Of a stretch of DNA of 64,000 bases, positions 1-64,000 are shown piece after piece. The notes under the pieces are model-generated. The model ran no database searches. It had not been told where the DNA came from and worked only from the letters and a program-made list of their open reading frames with translations. Origin of the DNA: Planctomycetota bacterium (lineage in GTDB: Bacteria > Planctomycetota > MHYJ01 > JACQXL01); contig JACRIK010000002.1 of assembly GCA_016235865.1 (NCBI GenBank), positions 7,520 through 71,519 of the forward strand. Reading direction: 5' to 3'. The number at the start of each line of letters is the position of its first letter. The first letter of the stretch is position 1. The position numbers were made by a program, and so were the translations under genes.

Positions 1-2
1 GA

Positions 3-749
3 CTGCTGGAACTGTCCGACAAAGGCGTGCTGTTCCTGGACGAAATCGGCGATATGGCCCTGTCCACCCAGGCCAAGCTGTTGCGGGCGATTGAGGAGCA
101 GGAATTCCGGCCGGTGGGCAGTGAAAAGACACTCAAGGTGGATGTCCGGATTATCTGTGCCACCAACAAGAACCTGGAAGAGATGGTCCGCAAGGAGCAG
201 TTCCGGGACGACCTCTATTACCGCATCTGCAATGATAAGATTATGATTCCGCCGTTGCGGGAACGGACTGAGGATATCGGCCCGCTGGTTGAGGCGTTTA
301 CCAATGAGTTCAACCGGAAATACCACCGCCAGATTAAGGTGGATGCCAAGGTGGTTAAGCGGCTGGAATCATACCCGCTGCCGGGCAATGTCCGGGAATT
401 AAAGAGCATCATCTTTGCCGGGCTGTCCCGTTTATACCGCAATGAAGAGACGCTGACCGAGAACCATCTGGAATGCCGCATCTTCACCGACGAGGCCGTT
501 AAAATGGTCTGCGATACCGGTCTTATCCCGGAGAATAAATTGCAAGAGCAGGTCTCGCTGGGCTGTATTGACTTGGATAAATTCGTGGATGACATCCGAG
601 AAAGGTGCGTCCGGATAGCCCTGGAAAAGAGTAATCATAACGCGGAAAAGGCCGCCCAACTCCTCAAGATTAATCCGCATACGCTGAGGAGATGGGTTCG
701 GGAGGATAAAGGCGATGCGAAACCAGAACCACAGATTAACACAGATTAA
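3..749 (+). CDS. sigma54-dependent transcriptional activator (bEBP), AAA+ C-terminal half plus Fis-type HTH; 5'-truncated by window edge
   Basis: FLDEIGDM (Walker B), QAKLLRAIEE, DVRIICATNKNL, FRDDLYYR, PGNVRELK motifs; C-terminal HTH (KAAQLLKINPHTLRRW); frame is open from position 3. Confidence 0.93.
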   Translation: MLELSDKGVLFLDEIGDMALSTQAKLLRAIEEQEFRPVGSEKTLKVDVRIICATNKNLEEMVRKEQFRDDLYYRICNDKIMIPPLRERTEDIGPLVEAFTNEFNRKYHRQIKVDAKVVKRLESYPLPGNVRELKSIIFAGLSRLYRNEETLTENHLECRIFTDEAVKMVCDTGLIPENKLQEQVSLGCIDLDKFVDDIRERCVRIALEKSNHNAEKAAQLLKINPHTLRRWVREDKGDAKPEPQINTD

Positions 750-797
750 CACAGATGGAAAAGATTATCCGTGTTTATCAGCGTGTATCTGCGGTTA
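730..797. repeat. short REP-like element: tandem ACACAGATTA units plus degenerate inverted copy
   Basis: cacagattaacacagattaacacagat (730-756) followed by atccgtgtttatcagcgtgtatctgcggtt (777-797); it encodes the last residues PQINTD* of the bEBP. Confidence 0.7.
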
Positions 798-803
798 TAA
801 TTT

Positions 804-818
804 TGCACGAATTGTGCA
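804..818. promoter_or_regulatory. putative bEBP upstream activating sequence TGCAC-N5-GTGCA
   Basis: perfect dyad tgcac gaatt gtgca about 130 bp upstream of a sigma54 promoter; further TGCAC half-site at 823-827. Confidence 0.55.
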
Positions 819-839
819 GGAATGCACGGGAAAACAGGC

Positions 840-940
840 AGTTATGAGTTATAAGTTATGAATTATGAAGCGGGAAAGATGCTATAACCCCAATAGATTT
901 AAGGGCTTAATTCATAACTCATAATTAATAACTGATAATT
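840..940. repeat. heptamer-based inverted repeat (TTATGAG/TTATGAA arm versus TCATAAC/TCATAAT arm)
   Basis: agttatgagttataagttatgaattatgaag (840-870) is approximately the reverse complement of aattcataactcataattaataactgataatt (~909-940). Confidence 0.75.
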
Positions 941-947
941 ACCGTTT

Positions 948-963
948 TGGCATGGTATTTGCT
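948..963 (+). promoter_or_regulatory. sigma54 (-24/-12) promoter
   Basis: TGGCATGGTATTTGCT = GG-N10-GC with TGGCA and TTGCT; directly downstream of a bEBP gene. Confidence 0.8.
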
Positions 964-1102
964 ATTTATCTGACTGTTAGGCTAGATGCAGCCGAAGGCG
1001 GCTCGGGACGTTACAGTCAGTTATCCCGACGAATGTCGGGATATAGAGTAAGCAGATTAAGCGGAGTAGACGGATTAAGCAGATTCATTGAGTCGGTAAA
1101 AG

Positions 1103-1879
1103 GTGATATTTATGCCATTAGAAGAAATCCTTAATAACAATCAGGAGTTCTTGAAGAGCCGGACATTTACTGATACAGAATACCAGCATACTGCCAAACC
1201 GCGCAAGCATTGGGCTATCGTGACCTGTATGAGCTCTAATCTGGTGGGTTTTATCCATCAGGCATTGGGTTTCAAGCGGGGCGATGCGGTTTTTATCCAG
1301 AACGCCGGCAATACCATTACGCCTTATGATAACAGCATCATTCGCTCTCTGGCTGTGGCTATCTATACGCTGGATGTCAAGGAAGTAGCAATCATCGGGC
1401 ATACTAATTGTGGGATGAAGATGGATGTGGCGCCTCTGACCGATGCCTTTGCCAAATACGGCAAGACCCGGGAGATGTTCAAGGATGTGGATTTGAGGGA
1501 ATGGTTTGGATTGATACCAGGCGAGGAGATAAATATCCGCAAGGTGGTTGATGCCATCAAGCAATCGCCGTTTATTCCTCAGGAGATTCTGGTTTACGGT
1601 CTGATGATTGACAGCAAGGGCCAGATAAAAGAGGTTTACCGGCATCAGCAGATGGCTTCAACCGCGCCGGCTGCTAAGGTGACGGTTGAATCTCTGATTC
1701 CGGTGGCAGAAGAGGTAAAACAACCGGTTAAACCAACGCAGAGGCCAGCGCAGCCGCCCCAAAAGACGGCCGAGCAAAAACGTAGCAGTAAGAACGACGC
1801 CTACGAGGATTTTCTAAAGAGAACCGGCAAGGATTTTCTTAGATATACGAAGGACACCAAACCACCTGAAAGAAGATAA
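1103..1879 (+). CDS. beta-class carbonic anhydrase-like protein (YtiB/clade D type) with atypical active site and Pro/Gln-rich C-terminal extension
   Basis: AIVTCMSSNL, IQNAGN, SLAVAIYTL and IIGHTNCGM motifs; Zn ligands Cys/His/Cys present. Confidence 0.85.
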   Translation: MIFMPLEEILNNNQEFLKSRTFTDTEYQHTAKPRKHWAIVTCMSSNLVGFIHQALGFKRGDAVFIQNAGNTITPYDNSIIRSLAVAIYTLDVKEVAIIGHTNCGMKMDVAPLTDAFAKYGKTREMFKDVDLREWFGLIPGEEINIRKVVDAIKQSPFIPQEILVYGLMIDSKGQIKEVYRHQQMASTAPAAKVTVESLIPVAEEVKQPVKPTQRPAQPPQKTAEQKRSSKNDAYEDFLKRTGKDFLRYTKDTKPPERR

Positions 1880-1908
1880 GGATAGAACTTTTGCGAAATG
1901 ACTCTTCT

Positions 1909-1995
1909 GTCATTGCGAGCGACTTTAGGAGCGTGGCAATCCTTATTTATGTGGCAAGCATGAGATTGCTTCGTCGCTTTGCTCCTCGCAATGAC
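1909..1995. repeat. GTCATTGCGAG...CTCGCAATGAC REP-like palindromic element
   Basis: terminal 11-bp inverted repeat with internal gtggcaatc / gagattgcttcg arms; second copy at 38957-39035. Confidence 0.8.
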
Positions 1996-2033
1996 AGACG
2001 GGATATCGCAGAAGTTTAGCAAGGAGATAATAT

Positions 2034-2651
2034 ATGACAATGCTGGAAATGGTTTTTGTCGGGTGCTTTTTCCTGGGCCTGGCATATGCCGTAATTTCCT
2101 CAATCTTCGGCGGTATTTTTGGCGGGGCTGAGGGCGGCGGGGAAGGCGGGGCCGAGGGCGGGCACTTTGATATTGACCACGATATTGTCGGGCATGTAGA
2201 TACCGACGGCAGTTCAGATACCGGCACGATTCATTTCTCGCCTTTAAGTCCGGTAGTGGTGGCGATGTTTATTACGGCCTTCGGCGCTATGGGCATGATT
2301 TGCCTGAAGGTGTTCAAATGGTCGCCTTATCCGAGCATGGCTATTGCGGTATTGACCGGACTGGTCATAGCTACTGTTACGTTCATTATTTTTACCATGC
2401 TTTTCAAGGCCACCCAGGGAAGCAGTGAGGCAATATTAACCGACATTGTCGGCAAGGAAGTCGAGGTGATTACCACCATCCCGGCAGATGGGCTGGGCGA
2501 GGTGGCTTATGTCTCCAGAGGGACGCGTTACACGGCCTCGGCCCGGGCCGCCCATAAGAACGAGATAAAATCACATTCGGTGGTAACGGTGGAAAAGATA
2601 GTCGGAAATACGTTTTACGTTAAGCCCACGGAAGGGGCGAAGGTATTATAA
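2034..2651 (+). CDS. short NfeD-like (YuaF-type) membrane protein with C-terminal OB fold
   Basis: three hydrophobic segments, Gly/His/Asp loop, C-terminal VGKEVEVITTIPADGLGEV...Y..A..VTVEK OB domain; directly upstream of flotillin. Confidence 0.85.
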   Translation: MTMLEMVFVGCFFLGLAYAVISSIFGGIFGGAEGGGEGGAEGGHFDIDHDIVGHVDTDGSSDTGTIHFSPLSPVVVAMFITAFGAMGMICLKVFKWSPYPSMAIAVLTGLVIATVTFIIFTMLFKATQGSSEAILTDIVGKEVEVITTIPADGLGEVAYVSRGTRYTASARAAHKNEIKSHSVVTVEKIVGNTFYVKPTEGAKVL

Positions 2652-2666
2652 TATTTTTAATAATAA

Positions 2667-2770
2667 GCCCCGATATTCATCGGGGTTAAGAGCCGGTCCC
2701 TGACGGGACCCACTGGGTCTCTGTGAGACTCCCTGTGGTCGTAACGACCACAGGTTTAACCGGCTCTAAG
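2667..2770. repeat. composite palindromic element: ccccgat...atcgggg hairpin plus TAA-GAGCCGGT...ACCGGCTC-TAA unit with three nested hairpins
   Basis: ends at 2687-2697 and 2759-2769; internal ggtccctgacgggacc, gggtctctgtgagactcc, cctgtggtcgtaacgaccacagg. Confidence 0.75.
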
Positions 2771-2787
2771 AGAAGGGGAGGAATAAT

Positions 2788-4233
2788 ATGGAAGGATATG
2801 GCTGGATGGCCTTCGGGAGCGTTGCGGTAGTAATCGTCCTGATAATCCTATTAAGGATGTATGCCAATCGCTATACCAAGGTCGGACCGAATGAGGTCAT
2901 GGTAATTTCCGGACGACAGCATCGCACGATGGATGGCCGGCCTGTGGGTTTCAGGATAGTCAAGGGCGGCGGCACGTTTGTCTGGCCGATATTTGAAAAG
3001 GCCGACATACTTTCTTTAGAGTTGCTGACTTTGGATGTCAGGTTAAAAGAGGTCTATACGATTACCGGCGTGTCTGTTAACGTGGACGGCGTAGCCCAGG
3101 TCAAGATTAAAGGCGAAGACCAGTCCATTCGGACCGCGGCGGAACGGTTTTTGGGCCGGAGCGAGGAAGAAATAAAGATGATTGCCTTGCAGACCGTGGA
3201 AGGCCATCTGCGTGGCATCGTCGGCACGCTGACCATAGAAGATATCTACAAAAACCGGGATGCCTTTGCCCAGAAGGTCCAGGAAGTATCGGCCGGAGAC
3301 CTGGCCAATATGGGGCTGAGCATAGATTCGTTTACCCTGCGCGATATCAAGGATGACCACGGGTATTTGGAGGCATTAGGCAAGCCGAGAGTGGCCCAGG
3401 TCAAGCGGGATGCCACGATTGCCCAGGCCGAGGCAGACCGTGACGCCCTTATCAAGAGTTCACAGGCCAACCAGGCCGGACAGGAGGCGAAATTCGCCGC
3501 TGATACCAAGGTGGCTGAGGCAAACCAGACTTTTGAAGTCAAGCGCGCCGGGTATCAAGTGAATATTAACCGGCAAAAGGCCGAGGCCGATCTGGCTTAT
3601 GACCTGCAGAAATACAAGACCAATCAAGCGGTCAAGGCCGAAGAAATCCAGGTCATGGTGGTGGAAAAGGAACGGATGATTGACGTCCAGGAAAAGGAAA
3701 TCAGCCGTAAGCAGAAGGAACTGGAAGCCACTATTTCCCGGCCGGCTGACGCCGAGAAATACCGGATTGAGACCCTGGCTAATGCCCAGAGATTCAAACT
3801 GATAACCGAGGCCGAAGGCCAGGCCAACGCCACCAAAAATATCGGTATCGGCGAATCAGAGGCCACCCGCGCCAAGGGTTTAGCCAGCGCGGATGTTATT
3901 AAGGCCACCGGATTCTCCGAAGCCGAGGCCATGGCTAAGAAAGCCGATTCCTGGAAGGCGTATAATGAAGCGGCGGTTATCCAAATGGTGATTGAAAGAC
4001 TGCCTGAGATTGCCCGGGCCATTGCCGAACCGCTGACCAAAACCGAGAAAATTGTGGTTATCAATCAAGGGGGCGACTCGGCTGGCGCAAATAAGGTTAC
4101 CAAGGATGTCACCAATATCATCGCCCAATTGCCGCCGATACTGGAATCGCTGACCGGGTTAAAGCTGGAAGAGCTGATTAAGAAGATTCCGCAACTGGGC
4201 ACCCTTAAGCAGGGTGAGGAAAAGAGGAAATAG
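2788..4233 (+). CDS. flotillin family protein (FloT/YuaG-like; SPFH plus flotillin domain)
   Basis: N-terminal TM, GGGTFVWP, ALQTVEGHLRGIVG, GLSIDSFTLRDIKD, AEA/EA-rich coiled coil; paired with nfeD. Confidence 0.95.
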   Translation: MEGYGWMAFGSVAVVIVLIILLRMYANRYTKVGPNEVMVISGRQHRTMDGRPVGFRIVKGGGTFVWPIFEKADILSLELLTLDVRLKEVYTITGVSVNVDGVAQVKIKGEDQSIRTAAERFLGRSEEEIKMIALQTVEGHLRGIVGTLTIEDIYKNRDAFAQKVQEVSAGDLANMGLSIDSFTLRDIKDDHGYLEALGKPRVAQVKRDATIAQAEADRDALIKSSQANQAGQEAKFAADTKVAEANQTFEVKRAGYQVNINRQKAEADLAYDLQKYKTNQAVKAEEIQVMVVEKERMIDVQEKEISRKQKELEATISRPADAEKYRIETLANAQRFKLITEAEGQANATKNIGIGESEATRAKGLASADVIKATGFSEAEAMAKKADSWKAYNEAAVIQMVIERLPEIARAIAEPLTKTEKIVVINQGGDSAGANKVTKDVTNIIAQLPPILESLTGLKLEELIKKIPQLGTLKQGEEKRK

Positions 4234-4249
4234 TTTACTAAATAGGAAT

Positions 4250-4290
4250 AGCCCCTGCCCCGAATGTTTTCGGGGCGGGGGTTTTTTTAT
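4250..4290 (+). terminator. rho-independent terminator between convergent genes
   Basis: gcccctgccccgaa / ttcggggcggggg stem followed by T7. Confidence 0.85.
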
Positions 4291-4562
4291 TCTATATTAA
4301 ATCCTGTCAGAGTGCCGTCCGCAGTTTCCCACTTAATATCCACGCTTGTTACCCTGGCCGAGTCCGGGCCCTGTTGGCACCATTTTACCATTTCATCTAT
4401 TTTGTCTTTCGGGCCTTCAAAGACGGTTTCCACCTGGCCGTTGGCGAGGTTCCTGACCCAGCCGGTTAAGCCTAGCTTATGAGCGGTTTCAAAGGTATAA
4501 TGCCGGAAGAATACGCCCTGGACTATGCCGGAGATGTGTAAATGAGCCCGGACTTTATTCAT
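4287..4562 (-). CDS. acyP: acylphosphatase
   Basis: SGIVQGVFFR and GLTGWVRNL motifs; 91 aa. Confidence 0.95.
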   Translation of the reverse strand: MNKVRAHLHISGIVQGVFFRHYTFETAHKLGLTGWVRNLANGQVETVFEGPKDKIDEMVKWCQQGPDSARVTSVDIKWETADGTLTGFNIE

Positions 4563-4585
4563 ATTATGGACTAGCTTATTAACAA

Positions 4586-4611
4586 CCCCCTTACCCCCTT
4601 TGTTAAGGGGG
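4586..4611. repeat. short C-run/G-run hairpin (REP-like)
   Basis: cccccttaccccctttgttaaggggg; similar-style element ccctcacccttccctctcccctaaggggagagg at about 46776-46810. Confidence 0.5.
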
Positions 4612-4622
4612 AATATGGGAAT

Positions 4623-5153
4623 CTAATCAGTGGAATCTGTGTCATCTGTGGTTCCGAAGAGCTTCAGCCATTTGGGCACATCAGCCGGTTTTAGGCCGGT
4701 GAATTTCTCAATTGGGTCTTCCTTTATGTCTGTAGAGATATCTTTGTCTTTGAGCAACAGTTCTACGGCAAATTCCTGCGATGAGATAATCTTGACCCGC
4801 TTATTTCTGAGCGTTTCTGCCAGGGCCCGGTCTGATGTGACCGCGCATACATCAGAGCGGCGGGGTTTATCCTGGATATATTCTGATACCAGGTTGATAA
4901 TATGCTCATCAGCCGTGGTTCTGCCCGGGGAAAACACCACTCTGACATTGCCGGATTCCCTTTCCTGCGGGTAATGACTGACGGTCTTATCGCCGTCAAA
5001 GACCACGATGATGCGGTATTTCTTCTTTATATTGTAGGATTTGAGTTGTGCCACGAGATTGTCGCGCAGGGTTTCCAGCTGGTTGGGCTTTATGTTGTCA
5101 GACAAGTTAAGCCCGCTAAAAAGCAGATTATATCCGTCAATTAACAGAATCAT
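4623..5153 (-). CDS. YacP-like NYN domain ribonuclease
   Basis: LLIDGYNLL, IVVFDG, TADEHI and VTSDRAL motifs. Confidence 0.9.
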   Translation of the reverse strand: MILLIDGYNLLFSGLNLSDNIKPNQLETLRDNLVAQLKSYNIKKKYRIIVVFDGDKTVSHYPQERESGNVRVVFSPGRTTADEHIINLVSEYIQDKPRRSDVCAVTSDRALAETLRNKRVKIISSQEFAVELLLKDKDISTDIKEDPIEKFTGLKPADVPKWLKLFGTTDDTDSTD

Positions 5154-7006
5154 TATAGATTCAGGATGCGTTGGATATCATTAAAAAATGTGAAGGCGAC
5201 CAGCAATAAAAGGATAAATAGGCCGGCATATTGGGCAATCGCCTGGGCCTTGATACTGACCGGCGAGCCCTTTATCCTTTCAACAAAGCAAAAGACAATC
5301 GTGCCGCCGTCCAAAACCGGGATAGGTAGGAGATTAAGGATAGCCAGGTTGATGCTGATAAGGGCCAGGAGCCAGAGAAAATCACCCGCGCCTTCCTGGG
5401 CCATCCGATAAGAAACCTGGATGATGCCAATCGGTCCGGCCAGGCCTTTTACCGATTCTTCTCCCTGGAAGAGTTTCCTTATCATCTGGTAGGTTAAGAG
5501 TCCCAAATCCAGCGTTTCATTAGCGCCTTCAACGACGGCTGAAACAAGAGAGTATCTGGTAACGACTCGCTTGAATTTTAACCCGAGTCCCAGGTCTCCC
5601 TTGGCGGTTGGCGTGGGGGTAAGGGTAAACGTTTGTCTGGTTGAGGTCGGCGCCGCCTTGAGCACCGTGATTTCTATCGGAACGCCGCCGGTTTTATGCA
5701 CGAATGCCTGCAAATCTGATAAATCTGAGATACCGGTTTTTACTTGTCTGCCGTTCTTGTCCTGCGCCTTTGCCTGGACAATCCGGTCTCCGTAAGCCAG
5801 GCCGAGTCCGGCTAAAGCAGAACCGTCTTTCACTTCGCCTATTTCATTGGTAAATCCGCCGGATATGCCGATGAATCCCTTGCCGCCCTTGTCCGCATCA
5901 ACCATGACATTCATAAGCAGGGTTTCATCCTTGGAGAACCAGTGTTCCCTTATGACGGTTAGTTTTAGCTCTTTGCCGGCTGAGGTCGTGACGACATCGG
6001 TAAATTTATTCCAGAACTTTAGCGGCTCAGTATTGATGACGGTTATCCGGTCGCCTTTCTTGAGTCCGGCCTTTGCCGCTGGGCCGTCTTTGGTCACTCC
6101 GGAGATTACCACCGGTATGATTCCTTCGATACCGATATCATAAAAAGGCTTCGGCGTAGCGGTGACGGTTTTTATCTCGCCGTTTGGCGTGCGGATTTTT
6201 ATGGCGGTCGGCAGTCCGGCCCTTTGCGAGATAGCCGCGGATATTTCGCTGGCGGATAAGGTCACCTCGCAGTTGACCTCCAGTATTTCATCGTTGGGTT
6301 TCAGCCCGGCTGTTTCAGCCGGCGAGCCCTGGGAGACGGATTCAACAATGTTGCTGGGCGGCAGGACGCCCATGCCCGTAGAGCCCCTGGCGATAATATC
6401 TACGATAACCTCCTGGCCGTTTCTGTTTACTTTTAGTTTAAGAGGGGTATTTATGGGAGTCCGGACAATATTGCGGAGGTAGTCATTCTGGCTCTTGACC
6501 GGATATTCCGAATCCCGGCCTTCAGGCGAGGTCTTGATGACGGACCGGATAATATCGCCTTTTTGGAGCGAGCTGTTGGCCTCGCTTGAGCCGGGCCGGA
6601 TTGCGCCGACCGACGGAGACATCAGGGTTACGCCGATAAGATAGGCGATGATGCAGAAAGGGAAGGCGAATATGAAGTTCATCAAAGCGCCGGCCACCAG
6701 GACCTTGGCCCGGGTCAGGGGCGGCTTGGATGACATCTCGTCGGGAGCGCCCTTGGTGTCCGGGGAACTCATAAATTCCCCGGCCGGCTTGACAAAACCG
6801 CCCAGGGGTATCAGGGCGATGCGGTATTCGGTCCCGCCTCTGGTTATTTTCCAGAGCGGCGGTCCGAATCCGATGGAAAATACCTCTATTCTGATGCCGG
6901 CCCGCCGGGCCACGATAAAATGCCCGAGTTCGTGCAGGAAGATGATGATGCCTAATCCCAGCAATACCATGATAATACCCTGGGAAGTGCTTAAAAATTC
7001 GGTCAT
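5153..7006 (-). CDS. rseP: RIP metalloprotease RseP (M50) with multiple PDZ domains
   Basis: IFLHELGHF, FSIGFGP, LIPLGGFVK, AGALMN, LNLLPIPVLDGG; downstream of dxr. Confidence 0.95.
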   Translation of the reverse strand: MTEFLSTSQGIIMVLLGLGIIIFLHELGHFIVARRAGIRIEVFSIGFGPPLWKITRGGTEYRIALIPLGGFVKPAGEFMSSPDTKGAPDEMSSKPPLTRAKVLVAGALMNFIFAFPFCIIAYLIGVTLMSPSVGAIRPGSSEANSSLQKGDIIRSVIKTSPEGRDSEYPVKSQNDYLRNIVRTPINTPLKLKVNRNGQEVIVDIIARGSTGMGVLPPSNIVESVSQGSPAETAGLKPNDEILEVNCEVTLSASEISAAISQRAGLPTAIKIRTPNGEIKTVTATPKPFYDIGIEGIIPVVISGVTKDGPAAKAGLKKGDRITVINTEPLKFWNKFTDVVTTSAGKELKLTVIREHWFSKDETLLMNVMVDADKGGKGFIGISGGFTNEIGEVKDGSALAGLGLAYGDRIVQAKAQDKNGRQVKTGISDLSDLQAFVHKTGGVPIEITVLKAAPTSTRQTFTLTPTPTAKGDLGLGLKFKRVVTRYSLVSAVVEGANETLDLGLLTYQMIRKLFQGEESVKGLAGPIGIIQVSYRMAQEGAGDFLWLLALISINLAILNLLPIPVLDGGTIVFCFVERIKGSPVSIKAQAIAQYAGLFILLLLVAFTFFNDIQRILNL

Positions 7007-7010
7007 TATT

Positions 7011-8207
7011 TTACGCTCCTCTTAGACCCAGCGTTTGTCTTTTTCCGGCAGATAAGCGCGGGGTTATGTTCATTAGTTGTTTTCTGGCCCATTGGTCTGC
7101 CATGGCGATATTATTCAAGGTGGCTTTAAGCGGTTTATATGCTTTTAGCACCCGGCTGACCAGTTTAGTAATATCGGTAAAAGCCGCCTTTTTCTGCAGG
7201 AATAATTTAACGGCCTCTTCGTTGGCAGCATTCAGGACTGCGCCGGTAGTGCCGCCCCGGCGGATGGCTTCATAGCCGAGCAACAATGCCGGGAATCGTT
7301 TGGTGTCCGGCGGGAAGAATGTATGCGCCTGAGAGAAATCCAGCGGTTTTACCTGGGAAGGCACCCGGTTGGGATGGGTTAAGGCATACTGGATAGGCAG
7401 TTTCATATCCGGATTGTTCATCTGGGCGATTACCGAACCGTCCGTAAATTCCACCATGGCGTGGATGATGGACTGGGGATGGATAACCACGGATATTTTA
7501 TCAGCCGGCAGGTTGAACAGGTGGTGCGCCTCGATTATTTCCAGGGCTTTATTCATCAGAGTGGCAGAATCAACCGTGATCTTCGGGCCCATCTTGTAAG
7601 TCGGGTGGTTCAGGGCCTGGGCCGGCGTGACCTTGCCCAGTTGCTTTCTGGATAGTTTATAAAAAGGCCCGCCTGAGGCCGTCAGGATAATCCGCTTGAC
7701 CTGATGGTCAGGCGTTTGCTGATTATGAAGTATCTGGAATAGACCGCTGTGCTCGCTGTCAACCGGGATTATTTTGTTAAATGCCTTAAGGGTTTTGAGT
7801 AATTCACCGGCCATGACCAATGACTCCTTATTGGCCAGCGCCACGGTTTTACGGGCTTGGAGCGCCCAGAGGGTCGGGTAAAGCCCTTCGGCGCCGGAGA
7901 TAGCCGAGATGACGATATCAACATCAGGCGCGCACACGGCTTTCTTTATTTCCTGATTGCCATAGAGAATCTTAGTGCGGCCGGCGGGCAGTGATTTTCT
8001 TAACTTGGTATAAGCCGAATAATCGCTCATAATGACGACCGGCGGCTTGAATTGTTTTATCTGCTTAAGAGTGACCTGCCAGTTTGAGTTGCTGGCCAGA
8101 GCCTTGATATTAAATCGATACACGGTGTTTTTGTTGAGATGCTCAATGGCGGCCAGGGCATTCCGTCCGATGGAGCCGGATGCGCCGAGGATGACTACGT
8201 TTTTCAT
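7011..8207 (-). CDS. dxr: 1-deoxy-D-xylulose-5-phosphate reductoisomerase
   Basis: ILGASGSIG, LANKESLV, PVDSEH, LTASGGPF, ITVDSATLMNKALE, HPQSIIH, NAANE. Confidence 0.98.
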   Translation of the reverse strand: MKNVVILGASGSIGRNALAAIEHLNKNTVYRFNIKALASNSNWQVTLKQIKQFKPPVVIMSDYSAYTKLRKSLPAGRTKILYGNQEIKKAVCAPDVDIVISAISGAEGLYPTLWALQARKTVALANKESLVMAGELLKTLKAFNKIIPVDSEHSGLFQILHNQQTPDHQVKRIILTASGGPFYKLSRKQLGKVTPAQALNHPTYKMGPKITVDSATLMNKALEIIEAHHLFNLPADKISVVIHPQSIIHAMVEFTDGSVIAQMNNPDMKLPIQYALTHPNRVPSQVKPLDFSQAHTFFPPDTKRFPALLLGYEAIRRGGTTGAVLNAANEEAVKLFLQKKAAFTDITKLVSRVLKAYKPLKATLNNIAMADQWARKQLMNITPRLSAGKRQTLGLRGA

Positions 8208-9790
8208 AATATAATCTGATATGCCCGGACATCGTTTTCCTTGCCTTTGAGTTGCACCAGGCCCAAGTCCTTTGCCTTGATGCCGTGGGGTTGGATAGCC
8301 TTATAGGTATTTTCGCCGATGACAATCTGGTTGGCCTGGCCGAATTGGTTAAGCCGGCTGGCGATATTGACGGTATCACCTAAAACCGTGTATTCAATTC
8401 GTTTCTTAGAGCCGATGTTGCCGGCTACGACCAGTCCGGTATTGACGCCGATACGGATATTATAAGGCAGTTTAGTAGTGGATGATTGCTCGGATAATGT
8501 CTGGATAATCTTCATTGCGCAGCGGCTGGCGTTGATAGCGTGGTCTTGGCTTTCAACCGGCGCGCCGAATATGGCCATAATGGCATCGCCGATATATTTG
8601 TTAACGCTGCCTTTATGCTCGAAGACAATCTGTGTGGCGGTCTCGAAGAACTCATTGAGCATTTGTGCAATCTCAGCCGGCGGCAATTTCTCGGATAGGG
8701 TGGTGAAATTCTGGACGTCGGCAAATATAACCGTTATTTCCTTTTCCTCGGCCGCAAAGTCGGCGCTACCTTTGGAGATAATCAATTCCACGATATCCGG
8801 CGAGTGGTAACGTTCAAGATTTGTCCGCAAAAGCGCTTCCTTGTGCAGGTTGCTGTAAAGCTCGTCCTGCTTGATTCGGATGGCAATCTGGTTGGCAATG
8901 GCGCTTAATAAATCGATGTCATCATTGGTAAAAGAGTGGGAAAAGACCTGGTTGTCTACATAGATTGCGCCGAAGACATCTTGTTTTTCCCAGAGCGGGA
9001 CGCACAGGGCAGAACGGATATTCTGCTGGGCAATGGACATCCCGGCCGAGAAACGCGAATCCGCCATGGCATCGGTAGTGATAATCGAAACCTTATCAGT
9101 AATTACTTTATTGATAATGGTATGTGATACGGTAATATGTTCCTTTAAATCCTTTTGGGAACGGATACGGCTGAGTTTCGGAATGAGTTGCCCCGTGGTT
9201 TTGTCTGTGAGCATTATGATACCTCGTTCGGCTTTGATGGAATCGAAGATGGAATACATCGCTACATCAAGGACTTCGTTTAAGGTGGTGGCAGAAGAAA
9301 CGGCTTTGCCCAACTGGTAGAGGATGAAGAATTTCTTGCTCCCCTTTTTATCTTCCAAGTCAATGTTAAATGGAGCGGCTGCCAGGGATTGGCCGGCATC
9401 CTGCATCTCTTTTATATTAAGCCGGTATTCCATAGGGATTTCATTTAAACCTTTGACGATATCGCTGGAAGCGGCGGAAGATGACGCGGGCTGCTGAGCG
9501 GAAGAATCCTTGAATATTATAGTGGTCATTCCGACCTGGATTTCGTCGTTATTTTTCAAGGCCGCAGTGGTGACATTTTTCTTGTTGAGAATTGTGCCGT
9601 TGGAGCTGTGTAAGTCGGTAAGGACATACTGTTCGCCGTCTTTTTTGATTTCACAATGTTGGCGCGAAGCCAGTCCGTCCGGGATTTCCAGGTCATTACC
9701 CATTATCCCGCGGCCCAGGACCAAGCGGGGCTTGGTGATGATGAATTCCTTTATCACCTTATCGTTCTTTTTTAGTATTAGAGATGGCAT
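8204..9790 (-). CDS. FHA-GAF-class III adenylate cyclase
   Basis: FHA (GRG, ASRQH, DLHSSNGT); GAF (SALCVPL, YVDN, AIANQ); cyclase (FADVQNFT, KYIGDAIM, GDTVNIASRL). Confidence 0.92.
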   Translation of the reverse strand: MPSLILKKNDKVIKEFIITKPRLVLGRGIMGNDLEIPDGLASRQHCEIKKDGEQYVLTDLHSSNGTILNKKNVTTAALKNNDEIQVGMTTIIFKDSSAQQPASSSAASSDIVKGLNEIPMEYRLNIKEMQDAGQSLAAAPFNIDLEDKKGSKKFFILYQLGKAVSSATTLNEVLDVAMYSIFDSIKAERGIIMLTDKTTGQLIPKLSRIRSQKDLKEHITVSHTIINKVITDKVSIITTDAMADSRFSAGMSIAQQNIRSALCVPLWEKQDVFGAIYVDNQVFSHSFTNDDIDLLSAIANQIAIRIKQDELYSNLHKEALLRTNLERYHSPDIVELIISKGSADFAAEEKEITVIFADVQNFTTLSEKLPPAEIAQMLNEFFETATQIVFEHKGSVNKYIGDAIMAIFGAPVESQDHAINASRCAMKIIQTLSEQSSTTKLPYNIRIGVNTGLVVAGNIGSKKRIEYTVLGDTVNIASRLNQFGQANQIVIGENTYKAIQPHGIKAKDLGLVQLKGKENDVRAYQIIL

Positions 9791-9832
9791 GGAGAAATTA
9801 TATATTATGGTGTTTCACAAGTCAATTAATGT

Positions 9833-9861
9833 TTGACAAATATAGCGTCGTTGGCTATAAA
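9833..9861 (+). promoter_or_regulatory. sigma70-type promoter, probably giving a leaderless mRNA
   Basis: TTGACA-N17-TATAAA, ATG 6 nt downstream at 9868. Confidence 0.7.
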
Positions 9862-9867
9862 AAAGGC

Positions 9868-10326
9868 ATGGTGAAAATATTAGCGCCGATTGTATATGCT
9901 ATTTTTGGATTTTTCCTAATCGGATGTTCTATTTCTTATCGTGATAAAACGCCTAAGCAGAATTTATCTGAGATAGAGATAAAGAAAAGCACAATGGTTT
10001 CTTTTAAAAAGGTAAAAACCGCTGATAACACGATTATCGGTTACCTGGAGGAAACGGAAAATACTGTCGCCAGCCCCAATTCGCCAAGTGGCCGGGAATC
10101 AATAAAAATATTTTATGTTTATGATAAGGATTTTAATAAAATCGGTTTTATGACCGGACAGGGGGCGGTTTCAGTATATCAATATACGGCTAAAGGCACT
10201 ATCACCAAGGTGGTTACCGGCATGATTTATACTGTTGAAACAGGCAACAGGAGTCTTTTATCATACGGCGGTGCTATTTACTATGAAGATTTTGAGCCGG
10301 CGCCGATTTGGCATGACAAGCGATGA
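9868..10326 (+). CDS. hypothetical lipoprotein (start moved from 9784 to ATG 9868)
   Basis: MVKILAPIVYAIFGFFLIGC lipobox; the promoter lies inside the longer ORF-track start. Confidence 0.7.
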   Translation: MVKILAPIVYAIFGFFLIGCSISYRDKTPKQNLSEIEIKKSTMVSFKKVKTADNTIIGYLEETENTVASPNSPSGRESIKIFYVYDKDFNKIGFMTGQGAVSVYQYTAKGTITKVVTGMIYTVETGNRSLLSYGGAIYYEDFEPAPIWHDKR

Positions 10327-10346
10327 CCCCGTCATTCGACGGGATA

Positions 10347-10387
10347 ACTGGCTGTAATTCCGATAGCCATCGGGACTAACAGCCAGT
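10347..10387. terminator. palindromic element between convergent genes, possibly a bidirectional terminator
   Basis: ACTGGCTG-TAA, ttccgatagccatcggga, TAA-CAGCCAGT; a variant of the GAGCCAGT family. Confidence 0.5.
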
Positions 10388-10395
10388 AACCGGAA

Positions 10396-11520
10396 TTATT
10401 TCCCAATAATCTGGCGGGCAATGACCAGCCGTTGGATTTCAGATGTGCCTTCGCCTATCTCGCAGAGTTTGGCATCGCGATAGAAACGCTCCACTTCGTA
10501 CTCTGTAGTATAACCATAGCCGCCCAATATTTGGATGGCATTTTTGGTTGCCCGCATGGCCACTTCTGAGGCATAGAGTTTTGCCATAGATGATTCTTTG
10601 ACAAATGGAAGTCCGTGAGCGGCTTTTTGGGCCGCGTCATAAACCAGAAATCTGGCCGCGGTTATTTCAGTTTCCATGTCAGCTATCATGTTCTGGATGG
10701 CCTGGAATTTGGCAATGGGCTGTCCGAATTGTTTTCTCTCTTTGGCATAGACGATGGCCCGGTCAAACGCGCCCTGAGCCAATCCCAAAGCCAGCGCGCC
10801 GATGGAAATCCGGCCTTCCTCAAGAGTGCGCATCATATATTTAAACCCTTCACCTGGGCTACCCAGGAGGTTTTCTGCCGGGATCAGGCAATCTTCGAAT
10901 ACCAGTTCACCCGTGTCAGAGGCGCGTAATCCCAGTTTGTCCTCGGGTTTGGTATTGGAGAACCCTTTAAATCCGCGCTCTACGATAAAAAGAGATATTT
11001 CGTTGTCCAGTTTGGCCGCCACTACAAAGGTATGGCCGACATTGGCATTGGTAATAAGCATTTTAGCGCCGTTCAAGATAAAACCCTGTTTGGTTTGTGT
11101 CGCGGTAGTTTTAATGCCGTGGACATCCGAACCGGCTTCAGGCTCAGTCAGCCCCATGCCGCCGATCTTTTCGCCCTTGGCCAAAGGAATAAGATATTTC
11201 TTCTTCTGTTCTTCATTGCCGAAGAGATAAATGGGGTTTGAGCCCAGAGAGGTGTGGGCGGCCAGGGTTATGGAGGTCGAGCCGCAGGCCCGGGCTAATT
11301 CCTCAACGGCAATGATATAGCTTAATTTATCAGCGCCGGCGCCGCCGTATTTTTCCGGGAACGGAATGCCCATTAGGGAAAGTTCGGCCATCTTGCGGAT
11401 ATTGTCCCAGGGGAATTCCTTGGACTGGTCATATTTCTTTGCCCGGGGCGCGACCAATTCGACGGCGAAATCTCGAACCGTCTGCTGTATCAATTTATGC
11501 TCTTCAGTCAGGTTAAACAT
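10396..11520 (-). CDS. acyl-CoA dehydrogenase
   Basis: GLTEPEAGSD, NGAKMLITNA, KLGLRASDTGEL, GRISIGA, AIQILGGYGY, IGEGTSEIQR. Confidence 0.97.
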   Translation of the reverse strand: MFNLTEEHKLIQQTVRDFAVELVAPRAKKYDQSKEFPWDNIRKMAELSLMGIPFPEKYGGAGADKLSYIIAVEELARACGSTSITLAAHTSLGSNPIYLFGNEEQKKKYLIPLAKGEKIGGMGLTEPEAGSDVHGIKTTATQTKQGFILNGAKMLITNANVGHTFVVAAKLDNEISLFIVERGFKGFSNTKPEDKLGLRASDTGELVFEDCLIPAENLLGSPGEGFKYMMRTLEEGRISIGALALGLAQGAFDRAIVYAKERKQFGQPIAKFQAIQNMIADMETEITAARFLVYDAAQKAAHGLPFVKESSMAKLYASEVAMRATKNAIQILGGYGYTTEYEVERFYRDAKLCEIGEGTSEIQRLVIARQIIGK

Positions 11521-11526
11521 ATTTGT

Positions 11527-12813
11527 TTAAGGGTAAATTTTATATAACATTCTGGGGAAGGGGATGCATTCCCGGATGTGTTCCCGGCCGCATATCCAGG
11601 CCACGGTCCGCTCCACGCCTAGGCCAAAACCGCCGTGCGGAACGGAACCGTATCTTCGCAAATCCAGGTACCATTCATAAGCCGCTTTGGGCAGTTTATG
11701 TTCGGCGATTTTCCGCTCCAAAATCTCAAGGTTGTCTTCACGCTGGCCGCCGCCGATAATCTCGCCGTAACCTTCCGGCGCAATCATATCCGCGCACAGG
11801 GCCAAATCCGGATTATCCGGGTCCGCTTTCATATAAAAGGCCTTGACGGCCATCGGGAATCTATGGATTAGTACCGGTTTATCAAAACGCGTTCCGATAA
11901 ACTCCTCTTCAGGAGCCCCCAGGTCATTGCCTTTCTTGAACGGATGATTTTCCTTTTCAAACCGGGATACCATTTCATTATATGAGATACGGGGGAATGG
12001 CGCGATAATCTTTTCCAATACCTTGGTGTCTCTTTCTAATATTTTCAGTTGCTCCTGGCATTTTTCTAAGACGCGTTGGACAATAAAACAGGTTAACCCT
12101 TCTGATAAATCCATAACATCGTCCAGTGTGGCATAGGCGATTTCCGGTTCCACCATCCAGAATTCCATAAGATGTTTGCGGGTCTTGGATTTCTCCGCCC
12201 TGAAAGTTGGGCCAAAGCAATAGACCCGGCCCAGGGCCATGGCGGTTGCCTCATTGTAGAGCTGGCCGCTTTGTGAAAGATAGGCCTTGTCATCAAAGTA
12301 GTTTACCTCAAACAGGGTAGTGGTTCCTTCGCAGGCTGAGGGGGTAAGGATTGGGGTGTCAACCAGGATAAACCCTCGGTCATCAAAGAAATCGCGGATG
12401 GCCTTGATAATCTGGGCTCGGCACTGGAGAAGCGCAGCCTGCTTGCGTGAACGCAGCCAGAGATGACGTTGCTCCATCAAGAATCCCACGCCGTGTGCCT
12501 GTAGTGCAATCGGGTAGGCCTGGGCAATATGGATTATTTTTACCTCGGATAGGGTAAGTTCCACCCCGCCCGGAGCCCGCTTATCCTCGCGCACTGTGCC
12601 AACGATGATGAGCGAGGACTCCTGTGTAATTTTTTCCGCTTCTTTAAATCGTTCTTGTTCGATATCTTTTTCTGATGCAACAGCCTGGACAATGCCGGTG
12701 CCGTCGCGCACCTGTAAGAAGAGGATTTTACCGCTGGAGCGCAGGTTATACAGCCAGCCTTTGATGGTAACTGATTGGCCGATCAGGTTCTTTAATTCTG
12801 AAATATACGCCAT
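11527..12813 (-). CDS. asnS: asparagine--tRNA ligase
   Basis: OB-fold [20 protein letters not shown]; RHLWLRS; [17 protein letters not shown]; motif 3 [11 protein letters not shown]. Confidence 0.95.
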
Positions 12814-12903
12814 AGAGATGAATATAAATTATAAATTTACTAAAAGGTCAAGAGAAATGAATCATTTTATCGGCATTATTCAGGGAGCGACAGGAAATAT
12901 TTA

Positions 12904-12932
12904 TTGACAGCGCCGAATTTGTTTGATACTGT
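12904..12932 (+). promoter_or_regulatory. sigma70-type promoter of the iscS-trxB-radical SAM operon
   Basis: TTGACA-N17-TACTGT with TG extended -10. Confidence 0.6.
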
Positions 12933-12954
12933 TGCGATTACAGGAGAATTGAGT

Positions 12955-14130
12955 ATGACACAAAAGACGATATATTTAGATAACTCGGCAACTACCCGGG
13001 TGCGGCCGGAAGTAATTGAAGCAATGAGGCCGTATCTTGACGAATTCTATGCCAATCCCTCAAGCTTGCACCAGAAGGGGCGTGAAGCGCGGCTATCAAT
13101 AGAAAAAGCCCGTGAACAAGTTGCAGATTTACTTGGCGCTGATCCCAAGGAAATTATTTTTACCAGCGGCGGAACCGAATCGGATAATTTAGCCGTTTTT
13201 GGCACGGCATATGCTAATCGCTCTAAAGGCAATCATATTATTACCTCGCAGATAGAGCATCATGCGGTTTTGAATTCCTGCCACCAACTGGAAAAGCAGG
13301 GATTTGCCGTTACTTACTTGCCTGTTGATGGCCAAGGCACGGTACTCGTAAAGGAATTAGAAAAGGCTATTAGGAAGGAAACCATTCTTGTCACGATAAT
13401 GCACTCCAATAATGAAGTCGGGACGATACAGCCGTTGGATGAAATTTCCCGGCTATGCGTTTCTCAAGGAGTGTTTCTGCATACTGATGCGGTTCAATCC
13501 GTTGGCAAAATTAGGTTCAATCTTCAGAAGAGCAATATAAATCTTTTATCGCTTACCGCCCATAAGTTCTACGGCCCCAAGGGGGTGGGTGTCTTATATG
13601 TCCGTAAAGGGGCAAGAATTAGTCCGCTTCAGGTTGGCGGTCATCATGAATTCCGCAAAAGAGCCGGTACCGAAAATACGCCCGGTATTATCGGGCTGTC
13701 AAAAGCCATGGAATTGGTTTATAAGGAAATGGATACAACCAATAAACGGATGATAGAATTGAGAAACAGATTGAAGGATGGGCTTTCTGATAAAGTTGAT
13801 GAAATTAAAGTTAACGGTAATTTGGAAAAAGGATTGCCTCATATCTTAAATGTGTCTTTTAAGTATGTAGAGGGCGAGTCAATCTTGCTTAATCTGGATG
13901 GTTCGGGGATTTGTGTTTCCTCAGGTTCGGCCTGCACTTCAGAAAGCTTAGAGCCCTCTCACGTGCTTGCGGCGATGGGCGTGCCGGTAGAAATAGCGCA
14001 CGGTTCTATCAGGTTTTCCCTGGGCAGGGAAACCACAAAGGAAGAGATAGATTTTACGACAGGGACAGTAGCGAAAGTGATAAAGAGGTTACGAGAGATG
14101 TCGCCGCTGTATAAAAAGCAGAGGACATAA
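12955..14130 (+). CDS. iscS: class I cysteine desulfurase (start at ATG 12955)
   Basis: YLDNSATT, FTSGGTESDN, HTDAVQ, TAHKFYGPKG (PLP Lys), SSGSACTS. Confidence 0.96.
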   Translation: MTQKTIYLDNSATTRVRPEVIEAMRPYLDEFYANPSSLHQKGREARLSIEKAREQVADLLGADPKEIIFTSGGTESDNLAVFGTAYANRSKGNHIITSQIEHHAVLNSCHQLEKQGFAVTYLPVDGQGTVLVKELEKAIRKETILVTIMHSNNEVGTIQPLDEISRLCVSQGVFLHTDAVQSVGKIRFNLQKSNINLLSLTAHKFYGPKGVGVLYVRKGARISPLQVGGHHEFRKRAGTENTPGIIGLSKAMELVYKEMDTTNKRMIELRNRLKDGLSDKVDEIKVNGNLEKGLPHILNVSFKYVEGESILLNLDGSGICVSSGSACTSESLEPSHVLAAMGVPVEIAHGSIRFSLGRETTKEEIDFTTGTVAKVIKRLREMSPLYKKQRT

Positions 14131-14136
14131 TAACAG

Positions 14137-15072
14137 ATGGTTTATGATATTATAATAGTTGGCGGAGGTCCGGCTGGTTTGACCGCGGGAATCTATGCTA
14201 CTAGGGCGTTAATGAAGACTTTGCTTATGGAGAGAATAGCGCCAGGCGGCCTAGTCATCACTACCGAAAAAGTGGAAAATTTCCCGGGTTTTGCTGAGGG
14301 GGTTAATGGTTACGAGTTGATGGAACAGATGATAAAGCAGGCTGGTAAATTCGGATTGGAGACAATATCGGAAGAAGTGATAAGCATTAGCCAAAAAGAT
14401 AATATTTTTTATATCAAGACGGCATCACGGGAATATCAGGCGTTAAGCGTGATTATTGCCAGCGGAACGATTTATCGCAATTTGGGCGTGGAGAAGGAGC
14501 AGGCATTCATAGGACGTGGGATTTCATATTGTGCCACATGCGATGCTCCTTTATTCAGGAATAAAGAGGTGGTGGTGGTGGGTGGCGGCGATGCAGCGAT
14601 TGAGGAATCGTTATTTTTGACCAAGTTTGTCAGTAAGGTTTACTTGGTTCATCGCAGGGATAAATTACGAGCCAGTGCCATTTTGCAGGAACGGACTAAA
14701 CAGAATCCCAAAATAGAATTTATCTGGAATTCCGTAATTAGCAGGATATACGGGAATGATAAGATAGGGAAAGTTACTATAAAAAATGTTTTTGATAACA
14801 GTGAACGTGAGTTAAATATTGACGGAATATTTGTATTTATCGGTTTTGTGCCGAACACTGGCTTCCTTGATAGTTTTGTAGAACTAGATAAAGAAGGATA
14901 TGTGGTTACAGATTCTGGGATGAAGACCTCCCGTGAAGGAATGTTTGCCGCCGGAGATGTGCGCAGTAACACACTCAGGCAGATCATTACCGCTTGTGGC
15001 GATGGGGCTCGAGCTGCGATTTCAGCGCAACACTTTGTTGAGAACCTTAAAGCCACCAGATACAAGTCCTGA
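14137..15072 (+). CDS. trxB: thioredoxin-disulfide reductase
   Basis: GGGPAGLTA, CATCD, GGGDAA, FAAGDV. Confidence 0.97.
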   Translation: MVYDIIIVGGGPAGLTAGIYATRALMKTLLMERIAPGGLVITTEKVENFPGFAEGVNGYELMEQMIKQAGKFGLETISEEVISISQKDNIFYIKTASREYQALSVIIASGTIYRNLGVEKEQAFIGRGISYCATCDAPLFRNKEVVVVGGGDAAIEESLFLTKFVSKVYLVHRRDKLRASAILQERTKQNPKIEFIWNSVISRIYGNDKIGKVTIKNVFDNSERELNIDGIFVFIGFVPNTGFLDSFVELDKEGYVVTDSGMKTSREGMFAAGDVRSNTLRQIITACGDGARAAISAQHFVENLKATRYKS

Positions 15073-15078
15073 TATTGT

Positions 15079-16080
15079 ATGCATCAAGCTCTGTATTTTG
15101 AGCAATTAGACACCAAAAAAGTCAGGTGTCAACTCTGTCCTCATAATTGTATTATATCTGACGGTAAAATCGGTATCTGCAGGCAACGAAGGAATGTAGG
15201 TGGTATTTTATATTCCCTGAATTATGGTGGGGTAGTTTCCGTCAACCTTGACCCGATGGAAAAGAAGCCGCTATATCATTTTTATCCCGGAGAAAAAATC
15301 TTGTCTATTGGAACGAATGGATGTAATTTGAGTTGCCAATTCTGCCAAAACTGGTCAATATCACAGGAAGATAGTTTGGCTATAAATACATCCCCGGATG
15401 AAATAATAAAATTAGCCAAGCGTTATAAGACGAAATTTATTGCTTACACCTACAATGAACCTTTTATCTGGTATGAATATGTTCTGGATACGGCAAAGCT
15501 AGCGAAATCAAAGGGGTTGATAAATGTTTTGGTAACTAATGGTTATGTTAATCCGGGGCCGCTAAATGAAATACTGCCTTATATTTCAGCGATGAATATA
15601 GACATAAAGAGCATTAAAGATGATTTTTATCGCAAATTATGCAAGGCAAAATTAGGACCGGTGTTGGAAAGTGCTAAAGCAGCCCGGGGAAAAGTCCACG
15701 TTGAAATTACCAATTTGGTTATTACAGGTGAGAATGATAAGGCAGATGAATTGGATGGCGCCTCCAAATGGATTGCGGATAATTTAGGCCGTGATACACC
15801 GCTGCACTTTTCGGCCTATTTCCCGTCATATAAATTAGATAATCCAACTACTACTACTGAAACGCTTCTTAAGGCATACCAAATCGCCAGAAAATATCTA
15901 TATTTCGTGTACCTCGGTAATGTAACGGGAATTGAAAAGGGACGAGATACAGTTTGCTACAAATGTGATAATAAATTAGTGGAAAGAACAGGATATCAGA
16001 TACGAATATCAGGATTAACGTCTAGTGGACAGTGTAGCCAATGTGGTAACAGGAATAATATAAAATTATCAAGTGATTGA
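15079..16080 (+). CDS. AmmeMemoRadiSam-system radical SAM enzyme (PFL-activase-like)
   Basis: N-terminal CQLCPHNC...GIC, DPMEKKPLYHFYPG, GCNLSCQFCQNW, YTYNEP, C-terminal CYKC/CSQC. Confidence 0.92.
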   Translation: MHQALYFEQLDTKKVRCQLCPHNCIISDGKIGICRQRRNVGGILYSLNYGGVVSVNLDPMEKKPLYHFYPGEKILSIGTNGCNLSCQFCQNWSISQEDSLAINTSPDEIIKLAKRYKTKFIAYTYNEPFIWYEYVLDTAKLAKSKGLINVLVTNGYVNPGPLNEILPYISAMNIDIKSIKDDFYRKLCKAKLGPVLESAKAARGKVHVEITNLVITGENDKADELDGASKWIADNLGRDTPLHFSAYFPSYKLDNPTTTTETLLKAYQIARKYLYFVYLGNVTGIEKGRDTVCYKCDNKLVERTGYQIRISGLTSSGQCSQCGNRNNIKLSSD

Positions 16081-18957
16081 TTAAATGGGGCGTTTTACAT
16101 GGCGCCGTTTCACTAACCGATAGCCGATTAGTAATAATCCCGCACCGATAACCAATATTAATACAGGGTATCTGATGGTATAAATTATAGGTGTTAATGC
16201 GAGGCGAACTGCCGACGCCTGTAACGGGGTATCTTTAAGATGATTAGCAATAGGCGGGCTTACCCGATAGTACCAATTAACGAATTTACTTCCTAATTTA
16301 TTAGTCAGAAGATATCTATCCCTAAAATTCCTTAGGGTAACGACGTTAGGATGCATTGGATTTCCATATACGGCGGTAGCAATAAAGCAACTTTGCCTGA
16401 AGGCATTAGGGTCAAAATAAGCCAGAGAACTGCTGCCGGCAACTATGCCGTCGCCTTCGTTATAGGTGTCGTTTCCGGGCGGCGTCGGTAGTGATTGATT
16501 TGAAAAGCCACCCGACAGGTCAGCGCTGATTCTGGTAACAAAGATATCGCCAAAGCCGTTATAGGAAGTGTCATAAGCAATACTTGTTCCGGTTGTCGGC
16601 CAGGTTGGATAGGCCCCATCGCCGGCGATGCCTACAAATATCATATTACCGGCATTATCAGGTCTTATGCAGTATGCCGTATCCAAATATTGCCCGCCGA
16701 CCATTGTAGAGGCGTTGAGGATAGAAAGTGTTTCGTTAAATGAACAGACAAATACATCGCCGGCTCCGCCGGTATTGGTGATTGAAAAAGCATCTGATGT
16801 AGTAGGAAAGTCGGATGAATTGGTTTGTCCGCAGATGTAAATTTTATTGTTATTACCGCCGGTGCTGATAGAGTATGCCGTTTCGGAATTTACTCCGCCA
16901 ATCCAAGTGGATTGAAGAAGTTGGGTAAGATTAGCGGTAAGTCTTGAGACGAAAACATCTTGAGCGCCAAGGCCCGGTTGGGTGGCGCCGTAAGGATTCC
17001 ATGACTGGTAAGGATCGGGAGGGGTGCCAAAACTTGTGGTCGGGAAAAGCGGCGAACCGGTTATTCCGGTAACATAGACGGTTTGTTCGCCGGCTATCGG
17101 AGCGCCTAATGTAATGCCATAGCCGATTTCCTGGCCAACACGCCCCAGATAAGTAGAGGAACGGAGTGTCCTCAAGTCATTGGTAAAACGGGATATAAAA
17201 GCATCTGAGGCGCCACTCGTGTCAATTGCTATGTCGTAGGCAGATGTTAATGTTCCTTCGCCTAAGGTGGGGAAGGGGGGGCTGCCCGCAGTGGTAAAGC
17301 CGGTAATATAAACATTGCCGAGTTCATCAAGGGCAATGGCATTTCCAATATCATTGCCCGGTATCGTCGGAGAAGCGGGCGCTCCGCCTATAAATAGGCT
17401 CGCAAAATAGAATTCTCCCTGTCGTCCGGTAAATCCTGAAAGGTTATTGTTAAACTTGGCAACAAAGACGTCATTACCGCCGTTATAATTGATACTGGAA
17501 GAGCCGCTTGGATAATTTATTGAAACGTTTGTCGGGAAGGTATCGCTGTCGGTATATCCAACGACAAAGACATTATTCGAATCGTCTACAACAATGCCGG
17601 TGGCAGCATCGGCTGTTACGCTGCCTTGGGCTGTACCGCCCAGATACGTTGAAGCCAGTAGGGCGTTCAAGGAATTGCTGAGCTTGGCCACAAAGGCATC
17701 ATTTGGATTTACTTGTTGCCCCTGGACCGATGGTCCGTTATAAGAGGTGTCAAAGGCCGAAGGGGTAAATGGGCCGTTTGGCAGTATTATGGATGGTCTG
17801 TCGGTGGCGGTGGGGAATCCCGGTCCGGCAAAACCGCACACAAATACATTTCCTTGTCCGTCTAGTGTAATACCATAGGCACCATCAGAATTTGCGCTTC
17901 CGATAAAGGTGGAGGCCAGCAACGTGGTTAAGGTGGGGTTGAGCTTGCAGACTACGATATCATTGCTTCCGACATATACGGAGTTATAAGGAAGCGGGAT
18001 ATCAGGAGGAATTGGGGCAGTCGGGAAGTTATTGCTCCAAACAAATGTCCAGGGCGGAATGTAAACAAAAGAACCGGTTCCGAGTGTATATCCGGCGACA
18101 AATACGTTTCCGTTGGTTGGGTCAATAACTACTCCCCGCGCATAATCGGTGCCGAATCCGCCGATAAAGGTCGATGACAAAAGCGGGTCGATAATCAGGG
18201 GTAGCGTTTTATCATAATTACCTACCACAAAGCCATAAGTGGTTTTATTAATCAACCTGTAAGCGACCTCGACCGGTTTCCTTTCCCCGTTTACTTCTTG
18301 ATAGGCGATCGGGTGGGTAAATCCGACGCTTCTTTTACCGGCCTTTAATTCAAGCTCTCCTGCCTGATTCAGTGATAATTCTTCTGCGCCGGCCACAGAG
18401 AATTCTATGGATTCTGGTGTGCCGTCAGGAGTGATGATAAACAGTTTTTCTATATTCTTGGAGTTTGCCTTCAGGTTTAAGGTAATGCCTTTCCAGACTT
18501 CGCCCAAGGTAATAAGGTTGTATGACGGTATGTTACTGCGCCAGTTTTTCGGGTCATCGCCCAGGAAATAATTAACCGCGGTGGGCGAGTTTTCCAGGGC
18601 TTTTACTTGCGCTGTTTTATCTGTCAGCGGCGTTTCCTTCAGCGAAAATGTATAATGCCCTGAAAATGAGCCGTCCGGTAGGAGATAATCCTCAGCTCCA
18701 AAATAATCTTTTGGATTAACGATGGTATAAATTAATTCGCCCTTATCGGTAATAAAGACGGTGCCATTAATGGTCTGGATATAGAATTTGACTTCTTCAG
18801 ATTTTATCTGGCCTTCATTCTTTATAAAAGGCACCTGCATACCGGAGAGCGATTCTCTTTGGTCTTTTAACAGGACGCTTTGATTTTCAGCGCCTAACTC
18901 TGAATAGTATGAGAAGATCGCCAATAACAAAATAATATATATGCTAAGTTTACTCAT
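16081..18957 (-). CDS. secreted SBBP (beta-propeller) repeat protein with C-terminal CFI-box-CTERM domain
   Basis: signal peptide; FIKNEGQ...Y...PLIIDP N-domain; D.FV.K...L..STF.GG repeats; CFIATAVYG...LRNFRDRYL...YY..SP plus TM tail. Confidence 0.85.
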   Translation of the reverse strand: MSKLSIYIILLLAIFSYYSELGAENQSVLLKDQRESLSGMQVPFIKNEGQIKSEEVKFYIQTINGTVFITDKGELIYTIVNPKDYFGAEDYLLPDGSFSGHYTFSLKETPLTDKTAQVKALENSPTAVNYFLGDDPKNWRSNIPSYNLITLGEVWKGITLNLKANSKNIEKLFIITPDGTPESIEFSVAGAEELSLNQAGELELKAGKRSVGFTHPIAYQEVNGERKPVEVAYRLINKTTYGFVVGNYDKTLPLIIDPLLSSTFIGGFGTDYARGVVIDPTNGNVFVAGYTLGTGSFVYIPPWTFVWSNNFPTAPIPPDIPLPYNSVYVGSNDIVVCKLNPTLTTLLASTFIGSANSDGAYGITLDGQGNVFVCGFAGPGFPTATDRPSIILPNGPFTPSAFDTSYNGPSVQGQQVNPNDAFVAKLSNSLNALLASTYLGGTAQGSVTADAATGIVVDDSNNVFVVGYTDSDTFPTNVSINYPSGSSSINYNGGNDVFVAKFNNNLSGFTGRQGEFYFASLFIGGAPASPTIPGNDIGNAIALDELGNVYITGFTTAGSPPFPTLGEGTLTSAYDIAIDTSGASDAFISRFTNDLRTLRSSTYLGRVGQEIGYGITLGAPIAGEQTVYVTGITGSPLFPTTSFGTPPDPYQSWNPYGATQPGLGAQDVFVSRLTANLTQLLQSTWIGGVNSETAYSISTGGNNNKIYICGQTNSSDFPTTSDAFSITNTGGAGDVFVCSFNETLSILNASTMVGGQYLDTAYCIRPDNAGNMIFVGIAGDGAYPTWPTTGTSIAYDTSYNGFGDIFVTRISADLSGGFSNQSLPTPPGNDTYNEGDGIVAGSSSLAYFDPNAFRQSCFIATAVYGNPMHPNVVTLRNFRDRYLLTNKLGSKFVNWYYRVSPPIANHLKDTPLQASAVRLALTPIIYTIRYPVLILVIGAGLLLIGYRLVKRRHVKRPI

Positions 18958-18994
18958 ATACGCTCATTCCTCTTTTCTGAACTATTATACCCGC

Positions 18995-21943
18995 TTAAGC
19001 TTGAAAGGTTGCGTTACGTCTTAACTTAAGGGCTAATAACCATCCGGATAGCAACATTAGTATTATAACTGCGATTGCCGTTAAAACAGGATATCTTATA
19101 GTATATACTATCGGTGATAAGGCGGTTTTAACCAGGGATGCCTGAAATGGCGAATGTTTAAGATGTTCAGCAATAGGCGGGCTGATTTTATAGTACCACC
19201 TGACAAGGTGTCTTCCGGCGTGATTGGTCAAAAGACGGTTATCCCTGAATTTCTTTAATGTTAGAACGTTAGGATGAGTCGGGCTGCCGTAAACCGCTGT
19301 GGCGATAAAACATTGCCCGAGGGGCTTGGTGAAGGCATCAGGTCCGAACAACATCCCTCCGCTGCTCCCGCTGGTTAGTAAGGGGTCGACCTCTACGATA
19401 AATTGATATACCGGCGTCCAACTTACCCGGCCTGAACCATCCGACGCCACTATATACCAATAGTAAGATGTTTCATAGTTGACCGAAGGGACATAGGTTG
19501 AATCCGGTCCGGTATAAATCAGAGTTAACGGGTAAGCGTCAGTTGAGAGATAAACCCAGTAGGTTATCGTTCCCAGGGCATTTGAAGGCGCTAACCATTG
19601 TAATATCGGCGGGTTCGCTACGTTAGGGGATAGGTTAAGCGGAAAACTAATAATCGGTTCAGCCAAGGCAGATGTGGTTGCTGCCGTGCCACTCCGCAAA
19701 TTAGGTGTTATCCGGCAGACAAAAATATCGCCGGCGGCTGTATAGGCGCTTCCGTTATAAGGGGTAGTAATGGGATTGGAAAGCGGGAAGTCGGAAGAGG
19801 TGGTAACGGCTGTCACCAGCATATTGCCTGAATTATCGGCTGTTATTCCGGCCCTGCCCGGGACGGTCGTGCCGGATTCTGCGCCGGAGCCTCCCAGGTA
19901 AGTGGAAGCCACCAGGATAAGCTCACTATCCAGGCGGGCGACAAAGATATCCGATGTCCCTCCGATTGTGTTATCAACCGGAAGCGGATTGGCCGGATAA
20001 ATGGGGAAGTTCAGGGATGCGGTGTAGCCGGTCAAGTAAATCTGCCCGGCAAAAGGCGCCACCGCAATAGACCAGCCGATGTCCGAACCGCTGCCTCCCA
20101 TGTATCTCGAACCGATAATATTCAGTGACGGACTTAATTTAGTGACAAAGGCGTCTATTACTCCGACAAAGATCGTGCTGCCGCCGGTAAAGCTAATAGG
20201 AAAATTCAAGGAATTCGTCTCGCCGGTTATATGGATATTATTGGCCCGGCCTACCGCAATACCATAGCCGACGTCGTATAGCGTCCCTCCGAATCTGGTG
20301 GAATACAAAGTAGACGTCAGGCTGTTAGTGAACTTGGTGACGAATACGTCAGACGAGCCAATCTGAGCCACCAGGGGCACGGTCGGGAAATCAGGTGAAA
20401 GAGTCCCGCCGGTGACTATCACATTATCGGCAGAATCAGTAGCTATCCCGAAGCAGATATCGGCCTGCGAACCGCCCAGGAAGGTGGAAGCAAACCCGGC
20501 GGTCGTAAGGTTGTTATTGAATCTGGCCACAAAGCCTTCCTGAGTGCCGCCGCCATAAGTGGTATATGGACCGCCTACTGCCGGGAAATTAGAACTCGTG
20601 GTCAGGCCGCAGACAAAAACGTTATTATTCCTGTCCGTGGCTATCCCGTAACCTCGGTCATCGCCTGTTCCGCCTAAGAACGTAAAGGCAAATCCGGCTG
20701 AGGTCAGGTTATTATTCAATTTTGCCACAAAGGCATCCCAACCGCTAGCACCAGAACCATTGAAAGTGGTATCATAAGCGCCGGCTGTGGCCGGGGACCC
20801 GGGGGTTGCTGTGCTTGTGCCTACCGCGCCGGTAACAAAGACATTGCCTGAACTGTCAATCGTAAGGGCATATCCGTATTCAGACCTGAATGATTGAGAG
20901 CCTATAAAGGTTGATGCCAGAAGAGCCGAGATGTCGCTATTAAATTTGGAAACGAACGCATCAGTGGCAAAGGTATAAGATGCCTGGTAAACGCCGGCTG
21001 TGGTCGGATAACCCGATCCGGTATAACCCACGATAAAAACATTGCCTGCGGTATCTTTGGCAATGCCGTTGCTTACATCGGCCGAAGTGCCGCCGATATA
21101 AGTGGAAGCCAACAGCGGGTCAATAATCAGGGGAATTGTCTTGTCGTAATTACCCACGATAAAACCGTAAGTAGTTTTATTAATCAGTCTGTAAGACACC
21201 TCGACCGGCTTTTTTTCATTGGCTGTTTCCTGGTAGGCAAACGGCCGGGTGAAGTTTATCACCCCTTTGAGTGTTTTTATCTCCAACTCACCTGATTCGT
21301 TCAATGAGATCTGTTCTGCGCCATCCAGGGATATCTTGATGGATTCCGGATTGCCAGCCGGGCTGATAATGAAAAGTTTTTCTATATTCTTGGGGTTCGC
21401 TTTAAGGTTAACCGTAACGCCTTTCCACGCCTCGCCTAAAGAAATTAGGTTATAGGTGGGGATGTTATCGCGCGAGTTTTTTGGGGAATCAATTATGATA
21501 TAGTTCACGTAGGTCTGGGCGCGGCTTAATCCCCGGACATTAATGCCTGATTTGTCAGGATTGGTGACGAATGTTTCTCTGATAGTTTCAGATACATACT
21601 GGGCCGGCGAAGCCTCGGCGAAATCCAGATTATTCCGGGACAGAAGAATATCATTCTCAAAGCAAGCCGTTATGGCATCGGCTCCGATGTAATCCTTGGG
21701 GTAGAGGACGCGGTAAACCAAATCGCCCTTGTCGGTGATGAAAACCGTGCCGTTGAAGAGTTTGGTGTAAAATCTGACGTCATCCGACGCGATCTGTCCT
21801 TCATTCTGGATAAAAGGGATTTGGAGAGACGAGGCTTCTTTCCTGATGTTAATATCAGAATCCGATGCCGGGCTCTCCGCGTAGATAGAGGCGCCGGCCA
21901 AGATAATTATCGTCAGCAGTAACAAGGATAAACTCTGCCTCAT
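18995..21943 (-). CDS. second SBBP repeat / CFI-box-CTERM protein (tandem paralog) with extra FN3-like domain
   Basis: same N-domain and repeats; PILQWLAP...ITYWVYL...YYWYIVASD FN3-like segment; CFIATAVYG...LKKFRDNRL. Confidence 0.85.
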   Translation of the reverse strand: MRQSLSLLLLTIIILAGASIYAESPASDSDINIRKEASSLQIPFIQNEGQIASDDVRFYTKLFNGTVFITDKGDLVYRVLYPKDYIGADAITACFENDILLSRNNLDFAEASPAQYVSETIRETFVTNPDKSGINVRGLSRAQTYVNYIIIDSPKNSRDNIPTYNLISLGEAWKGVTVNLKANPKNIEKLFIISPAGNPESIKISLDGAEQISLNESGELEIKTLKGVINFTRPFAYQETANEKKPVEVSYRLINKTTYGFIVGNYDKTIPLIIDPLLASTYIGGTSADVSNGIAKDTAGNVFIVGYTGSGYPTTAGVYQASYTFATDAFVSKFNSDISALLASTFIGSQSFRSEYGYALTIDSSGNVFVTGAVGTSTATPGSPATAGAYDTTFNGSGASGWDAFVAKLNNNLTSAGFAFTFLGGTGDDRGYGIATDRNNNVFVCGLTTSSNFPAVGGPYTTYGGGTQEGFVARFNNNLTTAGFASTFLGGSQADICFGIATDSADNVIVTGGTLSPDFPTVPLVAQIGSSDVFVTKFTNSLTSTLYSTRFGGTLYDVGYGIAVGRANNIHITGETNSLNFPISFTGGSTIFVGVIDAFVTKLSPSLNIIGSRYMGGSGSDIGWSIAVAPFAGQIYLTGYTASLNFPIYPANPLPVDNTIGGTSDIFVARLDSELILVASTYLGGSGAESGTTVPGRAGITADNSGNMLVTAVTTSSDFPLSNPITTPYNGSAYTAAGDIFVCRITPNLRSGTAATTSALAEPIISFPLNLSPNVANPPILQWLAPSNALGTITYWVYLSTDAYPLTLIYTGPDSTYVPSVNYETSYYWYIVASDGSGRVSWTPVYQFIVEVDPLLTSGSSGGMLFGPDAFTKPLGQCFIATAVYGSPTHPNVLTLKKFRDNRLLTNHAGRHLVRWYYKISPPIAEHLKHSPFQASLVKTALSPIVYTIRYPVLTAIAVIILMLLSGWLLALKLRRNATFQA

Positions 21944-22171
21944 AATAACTTATACCCTTTCGGGTTATCAAAGTTGCACGCATATTTATATGCATAGATA
22001 GTAGGCGGTGTCAAGGAAAACAAAATATATTTTAGCCGAAATAAGCCGGAAATACGGCGTTTTCAGTCGGCCGGCCGGCGCCGGAATTTCATCATATTTC
22101 CTGAAATATATTCAAGATAAACGAACTAAAAGCCGATATAGTATAATCCACAATAATCCTAGATTTATAGT

Positions 22172-25100
22172 ATGAAACTAACCAGGTTAACCTTAGAGGG
22201 CTTCAAATCCTTTGCCCACCGGACCGAGGTGAATTTCGATTACGGCACCACTATTTTGGTCGGTCCCAACGGCTGCGGCAAGAGCAATGTGGTGGACTCT
22301 ATAAAATGGGTCCTGGGCGACCGGAGCGTTAAATCGCTGCGTAGCGAGGAAATGCTCGATGTCATCTTCAACGGCGCCAGCGACGCCAAACCGGCCGGCT
22401 TTGCCGCGGTCTCGCTCTCGTTCGCCAATTCTACCGGCGCCCCGGACGCCGCCAAACTGCCCATGGATTACGAAGAAATTACCGTCACTCGCCGGCTGCA
22501 CCGGTCCGGCGAAAGCGAATACCTGCTCAATAACCAGCCCTGCCGCCTCAAAGACATTCGCGAGCTCTTTATGGGCACCGGCGTGGGCATGGAATCATAC
22601 TCCATCATCGAGCAGGGCAAGGTGGACTTCATCCTCAGGAGCAACCCCTTTGAACGCCGGGAACTTCTGGACGAGGCCGCCGGTATCAGCAAATACAAGG
22701 CCAAGCGCAAGGAGAGCGAATCAAAGCTCCTGAAGGTGGAACAGGACTTGCTCCGCTTAACCGACATCCTGCGCGAGGTCAGGCGCGAAATCCGTTCCAT
22801 CAAAATCCAGGCCACCAAGGCCGAAAAATACAAGGCCACGCTCGAGGAACTCCGGGCCAAAAAAACCCAACTGTCCCTCCACACCTACCACCAGTATTTC
22901 CAGAAACAGGCCGAACTGACGGCTAAAAACACCGAATTAAAGGCCGGCTATGAAACGCTCAATACCCGGCTCCGAGCTATCGAAGAGGTTATCGTTGCCA
23001 TCGACAGGGAAATCATCCAGATAGATAACAGCAGTGCCGGGCATCAGGACGCCCTGGTCAACTTAAGTGGCCGGATTTCCCAGACCCAGCAGCGAATCGA
23101 GTCGTCCGTCACCCGGCGCAATGAATTAGTCCAGTCCGAGGAAGAGACCAAAAATAATATCGCTACCTATACCCAGAAGGCCATCGACCTGCGCAGCCGT
23201 ATAGTGGAGGTGATGCAGTCGTACGAAACGGTTAAAAGGGAAATAGAGACCTTGGAAACCGGGCTGAGTGAGCAGGACGCGCTATACAAGGACATATCCC
23301 GGGAACTGGAGAATGTCGGGCTGAAACTGGAAGAGAAACGCAATGAGACCTTCCAGACCAGCCACAAAAAATCAAACTACCAAAACGAGCTTTTCTCCAT
23401 CCAGGCCGAGTTGAAAAACCTGGCGGCCCGGCGCGAGAAATTCACCGCCCGGATCAAAGAGATTGAGATTGAAACCGAAACCCTGAAACAGAACAAGTCC
23501 GGACTGGAATCATCCCGCCGGCAGGTTGACGATGTTATCAACAACCTGAAGACCGATATTGCTCAAAAGGAAATGGTCCTCAAGGCCATCCAGAACGACC
23601 TGGCCGGCATCAGCGCTGAATTCAACAAGGTCAAGGATGACTTAAACCGCATCTCCTCCCGCAAAGAGGTACTGGAAGACCTGGAACTCCATCACGAGGG
23701 ATGCTCCAACGGCGTCCGTTCGGTCCTGGAATCACGGTCCAGCATTGCCGCCAATATCTACGGTTTGGTGGCCGATATCGTCGAGGTAAAACCACAGTAT
23801 GTCAATGCCGCCGAGGCCGGACTCAAGGGTATAGCCGATGCCCTGATTGTCCAGTCCCAGGCTGATGCGCTCAGTGTCATTCAATTCGTCCGGGATAGCC
23901 AGAAGGGTAGAGTTACCGCCATTGCCATTGATAAACTCAAATCATTCTCCCTGCGTCCGCCCATTCCGGCAAATAACATCGCCGGCATCATCGGCTATGC
24001 CGATGAGATTATCCAGTCCGTAAAATTGGACAATATTACTCCGGAGATGAAATCAGCCCTGGCCCGGGTTTTGCTCGGTCAGTATCTCCTGGTCGATAAC
24101 AGCGCCACGGCCCAGCAGGTGCTCAGCGAGCACCTCTATGACGGCCCGATTCTGACCGTTAACGGCGAGATTATCAATCCCAACGGCATCATCTCCGGCG
24201 GCTCAATTGACGCCGGACTGGGCCTGATTTCCCGCAAGACCGAGTTGCGCGACCTCAACGGTAAACTGCTGGCTTTAGCCGAGCAACTCAAGACCCTGGA
24301 ACAGATGCAGTCCAACAAGGCCGCGGAAATAGATGCGCTCCAGATGGAGCTGCAGAAATCCAGAATCTCGGTCTATGAGAAATCAGTCGAATTGACCACC
24401 GCGGACAACGCCGTCTCGGAACTGGACCGGCGGCTGGCTATCCTGGCCAAGGAAATGGAGATAAGCAATCTGGAACACGCCGAGGTGGCCCAGCAGATAC
24501 AGTCGCTCTCCGATCGGGCTATCACTACCGCCCAGTTTGTCAAGGAATTGGAAGCCGCTCTGGTTAAAATCCAGGCCGAGATAGAGCAGGCCAATAATGC
24601 GGCCAACGAATATGCCCAGAAGAAACAACAGATAGAAACCCAGGTCACCGAACTTAAAGTTAAGCAGGCCAAACTCCTGTCCCAGCGCGAGCATTTTACC
24701 CAGCAACAGGCCCAGATGAACGAGGATATCAAGCATCTGGAAGCGGTGCTGGAGGCATCGGCTAACTCATTAAACGAGATCAAGAACCGGATTATCGAAC
24801 TGGATACGGCCCGGACCGCCGATGAACAACTCCTTAAGGAACTGGCCGAGGAACAGGCCAGGGTTCAGTCCCTGGTCACGGAATTCCGGACCCGGACTCA
24901 GGAACTCAAAGAGAAATTAGGCCTCCAGAAGACCGATGAGGAAAAGGTCCTGTTAGAAATAAACACCATCCAGAACAGCATCAGCGAAACCTCCTACCAG
25001 GAACGGGAGACAACGCTCAAGCTGGATAATCTCTGCGAGAAGCACAAGGAAGAGACCGGCGCCGACCTGAAGGCCCTTTGCGAAGCAATGGTCGGGAGCA

Positions 25101-26062
25101 TTCAGCCAGCGGCTGAAGCGCACCGGGAGGCATCATATCAGAGTTACCAGCCTCAGACCGAGGCCCAGGACGCTCAAAACGCCGAGGACTGGCAGAAGGT
25201 CAACCAGACTATTGAGGAACTAAAATCCCGGCTGGGTGATATGACCGACGTCAATCTCTCGGCTATCGACCAGTTAAAGTCGCTCGAGGAGCGCAACGCC
25301 ACCCTGACCGTCCAGGAACAGGATCTGGCCAAATCCAAGGAGGCGCTCCAGGAATTCATCCGCAAGACCAACCGGGAATGCCGCGAACGGTTTGAGAAGA
25401 CCTTTGTCCAGGTGGCCGAGAATTTCAGCCAGCTCTTCCGGAAACTATTCGGCGGCGGCCGGGCCGAGCTTACCCTGGAAAAGCGTTCTGAGATAGAAGC
25501 CATTCCTGATTCCACTGTCATTCCTGCGGAAGCAGTAATCTCCGCCAACGGCGAGACATCGCCTTCGGGCGTGCAGACGGAAGGGCAGGCATCTGTTTCT
25601 CCGGAAGCGACACCGGGCCGGCGCCACAACTCGAATGACCTGCTGGAAGTGGGCATAGACATCATCGCCAAGCCGCCCGGCAAGGAGCCGACTTCTATAT
25701 CATTACTTTCCGGCGGTGAAAAGGCCTTAACCGCCCTGGCCTTGGTTATGGCCATTTTCAAACTCCAGCCCAGCCCGTTCTGTATCCTGGACGAGGCCGA
25801 CTCGCCCCTGGATGAGAACAACGTGGACCGCTTCTGCGCCATGATAAAGGAATTTGCCGTCGAAACCCAGTTCATCGTCATCACCCACAACAAAAAGACC
25901 ATGCTCTCGGGCGATGTTATGTATGGCCTGACCATGCCCACCCCGGGTATCTCCAAGAAGGTCTCCATCAAGATGGACGAGGTGGACAAATTCGTGGCCG
26001 AAAATCCGGACGCCGCGCCGGATAAAAAATCTCCGGTCCAGCCCGCGCTCCAACAGGCCTAA
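22172..26062 (+). CDS. smc: chromosome segregation protein SMC with an insertion of about 48 aa in the C-terminal head
   Basis: GFKSF, VGPNGCGKSN (Walker A), hinge IYGLVADIVEV / NGIISGG, LLSGGEK signature, FCILDEADSPLD, ITHNK. Confidence 0.97.
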   Translation: MKLTRLTLEGFKSFAHRTEVNFDYGTTILVGPNGCGKSNVVDSIKWVLGDRSVKSLRSEEMLDVIFNGASDAKPAGFAAVSLSFANSTGAPDAAKLPMDYEEITVTRRLHRSGESEYLLNNQPCRLKDIRELFMGTGVGMESYSIIEQGKVDFILRSNPFERRELLDEAAGISKYKAKRKESESKLLKVEQDLLRLTDILREVRREIRSIKIQATKAEKYKATLEELRAKKTQLSLHTYHQYFQKQAELTAKNTELKAGYETLNTRLRAIEEVIVAIDREIIQIDNSSAGHQDALVNLSGRISQTQQRIESSVTRRNELVQSEEETKNNIATYTQKAIDLRSRIVEVMQSYETVKREIETLETGLSEQDALYKDISRELENVGLKLEEKRNETFQTSHKKSNYQNELFSIQAELKNLAARREKFTARIKEIEIETETLKQNKSGLESSRRQVDDVINNLKTDIAQKEMVLKAIQNDLAGISAEFNKVKDDLNRISSRKEVLEDLELHHEGCSNGVRSVLESRSSIAANIYGLVADIVEVKPQYVNAAEAGLKGIADALIVQSQADALSVIQFVRDSQKGRVTAIAIDKLKSFSLRPPIPANNIAGIIGYADEIIQSVKLDNITPEMKSALARVLLGQYLLVDNSATAQQVLSEHLYDGPILTVNGEIINPNGIISGGSIDAGLGLISRKTELRDLNGKLLALAEQLKTLEQMQSNKAAEIDALQMELQKSRISVYEKSVELTTADNAVSELDRRLAILAKEMEISNLEHAEVAQQIQSLSDRAITTAQFVKELEAALVKIQAEIEQANNAANEYAQKKQQIETQVTELKVKQAKLLSQREHFTQQQAQMNEDIKHLEAVLEASANSLNEIKNRIIELDTARTADEQLLKELAEEQARVQSLVTEFRTRTQELKEKLGLQKTDEEKVLLEINTIQNSISETSYQERETTLKLDNLCEKHKEETGADLKALCEAMVGSIQPAAEAHREASYQSYQPQTEAQDAQNAEDWQKVNQTIEELKSRLGDMTDVNLSAIDQLKSLEERNATLTVQEQDLAKSKEALQEFIRKTNRECRERFEKTFVQVAENFSQLFRKLFGGGRAELTLEKRSEIEAIPDSTVIPAEAVISANGETSPSGVQTEGQASVSPEATPGRRHNSNDLLEVGIDIIAKPPGKEPTSISLLSGGEKALTALALVMAIFKLQPSPFCILDEADSPLDENNVDRFCAMIKEFAVETQFIVITHNKKTMLSGDVMYGLTMPTPGISKKVSIKMDEVDKFVAENPDAAPDKKSPVQPALQQA
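25517..25540 (+). repeat. dRS3/REP-like unit in frame inside smc (encodes VIPAEAVI)
   Basis: gtcattcctgcggaagcagtaatc is 23/24 identical to the reverse complement of intergenic 49229-49252. Confidence 0.8.
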
Positions 26063-26419
26063 ACTTGTGGCGAGTTTATCGAACCATTATCCATCCGCTT
26101 GCACTGAACAGATTCGATTCTCTCACTGTAAACTTAGCCCAGGTGTTAAATCCGTCTTACCCGCTCAATCTGTATACTAAATCACTGATTTATAATTATT
26201 TTATAATTCTGCCTACTTTTCGGCGTATCCGGGGTATAAACCGCTGAAAGGATAAGATAAACAATAAACGGGTTATCCGGAAAATAAAATATTTTTACCT
26301 GGCTTGCAGTTTTTCAGCCCTCTCAAACATTCTATAGTGCAGAAAGGAATGGTGACAAAAATAGGTTATGTTTGGGTTTTGCCTGGTGTGGATGATTATC
26401 TACAACTTGGGTCAAAGCT

Positions 26420-26478
26420 TGTTACCAAAAAGTAACAAAAATACCACAGTTTCGCAATGCGGTTACCAAATGGTAACC
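26420..26478. promoter_or_regulatory. paired dyad sites KGTTAC-N6-GTAACM (putative enhancer/UAS)
   Basis: TGTTAC caaaaa GTAACA (26420-26437) and GGTTAC caaatg GTAACC (26461-26478), 41 bp apart. Confidence 0.6.
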
Positions 26479-26644
26479 GGAAAAACAACAGAATTTAACG
26501 GATTTAGCGGAATTTATGCCGCAAATAATACAAGGGGCGCGAAGAATAAATATGTTTAACCTTATTAAATACATGGAGTTAAATAATATCGTATGCTTTT
26601 CGGGCCCTGGGGGAGAGGAAAATAATCTCGTCTGCGGGCAGTTT

Positions 26645-26660
26645 TGGCATGGAAATTGCT
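26645..26660 (+). promoter_or_regulatory. sigma54 (-24/-12) promoter
   Basis: TGGCATGGAAATTGCT = GG-N10-GC. Confidence 0.8.
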
Positions 26661-26726
26661 ATATAATTGAGAGTATTTGTAATCGTAACCGGTCTAAAAC
26701 GGACCGTGAAGAAATGAATAGTTTTT

Positions 26727-27539
26727 ATGAGCAACCTAAAAATTAACAGCCGGCATCTGATTGCCGCGGGAATGATTCTTTTCCTGGGGTTGTCCCTGTA
26801 TTATATAGGAAGGCCAGGCCCGTCAGACCGAAAGATAACCGCGCCATCGATTGTAAAGTCGGAATCAGGTAAGGTATCTCAGCCCAGGCCGCGCGCCGGT
26901 TATCTGGTCAAATCAAGCGTGCGCCGGACCGAACCAACCGAGCCGGTTCAGACCTCGGATACCTTGGTTAAATCAGACAGCAGCGCGCCGGAGTCAATCA
27001 GCGGCGCCAGCGGATCGGGAAACGAGACCGCCGTTATAAATCCGCCCGTCTCCTTGTTTGAGGATATGTCCCGGATGGTTCCGGTCCAGCCCGAGATGGT
27101 GGAATTCATCATTCCGGATGTCGGCACCTTCCGGGGCGCCCTGATAAATGATACCCCCGGATCAATGCCACCGGTCGGCCCGATGGCCGGGCCGCCGGGA
27201 GCACCTAACGGCATCCCGCGTGTCATGGCCCCGCTCCAATTCTCCGGCACATTCGTTTCCCAGGACAATGAACGCCCGCCGGAAAATATAGTTTTTACGA
27301 TTATACCGCTGCCGGCCTTTTCCAGTCCTGACGGACTGCCGGGGCAGGCGCCCGAAGGGATTCCCGAAGCATTCGGCGGGAACCACGGGCCGGGCCAGGA
27401 TGGATTTATTATCGGGGATGTCCATGAGGGACCTCCGGACCTGATGGATATCCTTAAACAAATGAAAATAGAACCGGAACAGAAACCGGAAAATCCCGAT
27501 GAAATCGGGGAGGAGGAGATTTATGAAAAAGCTGAATAG
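26727..27539 (+). CDS. hypothetical membrane-anchored Pro-rich protein
   Basis: N-terminal hydrophobic segment, Pro/Gly-rich body, acidic tail; its 3' end contains the SD and start of the next gene. Confidence 0.6.
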   Translation: MSNLKINSRHLIAAGMILFLGLSLYYIGRPGPSDRKITAPSIVKSESGKVSQPRPRAGYLVKSSVRRTEPTEPVQTSDTLVKSDSSAPESISGASGSGNETAVINPPVSLFEDMSRMVPVQPEMVEFIIPDVGTFRGALINDTPGSMPPVGPMAGPPGAPNGIPRVMAPLQFSGTFVSQDNERPPENIVFTIIPLPAFSSPDGLPGQAPEGIPEAFGGNHGPGQDGFIIGDVHEGPPDLMDILKQMKIEPEQKPENPDEIGEEEIYEKAE

Positions 27540-30500
27540 GGTGCAGGTTACCATATTGGTAACGGTTCTCTTGGTAATCGGCCTGGCTGCCGGCGCGATC
27601 CAGGCCCAGACCAGCGTTTCGGCCAGCGCGAACACCAACGCGGATTTTTCCGCCAATACCGGCGCGATTGCCGGAAAGGTTTTGGTCCCGGGCGCCACTG
27701 TCACCGGCGGATCAGTCTCCGGCTCAATGCGCGATGCTGCCGGCCAGTATTATTCGGCCACCGCCTACATTGATGCCACCGGAAGTTATAAATTCATCGG
27801 CCAAAGCGGAAACTGGACCCTTTCGGTCAGCCCTTATCTCAGGGCCGGCTACAGTTTATCTGCCTATGGCTACAGCGAAAACGCCACCGCGGTTATCAAG
27901 GCCGGGGAAACCGGCAGTGTTAATTTCACCCTCAATCCGGGCTTCGTGCAGGGCACGGTGACTGTCCAGGGCGGAACCTCTGCCAGCCGCTATGTTTATG
28001 CCGATAACGGTTCTTACGCTTATGCAAATTCCCTGGGCCAGTATACGCTCCCGGCCCGGCCGGGCGCCAGAACCCTCTATGCCCAGGCCTATTTCAATGG
28101 AGTATATATCCGTTCCAATACCCGCGCCGCCACCGTGCTGGCCGGCCAAACCCTTAACGGAATTGACCTGGTCGTTTATCTGAACGCCAATTGCACCATT
28201 TCCGGCGTCTATAAACTGGGTAATTTAAGCGGAAACGTCAATGTATACGGAACTGAATCCGCCTTGCCGGCGCAGTTTTCCAAATACGTGCCCTTCCCCG
28301 GGAGTTATCAGGTCGCGGTCCCGGCCGGCGCCTGGTCCGTCCGCACCTGGGCTTATTTTAACTCTTACAATGATTTATTCTCGACCTGGCAGCCGCCCGT
28401 CACCCTGACGGCCGGAACTAATTTCCAGAACGACATCATTATCAACCCGGCCTATGCCGCCGGTAGCATCAAGCTTACGGCCACCGGCAGTCTGACCCTC
28501 CAGGACGTGGCCATGCAGCGGACCATGATTAACGCATGGTCTACGGACAATAAAGGATATTCCGGCTACAGTTATGACCAGCGCATTACTAATTCCCCCG
28601 ATGGCCCGCTATATACAAATATATCAACTACCGGCCAGAGCGCTGTGGCTCCTTATTATCCGAGCCGGGGGGAAAGCAGGGGCGAGTGTGATATCACGCT
28701 GGCCCCGGGCGCCTATCAATTGATGGCCTATGCGGTTTTCCCCAAAGGCCAGTCCTCAATGGGTTTGGTGAAGACGTCCACACTTACGGCCGGGCAAACC
28801 ATGTCCGGAATGAATTTCTCGGTCTCGCCGGGCAAGGTCCTGGCTACCATTAAGGTCAACGGCGCTACCCTAAGCCAGGGTTATGTCTATGGATATAGTT
28901 ATGACCTTTTCGGCGGTTGGAGTTCGGCCAACTACTCGACCGGCGCCGATGGCGTCTGCAACCTCATCCTCAAACCCGGCACCTGGTATCTCTCGGCCTA
29001 TGCCTATGTCAATAACTATACCACCTGGCTGTGGTTGGGCTCGCAAAAGGTCGTGGTCACCGCCGGCCAGACCCAGCAGATCGACCTCAATCCGCCCATG
29101 CTGACCGTTTACTCGCCGGCTGACAACCTGGTCACCTATTCGTCTAATGTGGCCGTGTCCGGCAATGCCTCGGACGACGTGGCCCTGGCCTCGGTCACCG
29201 TCAACGGCACCAAGGTAACGCTTTCCGCCAGCGGCTCATTCTACACCATGCTCCGGCTGGCCAATGGTTCCAATACCGTCACCGTCATCGCCACCGACGC
29301 CGCGGGCAACCAGACCAAGGTGGTCCGCAAGGTCACCCTGTTAGACCCGCCGCCGGTCCTGAAACTCCTGGCGCCGGTTGATAACACAACCGTCTATATG
29401 CCGGGAATAATAGTATACGGCCAGGCCACGGATAATCTGGGAGTCTTCTCTCTGACCGTCAATGGGGAAAGCGCGGCGCTGGATGGTTACGGTTATTTCC
29501 GTAAAATGGTTAATCTGGCCGTCGGGTTAAACACGATTACGGTCGTGGCCACCGACGCCTCGGGCAATATTGCCAAGGCCGTCCGGCGGGTCACCTATAT
29601 CCAGCCGGTCATTGCGGTCAATGTCAAGATTACCCCGCGGACCCTCAATAGCCCCAGCAACGGCCGCTGGGTCACGGTCTCAATAGAAATCCCCAAGGGC
29701 GTCCGGGCCAGCGCCTACCAGATTAACCCGGCCTCTATCCTGGTCATTGACCAGTTCGGGGTCAAATACACGGCTGACCCATCGGCGCCCAGCGAAGTCA
29801 AGGACAGCGACCAAAATGGGGTGGTTGAACTGACGGTAAAACTCGACCGGGCTAATTTGGAAAGCTCGCTCAAGAAATCACTGGGCTGGACCGATGGCGA
29901 TAAGGGCGCCGAAGCCACGGTCAACTTCACGGTTACCGGTAAAATCACCAACAGCTTCTATATGTTAAAAGGCACTGACTCCATCCGCGTCATCAACCAG
30001 GGCAATGGCAATGATAACGGCAATGGTAACGGTAATGACGACAAGAAAAGCGCGTCCGGGACCCCCATGTCCATTATTTACCATTCTGATTATGGCAGCG
30101 GTCTCTGGGCAATGAAACCGGACGGTTCAGAAAAGACACAATTAAGCACTTTTGGCTGGGCCGCCGAATTTTCTCCGGACAGCCAGAAAATAACGTTTGG
30201 TAAATATTATAATGCCGGTATCTGGACAATGAATGCGGATGGTTCAAATAAGATACAGTTAACCACAAGTGGCGGCGCGCCTACCTGGAGCCCGGACGGC
30301 CGGAAGATTGCCTATTTTGTGGGCGGCACGACTGGGTCTGAACGCCGTATCTGGATTATGAATAGTGACGGCACGAACGCCCGTCAATTATCCAATAACC
30401 CCGGGAGTTTCCCGCAATGGTCGCCGGACGGCACCAAAATCAGTTACCACGGAGAGGTAAACAACGGTATCTGGGTAATGAATGCGGATGGCGCTAACGA

Positions 30501-30900
30501 ATATCGTTTATTAGCCGCGGCCGGCTATCCGGCCTGGTCTCCGGACGGTACTAAAATGGCCTGTGTCTCTTTCTCGGATTGGTCGATATGGACTATGAAC
30601 TCTGATGGCAGCAACAAAAAAGCGCTGTCCTCTCGTAAGGGAGTAAATCCGGCCTGGTCTCCGGACGGAACGATGGTCATTTATGAAGACTTATCAGCCG
30701 GCAAAGGCATTTGGGTAATCAAAACGGATGGGACAGGCGAGAGATTAATTAATAGCGAAGGCCACGCGCCGGCTTGGGGCGGTGGCAGTAATGACGATGA
30801 TAATGACGACAATGATGATAGGGATGACAACGGCAACGGTAATGGTAACGGTAATGGAAATGATAATGGAAACGGTAACGATAAAGACAAGAATAAATAA
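27523..30900 (+). CDS. large secreted multidomain protein: beta-sandwich repeats, two Ig-like domains, TolB/PD40 propeller, Asn-Gly/Asp tail (start ATG 27523)
   Basis: SD ggaggag; signal peptide; VSGNASDDVALASVTVNG...L..G.NT.TV.ATDA.GN Ig repeats; WSPDG repeats; NGNGN runs. Confidence 0.85.
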   Translation: MKKLNRVQVTILVTVLLVIGLAAGAIQAQTSVSASANTNADFSANTGAIAGKVLVPGATVTGGSVSGSMRDAAGQYYSATAYIDATGSYKFIGQSGNWTLSVSPYLRAGYSLSAYGYSENATAVIKAGETGSVNFTLNPGFVQGTVTVQGGTSASRYVYADNGSYAYANSLGQYTLPARPGARTLYAQAYFNGVYIRSNTRAATVLAGQTLNGIDLVVYLNANCTISGVYKLGNLSGNVNVYGTESALPAQFSKYVPFPGSYQVAVPAGAWSVRTWAYFNSYNDLFSTWQPPVTLTAGTNFQNDIIINPAYAAGSIKLTATGSLTLQDVAMQRTMINAWSTDNKGYSGYSYDQRITNSPDGPLYTNISTTGQSAVAPYYPSRGESRGECDITLAPGAYQLMAYAVFPKGQSSMGLVKTSTLTAGQTMSGMNFSVSPGKVLATIKVNGATLSQGYVYGYSYDLFGGWSSANYSTGADGVCNLILKPGTWYLSAYAYVNNYTTWLWLGSQKVVVTAGQTQQIDLNPPMLTVYSPADNLVTYSSNVAVSGNASDDVALASVTVNGTKVTLSASGSFYTMLRLANGSNTVTVIATDAAGNQTKVVRKVTLLDPPPVLKLLAPVDNTTVYMPGIIVYGQATDNLGVFSLTVNGESAALDGYGYFRKMVNLAVGLNTITVVATDASGNIAKAVRRVTYIQPVIAVNVKITPRTLNSPSNGRWVTVSIEIPKGVRASAYQINPASILVIDQFGVKYTADPSAPSEVKDSDQNGVVELTVKLDRANLESSLKKSLGWTDGDKGAEATVNFTVTGKITNSFYMLKGTDSIRVINQGNGNDNGNGNGNDDKKSASGTPMSIIYHSDYGSGLWAMKPDGSEKTQLSTFGWAAEFSPDSQKITFGKYYNAGIWTMNADGSNKIQLTTSGGAPTWSPDGRKIAYFVGGTTGSERRIWIMNSDGTNARQLSNNPGSFPQWSPDGTKISYHGEVNNGIWVMNADGANEYRLLAAAGYPAWSPDGTKMACVSFSDWSIWTMNSDGSNKKALSSRKGVNPAWSPDGTMVIYEDLSAGKGIWVIKTDGTGERLINSEGHAPAWGGGSNDDDNDDNDDRDDNGNGNGNGNGNDNGNGNDKDKNK

Positions 30901-30911
30901 ATCCTGATGAT

Positions 30912-30942
30912 AGGCCCGGCACCATAGTGGTGCCGGGCTTAT
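30912..30942 (+). terminator. probable terminator hairpin
   Basis: ggcccggcacca tag tggtgccgggc stem followed by ttatt. Confidence 0.65.
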
Positions 30943-31155
30943 TCATCCGACCTGGGAATTTACCCTATATACTGCCAACTACAGACTATATCTATATCCC
31001 TTAGCTTGCCTCGTTAGAAACCGTTCTGGCTAAGCAGCAGCGAATCTCGTTTACACCGAGTGTGACGAATGTGCGAGGGGAATCGGGGCGACGTCGGCCT
31101 TTCTTTCCCGGCGCCATACCCCAGAAATAAATTTACATAAAAATATCTCAAACTA

Positions 31156-31184
31156 TTGACAAACTCCGCGCCACGTGTTATAGT
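31156..31184 (+). promoter_or_regulatory. sigma70 promoter of arsR (near-leaderless)
   Basis: TTGACA-N17-TATAGT, ATG 9 nt downstream. Confidence 0.75.
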
Positions 31185-31193
31185 TCTATCGTT

Positions 31194-31526
31194 ATGAAAC
31201 AATCTAACTACGTCAGGATATTCAAGGCTCTGTCCAATGAACAGCGGCTCAGGATTTTTATGATGATTTACAAGGACTGTTGCGCGGCCGGGGGCGATGG
31301 CATTGCCAAATTTACGGCTGAAGAAAATTCCTGCTGCCCGGTGGCCGTGATTGAAAAGGCCTTTACCAAGGTCTGCGGCTGTATGAACCTGTCCCGGTCC
31401 ACCGTCTCGCACCATTTCAAGGAACTCCAGAACGCCGGCTTGATTACCTGCGAGCGGGACGGACAGATGTATCGCTGCCGGATTAATCCGGAGGCCGTCA
31501 ACGCCATTAAGGATTTCCTGAAGTAG
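31194..31526 (+). CDS. ArsR/SmtB family transcriptional regulator, Cys-rich
   Basis: FKALSNEQRLRIF, LSRSTVSHHFKELQNAGLI, wing RDGQMYRC; two CC pairs and CGC. Confidence 0.93.
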   Translation: MKQSNYVRIFKALSNEQRLRIFMMIYKDCCAAGGDGIAKFTAEENSCCPVAVIEKAFTKVCGCMNLSRSTVSHHFKELQNAGLITCERDGQMYRCRINPEAVNAIKDFLK

Positions 31527-31540
31527 TTTTTTTATCTAAA

Positions 31541-31561
31541 TAGTTCGATAGTGTTGGAACT
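31541..31561. promoter_or_regulatory. candidate ArsR operator AGTTC-N10-GAACT
   Basis: dyad; 15/21 identical to 31181-31201, which overlaps the arsR -10 and start codon. Confidence 0.5.
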
Positions 31562-31632
31562 GTAGTAATAGATGAATCGGTCCCGAATGCATGCGGGGCC
31601 ATAGTGGCGAATAAAACACGGTAACGCTCTAA

Positions 31633-31706
31633 CCCCGATGTCGCTAACGCTCATCGGGATAAGAGCCAGTAAAGGTCGTCCCTGTGGGACTCCTAACTGG
31701 CTCTAA
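31633..31706. repeat. composite palindromic element (ccccgat...atcggga plus TAA-GAGCCAGT...ACTGGCTC-TAA)
   Basis: ends at 31660-31670 and 31696-31706; same organisation as 2667-2770. Confidence 0.75.
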
Positions 31707-31725
31707 CAAAAGGGGGTGATAAGAC

Positions 31726-31896
31726 ATGTTCGACTGTTGCGGAAAGGATGCCAAGTCCCTGTGCGAGCAACTCAACTGCAAGGTCACGGAAACATCCAAG
31801 GGCGTCCAGGTTGAGATAACCGCCAAGGACGCGTCCAAGACAGAATCACTCAAGACCTTAGTTAAGGCCTTGCATGATTTCTGCGGATGTTGCTAA
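31726..31896 (+). CDS. 56-aa Cys-rich small protein, not in ORF track (putative metal/metalloid binder)
   Basis: SD agggggtga; MFDCCGKDAKSLCEQLNCKVTETSKGVQVEITAKDASKTESLKTLVKALHDFCGCC*. Confidence 0.8.
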   Translation: MFDCCGKDAKSLCEQLNCKVTETSKGVQVEITAKDASKTESLKTLVKALHDFCGCC

Positions 31897-32065
31897 AGGA
31901 GCAAGGTAGGGCAGTGTCGGGAAGCGGGCGCCCGCTTCCCGGCATGGCCGGCCTTGACCGCCCTGGCCTGATTAGCCACCCTTATCCTGTATCCCGGAAA
32001 CCCCTTGGCATAAAACCAACAATTTTTATTGACACTAACCGCGTTTTTACGTATGCATTAATATT

Positions 32066-33136
32066 ATGAAACGCGGATTCATTTATCCGGCCATCGGATT
32101 ATTGCTGGCCTATTTCCTGATTAACAGCGTTGGTTTCTCCGATGAAGCCATGGCCAAGGCCTTTCTGGCCAAGGGCGACGAGGCCATGAAGCAGAAGAAA
32201 TACGACCAGGCCCTGGAATTATACCAGAAAGCCGTTGCTGAAGCCCCGAACCTGCCCGAGGCCTATCTCAAAATCGGCGAGACCTATTTCAAGTTAAACG
32301 ACCTGCCCAAGGGCCGGACCGCGTTAAAAAAATGCATTACTCTTATTGACGAAACCCCCAAGCCGTCTGAAGACCTGGTGAAACTCCGAAAGCGGGCCGA
32401 TGAAATGCTGGTCAATTCAGACGTGTTCCGCAAGGGCTACCGGGCCCTGCGACTTGAATACGCCAAGGAATTGATGGCCTTTGTAAAAAAAGTCCAACCC
32501 AAAGACAACGGCCTGGCCGAATCGGCATTGAAAAGAGTAATTGCGATTGAGAAAAACGACGAGGCCTCCAAAATGCTGGAAGACCTCAGGAAAAACCGCA
32601 TTATCACCACCTGGACGCCGCTGGTAAACGTCTCCGATATGACCCGGTGGTTCTGGTATGAGCCGGAGGAATGGGTGGCTGAAAACGACGAATTAACCTG
32701 CGACACGCAGGGAATCGCTTGCTCCGTCAACGGCGACGGTTGGGGCAAGGATAAATACAAGGTCTCGGTTGAATTCCGCGTCCTCAAGACCTACACCCCG
32801 CAATACTCGGCCGGGCTGGCCATTGCCTGGGCCAAGGGCTATAAATCCGTGGTCATCCAGGGGGAGGGCACCCTGGCCTTGATGAGTTACGGGTTGAGCA
32901 ACGCGGCCGGTGATTCGCGCAAGAACGAAATACTCAAGGCCGAGCCGCTGGCCGGCGTCCTGCAAAAAGACGACTGGAACAAACTCATGGTCGACGTGGC
33001 CGGCCAGAATCTCAAGGCCTATCTCAACGATAAACTTATCATCGATTATAAATGCGCTGACTCCCTGGAGGGCGGCATCGGGCTGACCGGCGAAACCGGC
33101 CGGTTCTTATTCCGGAACCTGAAATACATCAAATGA
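32066..33136 (+). CDS. secreted TPR + DUF1080-like (3-keto-disaccharide hydrolase fold) protein
   Basis: signal peptide; TPR (ALELYQKAVAEAPNLPEAYLKIG); DWNKLMVDV.G...AYLND; GGIGL...FRNLKY. Confidence 0.75.
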   Translation: MKRGFIYPAIGLLLAYFLINSVGFSDEAMAKAFLAKGDEAMKQKKYDQALELYQKAVAEAPNLPEAYLKIGETYFKLNDLPKGRTALKKCITLIDETPKPSEDLVKLRKRADEMLVNSDVFRKGYRALRLEYAKELMAFVKKVQPKDNGLAESALKRVIAIEKNDEASKMLEDLRKNRIITTWTPLVNVSDMTRWFWYEPEEWVAENDELTCDTQGIACSVNGDGWGKDKYKVSVEFRVLKTYTPQYSAGLAIAWAKGYKSVVIQGEGTLALMSYGLSNAAGDSRKNEILKAEPLAGVLQKDDWNKLMVDVAGQNLKAYLNDKLIIDYKCADSLEGGIGLTGETGRFLFRNLKYIK

Positions 33137-34248
33137 ATTACCAACGACTTTGTGGCTGGGCAGTGCTGGGCGTCCTGGGCGCAGTCTGCCTCAACGCCCT
33201 GCTCCGGGCCGACGAGCAATCCGCCGGGATATACCTGCAAAAAGCCCTGGAAGCGGTTAAGCAGAAAAACTATGTAGCCGCCCTGGAATTATTCGACAAG
33301 GCCGTCAAGGAAGCCCCGGACATGCCGGAGATATACTATGAGCGGGGCATGCTCTACTGGAAAAACAAGGAAATGTCCGAAGGCATCAGCGATTTAAATA
33401 AAGCGGCCGGGCTGATTAACGCCCTGGACAAGCCGAGCATGAACCGGAAAAACCTGCTCCCGAAAATCGCCGCCGGCCAGTCCGAATACAAAAAGCTGGC
33501 CGACGAATTTGACGCGCTCAACCAAAAATACATGGCCCGCGACCTGGCCCTGCTGGAACAGAACCAGGCCAATCCCGACCCTCTTTTGATAGATATCATG
33601 AACATTATCCAGCCCTTTATTCCGGAATCGATGAGAGAGCAATACAATACTCTCTGGACCAATATTTTCAGTGAAACCGGCAAGAAAATGACCCCGCTGT
33701 TTAACGGCGCTAATCTGGGGGACTGGGAAGCCGAGAACCCGAACTGGACCGTGGAAAACGGGGCCATCATCGGCCAATTCATGGACAGCCTACTGGTTCA
33801 CAAGCACACCGTCCAGTTAAACAGCGGCGCCTATGCGGTTTCGGCCAAGGTCCAGATACTGGAAGAAAATCCGCCTGATGTCAACGCCGGTATCCTGTTC
33901 GGCGGCCGCTTCGACCAGTTCCTGCTTTTCGGCGTCCGGTCCAACCGGGTGGAATTAGTCAAGTTCAGCATACAGCAGGATGTCAAGAATGACCGAAGGG
34001 TTTTAATGCCCAATGTCATTGCCAATTGCCCGCCGCCGGCCGGGTTTGACGCCAAACAGGTCAATGAGCTTATGATTATCGTGGACGACGACTTTGTGGA
34101 CTGTTACCTGAACGGCAAGCGCATCATGGGCAAAAGGTTTGCCGGCGGGGAAACCGGCGACCGGAAGAGTTTCTACGGCGCTCCCGGCCTGAGCGTGCTG
34201 CGCTGCAAGGCCCAATTCACCGATTTCAAATACCTGATTTACGAATAG
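33133..34248 (+). CDS. second TPR + DUF1080-like protein (tandem paralog)
   Basis: TPR; PLFNGANLGDWE...WTVENGAIIG typical of the DUF1080 start; FTDFKY end. Confidence 0.8.
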   Translation: MNYQRLCGWAVLGVLGAVCLNALLRADEQSAGIYLQKALEAVKQKNYVAALELFDKAVKEAPDMPEIYYERGMLYWKNKEMSEGISDLNKAAGLINALDKPSMNRKNLLPKIAAGQSEYKKLADEFDALNQKYMARDLALLEQNQANPDPLLIDIMNIIQPFIPESMREQYNTLWTNIFSETGKKMTPLFNGANLGDWEAENPNWTVENGAIIGQFMDSLLVHKHTVQLNSGAYAVSAKVQILEENPPDVNAGILFGGRFDQFLLFGVRSNRVELVKFSIQQDVKNDRRVLMPNVIANCPPPAGFDAKQVNELMIIVDDDFVDCYLNGKRIMGKRFAGGETGDRKSFYGAPGLSVLRCKAQFTDFKYLIYE

Positions 34249-34254
34249 CCGCCT
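34123..34254 (+). repeat. 132-bp direct repeat, copy 1 (3' end of the TPR-DUF1080 gene)
   Basis: 128/132 identical to 38402-38533. Confidence 0.95.
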
Positions 34255-34342
34255 GCTCACGCCCATCCCTTTACCGTTGCCCGGTAAATGAGTATGGCCT
34301 GCCCGAATGGATGTCTGGTCAGGCGGGTGTCCCGGAATTTCC

Positions 34343-34369
34343 GAACTTGAAAGAATTCAATTCTTCAAT
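34343..34369 (+). promoter_or_regulatory. RpoE/ECF-like promoter candidate
   Basis: GAACTT-N16-TCAAT upstream of the ECF sigma gene. Confidence 0.4.
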
Positions 34370-34453
34370 AATAATTAAATTCCCCGTGACTTTTTCGTTT
34401 CGGCTGTTACTATACTTATAGAGAGACACGGTAAGCAGTAATTAAGGAGCCAG

Positions 34454-35014
34454 TTGTTGATGTCAAATACCGAATGCCTTGTGCAGGGATTGCAACAAGG
34501 CAATGAACAATCTTTTACTACCTTGGTGGACCGTTATAAAACCTATGTCTATTCCGTCGCATATAACCGGGTGGGTAATTTCACGGATGCCGAAGAAATT
34601 GTCCAGATGGTTTTCGTGGAGGTGTTTAAGAATATCCGGAGTTTAAATGAACCGTTAAAACTGGCTCAATGGCTCCACGGTATTACTGACCGTGTTTCTC
34701 TAAACTGGCTCAGGAAATATCGTACGAAAACCATCTCTTTTAAAGAATTGGGAAATGAAATAGCCGAGGCGAAGTCCCATAATCCGATGGAAATTATTAA
34801 CGGCCAGGAGGAAACTGCCCGGGGGATAAAGAAGGCCATGGGCGTCTATAATTCACTGGAACCGGACCAGCGGGTAGTGCTTAATCTGAAATATATGGAA
34901 TCTCTTTCCTATGACGAGATAGCGAACCGGTTAGGCATTACCAGCGATGCGGTGCGGGGCAAACTCTATCGCGCCCATCTCTGCCTTAAACAAATTAAGG
35001 ATAGTTTAAAATGA
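34454..35014 (+). CDS. ECF RNA polymerase sigma factor (start may be ATG 34460)
   Basis: region 2 (LVDRYKTYVYSVAY, DAEEIVQMVF, QWLHGI) and region 4 (LEPDQRVVLNLKY...SYDEIANRLG...VRGKLYRA). Confidence 0.93.
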   Translation: MLMSNTECLVQGLQQGNEQSFTTLVDRYKTYVYSVAYNRVGNFTDAEEIVQMVFVEVFKNIRSLNEPLKLAQWLHGITDRVSLNWLRKYRTKTISFKELGNEIAEAKSHNPMEIINGQEETARGIKKAMGVYNSLEPDQRVVLNLKYMESLSYDEIANRLGITSDAVRGKLYRAHLCLKQIKDSLK

Positions 35015-35976
35015 CCTGTAATTTCAGTAACGAACACCGCAGTGACCGCGCCAGCGAACACCGCAGTGACCGCGCCAGCGAACACAGCAGTGACCGTGAG
35101 CATCCACTGGAGCGGGACAAATTGTTGGGCTATCTGGATAATGAGATAGATACCAAACAACGCGCGGAAATCGGATTGCATCTAAAGGGCTGTCCGGAAT
35201 GCCGAGATGAATTAGAGTCATTAAAAGAGGCGCAGACATTATGGCGCAGGACGCTGGGTCCGCACGCATTGGCGCCTGATTTTTATATTCGGGTAAAGAA
35301 CCGGGTATCCCGAACTGTTTTCCGCAGGTGGGCATTGAGATTTGCTGTCGCCGGCGCTGCGGCGGTCTGGATGTTAGCCGTCACCTTGGTGTTCTTATCA
35401 CCTTCCAAAGATAACCCGGTTCCCCAGGATTCAACCGCTTCTGTCGGCACCGGCGGCAATGAGATGGCAACCCGCACGGATAAACAGCCAATAGGTTTAG
35501 AACAGCCGATAACAGCCACCTCAATAACGGACTCTATCGCGATGCAGACCGAAAAAGACCACTTTAAAATCCTGCACCATAAACAACCGATGTTATCAAT
35601 CCTTGTCAAGATGCTTAAGAAGCAGGTTAGCAAGGGCGATAATGCCGACGTCAAAGAGTCAACGGCAATAGCCACCGCAGAACTAATCAAACTTCTGTCA
35701 GATAAAGATGACGAGATACGCGGGATTGCCGCCGCGACGCTTGGCGAACTTAAAGCCACGGAATCAATTCCGGAGCTGGTGAAGTTATTAAACGACAAAT
35801 ACGCCGGCGCGCGCGGCTGGGCCGCCATAGCGTTAACGGAACTCGGCGCTCAGGACAAGGTATCTCAAAATGCCATAGCGGATATAAAACTCATCCGGGA
35901 CAATAGCGACGAGGCCTATGGCGCCCGCGCCCAGGCCGCCTTGGAAAAATTAGGAATAGCGGACCACCATAAATAG
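35011..35976 (+). CDS. ZAS (zf-HC2) anti-sigma factor with TM helix and extracytoplasmic HEAT repeats
   Basis: LLGYLDNE...HLKGCPEC; TM FAVAGAAAVWMLAVTLVFL; HEAT (LIKLLSDKDDEIRGIAAATLGEL); ATGA overlap with the sigma gene. Confidence 0.9.
   Translation: MTCNFSNEHRSDRASEHRSDRASEHSSDREHPLERDKLLGYLDNEIDTKQRAEIGLHLKGCPECRDELESLKEAQTLWRRTLGPHALAPDFYIRVKNRVSRTVFRRWALRFAVAGAAAVWMLAVTLVFLSPSKDNPVPQDSTASVGTGGNEMATRTDKQPIGLEQPITATSITDSIAMQTEKDHFKILHHKQPMLSILVKMLKKQVSKGDNADVKESTAIATAELIKLLSDKDDEIRGIAAATLGELKATESIPELVKLLNDKYAGARGWAAIALTELGAQDKVSQNAIADIKLIRDNSDEAYGARAQAALEKLGIADHHK
35031..35096 (+). repeat. 24-bp in-frame tandem repeat (about 2.75 copies, EHRSDRAS)
   Basis: cgaacaccgcagtgaccgcgccag twice plus cgaacacagcagtgaccg. 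Confidence 0.92.
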
Positions 35977-36001
35977 TTTTATTAACCGAAAGGAGATTTC
36001 T

Positions 36002-37159
36002 ATGAGAAACAGGGCAGTAATTATTGGCGGTTCCATATTGGCGACCATACTGATAATTGCCGGCGGATGCTCGCAAACCTCTTTAACCACTGGGCAACCG
36101 GAGCCTTTGGCGAGCCTCGTCCTTCAGGGCGGGGAGCCGACCCAAACGGCGGCCGTATTAAACTACGATTTCATAGACCGGGGCGCCACTTCCCAGTCAG
36201 AGATGGAAGAGGTCATGGGCTCGGCTTTGGCCGGATACCTGATAGTCAACGATGGCTATCCCCGCTCAACGCTGGTGAACTACCTCTATCGGAATAAATG
36301 TTTTTATTTCCCGCTGAATACCGGCGCGCAGCCGGTCATCTTCAAATCACTCCAGAATAATCCCAAGGTCTGTTTCGCGGTTGACAAATACACCCAGTTG
36401 CACTGGTGGAGCGCTAATGTCTTCGGCCAGGCCGAGATAATCAAGGACCCGGCGCAAATTTCCAAGTGGCTTAAGGAATACGAAAAAGTCCTGGGCAAGG
36501 ACGGGTTTAATTACCCGGCTCCAAAGGATTTAGCCGGCACTGTTATCGTCAGGATTACGCCCGAGACCATCTCCGGCCGGAAGATGAACGACCCGGCGAA
36601 CCCCAATTATGCCGTGCGCCTGCCCTGGATAACCCCGTCGCGCGGGCCGGCTGATGATACCGTCGCGCCAAGGGACCTGCCGGTTGAGGTATCCGGCTCC
36701 ACATTAGCCAAAGAGGTATCGCTGGACGGAGTTGACCCCAAGGTGGTGGAATCAATCCTCAAGGGCGTCGGCGCCTGCCGGCTGAACATCGTAGATACCG
36801 AGTATCCCTACTCCATACCGATGAGCGTGATGTCTTATACCAACGGTAATGTCATCATGCACTCCAATAAAAAAGGCCAGAAGATGGACTGCCTCAGGGT
36901 CAACCAAAAAGTAAGTGTGGATTACCAGTGGTTCTGGAACAATTCCAATTGGATAGCCCTGAATTTAGAGGGCCATATAAATATCCTGGAAAAACCCGAG
37001 GACATGGCCAAGGCGCTGGGTATGGGCAATCCCCAGATGCTGGACCGGATGGCCCAAAGAATGGCTATCCTGGAATTCGTCCCGGAAAAAATATCGGCCC
37101 GGCAGCTGGAAATACCGCGCAGATGGTATTCGCAGATGCCCGGGACTAAAACAAGATAA
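36002..37159 (+). CDS. lipoprotein with two PNPOx/NimA-like split-barrel flavin-binding domains
   Basis: lipobox LIIAGGC; domain 1 DGYPRSTLVNY...QNNPKVCFAV...NVFGQAEII...RITPETISGRK; domain 2 ACRLNI...YPYSIPM...GQKMDCLRVNQKVSV...FVPEKISARQ. Confidence 0.75.
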   Translation: MRNRAVIIGGSILATILIIAGGCSQTSLTTGQPEPLASLVLQGGEPTQTAAVLNYDFIDRGATSQSEMEEVMGSALAGYLIVNDGYPRSTLVNYLYRNKCFYFPLNTGAQPVIFKSLQNNPKVCFAVDKYTQLHWWSANVFGQAEIIKDPAQISKWLKEYEKVLGKDGFNYPAPKDLAGTVIVRITPETISGRKMNDPANPNYAVRLPWITPSRGPADDTVAPRDLPVEVSGSTLAKEVSLDGVDPKVVESILKGVGACRLNIVDTEYPYSIPMSVMSYTNGNVIMHSNKKGQKMDCLRVNQKVSVDYQWFWNNSNWIALNLEGHINILEKPEDMAKALGMGNPQMLDRMAQRMAILEFVPEKISARQLEIPRRWYSQMPGTKTR

Positions 37160-37231
37160 TTGCGTCCCTAAAGGGACAAAGTTAAATCCCGTTCTGCCGT
37201 GATGTCGGGACGGGATAAGAGGAGGTAATCT

Positions 37232-38233
37232 ATGAATAGAACGATAACATGGGGTGTGGTAACTATGATAATCTGCCTGATTTACCTGGGCGTAACAGTT
37301 GCGGAAGAAAAGCCGGACGGGAAGGAATACAACCTGGTTTATCATGTAGAAAGCGGACAGAAGCGGCAATGCGCCTATGAACTCTCGGTTGCCGGAGAGG
37401 TCAAGGTGGTTACCTTTGGCCGGCATCCGGTAATGAGGTTTTCCAGCAAGATAGCCAGGACGATTAATGAACAAATATTAGAAGCCAAGAAAGACCCTGA
37501 CGGCAATATTAACAATCTAAAAATGAAGCGGGAATATGCCTCATCGGTCTTAACCGCCCTGGAGCCGGTCAAACCCGGTGATAATGCCGCGATGGAACCC
37601 GGGCCGGAGAAGAAAAACGAGAATACGCGGCCGGACGCGATTGATAAACAGACCCTGGAAATATCATACCAGGATGGCAATGTAAATATAAAGCCGGCCA
37701 GCGCCGCCGGGACAAAAGGCGGCAGTAAGCCAAAAGACGAATTATCGCCGGAGGCCCAGGCGTTAGTAACCCTGCACGATGGCAACTTCGCCCTTTTCGC
37801 GCCCAATAAGAAGGTGAAAATAGGAGATGAATGGGAAATCAAATCAGATGTGATATCCCAGGTGCTGGCGCTCAAAGACGGGCGGCCGATTCGTTATGTC
37901 CACAAATCGCCTGAGGTGGGAATGCGCTTTGACATACAGGATAACAGCGTGATAAAATGCGCCTTTACCGAGGTGGTGAAAATAGACGGTGTTGACTGCG
38001 CCAAGATTAAGTTGGAAGGCCAGATTGCCGCCCGGCAGGATGATATCCTGAATGCGCAGATAGCTGTGAACGGTTTTACCTGGCTGGCGCTCAAGGATGG
38101 CGCGGCGAAAAAAGTGGAACTGGACGGCGATATGAAGTTAAGCGGCGAATACCCGGGTCATGAGACGGATAAAGGTATGGCGCTCCGTTGTATTGTTGAA
38201 GGTAAAGGCAGGATGTCGCTGAAGACAAAATAG
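37232..38233 (+). CDS. hypothetical secreted beta-rich protein
   Basis: SD gaggagg; signal peptide MNRTITWGVVTMIICLIYLGVTVA; no recognised motif. Confidence 0.75.
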   Translation: MNRTITWGVVTMIICLIYLGVTVAEEKPDGKEYNLVYHVESGQKRQCAYELSVAGEVKVVTFGRHPVMRFSSKIARTINEQILEAKKDPDGNINNLKMKREYASSVLTALEPVKPGDNAAMEPGPEKKNENTRPDAIDKQTLEISYQDGNVNIKPASAAGTKGGSKPKDELSPEAQALVTLHDGNFALFAPNKKVKIGDEWEIKSDVISQVLALKDGRPIRYVHKSPEVGMRFDIQDNSVIKCAFTEVVKIDGVDCAKIKLEGQIAARQDDILNAQIAVNGFTWLALKDGAAKKVELDGDMKLSGEYPGHETDKGMALRCIVEGKGRMSLKTK

Positions 38234-38401
38234 GAATAACAGAATATGACAACCGAAAACAGGATGCACATCGTGGTGGTAATGCTTGAGATGTGGTCTA
38301 CGGCGGGCTGTAAATCCTAATGTTCTTGGTGTGCTGTGGGGGCGGGGAAATTAGTATTGCCAGCCCAGCACATTCCTTATGTGCTGTGGTGTCCCAAGAT
38401 T

Positions 38402-38533
38402 ATTATGGGCAAAAGGTTTGCCGGCGGGGAAACCGGCGACCGGAAGAGTTTTTACGGCGCTCCCGGCCTGAGCGTGCTGCGCTGCAAAGCCCAATTCACC
38501 GATTTCAAATACCTGATTTACGAATAACCGCCT
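38402..38533 (+). repeat. 132-bp direct repeat, copy 2 (orphan gene 3' end followed by a terminator)
   Basis: encodes the identical peptide IMGKRFAGG...FKYLIYE*; no plausible start or SD; followed by aaccgcct...aggcggtttttt. Confidence 0.95.
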
Positions 38534-38706
38534 CCAGGTTATACCGGATTGCGTCCGATTTTAGGCGGTTTTTTGACCGACCGTATTCCTTTGCCAAGAG
38601 ATACGGTCTGGGTTGATAACATTCGGCGCTCCGTATATGCTTATTGTTTTAGTAAGCTCACAAGAGACGGCGCCTGTTCGTATTTCGGATGCCGTTCGTT
38701 CGGTAA

Positions 38707-38934
38707 TCAAATGACATTCCTTTGCCCATCAGATGCCGCGCCTAAGGAATTGAATGGGGATGTAACAGGCGGATGGGGGTGGGGGGACTCCCCCCTGACG
38801 ATGTAACTTGTTATTTTATAATGGGTTCGGACAACAGAGTTAGCCGATTTTGGTGTTTTGGCCGGTTGATTTGTTTCGGCCATTGCCGATAAACTCAAGG
38901 CGCATACGCCGGCGATTACGGCTAATCTTTTCAT
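38707..38934 (-). CDS. small hypothetical secreted protein or gene remnant
   Basis: signal-peptide-like MKRLAVIAGVCALSLSAMA; 75 aa. Confidence 0.45.
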   Translation of the reverse strand: MKRLAVIAGVCALSLSAMAETNQPAKTPKSANSVVRTHYKITSYIVRGESPHPHPPVTSPFNSLGAASDGQRNVI

Positions 38935-38956
38935 AAACTTATTACAGTTAGGTTTA

Positions 38957-39035
38957 GGGATTGCTTCGTCGTCCCGTTGGGACTTCTCGCAATGACCGTC
39001 ATTGCGAGGTCGCCGTAGGTGACCGTGGCAATCTC
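38957..39035. repeat. GTCATTGCGAG REP-like element, copy 2 (permuted arm order)
   Basis: gggattgcttcg...ctcgcaatgac c gtcattgcgag...gtggcaatctc. Confidence 0.8.
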
Positions 39036-39185
39036 TAACTCAGGTATATTATTACCATATATAAACGAATAAAAGGGGTGGCCGGCTCACTTTATTTTTG
39101 GATTTTCCATTAAATCCCCTTTTTTCAGCGGGAAAAGAGGGGGGGGGTGGCCAAGTAAAATAAACAGATAAATATTATTTTCTAC

Positions 39186-39214
39186 TTGACAAAACGATGT
39201 CAACAGGTTATATT
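39186..39214 (+). promoter_or_regulatory. sigma70 promoter of the pilin-like operon with overlapping TTGACA-N6-TGTCAA dyad
   Basis: TTGACA-N17-TATATT; TGTCAA at 39198-39203. Confidence 0.7.
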
Positions 39215-39283
39215 TATTATGGAAGCAAGCATGGGAAGCACCGGGATGGGTATCTGTGGGTGTTATTCATAAGGATTGTGCTT

Positions 39284-40438
39284 ATGAGAATTTCTATTGA
39301 TAGCGATAGGGGTGTAGCGCTGGTCTGGACCATGCTGGCCATGACCCTGATGCTCAGCACCATCCTGGTGGGCATTTCAATGCTGGAGATGACCTCCGGC
39401 GTGCTGGAGAGCCAGATTCAGCATTACGGCCAGACCCCGAGCATCGCCAAGGCCGGGCTGTTTGACGCCCTAGCCTGGTTCCGGCGCCAGACTACCCAGC
39501 CGGTGATTGCTTTCACCCCTCAGCGCGATATGGTGTCTATCCCGATCGTTAATGACACCGATGACCCGACTATCGGCATCGTCCGCGAGATTGATATGGA
39601 CCAGAGCGCCAATATCTTTGGCCGCTACGAGGTTATCAGCAGCACGGTGACCGATATCTCATCCCAGCGCGGGTTTGCCGGGGCCGGCACGATCTGGAAT
39701 ATCGAGAGCATCGGATATATCTACCGCAGGTTAGACCCGACCAAGGCATATAACGTCTGGCCCAACCAGGTTCTGGCGCGTAATATCCTGGCCGTTGATA
39801 TCCGCCGGGTGAGCATGGTCCTGCCGGCTGAGGCCGCGCTGTGCACCTATAACGCCGGCAGCACGACCATCGGAAATAAAGGTAAGGTTATCGGCAATAC
39901 TAAAACGGGAATTGCCTACCGGACCGGTTCGGGCACACTGACGCTTGACGCCGGCTCCACGGTTACCGGGACCCCGGCGACTAACCCTATCCCTCTCCCT
40001 TATAATGACAGTTGTTCGAGCGTCTTCGGGATGAGCGAGGATGAATTGAAGTCCATCGCGGATTATTATGTCACCAATGAAAATGATATTCCGGTTCCGA
40101 TACCCAATTACAAGATTGTCTTCTTTGACAGCGGTCCGGGCGGCGCGACCTTTAATTCCAGCCGGCCGCTGAAAGGCACCGGGATTTTCTATTGCACCGG
40201 CAATGTGATTATTGCCGCCAACAGCGGTTCTTCTTATAACGGCATCATTTATTGCGCCGGCAATTACCAGCAGCTGGCGCCGTCACAAATCAACGGCTCG
40301 GTGATTGTCAAAGGCAATGCCAATGTTATTGGCAGCGGCGATATTTCGGCAATTAATTACGACGCCACGGTCCTGTCGCAGATTCGGACCTATACCGGGC
40401 AATACCGTTTTGCCAAGGGATTTTTCCTGAAGGAATAA
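39284..40438 (+). CDS. PilX/GspK-like minor (pseudo)pilin (start ATG 39284)
   Basis: MRISIDSDRG|VALVWTMLAM class III signal lacking Glu5; AKAG...A after the helix; SD-like aagga. Confidence 0.75.
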   Translation: MRISIDSDRGVALVWTMLAMTLMLSTILVGISMLEMTSGVLESQIQHYGQTPSIAKAGLFDALAWFRRQTTQPVIAFTPQRDMVSIPIVNDTDDPTIGIVREIDMDQSANIFGRYEVISSTVTDISSQRGFAGAGTIWNIESIGYIYRRLDPTKAYNVWPNQVLARNILAVDIRRVSMVLPAEAALCTYNAGSTTIGNKGKVIGNTKTGIAYRTGSGTLTLDAGSTVTGTPATNPIPLPYNDSCSSVFGMSEDELKSIADYYVTNENDIPVPIPNYKIVFFDSGPGGATFNSSRPLKGTGIFYCTGNVIIAANSGSSYNGIIYCAGNYQQLAPSQINGSVIVKGNANVIGSGDISAINYDATVLSQIRTYTGQYRFAKGFFLKE

Positions 40439-40441
40439 ATT

Positions 40442-43400
40442 ATGAAATCATTTAAGAATCAATCCGGTATGACGCTGCTGGAGGTTATCATCGCGATGTG
40501 CATCATCACGGTGGTGATAGTGACCAGCGTGCATTTCATTGTCGGGACGCAGACCGCGGTGATGATGAACCAGGACCGGGCCTTTGCCATGCAAAAGGCG
40601 CTGGCTCTGGTGAACGAGTTGCGCGCCTATGCCCAGTCCAAAGAGGATGCCGGCGGGGCCTCGACCCTGGATGTCTTTGACGACGGCGTCGGCACCTCGG
40701 GGCTCCTGACCATCGACTCGACCGTGGTTGACCCGGCCAATATCGTCAGCGGCAATTCCTGGCTGGGTACCCGGTGGCGCTATGCCCGGCGCATCACGAT
40801 CCGCAAGTTCCCGTCTTTTGAGGCAACTAACGTCAGAATCGTCGAGGTGAAGATATTCCTGACCCAGCCCGGCGATGATGCGGCCTCGGTCCTGGCCGAT
40901 ATCTCCTCGGTGGTGACCACCGGCGGCGATATGGCGCCGCCCAAGCAGGTCTATGATATCTATCTGCTGTGCGTAGAGAATATCCCGGGCTGGTGGGTCT
41001 ATATGGCCTATCTCAAGCCGTTTATCGAGACGGCCCTGAGCGATATGGAGTCGCGCAATCCGGGCCTGGAATTCCGCCAGCACTGGATTACCAAGGCCGC
41101 CTACGGACGGGACCAGGAATACAAGCCATACTTCAATGACGCGGTTGATTCCACGGCGGATATCAATTATGTTTATTTCTATCCGGGCAGCATGCCGACC
41201 GGCTCCGGGGTCAGCCAGTATTACGTCCCGGGCAACGTAAACGCCCGGATTAATATTGATAACGTCACCGCCAATGATTATAATGCCGCCGGCTCGGACG
41301 ATGATATCACCGACAATTCCTGGCCCTACACGCTGGCCGACCAGTATAACCACGCCATGCGTTATCCGGATGAATGGACCCTTTATCAGAGACGGCTGTC
41401 GGACAATACCGAACAGGATGGGGTGCTGACCTACCGGCTCCTGCTGGACGATATGATTCTTAATCCGGATAACTATCGTAATGCCATTTTCATCAACCTG
41501 CACGGCGAACTGATTCCGATGCCGTCCATCAGGAATTATTCGGACGCGGCCAAGGACCCGGTCACCTATCCGCAGTGGCGCGCGGTGGCCCATCCGGAAA
41601 AACTGCGCTATGGTTTGGCCGAGGATGTCACGCTCCGCGTCTACGGCTACCTGGCTGACCCGACCATTTCCGGCAGTGACCTGATGATTTCACCGGCCGG
41701 CACGTCCGTGCCCATCCGGATCGACATACCGGATATGCATCTAACCCCGTCTGATATCGCGGTTACGGCTATCCAGGGCGGGATAGACCAGAACCCGCAG
41801 GATGCCATCTCGGATACGTATATTGCCGTCAATCCGGCCCTGACCACCGCCGGCACCGGCAGCACCGTTAACCGGATGTATTATACGATGGACTATATTA
41901 CCGGCACCAACACGTCCGTGATAAAGATGTATAACACGCCGCTGCGCGCCCCGAAGAGCGGCGGCGGTTTTTGCGGCCTGGATACGAGCCGGCGTTTGTA
42001 CGGGATGGACTATATTCCCTGCCCGGTTTCCGGCACTGATTTCAGCAGCCGGTCATTAACTTACGCGGCCACCGCTAATTCCTGGAATGTGAGAGCCGTG
42101 GCGTTAGGCACGGTTGGGGCGGGCGGCGCCCTGGCTTCCAATGGCGCCGATTATATCTATGCCTTCCGGGGCGGAGCCACCCAGACCTTCTGGCGGCATT
42201 CTATTTCCGGCAATTCCTGGCTGGCCCGGGCCAATTACGGGTTCAACGTGGGCACCGGCGGCGCCCTGGTCTATGTCAATACCAACGGCCGTATTTACGG
42301 ATTTGCCGGGAATACCACCAGCACATTCCAGTATTATACGGAAGACGCCTGGACCGTCAGGACGAATGCCCCGGGCACAGTCGGGGCCGGCGGCGCCCTG
42401 GCTTATCCCGGCGCGAACGATTTTATCTACGCGCTCCGGGGCAACGCAACCAGCACTTTCTGGAGTTATTCCATCTCGACCGATACCTGGATTACCATGA
42501 CGGCGGCTCCGGGCTCGGTCGGCACCGGCGGCATAGGCGGTGGCGCCCTGGCGGCTACCGGCGATGATTATATTTACGCCTTCCAGGGCGGCGGCAACAC
42601 CGCTTTCTGGCGCTATTCCATCTCGGGAAATAATTGGGTCGTCATGGCGCCTACCACCCCGTATAATGTCGGGGCCGGCGGCGCCCTGGTCTATCCCGGC
42701 TCCGGTGATTATATTTATGCCTTCCAGGGAAATAGCAGTCTGCCGTTCCTGCGCTATTCGATTTCCGGCAATTCCTGGATTACCATGACCGCGGCGCCCG
42801 GCACTATTGCCACCGGCGGCGCACTGGTTTATTCCAGCTCCAACGATACTATCTACGGCCTGAGGGGAAATACCCTGACCACCTTCTGGCGTTGCGACCC
42901 CACGCCGTTGCCCATGAATACAGCCCGCTGGCTGATAACCATCCCGGCAGCGGTTATCGACCGCGAGATTGGCAATTTCAGCACGGTCCTGGCGTTCCAG
43001 ACGCGAATAACGAACACCGACGAGGCGCCGACCAGCGGCGTAATGTGGCCGCCGGCTTCGAGAACCGTTCCGGCCAACCTGTCAACTACCTATATCTGGC
43101 GCAATAATCTGGCTGATGAGGTGCCGTTCAGCGAGCGCTACCAGTTCCAGGGCGACCCGCGCCATTGCCCTTATGCCGATGTCAAGGCCAATCACGGTTA
43201 TAACTGGTATTTTGATAATTTGCGGGATGTGACAAATGTAATCACCGAGTGGCCGGGCTTTGACGCCACCCGGCTTAATAACGGGACCAGCGCCACAGCC
43301 GATGGCTGGCATGGTTCAGGCGGTACGACCGGCGATATGCTGGAGATTGATGTTCCGCGATTCTTCCAGTTCATCCGGACCGCCCTGACCGGTTCTAACG

Positions 43401-44752
43401 GGGTCTGGACCACCATCACCGGGTTCTCTTACTATTATATGGGTCTGGGCAATGAAATCGGCTATGATTCGGCCAACGGTTTTCCAACCAGTATTCCGAC
43501 ATCAAGTAAACCTTTTAATGGCGCCTCCGGTACGCGCAACGAAGATTCTATTACCACGGCTCTGAGTGGGGGCGTCAAATACATCAGGGAGAATGTCTCG
43601 CCTTACTGGTGGGGCATGCCCTGGCTGGGCGAGTTATATCCGGATAAGGCATATACGCCCACCTGGACTGCCAATGGCAATCTGCCCAGCGGCAGTACGG
43701 CCAATACCTATGTTCGTATCCGGCGCCAGAGTATTACCACTACCGGCGCGGCGCCCATAGCCAAGAGCGGGACCTTGCCGGTCGGCACGAACTTTTATAC
43801 CACCGGCACGGCAAACCTGGCCTGCGTGCGCCGGACCAATACCTATGGTTGCACCTCGTTATTTAATATCGGTACAACCACCTCAACCTTCAGGCATAGA
43901 TTTCCGACCGGCACGACCGGTAGTATCACGGTTTCCGGAACGAATATGGCTAATGCCTATTCTTTTCCCCTCCAGACCTCGATGGATATTAATCGCCCCT
44001 TTTCAACTACATACAATTGGACTGTTGTGCCTACGGAATTTAGTGTTGCTGATTATTCTTCCATTCGTTGTAGCGCCGAGATACTCAGGGGTTTAAGATT
44101 CTATGGCCATGTGGACGGCGCCGGGTGGGAAGGCAGTTCTCTGGTGCGGCTCCAGAATAATTCCCTTCCGGTCAGCCCGAGCGCTTTTCTCGCGGTCAAC
44201 GGCCTGGCCCAGACCGTTCAGATGGGGACATCAGGCATTGCCCGCTATGCGGTTATGAGTTTGCTGCACAGTTTATTAAGCGCCGGGGTGACCGGCACGC
44301 CCAGCCGGGTGGTCCAGTTGCCCAGAATAGAAGTCAAACAGCCCAATGTCACCACCGAACTGGAAAACCCGTCAACGATTACCATTACCTGGGAGACCCA
44401 ATGGAAACGTTGGGACGAGCAGAAATACACCTCGGAGTATTCGGATACATTTACCGAGGTTATTACGGATGTGAGGTATGCCTTGATTTATTCCCGCGAC
44501 AACGGCCGGACCTGGCGGCATATAATAGATGACGACATTGTCAAGCCCGAACCGTCTGCCACGGCCGGCTATCCGACCCAGGCGTTCTGGTTGAACGATA
44601 CTGCGCCGGAGGGCGATGAGAATTATACCTGGGATGTGGCTGATACCGCCTATTTCCCTGAAGGCAATTATATTATCAGGGTGGAGGCATACCGCAATAA
44701 CCAGCTGACCCATTATGCCTACCACGAACAAAGAATATATATAAACAGATAG
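40442..44752 (+). CDS. giant 1436-aa PilV/GspI-like prepilin with internal Kelch-like beta-propeller
   Basis: MKSFKNQSG|MTLLEVIIAM with Glu5; A.QKA..LVNELR; six GxGGAL...IY...G....FW.Y repeats at about 42070-42905. Confidence 0.82.
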   Translation: MKSFKNQSGMTLLEVIIAMCIITVVIVTSVHFIVGTQTAVMMNQDRAFAMQKALALVNELRAYAQSKEDAGGASTLDVFDDGVGTSGLLTIDSTVVDPANIVSGNSWLGTRWRYARRITIRKFPSFEATNVRIVEVKIFLTQPGDDAASVLADISSVVTTGGDMAPPKQVYDIYLLCVENIPGWWVYMAYLKPFIETALSDMESRNPGLEFRQHWITKAAYGRDQEYKPYFNDAVDSTADINYVYFYPGSMPTGSGVSQYYVPGNVNARINIDNVTANDYNAAGSDDDITDNSWPYTLADQYNHAMRYPDEWTLYQRRLSDNTEQDGVLTYRLLLDDMILNPDNYRNAIFINLHGELIPMPSIRNYSDAAKDPVTYPQWRAVAHPEKLRYGLAEDVTLRVYGYLADPTISGSDLMISPAGTSVPIRIDIPDMHLTPSDIAVTAIQGGIDQNPQDAISDTYIAVNPALTTAGTGSTVNRMYYTMDYITGTNTSVIKMYNTPLRAPKSGGGFCGLDTSRRLYGMDYIPCPVSGTDFSSRSLTYAATANSWNVRAVALGTVGAGGALASNGADYIYAFRGGATQTFWRHSISGNSWLARANYGFNVGTGGALVYVNTNGRIYGFAGNTTSTFQYYTEDAWTVRTNAPGTVGAGGALAYPGANDFIYALRGNATSTFWSYSISTDTWITMTAAPGSVGTGGIGGGALAATGDDYIYAFQGGGNTAFWRYSISGNNWVVMAPTTPYNVGAGGALVYPGSGDYIYAFQGNSSLPFLRYSISGNSWITMTAAPGTIATGGALVYSSSNDTIYGLRGNTLTTFWRCDPTPLPMNTARWLITIPAAVIDREIGNFSTVLAFQTRITNTDEAPTSGVMWPPASRTVPANLSTTYIWRNNLADEVPFSERYQFQGDPRHCPYADVKANHGYNWYFDNLRDVTNVITEWPGFDATRLNNGTSATADGWHGSGGTTGDMLEIDVPRFFQFIRTALTGSNGVWTTITGFSYYYMGLGNEIGYDSANGFPTSIPTSSKPFNGASGTRNEDSITTALSGGVKYIRENVSPYWWGMPWLGELYPDKAYTPTWTANGNLPSGSTANTYVRIRRQSITTTGAAPIAKSGTLPVGTNFYTTGTANLACVRRTNTYGCTSLFNIGTTTSTFRHRFPTGTTGSITVSGTNMANAYSFPLQTSMDINRPFSTTYNWTVVPTEFSVADYSSIRCSAEILRGLRFYGHVDGAGWEGSSLVRLQNNSLPVSPSAFLAVNGLAQTVQMGTSGIARYAVMSLLHSLLSAGVTGTPSRVVQLPRIEVKQPNVTTELENPSTITITWETQWKRWDEQKYTSEYSDTFTEVITDVRYALIYSRDNGRTWRHIIDDDIVKPEPSATAGYPTQAFWLNDTAPEGDENYTWDVADTAYFPEGNYIIRVEAYRNNQLTHYAYHEQRIYINR

Positions 44753-44865
44753 TATTAGAACCAGTTGACTAATTCTGGAGTGGGACTGATTAGTCGAATC
44801 GTGACCGTGAGCATTTGAGCCGGCGGCTCAAAGCGGAACGAACAAAGAATATATATAAACAGATA
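44725..44865 (+). repeat. 27-bp direct repeat (44725-44751 and 44839-44865) enclosing palindromic inserts
   Basis: cgaacaaagaatatatataaacagata twice; between them tagaaccagttgactaattctgga and tttgagccggcggctcaaa. Confidence 0.9.
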
Positions 44866-44868
44866 ATA

Positions 44869-45909
44869 ATGAAAACTAACCGTAAATCAATCTTGGGCAC
44901 CACCTTTATTGAAATGATGATTGCCATAGTATGTCTATCGGCTGTTGCCATTGCCACCTTTGAAATTATGACCCAGTCGCAGGAGACCAATGACACGGTT
45001 AACGCCTGGAATATGCTCACCCAGTGGGGCCAGACCGCAATAAACAAGGTTAACCTCGATGTTACCCAGGCCTGCGTGCTCTACCAGAACGACACCTTGG
45101 GTAACGGCTATAAGGCCGACTTGCAAAGCGAGGCCGGTTTCCCGGCCCTGGCCACCAGCACACTGCCCACGATTGACGAGACCGGCACTTTTAGCCAGGA
45201 TAGCGTCAGTGATGGTACCAGCACCCGCACCGGCAATGCCATACTTTATGCCACTAATACACTGCCTTATATATCTAAAGACCCGGCCGATGGCGGCTTA
45301 GTGACCCCGACGCGCCGGGTTGATATGTATCGGATGGTATATTATTACCTCTCGCCGGTCACCCAGACTATCGGCGCGAGTGCGACCTCGCTTCGGCTGG
45401 TCAAATGGACCAGTCGGGAATTTGCCGACTATAATCAGGTGGCGGCTATTACAGCCACCGAGCGGACTAATTTTGTTATAGAACTGTATTTCGACCGCGG
45501 CATCAGGCACCTCTGGGTCCCGCGCGATACGTCGGACACGGCATTCTATGCCATTGACGAATACGGCGGCATCAGCGCCTTGCCTGAGCCGTCTTTTACC
45601 ATTCCGACCGGGATTGACGCGGATGGGAATGCCATGGTCAAGAGCGTCATTGACAGATTGGGCCGGGGGTTTGCCTCGCTGGCCTGGAATAATTCCACTA
45701 CTTTCAGGACGCCTGATATCGTGCCCAAATTTGCCATGGGCAGCCAAGCCGGAGCCGGATTTCCGCACGGGATGGAGGTTCAGATAATCGGCCCGACCGG
45801 CGCCCGTCAGGTGCTGGTGCGATTAGTCCTGGCATACGTAGTCAGCGGCGCCGGGCAGAATCTCTATTCCACTGAAGCGCATACCATCGTTACCTTGAGG
45901 GAATATTAA
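44869..45909 (+). CDS. PilW/GspJ-like minor (pseudo)pilin (start ATG 44869)
   Basis: MKTNRKSILG|TTFIEMMIAI with Glu5. Confidence 0.78.
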   Translation: MKTNRKSILGTTFIEMMIAIVCLSAVAIATFEIMTQSQETNDTVNAWNMLTQWGQTAINKVNLDVTQACVLYQNDTLGNGYKADLQSEAGFPALATSTLPTIDETGTFSQDSVSDGTSTRTGNAILYATNTLPYISKDPADGGLVTPTRRVDMYRMVYYYLSPVTQTIGASATSLRLVKWTSREFADYNQVAAITATERTNFVIELYFDRGIRHLWVPRDTSDTAFYAIDEYGGISALPEPSFTIPTGIDADGNAMVKSVIDRLGRGFASLAWNNSTTFRTPDIVPKFAMGSQAGAGFPHGMEVQIIGPTGARQVLVRLVLAYVVSGAGQNLYSTEAHTIVTLREY

Positions 45910-45964
45910 GGTATCCGCTCCAAGAGATGAATTAGGGGGGGGGCTCCGCTTTGCTACGGGATAA

Positions 45965-46023
45965 CTCGCAGCTAAAGCTCCGGAGTTTATACTGAGTGTA
46001 ACGAACGTGTCGCTAACTGCGAG
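45965..46023. repeat. palindromic REP-like element between convergent genes
   Basis: ctcgcag...ctgcgag ends; internal tatactgagtgtaacgaacgtg is 18/22 identical to 31052-31073. Confidence 0.55.
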
Positions 46024-46708
46024 CAAACATTTTCTTGCGCAACTCCATGAGCACGCTCCAGGCCAGTATTATCAGGTAATACCCGCAGGCCACTTGGAGG
46101 GCGACTGATGTGGTAGTGGCGGCCGCGTAGATGGTCAGCGGAATGGCCATTAGGGCATACACGCCGCCGACGATAAAGGCGGCTGTAATGCGCGGTTTGC
46201 TCCAGACCTTGATGGCCGGGGTTTTTTCGCCGTGCGCTACGGTCTGGCCGCCGAATACCGGCGCGTAATAAACGGTCAGCAACACCACGTGCAATACCCA
46301 GGTCAGGTAAAATGAGTTGATGGTCTGAAGCAGGACCGGGTCGGTGATGAGTTGGTGGCGGAAGATTACCAGCCAGAGTATGAGTCCGAGCACCACCAGC
46401 AGAGGTATATTGCCGTAATTGACCTCGACCCCGGTGGTGACCTTGAACTCGCCCTGGAGGGTTTCCAGCACTTCGCCGTAAAAGACCCAGAGACAGATGC
46501 CGGCGCACAGGCCGTAGAGGTTTTTCCAGACCGGCGATTCGGTGGCCCAGCCGGCCAGCAGGAAGGCAAAGAACAGGGCCGTGAATCCGGCGCCGCAGAT
46601 GATAGTGGCCCAGAGGCCGGCCTTGTAGGACCGGGCCGGGATGATATGTCCCAGCGCAAAGGCCAGCGCCATGATGCCTAACGATAATAAAAGCGGATGG
46701 TCTAACAT
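46013..46708 (-). CDS. hypothetical polytopic membrane protein (about 6-7 TM)
   Basis: hydrophobic segments throughout; SD gaaaggtgag. Confidence 0.8.
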   Translation of the reverse strand: MLDHPLLLSLGIMALAFALGHIIPARSYKAGLWATIICGAGFTALFFAFLLAGWATESPVWKNLYGLCAGICLWVFYGEVLETLQGEFKVTTGVEVNYGNIPLLVVLGLILWLVIFRHQLITDPVLLQTINSFYLTWVLHVVLLTVYYAPVFGGQTVAHGEKTPAIKVWSKPRITAAFIVGGVYALMAIPLTIYAAATTTSVALQVACGYYLIILAWSVLMELRKKMFARS

Positions 46709-47005
46709 AATCTCACCTTTCTCTTTTTCGGCAGATAATCATATCGGGCAGTCGGTGTCAACCCCGCACAGAAGCCCCTCACCCTTCCCTCTCCCCTAAG
46801 GGGAGAGGATAGGTGAGGGGGAAGGGCGGTCCAGCTCCTCGATAAATCCCTTGTGAAACCGTCCAGTCTAAGTTTAACGTTAATATGTTTGATTAACATT
46901 ATTTATGTGCCGGGTCAAGTAAATAGTGTTACATTCTATATTAAACGTGCTACCGGGGATGAACCAGTCTGAGGTTGGAAGGACGGGATGATTGGAGTAT
47001 AATAG

Positions 47006-47045
47006 AAAAAGGGAATCAGGTTCGGTTTAACCTGATTCCCTTTTT
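47006..47045. terminator. bidirectional rho-independent terminator
   Basis: aaaaagggaatcagg / cctgattcccttttt. Confidence 0.85.
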
Positions 47046-47056
47046 GGTTGATGGAC

Positions 47057-49009
47057 TTATTCTATTTTGTATTTGCCGCCGGAATTGAAGTAATTCACGC
47101 CGTTATAACCGCCCCAGACAATCATTTCTGTGCCGGTCCAGGTGCCGCTGTGATAAAGCCGAGCGGCTGGGGCATTGTTGGCGGTTATCGGTCCCCAGAT
47201 AGCATAGACCGGGTCATAGGCTCCGCCTGATTGCAGGACGCCGTCGCCGCCCCAAATGAACATCTTGTTGCCGGTCCAGATGCCGCTGTGATACATCCTG
47301 GCCGATGGGGCATTGGTGGTGGAAAGAGTGGCCCAGGTATTTGCCGCCGGGTTATAGATTGCGCCGTCGCCTAATGGCGCGGTTCCGTTATAGCCGCCCC
47401 AAATAATGATTTTCTTGTTATAGGTCTCGGAGCCTTCCCCGGTCCAGACCGAAGAGAATCCCCATCTTTGTGACGGCGCATTGGTGGTGGCCATCGGGGT
47501 CCAGATGTCATAGGCAATGTCATAGATGCCGCCGGAAGTGCCGCCGCCGTCGCCGCCCCAGACAATCATTTTCATTCTCCAGCTGTCCGTACCCGAGACC
47601 GGGCCGGTCCAGAATGCCATGTGTTTGGAACGGATAGATGGAGTATTAGCATGAGTCCCGTTCCTGAGGTTGGTCAGTTCGCTGCTGGTGCGCCATTCGT
47701 CCAGCACCGGGTCATAGACGCCGCCGGTATTGAACGCGGAACCGGCCTTGCCGCCCCAGATAATCATGACGTCACCGGTCCAGACCGCGCTGTGGAATGC
47801 CCTGGAATTTGGCGCATTGGTGGTGGCCACCGCGGACCATGAGCCGCCGCCCCCGCCTGATGGGTCATAGATGCCGCCGTCGTTATAGTAGGTGGTGCTG
47901 GCGCCGGAGGCCTCGATATTGTCTATGAGAATAGTCACCGCGCCGGGGTCTGAGACCGCTTTTAAACCGATGGATTTTACGTCGGTGAGCAGTGCCGGGT
48001 TGGTGAAATTGAGCGTAACCAGCGTCCAGGCTCCGGCATTCAGGGTGGTATTTATGGTCAGGTCTTCAACCGTGGTGGAGACGGTGGGCGTAACGGCTAT
48101 TAAGAAAGATAACACGCCCGGCTGGATATTTTGCGAGGCCCTTATCCAGAAAGATGTTTGAGTGCGGGCCGAGATATTCAGCGGCGAAGGCAGGTCGCGA
48201 TAAGCCAGTACCCCAGTGGTGAAGGCTGTGTCAACGGCGATGCTGATAGAACTGGTTCCTTCTTTGGTGATGGATGAGTTAAGAGTCGCGGTGATGTCCG
48301 GTGTCGTGCCGGTCCAGTTGCTGTCGCAATTGTCTATGGTTTGGGTGACGGATGATATAGTATAACCGCCCCAGATAATCATTTTGGAACCTGTCCAGAT
48401 AGCGCTGTGGCCGGTCCGGCTGGATGGCGCCCCGGTCAGCGTGATATTAGACCAGGTATTGGCCGTCGGGCTATAGACTGCGCCGGTATTCAGGGTCTTT
48501 TGGCCGTCATAGCCGCCCCAGAAAAGTATCCCGTATGGCGGGGCCCAAAGCGCCGTATGATTGGTTCTTGAAGCAGGCGCGGTAGCATCGGCTAGTGTGG
48601 TATCCCAAGAAGTCAGGGTTCCGGCCACGTTGGAATAGTCGCTGGTGGTGACATAACTGTATGCCCTGACCCGGTAGTAATAAGTATTGTTGGCGGTTGG
48701 GGTTATGGCACCCTGGGTGGTATGCGTAAAAGCCGTGGTATCTGCCGTGAGGGTTGCTACCAAACTATAGGTAAGGGTCGGCGTGGCGCATTCCACATAG
48801 AAGCCGATTTCATTGTCCGTATTATCAGTCCAGGACATGGTGATAGAGGTGGCGGAAGTGGCCGTAACCACCAGATTGCCGGGCGCGTATAAATATAATT
48901 CGCCGCTGGAGCCGCTGTCCGAGTTGTTGTTGTTCAGGCAGCTGCTGATGCCGAGAAAGATGAAAAATGAGAGCATGAAGATAAGGGAGAAGATAATAAT
49001 CTTTTTCAT
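47057..49009 (-). CDS. lipoprotein with FN3 domain, Kelch repeats and an inserted beta-sandwich module
   Basis: lipobox GISSC; FN3 (SITMSWTDNTDNE.GF...YYYRVRAY); repeats R..H.A.WTG..MI.WGG...YDP..W. Confidence 0.85.
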   Translation of the reverse strand: MKKIIIFSLIFMLSFFIFLGISSCLNNNNSDSGSSGELYLYAPGNLVVTATSATSITMSWTDNTDNEIGFYVECATPTLTYSLVATLTADTTAFTHTTQGAITPTANNTYYYRVRAYSYVTTSDYSNVAGTLTSWDTTLADATAPASRTNHTALWAPPYGILFWGGYDGQKTLNTGAVYSPTANTWSNITLTGAPSSRTGHSAIWTGSKMIIWGGYTISSVTQTIDNCDSNWTGTTPDITATLNSSITKEGTSSISIAVDTAFTTGVLAYRDLPSPLNISARTQTSFWIRASQNIQPGVLSFLIAVTPTVSTTVEDLTINTTLNAGAWTLVTLNFTNPALLTDVKSIGLKAVSDPGAVTILIDNIEASGASTTYYNDGGIYDPSGGGGGSWSAVATTNAPNSRAFHSAVWTGDVMIIWGGKAGSAFNTGGVYDPVLDEWRTSSELTNLRNGTHANTPSIRSKHMAFWTGPVSGTDSWRMKMIVWGGDGGGTSGGIYDIAYDIWTPMATTNAPSQRWGFSSVWTGEGSETYNKKIIIWGGYNGTAPLGDGAIYNPAANTWATLSTTNAPSARMYHSGIWTGNKMFIWGGDGVLQSGGAYDPVYAIWGPITANNAPAARLYHSGTWTGTEMIVWGGYNGVNYFNSGGKYKIE

Positions 49010-49182
49010 AAATACAAATCCTTTTGGCGCCGAAGCGCCATGGCGCTACTTATAGCGCCACTTACTATCTATTATACCCCGCCGATGCGGAATTACCCGA
49101 ATATTTTGATATTTTATTATTGAAATGTCAAGAATAAAATATAAATTTGGTAGAAATAGGACTGTAAGAAGTTCCTTAATGT

Positions 49183-49252
49183 GTTATTCCCGTGAAAACG
49201 GGAATCCAGACAAATTAGGATAATCCTGGATTCCTGCTTCCGCAGGAATGAC
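49183..49252. repeat. pair of inverted ATTCCY-N8-RGGAAT (dRS3-like) REP units
   Basis: gttattcccgtgaaaacgggaatccag (49183-49209) and ctggattcctgcttccgcaggaatgac (49226-49252). Confidence 0.85.
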
Positions 49253-49273
49253 AAAGGGGCGCTAAATATAGAA

Positions 49274-50518
49274 ATGAAAAAACAGGTTGATCTGATTATT
49301 GCCAATGCCCGGGAATTAGTGACTGTTTCCCGGTCCGCAGAACTCGGGATTATCCATAACGGAGCGGTAGCGGTAAAGAAGGGCCGGATAGCCGCCGTCG
49401 GCGCCAGCGATGATATCCTCAAATCATATTCATCCCGCAAGGTGATTGATGCTGAGGATAAGACCGTAACGCCCGGGTTGATTGATTGCCATACCCATCC
49501 GGTTTTTATGGGCGACCGGGCGGATGAGTTTGAACTGAAACTGAAGGGCGCCACCTACCAGCAAATCGGGGCCGCCGGCGGCGGCATCAAATCCACGGTC
49601 CGCAAGGTGCGCAATGCCACTAAGTCCGAATTGAAAGCCAACGCATTAAAATATCTGAACCGTTTTATCAGATGCGGCACCACCACCATGGAAGCCAAGA
49701 GCGGTTACGGACTGACCACCGAGGATGAAGTGAAAATGCTGGAGGCGATTAAGGAGTTGAATGGTGGCGCCATTGGCGCCATAAACTCCGAGCGTCCGGA
49801 GCTGGTGCCGACCTTCCTGGGCGCGCACGAAATACCTGACGAATACCGGAATAACAAGGCCGGTTATGTTGACCTGATTATCCAGGAGATGATTCCGCTG
49901 GTGGCCAGGCGCAAGTTAGCCGAGTTCTGCGATGTGTTCTGCGAAAAGAACGTATTTGAGATAGAGGACAGCCGGCGGATACTCAAGGCCGCCCAGGCGC
50001 ATGGCTTGGGCATCAAGCTTCATGCTGATGAGTTCGCACCATTGGGCGGTGCGGAACTGGCCGCGGAATTGAATGCGGTCTCGGCCGACCACCTGATGGT
50101 CATTTCCGATGAGGGCATGCGCCGGATGAAGGAAAAGGGCGTGATTGCGGTCCTGTTGCCCGGCACGACCTTTATGCTGGGTTTGAAGAGCTATGCCCCG
50201 GCCCGGAAGATGATGGACGCCGGACTGACCGTGGCCCTGGCTACGGATTTTAATCCGGGCACGTCATTCACCGAATCGCTGCCGATGATAATGAGTATTG
50301 CCTGCGTCAAGATGAAGATGACCCCGGCCGAGGCGCTGACCGCCGCGACCATCAATGCGGCCCGCGCCATCAGGAAGGAAAAGCTCATCGGTTCGCTGGA
50401 ACCCGGCAAACAGGCCGATATGGTCATCTGGGATTGCCTTTCATATAAACATATTCCTTATCACTTCGGGGTCAATCTGGTTGATAAGGTGATTAAGGCG
50501 GGTAAGGTAATTGAATGA
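49274..50518 (+). CDS. hutI: imidazolonepropionase
   Basis: PGLIDCHTH, YQQIGAAGGGI, EAKSGYGL, TFLGAH, KLHADEF, SADHL, LATDFNPG. Confidence 0.97.
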   Translation: MKKQVDLIIANARELVTVSRSAELGIIHNGAVAVKKGRIAAVGASDDILKSYSSRKVIDAEDKTVTPGLIDCHTHPVFMGDRADEFELKLKGATYQQIGAAGGGIKSTVRKVRNATKSELKANALKYLNRFIRCGTTTMEAKSGYGLTTEDEVKMLEAIKELNGGAIGAINSERPELVPTFLGAHEIPDEYRNNKAGYVDLIIQEMIPLVARRKLAEFCDVFCEKNVFEIEDSRRILKAAQAHGLGIKLHADEFAPLGGAELAAELNAVSADHLMVISDEGMRRMKEKGVIAVLLPGTTFMLGLKSYAPARKMMDAGLTVALATDFNPGTSFTESLPMIMSIACVKMKMTPAEALTAATINAARAIRKEKLIGSLEPGKQADMVIWDCLSYKHIPYHFGVNLVDKVIKAGKVIE

Positions 50519-51747
50519 TTAAGCATCTTTTGTGGCTCATCTTCGCCTTTGTCCTTATTGCCCAGCAGGCCGTGTTAAAGGCATTGGGCATCCATCTCGG
50601 GCCGGGCTGGGAGGCATTGATTCCGGGCCTGTCTATCTTTGGAGCCGCTTTTGTCTTATCTTGGGCGGCTGAATTGGCCCAGATGGAAATTCCCCAGGCA
50701 TTGGCCCTGGCATTTCTGGCCCTGATTGCGGTGGTGCCTGAATATGCGGTCGACATCTATTTTGCCTGGACGGCCGGCTCGGACCCGAAATATATCCACT
50801 ATGCCACGGCCAATATGACCGGTGCCAACCGCCTGCTCATCGGACTGGGTTGGCCGGTGGTGCTGTTCGCTTATTATTTTGCCACCCGTAAAAAGGAAAT
50901 ACAGCTCGAGCCGGGCCATCGGATCGAACTATTTGCGCTCCTGGCTGCCACGTTTTATTCCTTCTTTATCCCCATCAAGGGAAGCATTACTATGATTGAC
51001 TCGGTGGTGCTGCTGGCCATCTTTGTGTTTTATATCGTAGCGGCCGGCCGGGCGCATCACCAGGAACCGGAACTGGAAGGTCCGGTGGAATTATTCAGCA
51101 AGGGCTCAAGGTTTTTCCGCTGCGCGATTACCATCCTGTTCTTTATTATCTCCGGCTATGCGATTTATATCTCAGCCGAGCCGTTTGCCGAGGGGCTGTT
51201 GGCCAGCGGCCAGGCTTGGGGCGTTAATGAATTCGTGCTGGTCCAGTGGCTGGCGCCGCTGGCGTCCGAATCACCGGAATTCATCGTGGCCATCATCTTC
51301 GCCACCCGGGCCATGGCCGGCGCATCATTAGGCACGCTGATTTCCTCAAAGGTCAATCAGTGGACGCTGCTGATTGCCTCGCTGCCGATTGCCTTTACCT
51401 TAGGCGGCGGAACCATATGGGGGATGCAATTAGACCCGCTCCAGATGGAGGAGATATTCCTGACGGCCGCCCAGTCGCTCTTTGCCATCTTTGTCCTGTC
51501 CAATTTCCGGTTTTCCATGCTGGAGGCGGTGGTGTTGTTGGTGCTCTTCTCAACGCAATTGATGATACCGCTGGTTATGCCGGCCTTGTTGCCAAATATG
51601 CCGACCGAACAACTGCAGGCATTGGAAATCAAAGCCCGATTGGGTTACGGCGGATTTTATATCGCGCTTTCTATATTGATGATAGCATTGTCTTACAACC
51701 GGCGTAATGCCATCTTGTGCCTTATCAGGCCGGAGAAAAATAAATAA
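50515..51747 (+). CDS. sodium:calcium antiporter (CaCA family)
   Basis: alpha-1 AVVPEY...ANMTGAN and alpha-2 ASESPEF...SSKVNQ repeats; about 11 TM. Confidence 0.88.
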   Translation: MIKHLLWLIFAFVLIAQQAVLKALGIHLGPGWEALIPGLSIFGAAFVLSWAAELAQMEIPQALALAFLALIAVVPEYAVDIYFAWTAGSDPKYIHYATANMTGANRLLIGLGWPVVLFAYYFATRKKEIQLEPGHRIELFALLAATFYSFFIPIKGSITMIDSVVLLAIFVFYIVAAGRAHHQEPELEGPVELFSKGSRFFRCAITILFFIISGYAIYISAEPFAEGLLASGQAWGVNEFVLVQWLAPLASESPEFIVAIIFATRAMAGASLGTLISSKVNQWTLLIASLPIAFTLGGGTIWGMQLDPLQMEEIFLTAAQSLFAIFVLSNFRFSMLEAVVLLVLFSTQLMIPLVMPALLPNMPTEQLQALEIKARLGYGGFYIALSILMIALSYNRRNAILCLIRPEKNK

Positions 51748-51766
51748 ACTTGGAAGGAGATATGAT

Positions 51767-51916
51767 ATGTTGGGATTAGCCGCGATGTTGATTCTGGCCT
51801 ACGGGCCTCTGCAATGGAGTTTTCCCTGGTGGGTCTGGGTCTTGTGCGTCGTTTTCGGGAGTATTGAAGGCGGTCACCGGACCAAGAATCTGATAATCAA
51901 GAAAACGGATAAATAA
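51767..51916 (+). CDS. 49-aa small membrane protein
   Basis: SD aaggaga 6 nt before ATG; MLGLAAMLILAYGPLQWSFPWWVWVLCVVFGSIEGGHRTKNLIIKKTDK*. Confidence 0.6.
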   Translation: MLGLAAMLILAYGPLQWSFPWWVWVLCVVFGSIEGGHRTKNLIIKKTDK

Positions 51917-52042
51917 CAGATATCAGGCGGGCCCGGATTGCGATGCCGGTTTAACGGGATAAATCACCATTAGGTTTAGTCCATATTTTTATTTACCGCT
52001 TAACTTTTCCTGCCAAAAATCCGAATGTATAACTACTTCGAT

Positions 52043-53080
52043 ATGAGAAGAGCTTTGTTTGTTCTGAGTTTGGTTGTGGGCCTGACAGTAATTACCGGGC
52101 CGGTTACGGCTGATAGTAAAATCACCTACATCACCCTGTCCCAGCTGGCTCAGAAGTATAATCTTAAGCACGAGAAGGATAACCTGACCGGCCGCGAGAT
52201 GTTTTCAGGCAACGGTTATAATATCATTGCCTCTAGTGGCATGTCCGGCATCATGGTTAATAATAAGTTTACCGTTCTTGAGCAGAAGTTGAAGTCCATT
52301 AACGGCCAACTGGCCATTTCCAAGAGTGATTTTTCCAAGGTGGAGAATATTCTCATAGAACCGCACCGCAAGGAAATCAGCGTAAAGCCCAAAGGGGTTA
52401 TCAGGAAGGTGGTGATTGACCCGGGTCATGGCGGTGATTTTCGGGGTTGTAAGGGGCGCAACGGCTTGTGCGAGAAAGAGGTTAACCTGGATGTATCTAA
52501 GCGGCTGCGTGAACTGCTGGAGGAAAAGGATATCAGGGTGGTCATGACCCGGACCACGGACCGGTCGCTGTCGGCTAATCTGAACGAAGACCTGCGCAGC
52601 CGGGTCGAAGTGGGCAATCGGGAACAACCGGACCTTTTTATTTCCATCCACTGCAACTGGTCAAATGACCCGTCAGTCAAGGGGTTTGAGGTCTATTATT
52701 CACCCGAGAATAATGTTTTGCCTTCTTTGAGCAGCCGGTCGATTGGCGATGACAAGCCGGATGACCGTCAGACCCAGAAGGCGTTGTCTTATATCCTCAA
52801 GGATGAATACAGCCGGCGGACCATAGAAATCGCTAAGGCCATCCAGAAACAGTTTAATAAACTGCCTACCGAAGACCGGGGCGTGCGCAAAGCCAATTTC
52901 AAGGTGGTTAAATACAGCGAGTATCCGTCTATCCTGATGGAGATGGGTTTTCTTTCCAATAAGACCGAGGCGGCTAATTTCACCCGCGATTCCTACCGCC
53001 AGGAGTTGGCCGAGCGGATAAGGGATGCCATTGTTTCCTACAGCGGCTCCGGTAATCAGACCTCCAGCCAATGGGAATAG
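52043..53080 (+). CDS. N-acetylmuramoyl-L-alanine amidase (Amidase_3), start probably ATG 52043
   Basis: signal peptide; VVIDPGHGG, EKEVNL, FISIHCN, SILMEMGFLSN. Confidence 0.93.
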   Translation: MRRALFVLSLVVGLTVITGPVTADSKITYITLSQLAQKYNLKHEKDNLTGREMFSGNGYNIIASSGMSGIMVNNKFTVLEQKLKSINGQLAISKSDFSKVENILIEPHRKEISVKPKGVIRKVVIDPGHGGDFRGCKGRNGLCEKEVNLDVSKRLRELLEEKDIRVVMTRTTDRSLSANLNEDLRSRVEVGNREQPDLFISIHCNWSNDPSVKGFEVYYSPENNVLPSLSSRSIGDDKPDDRQTQKALSYILKDEYSRRTIEIAKAIQKQFNKLPTEDRGVRKANFKVVKYSEYPSILMEMGFLSNKTEAANFTRDSYRQELAERIRDAIVSYSGSGNQTSSQWE

Positions 53081-53084
53081 GTTC

Positions 53085-53191
53085 ACCCCGCACCTAAATG
53101 GTATGAATAGTTAGTAATATGCAGACGTAACAAAACCATTTAGATGCGGGGTCTAAGAGCCAGTACGTCGCTTCGCTTCTACTGGCTCTAA
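53085..53191. repeat. composite palindromic element (ccccgcacctaaatggt...accatttagatgcgggg plus TAA-GAGCCAGT...ACTGGCTC-TAA)
   Basis: unit ends at 53154-53164 and 53181-53191. Confidence 0.75.
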
Positions 53192-53286
53192 GAAAATATT
53201 AGATTTTTCTTGTTTTATCTGCCAGGTTGGTTATATTAAATTTAACCAAATAATCCGATAAAGGCCTCGGGCCGAAGGAGAGTAAT

Positions 53287-54369
53287 ATGAAAAAGATATT
53301 GATAGTAACGGTCGTAATTTTTGGTTTTGGATTGTTTGCTGCGGCAAGATGGACTTTGGCACAGCACAGCGATGGGGGCAGTGGGCATGGCAACTCGAAT
53401 TCAGGCGGTACAAGCCACGATGATGACGCATACCAAAAGGCAATGGACGAGGCGCGTAAACAAGCCGATGCAAATAGTACCAAAGCGGCGGAAGACGCGG
53501 TCAATAAAGCTTTAATGTATAGACCCAATGATCCGTCGGCCCTGGCATTAAAGGCGCGTATTACGAAAAAGATTAAAGGCATGACTTATACCGGCACTAA
53601 TGAACAGGGATTGCAGGAATATAAGCATAACAAGACCGGGATGATTTTTGTCCTAATACCGGGCGGCACGCTGGTAATTGAAGAGGCGGATAATGGCTCG
53701 GTAAACGATGGTAGCGGTGCAGGCAGTGGTTCAGGTGGTGGCTCAGGCAGTGGTGATAATTCAGGAAATAATAGCAACAAAAACCGACGCGAGTTGAAGG
53801 TAGATGATTTCCTGATGTCAAAATACGAAACACCCCAAGGTGTTTGGATTAACTTTATGAACGATAATCCATCATTTTTCAGAAAAGGCAAGGATTATCC
53901 TGTGGAACAGGTTACGCATGAGAACTGCCAGTCATTCTGCAAGAAGACGGATTTAAGGCTGCCTAGTTGGGTGGAATGGGAATACTCAGCCAGAGCCGGC
54001 AGTGTCACCCCTTACTTCTGGGGTAAGGAGCCGAACGAGGAGTATTTTTGGTATAACAAGAATTCCGTGGCTTCCACCCATCCAATTACTACCAGGAAAG
54101 GTAACGGTTTCGGGCTTTATAATATGCTGGGTAATGTGATGGAGTGGACCAATGACCTGTTTAAGGACCGGGTGAGAGGCAAGGCCGAGGACACTGAACC
54201 GGGGCAGGGAGAAGTGGAAGGCAACAAGGAAAAATACGGAATGCTTCGGGGCGGGGCCTGGGACCAGCCGGCCGAGTTATGCCAGTCAGCCAGTTATATC
54301 CAGGTGTTACCTACGGCTAAGGATAAGAACGCCGGATTCCGTTGCGCCAAGGATATTAATAAGCCGTAA
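53287..54369 (+). CDS. secreted FGE-sulfatase (SUMF1/PvdO-like C-type-lectin fold) domain protein with Gly/Ser linkers
   Basis: LIPGG, MSKYET, PVEQV, RLPSWVEWEYSARAG, NGFGLYNMLGNVMEW, RGGAW, GFRC. Confidence 0.9.
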   Translation: MKKILIVTVVIFGFGLFAAARWTLAQHSDGGSGHGNSNSGGTSHDDDAYQKAMDEARKQADANSTKAAEDAVNKALMYRPNDPSALALKARITKKIKGMTYTGTNEQGLQEYKHNKTGMIFVLIPGGTLVIEEADNGSVNDGSGAGSGSGGGSGSGDNSGNNSNKNRRELKVDDFLMSKYETPQGVWINFMNDNPSFFRKGKDYPVEQVTHENCQSFCKKTDLRLPSWVEWEYSARAGSVTPYFWGKEPNEEYFWYNKNSVASTHPITTRKGNGFGLYNMLGNVMEWTNDLFKDRVRGKAEDTEPGQGEVEGNKEKYGMLRGGAWDQPAELCQSASYIQVLPTAKDKNAGFRCAKDINKP

Positions 54370-54398
54370 TTAGTATAAATAAGATACATTAACCAAAA

Positions 54399-54438
54399 CC
54401 TCGTTCCTTGAGTAACATCAGGGGGCGGGGTTTTTTAT
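54399..54438 (+). terminator. rho-independent terminator
   Basis: aaacctcgttccttga / tcagggggcggggtttttt. Confidence 0.6.
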
Positions 54439-54467
54439 TTGACCCGGTTAATAATCATTAGTATAAA
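54439..54467 (+). promoter_or_regulatory. sigma70 promoter, probably leaderless moeA-lnt mRNA
   Basis: TTGACC-N17-TATAAA, ATG 7 nt downstream, no SD. Confidence 0.65.
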
Positions 54468-54474
54468 CTAATCT

Positions 54475-55665
54475 ATGATTACAGTAGAACAGGCATTAGG
54501 CATTATCAGGCAGAATATCCCGCCGGCGCAATTTGAGAAAATGGCTTTGATGGAGTCCTTGGGCCGGGTGCTGGTCGAGGATGTGTTCTCTGATGTGGAT
54601 ATGCCGCCATTTGACAAGTCGGCCATGGATGGCTATGCGGTCCGGAGCGAGGATATCCAATCACCGCCGGTAGAGCTGGAGGTGCTGGAGATAGTGCCGG
54701 CTGGTTCGATGCCGACCAGAGAGGTCAAGCCGGGCAAGGCCATCAAGATAATGACCGGCGCGCCGGTGCCGCGCGGGGCTGATGCGGTGATTATGGTGGA
54801 AAAAACCAAGTATGAGCCGTCTACCAGGACGGTCCGGTGCCTGAGCACCATTAAGAAGAACGCCAATATCTGCTTTAAGGCAGAAGACATTAACGCCGGG
54901 GCCAAGGTTATTTCGCGCGATACCAAAATCACGCCGCAGGTTATCGGGCTCCTGGCGGCCGTGGGCAAGGATAAGGCGCAGGTTTATAAATATCCGTCTG
55001 TCGCTATTGCCACGACCGGAGATGAGCTGGTGGAGATTAACCAGAAACCAAATGGCGCGCAAATCAGGAACAGTAATACCTATTCGCTGTTATCCCAATT
55101 GGTCAATATCGGGATGCCGGTTACTTCATTGGGAATTGTCAGGGATAATATTGAAATAATGATGGAGAAGGTTTCCGCCGGGTTGAAGTCGGATATGCTG
55201 ATTCTGACCGGCGGGGTTTCTATGGGCGATTATGATATCGTGGAGGATGTTTTGAAGAAACTGGGGGTAAGGATTCTCTTTGACCAGGTGGCCATCAAGC
55301 CGGGCAAGCCGACTGTTTTCGGGATTGGGCCGAAGGGGCAACTGGTATTCGGGCTGCCCGGAAATCCGGTCTCGGCATTCGTGATTACAGAGATTTTCAT
55401 CAAGGAAGCGTTGTCCTTATTATGCAATGATGCCGGCATAAAGAATCGGATAATAGAGGCGGAGTTAGCCGCGCCGATAGCCAGCACGTCCAACCGGCAG
55501 CAATACCTGGGCGCCAGGATTTTGCAAGATGGTTTGGTAGAGCCGATAGATGGGCATGGTTCTGCGGATATCTTGTTTTTAAGCCGGGCTGATGCGCTTA
55601 TTATTGTGCCGCCGGATGCGCCTCAGTTAGCCGTTGATAGCCATGTAAGGGTAATGGTGTTTTAG
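54475..55665 (+). CDS. moeA: molybdopterin molybdotransferase
   Basis: PPFDKSAMDGYA, IMTGAPVP, TGDEL, IRNSN, TGGVSMGDYD, IKPGKP, GLPGNPVS. Confidence 0.97.
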   Translation: MITVEQALGIIRQNIPPAQFEKMALMESLGRVLVEDVFSDVDMPPFDKSAMDGYAVRSEDIQSPPVELEVLEIVPAGSMPTREVKPGKAIKIMTGAPVPRGADAVIMVEKTKYEPSTRTVRCLSTIKKNANICFKAEDINAGAKVISRDTKITPQVIGLLAAVGKDKAQVYKYPSVAIATTGDELVEINQKPNGAQIRNSNTYSLLSQLVNIGMPVTSLGIVRDNIEIMMEKVSAGLKSDMLILTGGVSMGDYDIVEDVLKKLGVRILFDQVAIKPGKPTVFGIGPKGQLVFGLPGNPVSAFVITEIFIKEALSLLCNDAGIKNRIIEAELAAPIASTSNRQQYLGARILQDGLVEPIDGHGSADILFLSRADALIIVPPDAPQLAVDSHVRVMVF

Positions 55666-57276
55666 ATGATGAAAGAACGCCTTATTAGGGCATTGCCGTT
55701 GCTTTCAGGCATCCTGGCCTGGTTGTCTTATCCGCCGGCTGACATCTCCTTTCTGGCCTGGGTGGCCTACGTTCCTCTGCTTTTTTACATATCTGAAATA
55801 TCCCAGCAAACCGGTTCTTTCGGGAAACGATGGCTGGGTTTACTTTGGCCGGTCTATTTAGGCGGGGTTTTGTTCTTCATGTTAGGGCTGGTCTGGCTCA
55901 GGCACGTTAGCTGGGCCGGGCTTTTTGTCCTGCCGCTGGTGCTGTCTTTATACTGGGTGATTTTTGCCGTAGGCGGTTATTTTATAATGCGTTATTTTTC
56001 TTTTTTCTATGCGGCGTTTCTGATACCGGCCGGCTGGGTGTTCCTGGAATACCTGCGTTCATTTGTCCTGACCGGGTTTCCCTGGTTATTCGCGGGGCAT
56101 ACTCAATACCGCTGGATTTTGTTCATTCAGATAACTGATATCGCCGGAGTTTACGGAATATCCTTTGTGGTGTTGTTGGTCAATATGGTGATTTTTGTAT
56201 TAATAAAAGAACGGTTGAAGATTAAGCTTAAAACAACAGTGTTAATTGCGATTACCGTGGTTATATTTACCTGTGCTCTTTTATACGGAGCAAGCCGATT
56301 GAGCGGTTTGTTAGTCAAAGAAGGTCCGATTATCGGGATTGTCCAGGGTAATATTGAGCAGAGTTTAAAGAGTGACCCGGAAAGCGCATATGATATTTAT
56401 AATAAGCATTTTGACATGACCAATGAATTGTTGAAGTCCCAGCCCCGGCCGGATTTGGTGGTCTGGGCCGAGACGATGTTTCCTCGTATCATTGGGTTAG
56501 ATGAGGAAGGCCTTATGGTATTAAAAGATACCGTGGCTTTGTGCGGCGTGCCGATGCTGATAGGGGCCTTGACCGCCAACGAATCCCAGGTTAAAGAAAG
56601 AAAATTTGATATTTTTAACAGCGCTTATTATCTGGATGCCAACGGTGAATTGCTTAATCGTTATGATAAATCACATCTAGTGCCGATAAGTGAGTATATA
56701 CCTTTTAAGGATACAAAGGTATTCAAGGGGATTGTCCGGGCTGTTATTCTGGCGTTATCCGAACTTCCAGAGGTTTACGGGATGTTAGAGGGCACTAACT
56801 TTGAGCCGTTCCGGCTTAAGGTAAAAAGAGAAAATTCAAAGACAGATGATTATAAATATGGGGTTTTGATCTGTTACGAGAGTATCTTTCCTGAACTGGC
56901 GCGTGAGAGTGTCAAAAGAGGCGCTGATTTTATCGTTAATGTGTCTAATGACGGATGGTTCAAGAATAGTTCAGAACTGGATCAGATTTTGGCCATCTCC
57001 GCCTTCAGGGCGGTTGAGAACAAGACTACCTTTGTCCGCGCCACTAATACGGGTATTTCTGCGATTATCCAGCCATCAGGGAGGATATATGTCCTTAAGA
57101 ATAAAGATGGTAAGGTAAAAGAGGTTGAGGGAACCTGGGCAAAACCGCTGGTTATCTCGGAACAAAAAGGAACTTTTTACACCCGTTGGGGCGACTATTT
57201 CCCGTATTTATGCCTATTTATTGCAGTTATTATAATTATCTTAAAATATCTCAAAATCATTGACAAAATATATTAA
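55666..57276 (+). CDS. lnt: apolipoprotein N-acyltransferase
   Basis: TGFPW, VQGNIEQ, VWAET, YDKSHLVPISEY, LICYESIFP, NVSNDGWF, RATNTGIS. Confidence 0.96.
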   Translation: MMKERLIRALPLLSGILAWLSYPPADISFLAWVAYVPLLFYISEISQQTGSFGKRWLGLLWPVYLGGVLFFMLGLVWLRHVSWAGLFVLPLVLSLYWVIFAVGGYFIMRYFSFFYAAFLIPAGWVFLEYLRSFVLTGFPWLFAGHTQYRWILFIQITDIAGVYGISFVVLLVNMVIFVLIKERLKIKLKTTVLIAITVVIFTCALLYGASRLSGLLVKEGPIIGIVQGNIEQSLKSDPESAYDIYNKHFDMTNELLKSQPRPDLVVWAETMFPRIIGLDEEGLMVLKDTVALCGVPMLIGALTANESQVKERKFDIFNSAYYLDANGELLNRYDKSHLVPISEYIPFKDTKVFKGIVRAVILALSELPEVYGMLEGTNFEPFRLKVKRENSKTDDYKYGVLICYESIFPELARESVKRGADFIVNVSNDGWFKNSSELDQILAISAFRAVENKTTFVRATNTGISAIIQPSGRIYVLKNKDGKVKEVEGTWAKPLVISEQKGTFYTRWGDYFPYLCLFIAVIIIILKYLKIIDKIY

Positions 57277-57334
57277 CAGGGCATAATAGGGATGTTATTA
57301 TTTTCACAAAACAAGCTATAAGGAGGTATTTAAT

Positions 57335-58195
57335 ATGAGTACACTTACTCGGGTATTGATAGTGGTAATCTTTGTAATGAGTTTAATATATTTGGGAATA
57401 AGCGCGGCGCTGTTTTCCTACCGGGTTGACTATAAGGATATGCTGGAAAAAGAGAAAGTGGCGCGTAAGAAGGATGTGGAAGAAAGGGATGATGCAATAA
57501 ATAAACTTAAGGGCAAGTCCAATGATTTGGAAAAGAATATCAAGACGTTGGAGGGTAATATTAAAACCCTTAATCAGGATATGGAAACCGCTCGTAATGA
57601 ATTAACCGACTGGAAAAACAACAGCACCAAATTGACAAATGATTTAACCGCTCTTAATGCCAGTTATGAAAAACTGCAGGCATCGTTGACCGACCAGATT
57701 CAGAAGAATAAGGAACTCAATGAGACGGTGGAGAAGCTTCAGGTCACCAAGGATGAGGCGGTTAAGGAGAGGACTACAATAGAGGAGAAATTCATACAGG
57801 CCCAGAATACCATAATTCAACTGGAGAAAAACCTTGCCACCTTGGAGCAGCAATATTTAGTGCAGGCTAAAGAACTGAATCAAACCAAAACTATACTTGA
57901 TGATTATAAGAGAAAGTTCCCAACCGGTTCAATAGATGTCGTGTCGATCAAGCTGATAGAGGGGAAAATTACCGCCATCAGCGACAAGCCGGATTTAAAT
58001 ATTGTGATGGTTAGCGTTGGCAAAAACGACGGCGTAGAAGTAGGGATGAGATTTACAGTTTATAGGGCTGATAAATACGTTGCTAAGGTTCAAGTGGAAA
58101 AAGTTGAAGCCCAGTGGGCAGCCTGTTTTAGCATAAAAGAATTTCAGGCAGATACCATAAGAATCAACGATAATGTAACCACCAGCCCCTATTAA
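57335..58195 (+). CDS. membrane-anchored coiled-coil protein with C-terminal beta domain
   Basis: N-terminal TM, about 190-aa heptad region, C-terminal VMVSVGKNDGVEVGMRFTVYR. Confidence 0.8.
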   Translation: MSTLTRVLIVVIFVMSLIYLGISAALFSYRVDYKDMLEKEKVARKKDVEERDDAINKLKGKSNDLEKNIKTLEGNIKTLNQDMETARNELTDWKNNSTKLTNDLTALNASYEKLQASLTDQIQKNKELNETVEKLQVTKDEAVKERTTIEEKFIQAQNTIIQLEKNLATLEQQYLVQAKELNQTKTILDDYKRKFPTGSIDVVSIKLIEGKITAISDKPDLNIVMVSVGKNDGVEVGMRFTVYRADKYVAKVQVEKVEAQWAACFSIKEFQADTIRINDNVTTSPY

Positions 58196-58261
58196 GCGCT
58201 GCTAACGATTTTGACATAAAGTGGCGAGAGCGTGTTACAATATTTTATCCTAGAGGATTAA

Positions 58262-58741
58262 TTATATTATCATCCCGGTAATAGTGCCTTCAAAGACCAG
58301 TTTATTGTTAACAATTCCCTGTGTCTCAAAAAACGCCCTGCGGTTGTTCATGTCTGTGCATTTAATAATGATGATTAATTTATCACCAGGAATGACCGTG
58401 CCCCGGAATTTAACCTTATCAATACCGCTGAACCCGATGAATTTATCGCCCGGACTGATTCCCATAAGGCGTGAAAAAACGCTGGCCAGTTGGGCGGATG
58501 CCTCAACCATAAGAACGCCGGGTAAAAGAGGCCGGCCCGGGATATGACCGCGCACCCAAAATTCATCAGCCCGGACATTCTTTAGTCCGACAATCAATCG
58601 GTTATCCTTATCAAATTTAAGCACCGCATCAATTTGTTCCATCTCATAACGGTGGGGGATGAGTGAACGTATTTTCTCTTTGTCAAGTGCGACATTATTT
58701 ACGTCGATGGTGCCGATATCCGTCAGTAACGTTGAAGGCAT
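58262..58741 (-). CDS. fabZ: 3-hydroxyacyl-ACP dehydratase FabZ family
   Basis: LIPHRYEM, GHIPGRPLLPGVLMVEASAQ, KVKFRGTVIPGD. Confidence 0.9.
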   Translation of the reverse strand: MPSTLLTDIGTIDVNNVALDKEKIRSLIPHRYEMEQIDAVLKFDKDNRLIVGLKNVRADEFWVRGHIPGRPLLPGVLMVEASAQLASVFSRLMGISPGDKFIGFSGIDKVKFRGTVIPGDKLIIIIKCTDMNNRRAFFETQGIVNNKLVFEGTITGMII

Positions 58742-58749
58742 AATTCCTC

Positions 58750-59307
58750 CTATTGGCTGTTTTGAGTTAAATAAATCTTACGCATCTGATGGAAGAAGTC
58801 AAGATATTCCTTGGTGCAATAATCAGGATACGTCCAGGGCATGGCCTGGAATTTCTTCCCGCTGCCTTTGACCGCGCGGTATTGCAAGGTTATTTCCGCA
58901 TAGATGCCGTCTTTGAGATAGATGCGGTGCGAATAATCCTTTGTGGTCGCCAGGATGACCTTGCCGGAGGTGAGATATCCGGGATCCAGGTTCACCGGCC
59001 TGGTTACTTTCGCGCTTGCTGTTCCGGCGATTACTTCTTCTAATCGGTTGGTTTTTATTTTTATGTCGGTGATAGCATCCGGCTGGATGGCCTTTTCAAA
59101 TGACAGAAAAAACCGTTTAAGGTTATTGCCCATCTCATTGGTGTAATAATCCGTGAAAGTGAAAGGAATTCCTTGGGCAGGTGTCTTCAGGTCAATCACG
59201 CCGAAAAGTGATACCAGCTTTTCTTCAGCTATTCTGAAGAATGAAGTATTTGTTGCAAGAATGCCGATAAAGAGTTTTACCGGCGAGGGTAGCAGAATTT
59301 TCCCCAT
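58750..59307 (-). CDS. DUF4416 family protein
   Basis: PVKLFIGIL, FTDYYTNEMG, VNLDPGYL, TKDYSHRIYL, PWTYPDY. Confidence 0.88.
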   Translation of the reverse strand: MGKILLPSPVKLFIGILATNTSFFRIAEEKLVSLFGVIDLKTPAQGIPFTFTDYYTNEMGNNLKRFFLSFEKAIQPDAITDIKIKTNRLEEVIAGTASAKVTRPVNLDPGYLTSGKVILATTKDYSHRIYLKDGIYAEITLQYRAVKGSGKKFQAMPWTYPDYCTKEYLDFFHQMRKIYLTQNSQ

Positions 59308-59331
59308 AATTACTCAAGGTGGTTCCGGCGA

Positions 59332-59616
59332 TTAATTTTCCCTGTCTTTGACAGCCAGCAGAATATCCGTTATTCTTCTGGCTGTTTCAATCTGCCGTTG
59401 GGGTGTATCATAGAGGCCGTTCTGAACCAAGGCTTTTATGCGGCGAATCCTAACCTGCTTGATACGTTTGAGTTCTGATAAAGACGGGATATGCCGCTGG
59501 ATTATTGATAGGGAGTTCCTATCATTATGCGGTGTCGATAATCTGCGCCATGCCTTGTAGAAATTCTGGTGGCCGGATCTGTATGCGCGATACGACTCTT
59601 CCCTCTCTCTTCTCAT
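59332..59616 (-). CDS. small basic protein with FlgM-like C-terminal motif
   Basis: VRIRRIKALVQNGLYD resembles the FlgM R..RV..IK..I..G.Y pattern. Confidence 0.4.
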   Translation of the reverse strand: MRREREESYRAYRSGHQNFYKAWRRLSTPHNDRNSLSIIQRHIPSLSELKRIKQVRIRRIKALVQNGLYDTPQRQIETARRITDILLAVKDREN

Positions 59617-59741
59617 CTTACCCTCTCTCTCTAACTAACGCTTCATCCCTTTAGTTAGTCCTAATATATAATCGGATATTATAGAGGCAAACTTTAGAAT
59701 TTATCCGGTATTTTATTGCTTTATTACATTCAATATATAGA

Positions 59742-61244
59742 GTGATAATAATGAGCAAATTGAAGATGTCGATTCTTGTTTGTTTTGGATTACTTGTTTT
59801 TCTGAGTATAATTATTGCTCAGGAAAGCCCTAATCCCGGCGAAGAATCGGTGCCTCCTTCCAACAAGAAAGATGTTACGGATCCTGATACCATTCGTAGG
59901 TTGGAATTACACATTGCCCGGTTACGGGGATTAGAGTTCAAAAAAGATCTAAAGGTGGGCGTGAAACAGAAAGATGAATTGAAATCAAAAATGATGGAAC
60001 AGGCGGAAAAGGAACCGCCTGAGGAATACGAAAAGGTTCGTAAGGCGCTGATTAAGCTCGGTTTTGTACCGGCAGATTTAAATCTGCGTCAGTTTATGAT
60101 TGACCTCTATACCGAGCAGATAGGCGGTTTTTATGATCCACAGGAAAAGGAGTTGTACGTTGTTCCGGCAAGAGATGCTGCTTCCGAACCGCCAGATACG
60201 CTAGGTATTCCTTGGAATATGATAGCCACGATTCACGAAATGACCCATGCACTCCAGGATCAGAATTTTGATTTATTGACATTGCCAATGGAAGAGGAAA
60301 TCAATGATGATTTAGCCACCGCTGTCAAATCCTTGGTTGAAGGCGAAGCGTCTTTTGTGATGTATGATTATGCGCTTAGGCAAAGAGGTTTTGATTTGTC
60401 GTTACTTCCGGATATATCTGACAATCCTGACCCGACGCCTTTTTCGGATCGTTCATTGATTGACCGGGCTCCTCTTTACATCAAAGAGGGAATGATGTTT
60501 CCATACACCAAAGGGTTGGAATTCGTTAAATACGTCAAAGCGCGCGGTGGATGGGAAGCAATAGATGAAATATATTCCGACCTGCCGTCATCCAGTGAAC
60601 AAATCATCCATCCTGAAAAATACTTTGTAGAGCGTGATTATCCAATGGCGATCACTATCCCGGATATCACCGACGTCCTGACCACTTCCCGATGGACGCT
60701 TCTTCTGGATAATGTAATGGGTGAATTAAATATCGGTATACTTAAGAAGCAGTTTTTTCCGACCTTTAGCAGCAAGAGAATGTCCGAAGGCTGGGATGGT
60801 GATGAATTTATACTCTGGGAAGACCAAATAACCAGGAATTCCTTACTGGTTTGGTTTAGCACCTGGGATAGTGAAAAGGATTCCAGGGAATTTTTCAATG
60901 CCTACCAGAAACTGATAGCCAAGAAATATACCGGTGCTTCAGACGAATTCCCTAAGGCCCAATTGAAGAGTAAAGAAATTAATAAGGTGACTTGGAAATT
61001 GGAACGGCCGGAACTGGCTTCCGACACGAGTAAGGCCAAGATGAAAACCAACCTGATTTCATTAGAGCAAAGAGGATTAGATGTTTTGCTTATCGAGGAT
61101 ATACCAGAGGATTTATTTGGTAAGATATCTTTAACAATTTGGAACAATATGGAAAAACAGGAGCAGAAAGAAGTAAGGCGAATTACGCCGAAGAAGAAGG
61201 AAGAGAAATCAGAACGGACGGGTTCAGAGAAGGATAAGAAATGA
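59742..61244 (+). CDS. secreted putative zinc metallopeptidase (HExxH); start may be ATG 59751
   Basis: signal peptide; IGGFYDP, IHEMTHALQDQ, LVEGEA, FPYTKG, LPSSSEQIIHPEKY, EGWDGD. Confidence 0.82.
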   Translation: MIIMSKLKMSILVCFGLLVFLSIIIAQESPNPGEESVPPSNKKDVTDPDTIRRLELHIARLRGLEFKKDLKVGVKQKDELKSKMMEQAEKEPPEEYEKVRKALIKLGFVPADLNLRQFMIDLYTEQIGGFYDPQEKELYVVPARDAASEPPDTLGIPWNMIATIHEMTHALQDQNFDLLTLPMEEEINDDLATAVKSLVEGEASFVMYDYALRQRGFDLSLLPDISDNPDPTPFSDRSLIDRAPLYIKEGMMFPYTKGLEFVKYVKARGGWEAIDEIYSDLPSSSEQIIHPEKYFVERDYPMAITIPDITDVLTTSRWTLLLDNVMGELNIGILKKQFFPTFSSKRMSEGWDGDEFILWEDQITRNSLLVWFSTWDSEKDSREFFNAYQKLIAKKYTGASDEFPKAQLKSKEINKVTWKLERPELASDTSKAKMKTNLISLEQRGLDVLLIEDIPEDLFGKISLTIWNNMEKQEQKEVRRITPKKKEEKSERTGSEKDKK

Positions 61245-61681
61245 TTGGACAAGCAAAATGTGGAGATATGGTTAAGGTAAACTATATCGGAAAACTTGAT
61301 GACGGGACTATATTTTATAACTCTGATGAAAAGGGAGCTCTGCAATTCAAGGTGGGTAATGAAGAAGTTATAGTTGGTTTTGAAGATGCTATTATTGGGA
61401 TGAAAGCTGGTGAGTCAAAAATTATAAGAGTTTCGGCTGATAAGGCCTACGGCCCATTTCGTAAAGAATTAATAGCCGTGATTCCGAGAGACGAGTTTCC
61501 CAAGCATATAACGCCTGAAGTCGGGCAGATATTACAAATCACCCAGTCAGATGGGGTGCAGATATTTTTTAGAGTGACCGAGGTTTGTGATTTATCTGTA
61601 ACCGTGGACGGTAATCATCCTCTGGCCGGCAAGGACCTAACCTACGAGATTCAACTTCTTGAGATTTGTCCGGCTATGTAA
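61241..61681 (+). CDS. slyD: SlyD-like FKBP peptidyl-prolyl isomerase, no His-rich tail
   Basis: VKVNYIGKLDDG, GFEDAIIGM, KAYG, VTVDGNHPLAGKDL. Confidence 0.92.
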   Translation: MIGQAKCGDMVKVNYIGKLDDGTIFYNSDEKGALQFKVGNEEVIVGFEDAIIGMKAGESKIIRVSADKAYGPFRKELIAVIPRDEFPKHITPEVGQILQITQSDGVQIFFRVTEVCDLSVTVDGNHPLAGKDLTYEIQLLEICPAM

Positions 61682-61688
61682 TAACAAG

Positions 61689-62240
61689 TCAATTAGACCG
61701 CATGATTTTAGCATAATATATGATTTTAGCTATGTGTTCGGTAAGCGTGGCATAATGAAACGCTTCTTCTAAAGATTGTCCGGCTGAAAACAAACCGTGT
61801 CCCTTAATTAATACAGAACGGTATTTCTTCAAGAGCGGGGGAAGGTTTTTCTCAAGTTCCTTAGAGGCGGTTGCCTTCAGACATTTCAGGATAGGTATCT
61901 TTGGCAGGGCGATCATCCCTTCTACGTCTATCGGGATAATCTCTTTCCTGATTAGTGAAAATGCAATGGCTATGGGTGGATGGCAGTGTACAATGGCTTT
62001 TGAGGAAGTTGTGCGATATATTGCCCGATGGACATTGATCTCGGTTGAATCCAGATAATCATTCCAGGTATTCTCTAGGCCAGTGCGGATAATATCCCTT
62101 TTTGTAAGAAATCCCTTCATTACTCCGCGGCGGGTAATATAGATTTTATTGCCTATTTTAAGAGAAATATTCCCGCTGTGCGAGTGATTGAGTCCGCTGA
62201 CAAAGAGCGCATTGCCGATTTGCTTGAATATCTTTAACAT
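61689..62240 (-). CDS. class II aldolase/adducin family protein
   Basis: SGNIS, STEINVHRAIY, IVHCHP, LIKGHG. Confidence 0.92.
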   Translation of the reverse strand: MLKIFKQIGNALFVSGLNHSHSGNISLKIGNKIYITRRGVMKGFLTKRDIIRTGLENTWNDYLDSTEINVHRAIYRTTSSKAIVHCHPPIAIAFSLIRKEIIPIDVEGMIALPKIPILKCLKATASKELEKNLPPLLKKYRSVLIKGHGLFSAGQSLEEAFHYATLTEHIAKIIYYAKIMRSN

Positions 62241-62278
62241 TAGCGAACTCCTGAAACTTAGTTTATTAGTATCAATGG

Positions 62279-63067
62279 TTATCCTTTTAGGGTCTTATTA
62301 AATATCTCTTGCGCCTTTTTAACATCTGCCTTTTTGTGGATAATTGATTGGAGCGCTTTTGCTATTGCTACCGGATGAGCACTTTGCCAGATATTTCTTC
62401 CCAGGTTTATACCAGTGGCTCCTTGTTGCATCCCGTCATAAACGAACTCCAACACTTCCCGTTCGGTTTCACATTTCGGGCCGCCTGCTATAACCACAGG
62501 AACAGGGCATCCTTCCACTACTTTGTTAAAATCCTTACACCAATAGGTTTTGACCACCCGAGCGCCTAATTCGGCGGCAATCCGGCAACATAATGCAAGG
62601 TAACGAGCCTCCCGTTTTTCTAGTTCCTTGCCTACGGCGGTGACTGCCATTACCGGAATGCCGTATCGCTCGCAGTCATTCACAAGTGTAGCGAGATTTA
62701 AGAGCGATTCCTTTTCGTAATCGCTGCCGATGAAGACGGATATACCAACAGCTGTTGCATTCAATCTGATAATTTCCTCGATAGATGTGGTGAGTCCCTC
62801 ATTTGCCAGGTCTTTTCCCACCACGCTGGCGCCACCGGATACTCTTAATATAATAGGTTTCATCTTAACCGCATCGATGCTGGCACGCATCACGCCTCTG
62901 GTGGCAAACAGTGCATCGCAATAAGGCAAAAGCGGCTTGATGGTCTCGCTCGGTTTTTCCAGACAATGAGTGGGTCCTTGGAAATACCCGTGGTCCACGG
63001 GTAAAAAGAAACAATGGCCATCTGGTTGGATAAGTTGGCTCATCCGGTTTTTCATTCCCCAGTCCAT
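62279..63067 (-). CDS. lsrF: LsrF-like class I aldolase/thiolase
   Basis: MDWGMKNRMSQL, DHGYFQG, RVSGG, AELGARVVKTY, PVVIAGGPK, GRNIWQ. Confidence 0.92.
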   Translation of the reverse strand: MDWGMKNRMSQLIQPDGHCFFLPVDHGYFQGPTHCLEKPSETIKPLLPYCDALFATRGVMRASIDAVKMKPIILRVSGGASVVGKDLANEGLTTSIEEIIRLNATAVGISVFIGSDYEKESLLNLATLVNDCERYGIPVMAVTAVGKELEKREARYLALCCRIAAELGARVVKTYWCKDFNKVVEGCPVPVVIAGGPKCETEREVLEFVYDGMQQGATGINLGRNIWQSAHPVAIAKALQSIIHKKADVKKAQEIFNKTLKG

Positions 63068-63126
63068 ATTTTAACCCTCCTCTAAAGTAAATGCATTAAT
63101 TTAGTTGTTTCCTAAGGATAATATTT

Positions 63127-63999
63127 TTAGTTTTGCGTTTCAATAATTACTTTAATAGATTTATCCGGTTTAACGGTTAATTGGAATCCCTTAACTGTGT
63201 CTTTAAGCCCGAATCTGTGAGTAATCATGTCTTTTACAGTGATCTTTTTAGAGTTTATTAATTCCATTGCATCAAGATGGTCTTTTTCATTACCCGCATA
63301 GGAGGACGTTAAGGTTATTTCGTTACGCCAGAAGAGTTTATTTATCTGGATGCTGATTTTCTCATCGTTGGCAGGTGCGAAGAATAGAATCGTTCCGCCC
63401 CTTTCCACCGATTCGATTGCCTGTTTTACCGCGTTTGTCGCTCCGGTGCAAAGTATAACCAGGTCAGCTAAGCGGCCTTTATTATGTTTCCGTAAGATAG
63501 ATGGAACATCTCCGTCGGCTTTTATAGCAATATTTGCGCCGAATTTCTGTGCCGCGTCAAGGCGGAAATCATCTGTGTCAGTAGCGAATATCGTATCCGC
63601 ACCTGATGCCCGGGCGCATTTTATATGTAACAGACCAGCAATTCCGCTTCCTATAACGAGGATACTTTGTTGGGGTTTTAATCCGGCCTGTTTTTGCCCG
63701 CGAAGAACACAAGCCAAAGGTTCGGTAAAAGTGGCTTCTTCATAAGAAATCTTATCAGGTATTCTGAATACGCCCCTATCGACATTGATTGCCGGAATTC
63801 GGACATACTCGGCAAAGCCACCTGGATAGAAATTAGTTTGCCTTAATATGTCACAAACTGTGTGGTGGTCGTTCAGGCAGTAATGGCATGTATTACAAGG
63901 GACGTGGTGTGCGGCGACAATACGATCGCCTTTTTTATATTTGGAAACGCCCTCACCGACCTTATCGACGACACCGGCAACTTCATGTCCCAGGACTAA
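63127..63999 (-). CDS. zinc-dependent (MDR) alcohol/sugar dehydrogenase; 5'-truncated by window edge
   Basis: frame open from 63999: LGHEVAG, CNTCHYC...C, GGFAEY, EPLAC, GSGIAG. Confidence 0.93.
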   Translation of the reverse strand, partial: LVLGHEVAGVVDKVGEGVSKYKKGDRIVAAHHVPCNTCHYCLNDHHTVCDILRQTNFYPGGFAEYVRIPAINVDRGVFRIPDKISYEEATFTEPLACVLRGQKQAGLKPQQSILVIGSGIAGLLHIKCARASGADTIFATDTDDFRLDAAQKFGANIAIKADGDVPSILRKHNKGRLADLVILCTGATNAVKQAIESVERGGTILFFAPANDEKISIQINKLFWRNEITLTSSYAGNEKDHLDAMELINSKKITVKDMITHRFGLKDTVKGFQLTVKPDKSIKVIIETQN

Positions 64000-64000
64000 A

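Follow-up and report, generated by a model that had tools for sequence, protein, structure and literature searches.

A predicted sigma factor operon that separates a planctomycete DUF1080 protein gene from its terminator and is flanked by a 132-bp duplication of the gene's 3' end

The window (the whole stretch of DNA analysed, 64 kb in length) belongs to an uncultured groundwater planctomycete, and the locus studied consists of a gene pair, geneA and geneB, followed by a cassette of four further genes and a terminator-like hairpin, all on the same strand (Table 1). GeneA is an old tandem paralogue of geneB. The protein search returned a single orthologue of geneB among 5.8 billion proteins, and the alignment of geneB with protein P0002 ran over the full length, including the C-terminus, at 48-49%. 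The pair is kept in a sole relative (L001, from sample SRR29054603), whose contig stops 189 nt past geneB; those 189 nt are without similarity to the sigma leader, and the alignment of this 3' flank with both window flanks was not significant on the + strand. Searches of GTDB genomes and JGI metagenomes, with the single protein or an alignment as the pattern, gave no relative of geneB.

Table 1. Positions of the genes, repeats and other features of the locus in the window
Feature	Position	Strand	Basis
geneA: exported TPR + DUF1080 (3-keto-disaccharide hydrolase fold) protein, 356 aa	32066..33136	+	Pfam
geneB: TPR + DUF1080 protein, 371 aa, intact; 3' end duplicated	33133..34248	+	Pfam
R1: repeat copy 1, last 41 codons of geneB, stop and 6 nt (CCGCCT)	34123..34254	+	
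S_L: weak direct repeat on the inner side, 24 nt past R1 (motif GTAAATGAGTATGGC ... GGTGTCCC)	34279..34339	+	
Promoter and 5' leader of the sigma gene, conserved (88-93% identity with relatives)	34355..34453	+	
ECF sigma factor, sigma-70 regions 2 and 4	34454..35014	+	Pfam, NCBIfam
Anti-sigma factor: zf-HC2 (H-x3-C-x2-C), TM segment, C-terminal HEAT repeats	35011..35976	+	Pfam, NCBIfam
Exported protein (lipobox-like AGGC), two PNPOx-like flavin/F420-type split-barrel domains	36002..37159	+	Pfam, NCBIfam
All-beta exported protein of 333 aa; its family is rare, with 10 representatives in 1.8 billion	37232..38233	+	
S_R: inner repeat, copy 2, adjoining R2 without a gap	38341..38401	+	
R2: orphan repeat copy 2, without gene body upstream	38402..38533	+	
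Intrinsic-terminator-like hairpin and U6	38521..38575	+	

The Pfam and NCBIfam searches agreed with the original prediction that the cassette encodes an ECF sigma factor, a ZAS anti-sigma factor, a flavin-barrel lipoprotein, a secreted protein and no integrase. The sigma factor (PF04542, PF08281, TIGR02937) has Sigma70_r2 and r4 without r3 or r1, which is the domain composition of its class, and its orthologues in Planctomycetota MAGs were found at 83-89%, with further sigma homologues at 55-62%. The zf-HC2 domain of the anti-sigma factor (PF13490), with HLKGCPEC in the translation, places it among the ZAS proteins, and its start overlaps the sigma stop (ATGA). For the 333-aa protein no Pfam family was found, and a homologue, P0034, matches it at 61%; its predicted structure has a pLDDT of 83, and the fold search returned weak open-beta-sheet or lipid-binding-like matches alone (TM <=0.36, the best PDB match being at 0.36), with no fold assignment. 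The 333-aa gene of another genome, L005, was considered as an orthologue and rejected. Neither a tyrosine or serine recombinase nor a DDE transposase was found in the cassette ORFs on both strands (Pfam, NCBIfam and other domains), and no ORF of >=150 aa in the 64 kb had a recombinase domain, so that the earlier statement that there is no integrase was borne out for the cassette and for the whole window. The Rfam search over 30-42 kb gave no match. By its gene content, the cassette is predicted to be one operon, in which the anti-sigma factor, of ZAS type, is coupled in translation to the sigma factor and two exported proteins follow. Its most plausible role is a response to envelope or redox stress, since the PNPOx-like gene has rubrerythrin, ferritin, flavodoxin, rubredoxin and PFOR genes as its ancestral neighbours.

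The cassette is bounded by two copies of a repeat, R1 and R2, and re-alignment reproduced exactly the repeat that had been predicted, with its coordinates, 128 of 132 positions identical in direct alignment, an offset of 4279 and four silent differences. These differences, at 34125 (C/T), 34173 (C/T), 34209 (G/A) and 34248 (G/A, TAG/TAA), all fall on third codon positions, so that the translations of both copies are identical, and at each of the four the gene copy has G or C and the orphan copy A or T. They are spaced 36-48 nt apart, and the longest uninterrupted identity between the copies is 47 nt. The edges of the homology are abrupt: on the left, CAAG is common to both at 34116-34119 and is followed by three mismatches, and on the right the homology ends 6 nt past the geneB stop codon, which suggests that the duplicated segment is just enough to keep geneB whole. 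A 44-mer of the repeat occurred exactly twice in the window and in none of 100 shuffles, and the repeat is the sole one of >76% identity and >=35 nt within the 64 kb. The search for further copies of the 132-mer, which had been proposed as a check, yielded none beyond the two: a third copy is absent from the window, from four sequencing runs (X1-X4) and from JGI metagenome and IMG/VR contigs, the collections being searched with the exact 44-mer.

The terminator downstream of R2 indicates which of the two copies is the native one. It has a perfect 8-bp stem (AACCGCCU/AGGCGGUU) and U6, with a dG of -18.7 and a z of -2.3, and the 5' half of the stem (38526-38533) lies inside R2 while its 3' half (38563-38570) is unique downstream DNA; R1 is without the 3' half. 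Since the stem is thus split between R2 and unique DNA, R2 with the DNA downstream of it is, as read from the sequence, the native end of geneB. By the same geometry the ancestral state would have been the gene plus its terminator, which shows the 4.15-kb block at 34255-38401 as a putative derived insertion between geneB and geneB's own terminator, and this terminator is now predicted to serve the cassette operon. The original prediction had described the second copy as an orphan followed by a terminator, and the stem, whose first half is formed by the last 8 bases of R2, confirms it. It had also described a cassette integrated into a CDS: a derived, recombinase-free block with the duplicated gene end as its bounds is upheld by the terminator geometry, by the occurrence of the cassette genes elsewhere in relatives and by the lack of any recombinase domain, but the position within the CDS is not, as the insertion point lies equally well 6 nt past the stop, inside the terminator stem.

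Inside the block, next to R1 and R2, lie the two weaker direct repeats S_L and S_R, the similarity of which is moderately significant (p about 0.004-0.007). The S motif is also given as GTAAATKAGTATKGC ... GGTGTCCC. The motif was found in the relative L018 at the same distance (~170 nt) upstream of the sigma gene, and it is absent from the sigma locus of the Hainich MAG. The proposal that S is an ECF autoregulatory promoter is weakened by this Hainich locus, which is without S yet keeps the conserved 100-nt leader, and an 18-mer match to the motif in L019 was put down to chance. No inverted similarity was found between the cassette ends (p 0.26), and a transposon or MITE was ruled out, there being no inverted repeats and a duplication of 132 bp.

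The cassette had been presented as a coherent signalling cassette, a description which the comparison with relatives does not support: the block is instead a mosaic, made up of three or more parts without linkage to one another in those genomes. The sigma/anti-sigma pair lies behind an epimerase gene in the Hainich MAG and behind an aminotransferase gene in L018, and DNA homology with the relatives' sigma loci begins at the sigma leader, at 34355. The PNPOx-like orthologues (61-82%) lie between ferritin/rubrerythrin and PFOR genes in three lineages, and the gene is unlinked to sigma in every relative. The neighbours of the geneA-geneB pair and of the sigma pair differ in every relative, and the genomes of the group are heavily rearranged. 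By this comparison of gene order the cassette is not a conserved mobile unit but a putative lineage-specific mosaic with its genes elsewhere in relatives. The GC content and codon usage of the cassette are not foreign and make no outlier, which is uninformative because the relatives have the same GC, and the cassette proteins had no match in IMG/VR. Lnt was dropped as a yardstick of genome relatedness, the sequences being 27% identical and probably not orthologous.

We further compared the locus with Logan contigs (k=31) from the four runs, all of one groundwater study. The results showed that all four junctions (gene to repeat, repeat to cassette, cassette to repeat and repeat to terminator) recur independently in X1-X4, and that in X1 the repeat is collapsed to one node with a depth of 34x in comparison to ~20x in every flank (~1.7x), which indicates two copies per genome. 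Linkage across the 132 bp is given by the original assembly and by one low-coverage X4 contig (33945-34277), which spans R1 and both flanks with gene, R1 (C,C,G,G) and cassette at 0 mismatches. The SNP phasing of X3 contigs agrees, and one X2 contig has hybrid alleles, with T at 34173 and the copy-1 right flank. At the k-mer level the duplication is no assembly artefact. The mobility and excisability that had been suggested for the cassette found no backing: there was no skip joint in the X1-X4 contigs, 31-mer contigs being blind to an empty site, the repeat had no third context, the cassette is as deep as its flanks, and the JGI metagenome, GTDB genome and IMG/VR collections yielded no empty site. 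A circle junction was likewise found neither in the runs nor in these collections; in the run contigs such a junction shares all its k-mers with the integrated form. When cassette and flanks were compared by run shares in a search for cassette-less strains, X3 and X4 were too thin (shares 0.05-0.12) and give no evidence of absence; both contain junction or cassette contigs. There is no evidence that the block is still moving.

Tyrosine-integrase elements target gene 3' ends without disruption by way of a copy of the gene end at attP. The structure described here looks like a known kind, a small recombinase-less genomic islet, and the reading which we tentatively prefer is that of a decayed or trans-dependent att-flanked islet, similar to the cis-mobilizable elements (CIMEs), which entered through a gene-end mimic. 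The block would have entered by recombination at an attP-like site in which the 3' end of geneB was present as a copy, R1 and R2 would be attL and attR, and the recombinase would either have been lost, leaving a decayed CIME-like islet, or be encoded elsewhere. In the circular form the 132-bp core would have S_R on one side and S_L on the other, like arm-type sites, and RecA-mediated loss through the repeats, with their longest identity of 47 nt, would be rare but possible. This possible islet origin draws on the exact and unique repeat, the split terminator, the derived arrangement, the lack of inverted repeats at the ends, the presence of S_L and S_R beside both repeat copies, and the relative L001, which has the geneA-geneB pair with nothing like the sigma leader in the 189 nt behind it. 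According to a review of IMEs (PMC5704250), a 3'-end duplication which keeps the gene is the hallmark of integrative elements that target 3' ends; the bounding direct repeat (128/132) does include the 3' end of its target gene in R1, and the block agrees with the CIME definition of that review in its direct repeats and its lack of a recombinase. Against it stand the absence, in the block and the 64 kb, of the recombinase that a site-specific integrative element has of its own, the lack of an empty site, a circle junction or a third repeat copy in the window, the four runs and the collections searched, the native-like composition, the only moderate significance of S_L/S_R, with S missing from the Hainich sigma locus, the indecisive SNPs and the length of the repeat, which at 132 bp is more than twice the usual size of tyrosine-recombinase att identity blocks, 8-60 bp (PMC5704250). 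A variant which we consider improbable is a living recombinase-free regulatory cassette that uses the 132-bp gene-end mimic and the direct S arm repeats with an integrase elsewhere, as part of ECF sigma modules which hop between gene 3' ends in Planctomycetota; such hopping would account for the different upstream neighbour of the sigma pair in three related genomes.

A close rival to the att-flanked islet, in itself rather unlikely, is single-crossover homologous integration of the Campbell type, in which a circle, such as a self-ligated fragment from a close strain, carrying the 132-nt geneB 3' end was taken in by a single RecA crossover and no site-specific recombinase was ever involved. 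This yields the very topology observed, a direct duplication flanking the insert as in insertion-duplication mutagenesis, and it accounts for the missing recombinase, the long repeat and the native-like composition, while a synonymous divergence of ~3% (dS about 0.12) is what alleles from related strains are expected to show. It needs, however, a donor with the cassette already behind geneB as well as an illegitimate circularisation at 38401|38402, which moves the origin one step further back; neither such a donor nor a second allele was found in the four runs or any collection, and S_L/S_R are left unexplained. The original prediction had taken the silent-only differences as a hint at a functional incoming allele, and this argument proved weak, as the SNPs do not discriminate: under GC to AT decay of the orphan, four silent changes out of four have a p of about 0.04, and under the allelic model the observed G/C to A/T direction has a p of about 0.06-0.12. 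Decay is what an in-situ origin would call for, an unlikely route in our judgement, by which R2 started out as an exact copy of R1 and decayed afterwards, having arisen by a long duplication at a staggered break in the terminator with capture of foreign or translocated DNA or by replication template switching, or else being all that is left of a second geneB copy after deletion of its 5' part. At all four sites the expressed copy has G or C where the orphan has A or T, which is the direction of mutational decay in unconstrained DNA, and the rearranged state of the group's genomes would suit such an event, but the silence of all four changes counts against it by the p of about 0.04 given above. 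There is also no trace of DUF1080 coding upstream of R2, the identity collapsing at 38401, tblastx matches the 37-codon end alone, and a geneB paralogue is absent from the 5.8 billion proteins, the one orthologue excepted; a tandem paralogue remnant is disfavoured by this drop at 38401 and by the single homologue, as residual homology to the gene body was not seen. To our knowledge, a target duplication of 132 bp has no enzymatic precedent in bacteria. Very improbable is a mis-resolved two-in/two-out repeat, the true arrangement being geneB, repeat and terminator, with the cassette and its repeat on a separate molecule or locus. The 31-mer repeat node is indeed ambiguous with SNPs 36-48 nt apart, and the X2 hybrid contig (T at 34173, copy-1 right flank) points the same way, but bubble popping at a depth of 2.9x would be expected to produce such a contig, the X4 contig links gene, R1 and cassette with 0 mismatches and the X3 phasing agrees, the four flanks have equal depth of ~20x with the repeat at ~1.7x, and it is implausible that a 4.3-kb circle which has no replication gene would stay at exactly the chromosomal copy number.

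If the att-like reading is true, the locus would be a natural case of a stress-signalling operon added by recombination which restores the gene end and then stranded without a recombinase, in a phylum, Planctomycetota, whose mobile elements are barely described. Such an insertion can rewire transcription, since geneB's terminator passes to the incoming operon. As the evidence stands, it is an ordinary small islet with a mechanism proposed from contigs. The nearest counterparts are the CIMEs of streptococci, which are what remains of decayed ICEs or IMEs at the 3' ends of genes (PMC5704250), and with which it shares a small cargo without integration or transfer genes, direct repeats including the 3' end of a protein gene, and an intact gene; unlike them, it has a repeat of 132 bp instead of 8-60 bp, no known related integrase-bearing element that uses the site, no excision or accretion seen, an uncultured planctomycete as host, and as cargo a regulatory operon of genes that are chromosomal elsewhere in relatives. 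In the tyrosine-integrase islands at the 3' ends of tRNA, tmRNA or housekeeping genes, such as those at ssrA of Dehalococcoides (PMC3146451), the element's copy likewise restores the gene and the orphan end lies at the far border, whereas those islands have their integrase beside an att site, and their sister strains show empty sites or other cargo, neither of which was found here. Campbell insertion-duplication also places a direct duplication on both sides of the insert and is reversible by RecA, but it is a laboratory or plasmid phenomenon, and here there is no vector backbone, replication gene or known source circle. The cargo resembles other ECF sigma/ZAS operons in its sigma regions 2 and 4, its coupled anti-sigma factor with H-x3-C-x2-C and the adjacent exported proteins, and differs from them in the anti-sigma factor, which has HEAT repeats on the periplasmic side and a tandem repeat of 8 aa as an insertion.

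Alignment within the window confirmed that the 3' end of geneB, the second of two tandem genes for exported TPR + DUF1080 proteins, is present twice, as the copies R1 and R2, which are identical at 128 of 132 positions with an offset of 4279 nt. The four differences (34125 C/T, 34173 C/T, 34209 G/A and 34248 G/A, the last being TAG/TAA) all fall on third codon positions and are silent, as the original prediction had noted, so that both copies encode one and the same 41-residue sequence. Identity is lost abruptly at the left edge, where CAAG (34116-34119) alone is in common and is followed by three mismatches, and stops 6 nt past the stop codon at the right edge. A 44-mer of the repeat had exactly two occurrences in the window and none in shuffled sequence, and the repeat search of the 64-kb window found no further repeat of >76% identity.

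Features of the geneB locus (window coordinates)
Feature	Position	Description
geneA	32066-33136	exported TPR + DUF1080 protein
geneB	33133-34248	exported TPR + DUF1080 protein
R1	34123-34254	first copy of the 132-bp repeat
S_L	34279-34339	weak inner repeat; starts 24 nt past R1
ECF sigma factor	34454-35014	between the repeats
Anti-sigma	35011-35976	start overlaps sigma; zf-HC2 motif, HEAT repeats
PNPOx-like gene	36002-37159	exported protein, two PNPOx-like domains
All-beta protein	37232-38233	exported; very rare family
S_R	38341-38401	weak inner repeat; abuts R2
R2	38402-38533	second copy of the 132-bp repeat

The window sequence is present in four runs (X1-X4) of one groundwater-metagenome study, at ~20x in X1, and all four repeat junctions were found in independent Logan contigs, among which the repeat had no third flank. 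The X1 contigs merge both copies into a single node of 34x depth, with flanks at 20.4, 15.7, 20.5 and 19.9x, which indicates two copies per genome. A low-coverage X4 contig (33945-34277) runs from the gene through R1 into the cassette with 0 mismatches, and X3 contigs support the phasing of the R1 and R2 alleles. The junctions and the two-copy depth thus speak against the assembly error considered earlier, and the assembly at the repeat is very probably correct, although the SNP spacing of 36-48 nt exceeds the k=31 of the contigs, so that linkage across the repeat is not provable, nor an empty site showable, from them. One X2 contig (34126-34498) has T, the R2 allele, at 34173 but continues with the alleles and right-hand flank of R1, a hybrid pattern which is most likely due to bubble popping at 2.9x depth and may instead reflect gene conversion between R1 and R2.

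Judging from sequence, R1 is the genuine C-terminus of geneB; the sole geneB homologue among 5.8 billion proteins (P0002, 49%) aligns to the end and sits likewise in a pair with a geneA counterpart, geneA and geneB being old tandem paralogues. At the 3' edge of R2, AACCGCCU (38526-38533) and AGGCGGUU (38563-38570) pair perfectly over 8 bp as the stem of a terminator-like hairpin, which is followed by a U6 tail. The 5' arm of this stem belongs to the repeat and also ends R1, where unrelated sequence follows; the 3' arm is unique DNA present after R2 only. Because the stem is completed only after R2, and the chance landing of a duplicated fragment there would be a coincidence, we infer from this structure that R2 with its downstream DNA was the original end of geneB and that 34255-38401 (equivalently, 34123-38401) was inserted. 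No recombinase, transposase or relaxase domain was found in the four cassette ORFs, in those of the opposite strand or, across the whole window, among ORFs >=150 aa; together with the terminator geometry, this supports the predicted insertion bounded by a gene-end duplication and lacking a recombinase.

The rest of the window holds housekeeping genes (dxr, rseP, an aminoacyl-tRNA synthetase, smc, moeA and lnt) and no tRNA gene. A compositional outlier block lies at 12904-16080, where three consecutive genes (class-V aminotransferase/IscS-like, pyridine-nucleotide disulfide reductase and radical SAM) have GC3 of 0.34-0.46 versus ~0.6-0.7 in their neighbours. Two tandem genes of ~960-980 aa (DUF7948 + SBBP beta-propeller) at 16081-21943 share DNA stretches of 71-76% identity, offset by 2932 nt, which points to a tandem gene duplication of fairly recent date. 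The spacer downstream of R2 (38600-39110) contains short interspersed repeats and a CATTGCGAG-type palindrome; its depth in X1 reaches 30-70x, and a variant contig repeats 38634-38737. Its segment 38959-39109 matches the relatives' loci L002, L004 and L005 at 84-90%, and in L004 and L005 one such copy lies just upstream of the PNPOx gene.

The inner repeats S_L and S_R, which are in direct orientation (62 alignment columns), share G.AAAT.AGTAT.GCC.GCCC and GGTGTCCC at equal spacing, with p ~0.004-0.007 against both dinucleotide shuffles and random window segments, and a scan of the window at <=1 mismatch gave no further copy of their core motif. Contig L018 of a relative has the motif (1144-1166) ~170 nt ahead of its sigma gene, a spacing equal to that of S_L. 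The sigma locus of the Hainich aquifer MAG keeps the conserved sigma leader and lacks S, which speaks against S as an essential sigma promoter. Circularised, the block would read S_R, R, 24 nt and S_L, resembling arm sites around a core. S could be an arm-type or a regulatory site, a lead rather than a demonstration.

In relatives the cassette genes lie at separate loci. The PNPOx-like gene has 61-82% orthologues in groundwater Planctomycetota and in three lineages (L002/L003, L004-L007 and L011) has ferritin/rubrerythrin genes on one side and a pyruvate:ferredoxin oxidoreductase gene on the other; none of the three has a sigma factor close to it. The sigma/anti-sigma pair has orthologues of 83-89% amino acid identity, preceded by an NAD-epimerase in the Hainich MAG (L012-L017) and by an aminotransferase and a 480-nt spacer in L018; with geneB in the window (34355-35976), this makes three upstream neighbours in three related genomes. 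DNA homology to the relatives' loci covers 34355-35020 at 88-91%, including a leader of ~100 nt conserved up to 93%, 35125-35947 at 76-80% and 36150-37218 at 82-85%, and neither 34255-34354 nor 37232-38401 was matched in the sigma and PNPOx loci compared. These separate locations mark the arrangement of the block as derived, by sequence comparison a mosaic put together from three or more pieces and not a module, and the coherent signalling cassette first proposed was not borne out. Its GC content and codon usage are not unusual. The family of the all-beta protein has 10 representatives in 1.8 billion proteins, and its model is confident, yet no fold was assignable. The Lnt proteins of the window and of Hainich are only 27% identical.

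Over window 36150-37220, X1 contigs contain two more PNPOx-like sequences (~82-85% identity, ~19-26x), either same-genome paralogues or relatives of equal abundance, so that the cassette copy may be an extra paralogue. At the anti-sigma N-terminus (35031-35102), a 24-nt unit that encodes SEHRSDRA (CGAACACCGCAGTGACCGCGCCAG) forms a tandem repeat of three copies in frame. L018, the closest orthologue, lacks it at this site and has 2.7 near-identical units ~640 nt deeper in the gene (2519-2585), within a HEAT repeat and with GAACTC on the flanks; all Hainich contigs break at this second position. In X1 the repeat is found at ~5x genome depth with many different flanks, one contig linking it to a PNPOx paralogue; its behaviour resembles that of a coding minisatellite that is dispersed and keeps the reading frame.

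The block would form one operon, transcribed from the conserved leader and now ending at the former geneB terminator, whose products would be an ECF sigma factor, the membrane-bound ZAS-type anti-sigma that holds it and has its HEAT repeats in the periplasm, and two exported proteins. GeneB now has only a U-less hairpin at its end, which makes read-through into the sigma operon possible. The ancestral neighbours of the PNPOx-like gene (rubrerythrin, ferritin, flavodoxin, rubredoxin and PFOR genes) point to a role in redox or oxygen stress.

The silent-only differences had been taken as a sign of a functional incoming allele. The p value for four of four silent was 0.002-0.015 under free drift of both copies and 0.02-0.07 if orphan R2 alone drifts. 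All four have G/C in the gene copy and A/T in the orphan; with orphan decay by GC->AT transitions only, 45% of changes are silent and p = 0.04, and with two functional alleles the uniform direction has p ~0.06-0.12. The SNP pattern thus does not separate the models. The apparent dS is ~0.12. Nor did the proposed excisability find support, since in the X1-X4 contigs (k=31) cassette depth equals flank depth and no skip joint was found, with no sign of current mobility.

Integrative elements aimed at the 3' ends of genes can insert without disrupting the gene (PMC5704250). The best fit in our analysis would be entry of the block via a gene-end mimic of this kind; the recombinase would now be absent. 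This reading is favored because the duplicated segment stops just past the stop codon, geneB is restored, the repeats are direct with no inverted terminal repeats, and S repeats lie at both borders; it is weakened by the lack of a recombinase in the window and of any empty site, circle or sister element in the searched collections. The length of the repeat and the missing recombinase would both be explained by a close rival, a single homologous crossover with a circular DNA fragment that came from a related strain and bore the end of geneB; this however leaves unexplained an insertion that must have occurred earlier in the donor. Less likely is in-situ duplication, or R2 as the remnant of a full tandem paralogue as the original prediction had allowed, as no trace of the gene body precedes R2 and the protein search found no paralogue anywhere.

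Under gene-end-mimic entry, the identity block of 132 bp is longer than the usual 8-60 bp of att sites (PMC5704250), which also counts against this reading. With cis-mobilizable elements (CIMEs) the islet shares direct repeats around recombinase-less cargo and an intact target gene, and on this reading the block would be a CIME-like, att-flanked and recombinase-less islet, a kind of structure already known.

Follow-up and report, generated by a model that had tools for sequence, protein, structure and literature searches.

A widespread minor-pilin-like gene trio with a giant PilV/GspI-position protein in Planctomycetota and Acidobacteriota

Organisation of the locus

Three adjacent pilus-type genes, designated A, B and C, were found on a groundwater Planctomycetota contig within a 64 kb stretch of DNA (the window). 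The contig carrying them is metagenomic, and the sequencing runs found for it are DNA runs only. Gene A (39284–40438, + strand) encodes a PilX/GspK-position pilin-like protein of 384 aa with the leader MRISIDSDRG/VALVW (the slash follows Gly(−1)) and no Glu5. Gene B (40442–44752, + strand) encodes a giant modular pilin of 1436 aa at the PilV/GspI position (leader MKSFKNQSG/MTLLE), and gene C (44869–45909, + strand) a 346-aa PilW/GspJ-position pilin (leader MKTNRKSILG/TTFIE) in which Glu5 is present. The ORFs are co-directional and separated by 3 nt (A–B) and 116 nt (B–C), with AGGA-like ribosome-binding sites upstream of A and of B. The ATG start of A that gives 384 aa is backed by gene callers and by the family alignment; for C the start was taken at 44869, and the TTG start that the ORF list gives (44815) is an unlikely alternative. 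All three class III leaders are short, basic and end in Gly. The N termini quoted in an earlier note on this DNA, including the missing Glu5 of A, were read correctly. Each protein belongs to a conserved family, and the genes keep their synteny across dozens of unrelated genomes, so the trio does not reflect chance; sequence comparison confirms A, B and C as real, conserved genes with predicted prepilin-type N termini.

A candidate sigma-70-like promoter (TTGACA-17-TATATT, 11/12 matches; 39186–39214, + strand) lies 70 nt upstream of A and is the top-scoring + strand site of the approximately 1 kb intergenic region 38234–39283, in which promoter-like sites overall showed no significant enrichment (16 found versus 10.5 ± 3.3 expected). 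The promoter proposed earlier for the trio therefore holds at the level of a consensus match only.

Window ORFs of 150 aa or more were nearly all scanned against Pfam, and no type IV pilus (T4P) or type II secretion system (T2SS) ATPase, platform protein, peptidase, secretin or PilY1 was detected; the six ORFs of this size left out of these scans lie at 27–749, 1103–1879, 2034–2651, 9784–10326, 61689–62240 (Aldolase_II) and 63127–63717. Motif scans, which extended to all window ORFs down to 60 aa and included these six, found neither a GspE/PilB signature nor any class III signal beyond A, B and C, and no FimT/GspH-type fourth pilin or major pilin was found within the 64 kb.

Predicted architecture of the three proteins

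The AF2 model of A (pLDDT 87.9, pTM 0.70) consists of an alpha1 helix (aa 6–68), a four-stranded sheet (aa 98–175) and a C-terminal beta-solenoid module at approximately aa 184–358 (39833–40357, + strand), which is flanked by a helix at aa 361–371 and has an ice-binding-protein/DUF3494-like fold. The best Foldseek matches of the solenoid were all ice-binding proteins (3uyv, probability 0.99, target TM-score 0.43), and a profile search against the PDB returned an antifreeze protein (E 0.018). GspK, PilX or any other pilin was not retrieved by Foldseek for A, no GspK alpha-domain was predicted, and PilX_N and GspK sequence signal was essentially absent from the A family (1 of 30 members each). 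The family alignment shows a nearly invariant Gly(−1), no Glu5 and the motif AxAGLxDALAWFRRQTxQPV. A is predicted from its model to join a pilin fold to an ice-binding-protein-like beta-solenoid.

Protein B is as large and as rich in Thr, Gly, Asn and aromatic residues as previously described (Thr 10.8%, Gly 9.1%, Asn 6.3%, Tyr 6.1%, Trp 2.6%; Lys is 1.6%). Its structure was read from the AF2 model of a homolog, P0002, that is 73–80% identical with a residue offset of 12 (pLDDT 84.9, pTM 0.83; helix 24–78, strands 126–188). The pilin stem of B (aa 1–175; 40442–40966, + strand) comprises the class III signal, an alpha1 helix at approximately aa 12–66 and an antiparallel sheet at approximately aa 114–176, an N-terminal helix of 55–63 residues with an antiparallel sheet thus being predicted in A and, via the homolog, in B. 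The stem matches TIGR02532 at 18.8 bits (cut-off 16.3), and N_methyl or TIGR02532 exceeds its cut-off in B and several relatives; of the HMM signals that the earlier note proposed to look for, the N-methylation type was recovered on the B stem, and PilX_N was essentially not recovered in the A family. The gspI and pilV models score 25.3 and 25.2 bits, both below cut-off, and in the B family gspI matches 34 of 43 members, pilV 20 and XpsI 16; pilV and ComGE score similarly on the stem, so that T2SS and T4P classes are not discriminated. A prepilin motif is present in 77/77 distinct B N termini from the loci, and a strict regular expression matched 209 of 251 representatives (median leader 8 aa).

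Beyond the stem, the conserved body of B is divided by an insert. Its N-terminal part (aa 176–543; 40967–42070, + strand) contains ENIPGWW and INLHGEL, the blocks conserved best in the whole protein, and its C-terminal part (aa 824–1436; 42911–44749, + strand) carries the motifs QFxGDPRHCPYAD and GNEIGYDxANGFP and a terminal beta-sandwich with an Asp-box-like SRDNGRTW, for which the BNR match is marginal (E 0.087). The lineage-specific insert (aa 544–823; 42071–42910, + strand), at whose borders the alignment with short B forms breaks (543/824), contains six Kelch-like repeats of approximately 47 aa (Kelch_6, 31.3 bits; cut-off 25.3) and is judged from these repeats to be probably a six-bladed Kelch-like propeller. 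Most B family members are without it, and an insertion hotspot at profile positions 520–559 accommodates 11 inserts of 161–288 aa. Kelch, within the insert, is the sole Pfam domain found beyond the stem; Pfam and the PDB gave no match to the body of approximately 950 aa, for which no similarity to an adhesin, to PilY1 or to another known domain was seen, and the only pilin returned by Foldseek with B was a weak match to S. sanguinis PilB. Conservation within the protein is highest in the body, above the stem, with approximately 45% identity across phyla and many invariant D, E, H, R, W and Y residues, and in 436 representative clusters the body was always accompanied by the stem. B belongs to a large, uncharacterised family. 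Since the body is so conserved, always accompanies a stem and matches no adhesin, and since variation is confined to inserts at a few hotspots, the earlier idea of an adhesin fused into the V-position pilin as a swappable tip module is unsupported.

In the C family gspJ is the top model for 12 of 22 members and HpsC matches 6 of 22; the window protein scores 19.9 bits with gspJ against a cut-off of 64.85. All class-specific HMM matches of the trio are far under curated cut-offs and mostly fall within the alpha1 helix. Gly(−1) and Glu5 are kept family-wide in both B and C. This pattern, the AF2 stems of A and B and the best matches of B to GspI/PilV and of C to GspJ agree with the X-like, V/I-like and W/J-like order assigned previously.

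Distribution and synteny of the cassette

The trio is carried by approximately 256 GTDB species genomes from Planctomycetota and Acidobacteriota (Thermoanaerobaculia) and is a widespread cassette. Among 87 loci C lies directly downstream of B in approximately 84 and A upstream of B in approximately 60, and the flanking genes are otherwise unrelated across the two phyla. The cassette is mostly single-copy and sits among housekeeping genes. Assembly machinery is apart from it in 86 of the 87 related loci, extending the earlier report that no PilY1, major pilin, ATPase or secretin lies near the window trio; the cassette is at no time reliably tied to machinery or a major pilin, and linkage to gspG/H or gspC-F,L,M was absent from all loci. 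In the single locus L018, two additional small pilins precede the cassette and ATPases of PilT-like and PilB-like type follow approximately 5–6 kb downstream, a related Brocadiia contig has a GspD-type secretin 8.6 kb upstream, and in an Acidobacteriota subclade a fourth, GspH/PpdA-like pilin immediately follows C, completing the canonical four.

Comparison with known systems and interpretation

Cyanobacterial minor-pilin sets (Schuergers et al.) have been found to act in priming filaments that one common machine builds; they encode PilX-PilV-PilW-FimT, all of their PilX proteins combine a pilin with an ice-binding-like beta-solenoid that is inserted ahead of the last beta-strand, and PilX has been proposed to replace PilY1 as the tip plug (bioRxiv 10.64898/2026.02.12.705559). 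The trio resembles these sets in its X, V, W order, the solenoid on the PilX-position subunit, the absence of PilY1, its separation from the machinery and, in one subclade, a FimT/GspH-like gene after C. It differs in that the giant is the PilV-position subunit (1100–1660 aa) whereas the expanded cyanobacterial one is PilX_EPS/HpsA, in that FimT is missing from the window and most loci, and in its phyla; no sequence-level similarity between them was detected with the HMM libraries used. Modular type IV pilins are likewise an established concept (S. sanguinis PilB and PilC, ETEC CofB, T. thermophilus ComZ), the largest InterPro-detectable example in one survey being 860 aa (Raynaud et al. 2021, PMC8179133). 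Like these proteins, which are expected at the tip, B bears an extra module on an N-terminal pilin module, and A shares with ComZ a solenoid on a pilin. In contrast, the extra part of B spans approximately 950–1480 aa in several domains, with Pfam similarity in the Kelch insert only and no PDB match, and, rather than being swapped between lineages, it is a fixed and strongly conserved scaffold that takes up inserts at hotspots. As solenoid-bearing PilX sets and modular pilins had already been described, calling the trio a new type IV filament tip system was an overstatement, and the interpretation offered in the earlier note is partly supported.

The T2SS GspK-GspI-GspJ and T4aP PilX-PilV-PilW(-FimU)-PilY1 tips also have three pilin-like subunits with Glu5 missing only at the K/X position, and the B stem and C are weakly closest to GspI/PilV and GspJ, respectively. 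However, the trio runs K-I-J rather than I-J-K as in T2SS, A has no predicted GspK alpha-domain, the I-position subunit is ten times its normal size, H/FimU, PilY1 and linked machinery are missing, and class HMM scores are below cut-off. The Verru_Chthon cassette (TIGR02596/02599), a group of prepilin-like proteins of the PVC superphylum that is defined only computationally and has a very large protein, also named A, among its members, is another stand-alone multi-gene prepilin-type cassette in this group and gives weak matches in some trio-family members, but these reach approximately 20 bits against cut-offs of 70–256 and cover the alpha1 helix only; its models do not match window A, B or C at E ≤ 0.1.

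We consider it rather probable that A, B and C together make up a self-contained set of core minor pilins of the PilX-PilV-PilW (GspK-GspI-GspJ) type, in which a giant modular pilin takes the PilV position and which acts in tip formation or priming for machinery encoded elsewhere. Many Planctomycetota proteins have prepilin-type N termini and may not be filament subunits. It is conceivable, if fairly unlikely, that these N termini serve only as export signals or anchors holding an unpolymerised periplasmic or envelope complex in the inner membrane, with an enzymatic or structural B body. Conservation of that body above the stem, its invariant charged and aromatic residues, the lack of an adhesin-domain match and the usually single-copy, housekeeping setting without a reliable machinery link would fit such a complex, whereas strict Glu5 in B and C and its specific absence in A would suit helices packed in a staggered fashion at a filament tip and not a simple anchor; the likeness to functional cyanobacterial priming sets in order and PilX solenoid, and the fourth GspH-like pilin of one subclade, also speak against it.

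We think it improbable that the trio is the GspK-GspI-GspJ tip of a T2SS-like or Hps-like pseudopilus for protein or exopolysaccharide secretion, as opposed to an extended adhesive pilus, with the B body at the secretin or handling substrate. The best models are indeed T2SS ones (gspI, XpsI, gspJ) with weak HpsB/HpsC matches, K-I-J is the crystallised T2SS tip trimer (PMC8179133), the Brocadiia contig has its GspD-type secretin, and the expanded PilX_EPS of cyanobacteria is a homolog of HpsA, which polysaccharide secretion requires (bioRxiv 10.64898/2026.02.12.705559). Nevertheless, the HMM scores cannot separate T2SS from T4P, a subunit of 1100–1660 aa is hard to accommodate beneath a secretin as part of a periplasmic pseudopilus, gspG/H and gspC-F,L,M are unlinked at every locus, and the sole locus with ATPases encodes a PilT-like retraction ATPase. 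Finally, spurious ORFs, or a chimeric assembly in which the Kelch insert is a misjoin, have a negligible probability: the metagenomic origin of the window is all that favours them, whereas B has hundreds of homologs, the insert is common to full-length homologs (54–61% identity, 99–100% coverage) and the AF2 models are confident; homologs with E = 0 and conserved synteny refute this explanation.

Building on the prepilin signals, the pilin stems predicted for A and B, and the gene structure, synteny and family distribution established here, the minor-pilin reading would have A, B and C enter the inner membrane via their N-terminal hydrophobic helices and lose their leaders to a prepilin peptidase, encoded elsewhere, that cuts after Gly(−1), whereupon their alpha1 helices would associate into a heterotrimer. 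The enzyme- or scaffold-like conservation of the B body is atypical for tip adhesins and counts against a filament-tip location. Under the minor-pilin reading the heterotrimer would cap or prime a type IV filament made by machinery encoded elsewhere, presumably at its tip. A, with its beta-solenoid and no Glu5, would occupy the apex like PilX/GspK and may be the tip plug; C would be the PilW/GspJ-like partner of B; and B would be a PilV/GspI-like stem displaying at the filament tip its highly conserved, multi-domain body, with an inserted six-blade Kelch-like propeller in the clade of the window, where it may bind a ligand or carry an activity.

Genes and N-terminal signals of the trio

The trio comprises three adjacent forward-strand genes, A (39284-40438, +, 384 aa), B (40442-44752, +, 1436 aa) and C (44869-45909, +, 346 aa). 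The start of C was set at ATG 44869 rather than at TTG 44815 of the ORF list because the ATG is favoured both by the family alignment and by the protein as deposited in the database. Genes A and B are separated by 3 nt and B and C by 116 nt, and AGGA-like ribosome-binding sites lie upstream of A and of B. Upstream of A there is a gap of ~1 kb, whose best + strand match to a sigma-70-like promoter was TTGACA-17-TATATT at 39186-39214 (+), a consensus match only. No riboswitch or other RNA was detected in this leader using Rfam (E ≤ 1), and its single two-copy direct repeat (17 nt, 82% identical) is of a kind that often matches by chance. We also noted a short palindromic element, GTCATTGCGAGG, which with its inverse forms two intergenic inverted pairs at 1909-1995 and 38985-39009, the latter within the leader; its four matches in the window compare with 0.19 expected by chance, and it resembles intergenic repeats of the REP type. 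The same long intergenic region also contains, at 38707-38934 (-), an ORF of 75 aa whose N-terminus, MKRLAVIAGVCALSLSAMA, is like a signal peptide.

All three translated N-termini carry class III signals, namely MRISIDSDRG/VALVW in A, MKSFKNQSG/MTLLE in B and MKTNRKSILG/TTFIE in C (the slash follows Gly(-1)), each with a short hydrophilic leader and ~20 subsequent hydrophobic residues that are conserved within the respective family. Glutamate occupies mature position 5 in B and C and is lacking in A, as in PilX/GspK-type subunits. In the alignment of the B stem (the N-terminal pilin part, aa 1-175) Gly(-1) and Glu5 (E14) were invariant, and the class III motif was found in all 77 distinct B N-termini from the related loci and, by a strict regular expression, in 209 of 251 B representatives, with a median leader of 8 residues. 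Alignment of the C family gave the signature (K/R)G/xTLxE, while members of the A family share a nearly invariant Gly(-1) and a hydrophobic helix without Glu5, followed by AxAGLxDALAWFRRQTxQPV.

The N_methyl and PilX_N profile searches proposed in the earlier note gave mixed results. The window B stem alone exceeded the TIGR02532 cut-off (18.8 against 16.3 bits) and relatives of B exceeded that of Pfam N_methyl (34.7, 23.6 and 22.4 bits), but window B itself fell below the latter (PF07963; 20.0 bits, cut-off 21.2), as did C (14.7 bits). A matched neither N_methyl nor TIGR02532, and PilX_N and GspK each matched only one of 30 members of its family (E 0.003-0.01). Among 43 B stems, class models matched in the order gspI (34), pilV and ComGE (20 each) and XpsI (16). 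For C, gspJ was the top class in 12 of 22 members, and HpsC matched 6. The corresponding equivalog scores were 25.3 bits for gspI (cut-off 44.35) and 25.2 bits for pilV (cut-off 52.2) in window B, and 19.9 bits for gspJ (cut-off 64.85) in window C. Since all class scores were well below the curated cut-offs, and mostly confined to alpha1, B and C fall outside the GspI/PilV and GspJ/PilW equivalogs, and GspI/PilV for the B stem and GspJ for C are best-fitting classes only. GspI and PilV subunits are usually small (~100-140 aa), a range far exceeded by the 1436 aa of B. A profile of C retrieved only pilin alpha1 helices from the PDB.

Predicted folds and the conserved body of B

AlphaFold2 (AF2) modelling of the window A protein (pLDDT 87.9) predicted a 63-residue helix (aa 6-68), a four-stranded sheet (aa 98-175) and, beyond it, a beta-solenoid flanked by a further helix, the long alpha1 packing on an antiparallel sheet as expected of a pilin. 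The solenoid takes the place of a GspK alpha-domain, which was not predicted. In a Foldseek comparison with PDB structures its top 13 matches were all ice-binding proteins (probability up to 0.99, TM-target 0.31-0.46), and the A profile likewise matched an antifreeze protein in the PDB (E 0.018). Short strands at aa 374-383 after the solenoid are compatible, at the level of predicted secondary structure only, with its insertion before the last beta-strand. For B we used P0002, a short-form homolog 73-80% identical to window B, whose AF2 model (pLDDT 84.9, pTM 0.83) contained a 55-residue helix (aa 24-78), antiparallel strands (126-188) and ~950 residues of mixed, mainly beta, domains; the B stem is thus also predicted to have a long alpha1 helix on an antiparallel sheet. 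Together with the class III signals, the best-fitting classes and the gene order, the modelled stems of A and B support the earlier structural reading of the trio as pilin subunits in X-V-W order.

The extra module of window B spans ~1260 aa including a Kelch-like insert, and B is rich in Thr/Gly/Asn/Tyr/Trp and poor in Lys. Kelch repeats in the insert aside, the body (the conserved remainder of ~950 aa) had no Pfam match, nor any sequence relative in the PDB by single sequence or profile, and Foldseek comparison of B with PDB and BFVD gave no convincing match, only generic beta-sandwiches with low TM-scores. Column conservation peaked in the body at 0.82-0.84, around ENIPGWW and INLHGEL, compared with 0.4-0.6 in the stem. 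Family members from different phyla are still ~45% identical, and many D/E/H/R/W/Y residues are invariant, a pattern that looks more enzyme-like than adhesin-like.

Every full-length B representative aligns from its own N-terminus, and therefore the body never occurs without the stem. The median length of B is 1155 aa, and inserts of 66-393 aa, mainly at profile positions ~360-560 and ~640-680, occur in ~50 of 239 full-length members. In window B the insert (aa 544-823) consists of six Kelch-like repeats of ~47 aa; it is shared by a clade of full-length homologs that are 54-61% identical, and so is not an assembly artefact. This propeller-like insert is lineage-specific, and it showed no significant similarity to the neighbouring Kelch protein (47057-49009), which was considered as its source. 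Inserts of the longest B variants mostly lacked a Pfam signature, with one weak discoidin match. The earlier proposal that an adhesin had been fused into the PilV/GspI-position pilin as a swappable module is thus unsupported, because the ~950-aa body is a fixed, conserved scaffold and variation is confined to the inserts.

Distribution and genomic context of the cassette

Database searches returned > 424 relatives of B (E = 0 to 1e-228), of 1100-1620 aa and, where named, called only 'prepilin-type N-terminal cleavage/methylation domain protein', PulG, PilV or GspH family. When 1.84 billion representatives were searched exhaustively by HMM, 436 B clusters (50% identity) were found at E ≤ 1e-30, a number that rose to 832 at E ≤ 1e-3. 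Carriers number ~256 among GTDB species genomes, and the best 80 of these ~256 belong to Planctomycetota (Brocadiia, Phycisphaerales and Planctomycetia) and Acidobacteriota/Thermoanaerobaculia, the genome CP011806 ('Acidobacteria bacterium Mor1') being one of them. A and C form families of their own, with members on the same contigs as B relatives.

According to HMMs for A, B and C, C lies directly 3' of B in ~84 of 87 related loci and A directly 5' in ~60. A is not adjacent to B in a high-GC Planctomycetota subclade, being downstream in loci L045 and L084 and encoded on the other strand in L065; no replacement partner was found in this subclade, where an ABC transporter and a thioredoxin-like gene flank B-C by itself. 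The flanking genes are otherwise unrelated between loci, and a GspE/PilB-type signature occurred within 10 kb in only one of the 87 loci (L018). Given the conserved B-C adjacency, the unrelated flanks and this single machinery signature, the cassette is a stand-alone unit across two phyla with an invariant B+C core. Two copies are present in each of two MAGs (L020/L021 and L056/L084).

Ahead of the trio and in the same orientation, L018 (a locus of a Planctomycetota MAG) encodes two small pilins of 168 and 184 aa, a 517-aa protein without Pfam match and a DUF3108-like protein (4578-8375, +), an arrangement that may amount to an extended cassette. Downstream of the trio it has PilT-like and PilB-like ATPases; their linkage to the trio is weak because gatA, gatB and hisF intervene, and L018 was accordingly rejected as a full pilus locus. 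A fourth pilin, GspH/PpdA-like, directly follows C in an Acidobacteriota subclade (L054, L082). The closest GTDB relatives of the window, L048 (20177-21067, -) and L077 (11292-12083, -), encode another pilin of ~230-250 aa, above the TIGR02532 cut-off, on the opposite strand ~6 kb beyond the 3' end of the trio; a motif scan found no counterpart in the window. The beta-sandwich at the C-terminus of B was called as a separate ~175-aa ORF in two loci from Acidobacteriota (L006, 13299-13826; L023, 13269-13850), with A1 HMM scores of 97-102; either the frame is shifted there or the last domain is genuinely split off.

The window derives from a groundwater metagenome, for which a search for RNA data yielded DNA runs only. 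One terminal protein of the source contig led to a contig of 11 kb that lengthens the sequence by ~1 kb, and the other had no database entry. The Pfam-scanned window ORFs are housekeeping and envelope genes (among them Dxr, RseP, AspRS, SMC, Lnt, MoeA, an amidase and an ECF sigma/anti-sigma pair). Pfam scans took in nearly all window ORFs ≥ 150 aa, six of that size being covered by motif scans only, and found no pilus/T2SS ATPase, platform protein, prepilin peptidase, secretin or PilY1, and no PilY1/PilC-type C-terminal beta-propeller in these ORFs or in A, B or C. Motif scans of all window ORFs ≥ 60 aa found no additional class III signal and no GspE-type signature, and none of the components of a complete T4P/T2SS locus (extension ATPase, platform, peptidase, secretin and major pilin) was detected in the window. 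ORFs of 528, 398 and 617 aa, whose sizes suggested GspE/F/D or PilT/C/B, were identified by Pfam as an FHA-GAF cyclase, Dxr and RseP, and others of 360, 396 and 536 aa, also taken for pilus/T2SS machinery by size, as an FGE-sulfatase, MoeA and Lnt. The earlier description of the trio was therefore accurate as to its ORFs, N-termini, adjacency, candidate promoter, B composition and lack of machinery among scanned window ORFs.

Directly upstream of the leader region, and on the same strand, genes for a sigma factor (ECF type) and an anti-sigma factor (zf-HC2/HEAT) are followed by those for a PNPOx-like and a 333-aa uncharacterised protein (34454-38233, +); a regulatory connection with the trio may exist. 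A 650-aa protein with fn3 and double Kelch-propeller domains is encoded ~1 kb downstream of the trio (47057-49009, -) and a 595-aa Kelch protein ~5 kb downstream on a related Brocadiia contig (L001, 20065-21852, -); a Kelch protein may be a recurrent neighbour in that clade. Elsewhere the window encodes two tandem paralogs of ~960-980 aa with DUF7948 and SBBP beta-propeller repeats (16081-21943, -) and an FHA-GAF-adenylate/guanylate cyclase fusion (8204-9790, -).

Relationship to known pilin systems and interpretation

According to a 2026 preprint (bioRxiv 10.64898/2026.02.12.705559), all cyanobacterial PilX homologs combine a pilin fold with a beta-solenoid of the ice-binding type, which has been proposed as the tip plug in place of PilY1, and are encoded in PilX-PilV-PilW-FimT sets that prime distinct filaments on a shared machine. 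The trio shares the X-V-W order, and A is predicted to share the pilin fold and triangular ice-binding-like solenoid. In contrast to the cyanobacterial sets, the window lacks FimT, a GspH/PpdA-like fourth pilin being confined to L054 and L082; the cyanobacterial solenoid lies between the penultimate and last beta-strands, a placement with which the short strands predicted after the solenoid of A are compatible. As modelled, A (solenoid) and B (body) also conform to modular pilins, in which a pilin module carries an extra non-pilin module (Raynaud et al. 2021). The module of B exceeds the cited 860-aa case (PMC8179133) and is the largest pilin-borne one that we found mentioned. The window proteins did not match the Verru_Chthon cassette models (TIGR02596/02599) at E ≤ 0.1, and their relatives scored ~20 bits against cut-offs of 70-256; no specific publication on the B family or on the 'Verru_Chthon cassette' came up in literature searches. 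Modular pilins (PMC8179133) and solenoid-PilX minor-pilin sets (bioRxiv 10.64898/2026.02.12.705559) are thus already known. By contrast, the literature searched held no description of a stand-alone cassette of two phyla in which the PilV-position pilin reaches 1100-1660 aa and has a ~950-aa conserved body, itself unmatched in the libraries searched.

The most economical reading, and probably the correct one, is that the trio represents a PilX-PilV-PilW-type core minor-pilin set in which the PilV-position subunit is a giant modular pilin. Machinery encoded outside the cassette would then process A, B and C and assemble them, A occupying the apex of the tip set. The enzyme-like conservation of the B body and the lack of linkage to machinery would also suit a membrane-anchored envelope complex that forms no filament, an explanation we consider unlikely; the tip of a T2SS- or Hps-like secretion pseudopilus appears more doubtful still. 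Within the minor-pilin reading, it is a speculative and rather improbable suggestion that the B body is a conserved catalytic or ligand-processing machine on a pilin stem, acting for example on polysaccharide or another ubiquitous polymer, and not a passive adhesin. If so, it would be an enzyme with new folds displayed at the filament tip, and the propeller or lectin-like inserts of particular lineages would tune how substrate is captured.

Minor-pilin tip complexes decide the function of type IV filaments, and their diversity beyond model Proteobacteria, Firmicutes and cyanobacteria is largely unmapped. The cassette defines a large uncharacterised family of at least 436 clusters at 50% identity in ~256 GTDB species and, if the minor-pilin reading is right, would show that the cyanobacterial tip design with a solenoid PilX and no PilY1 extends to Planctomycetota and Acidobacteriota. 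New Pfam/InterPro families could be built on it, and it is a defined target for pilus structure and genetics in poorly studied soil and groundwater phyla.
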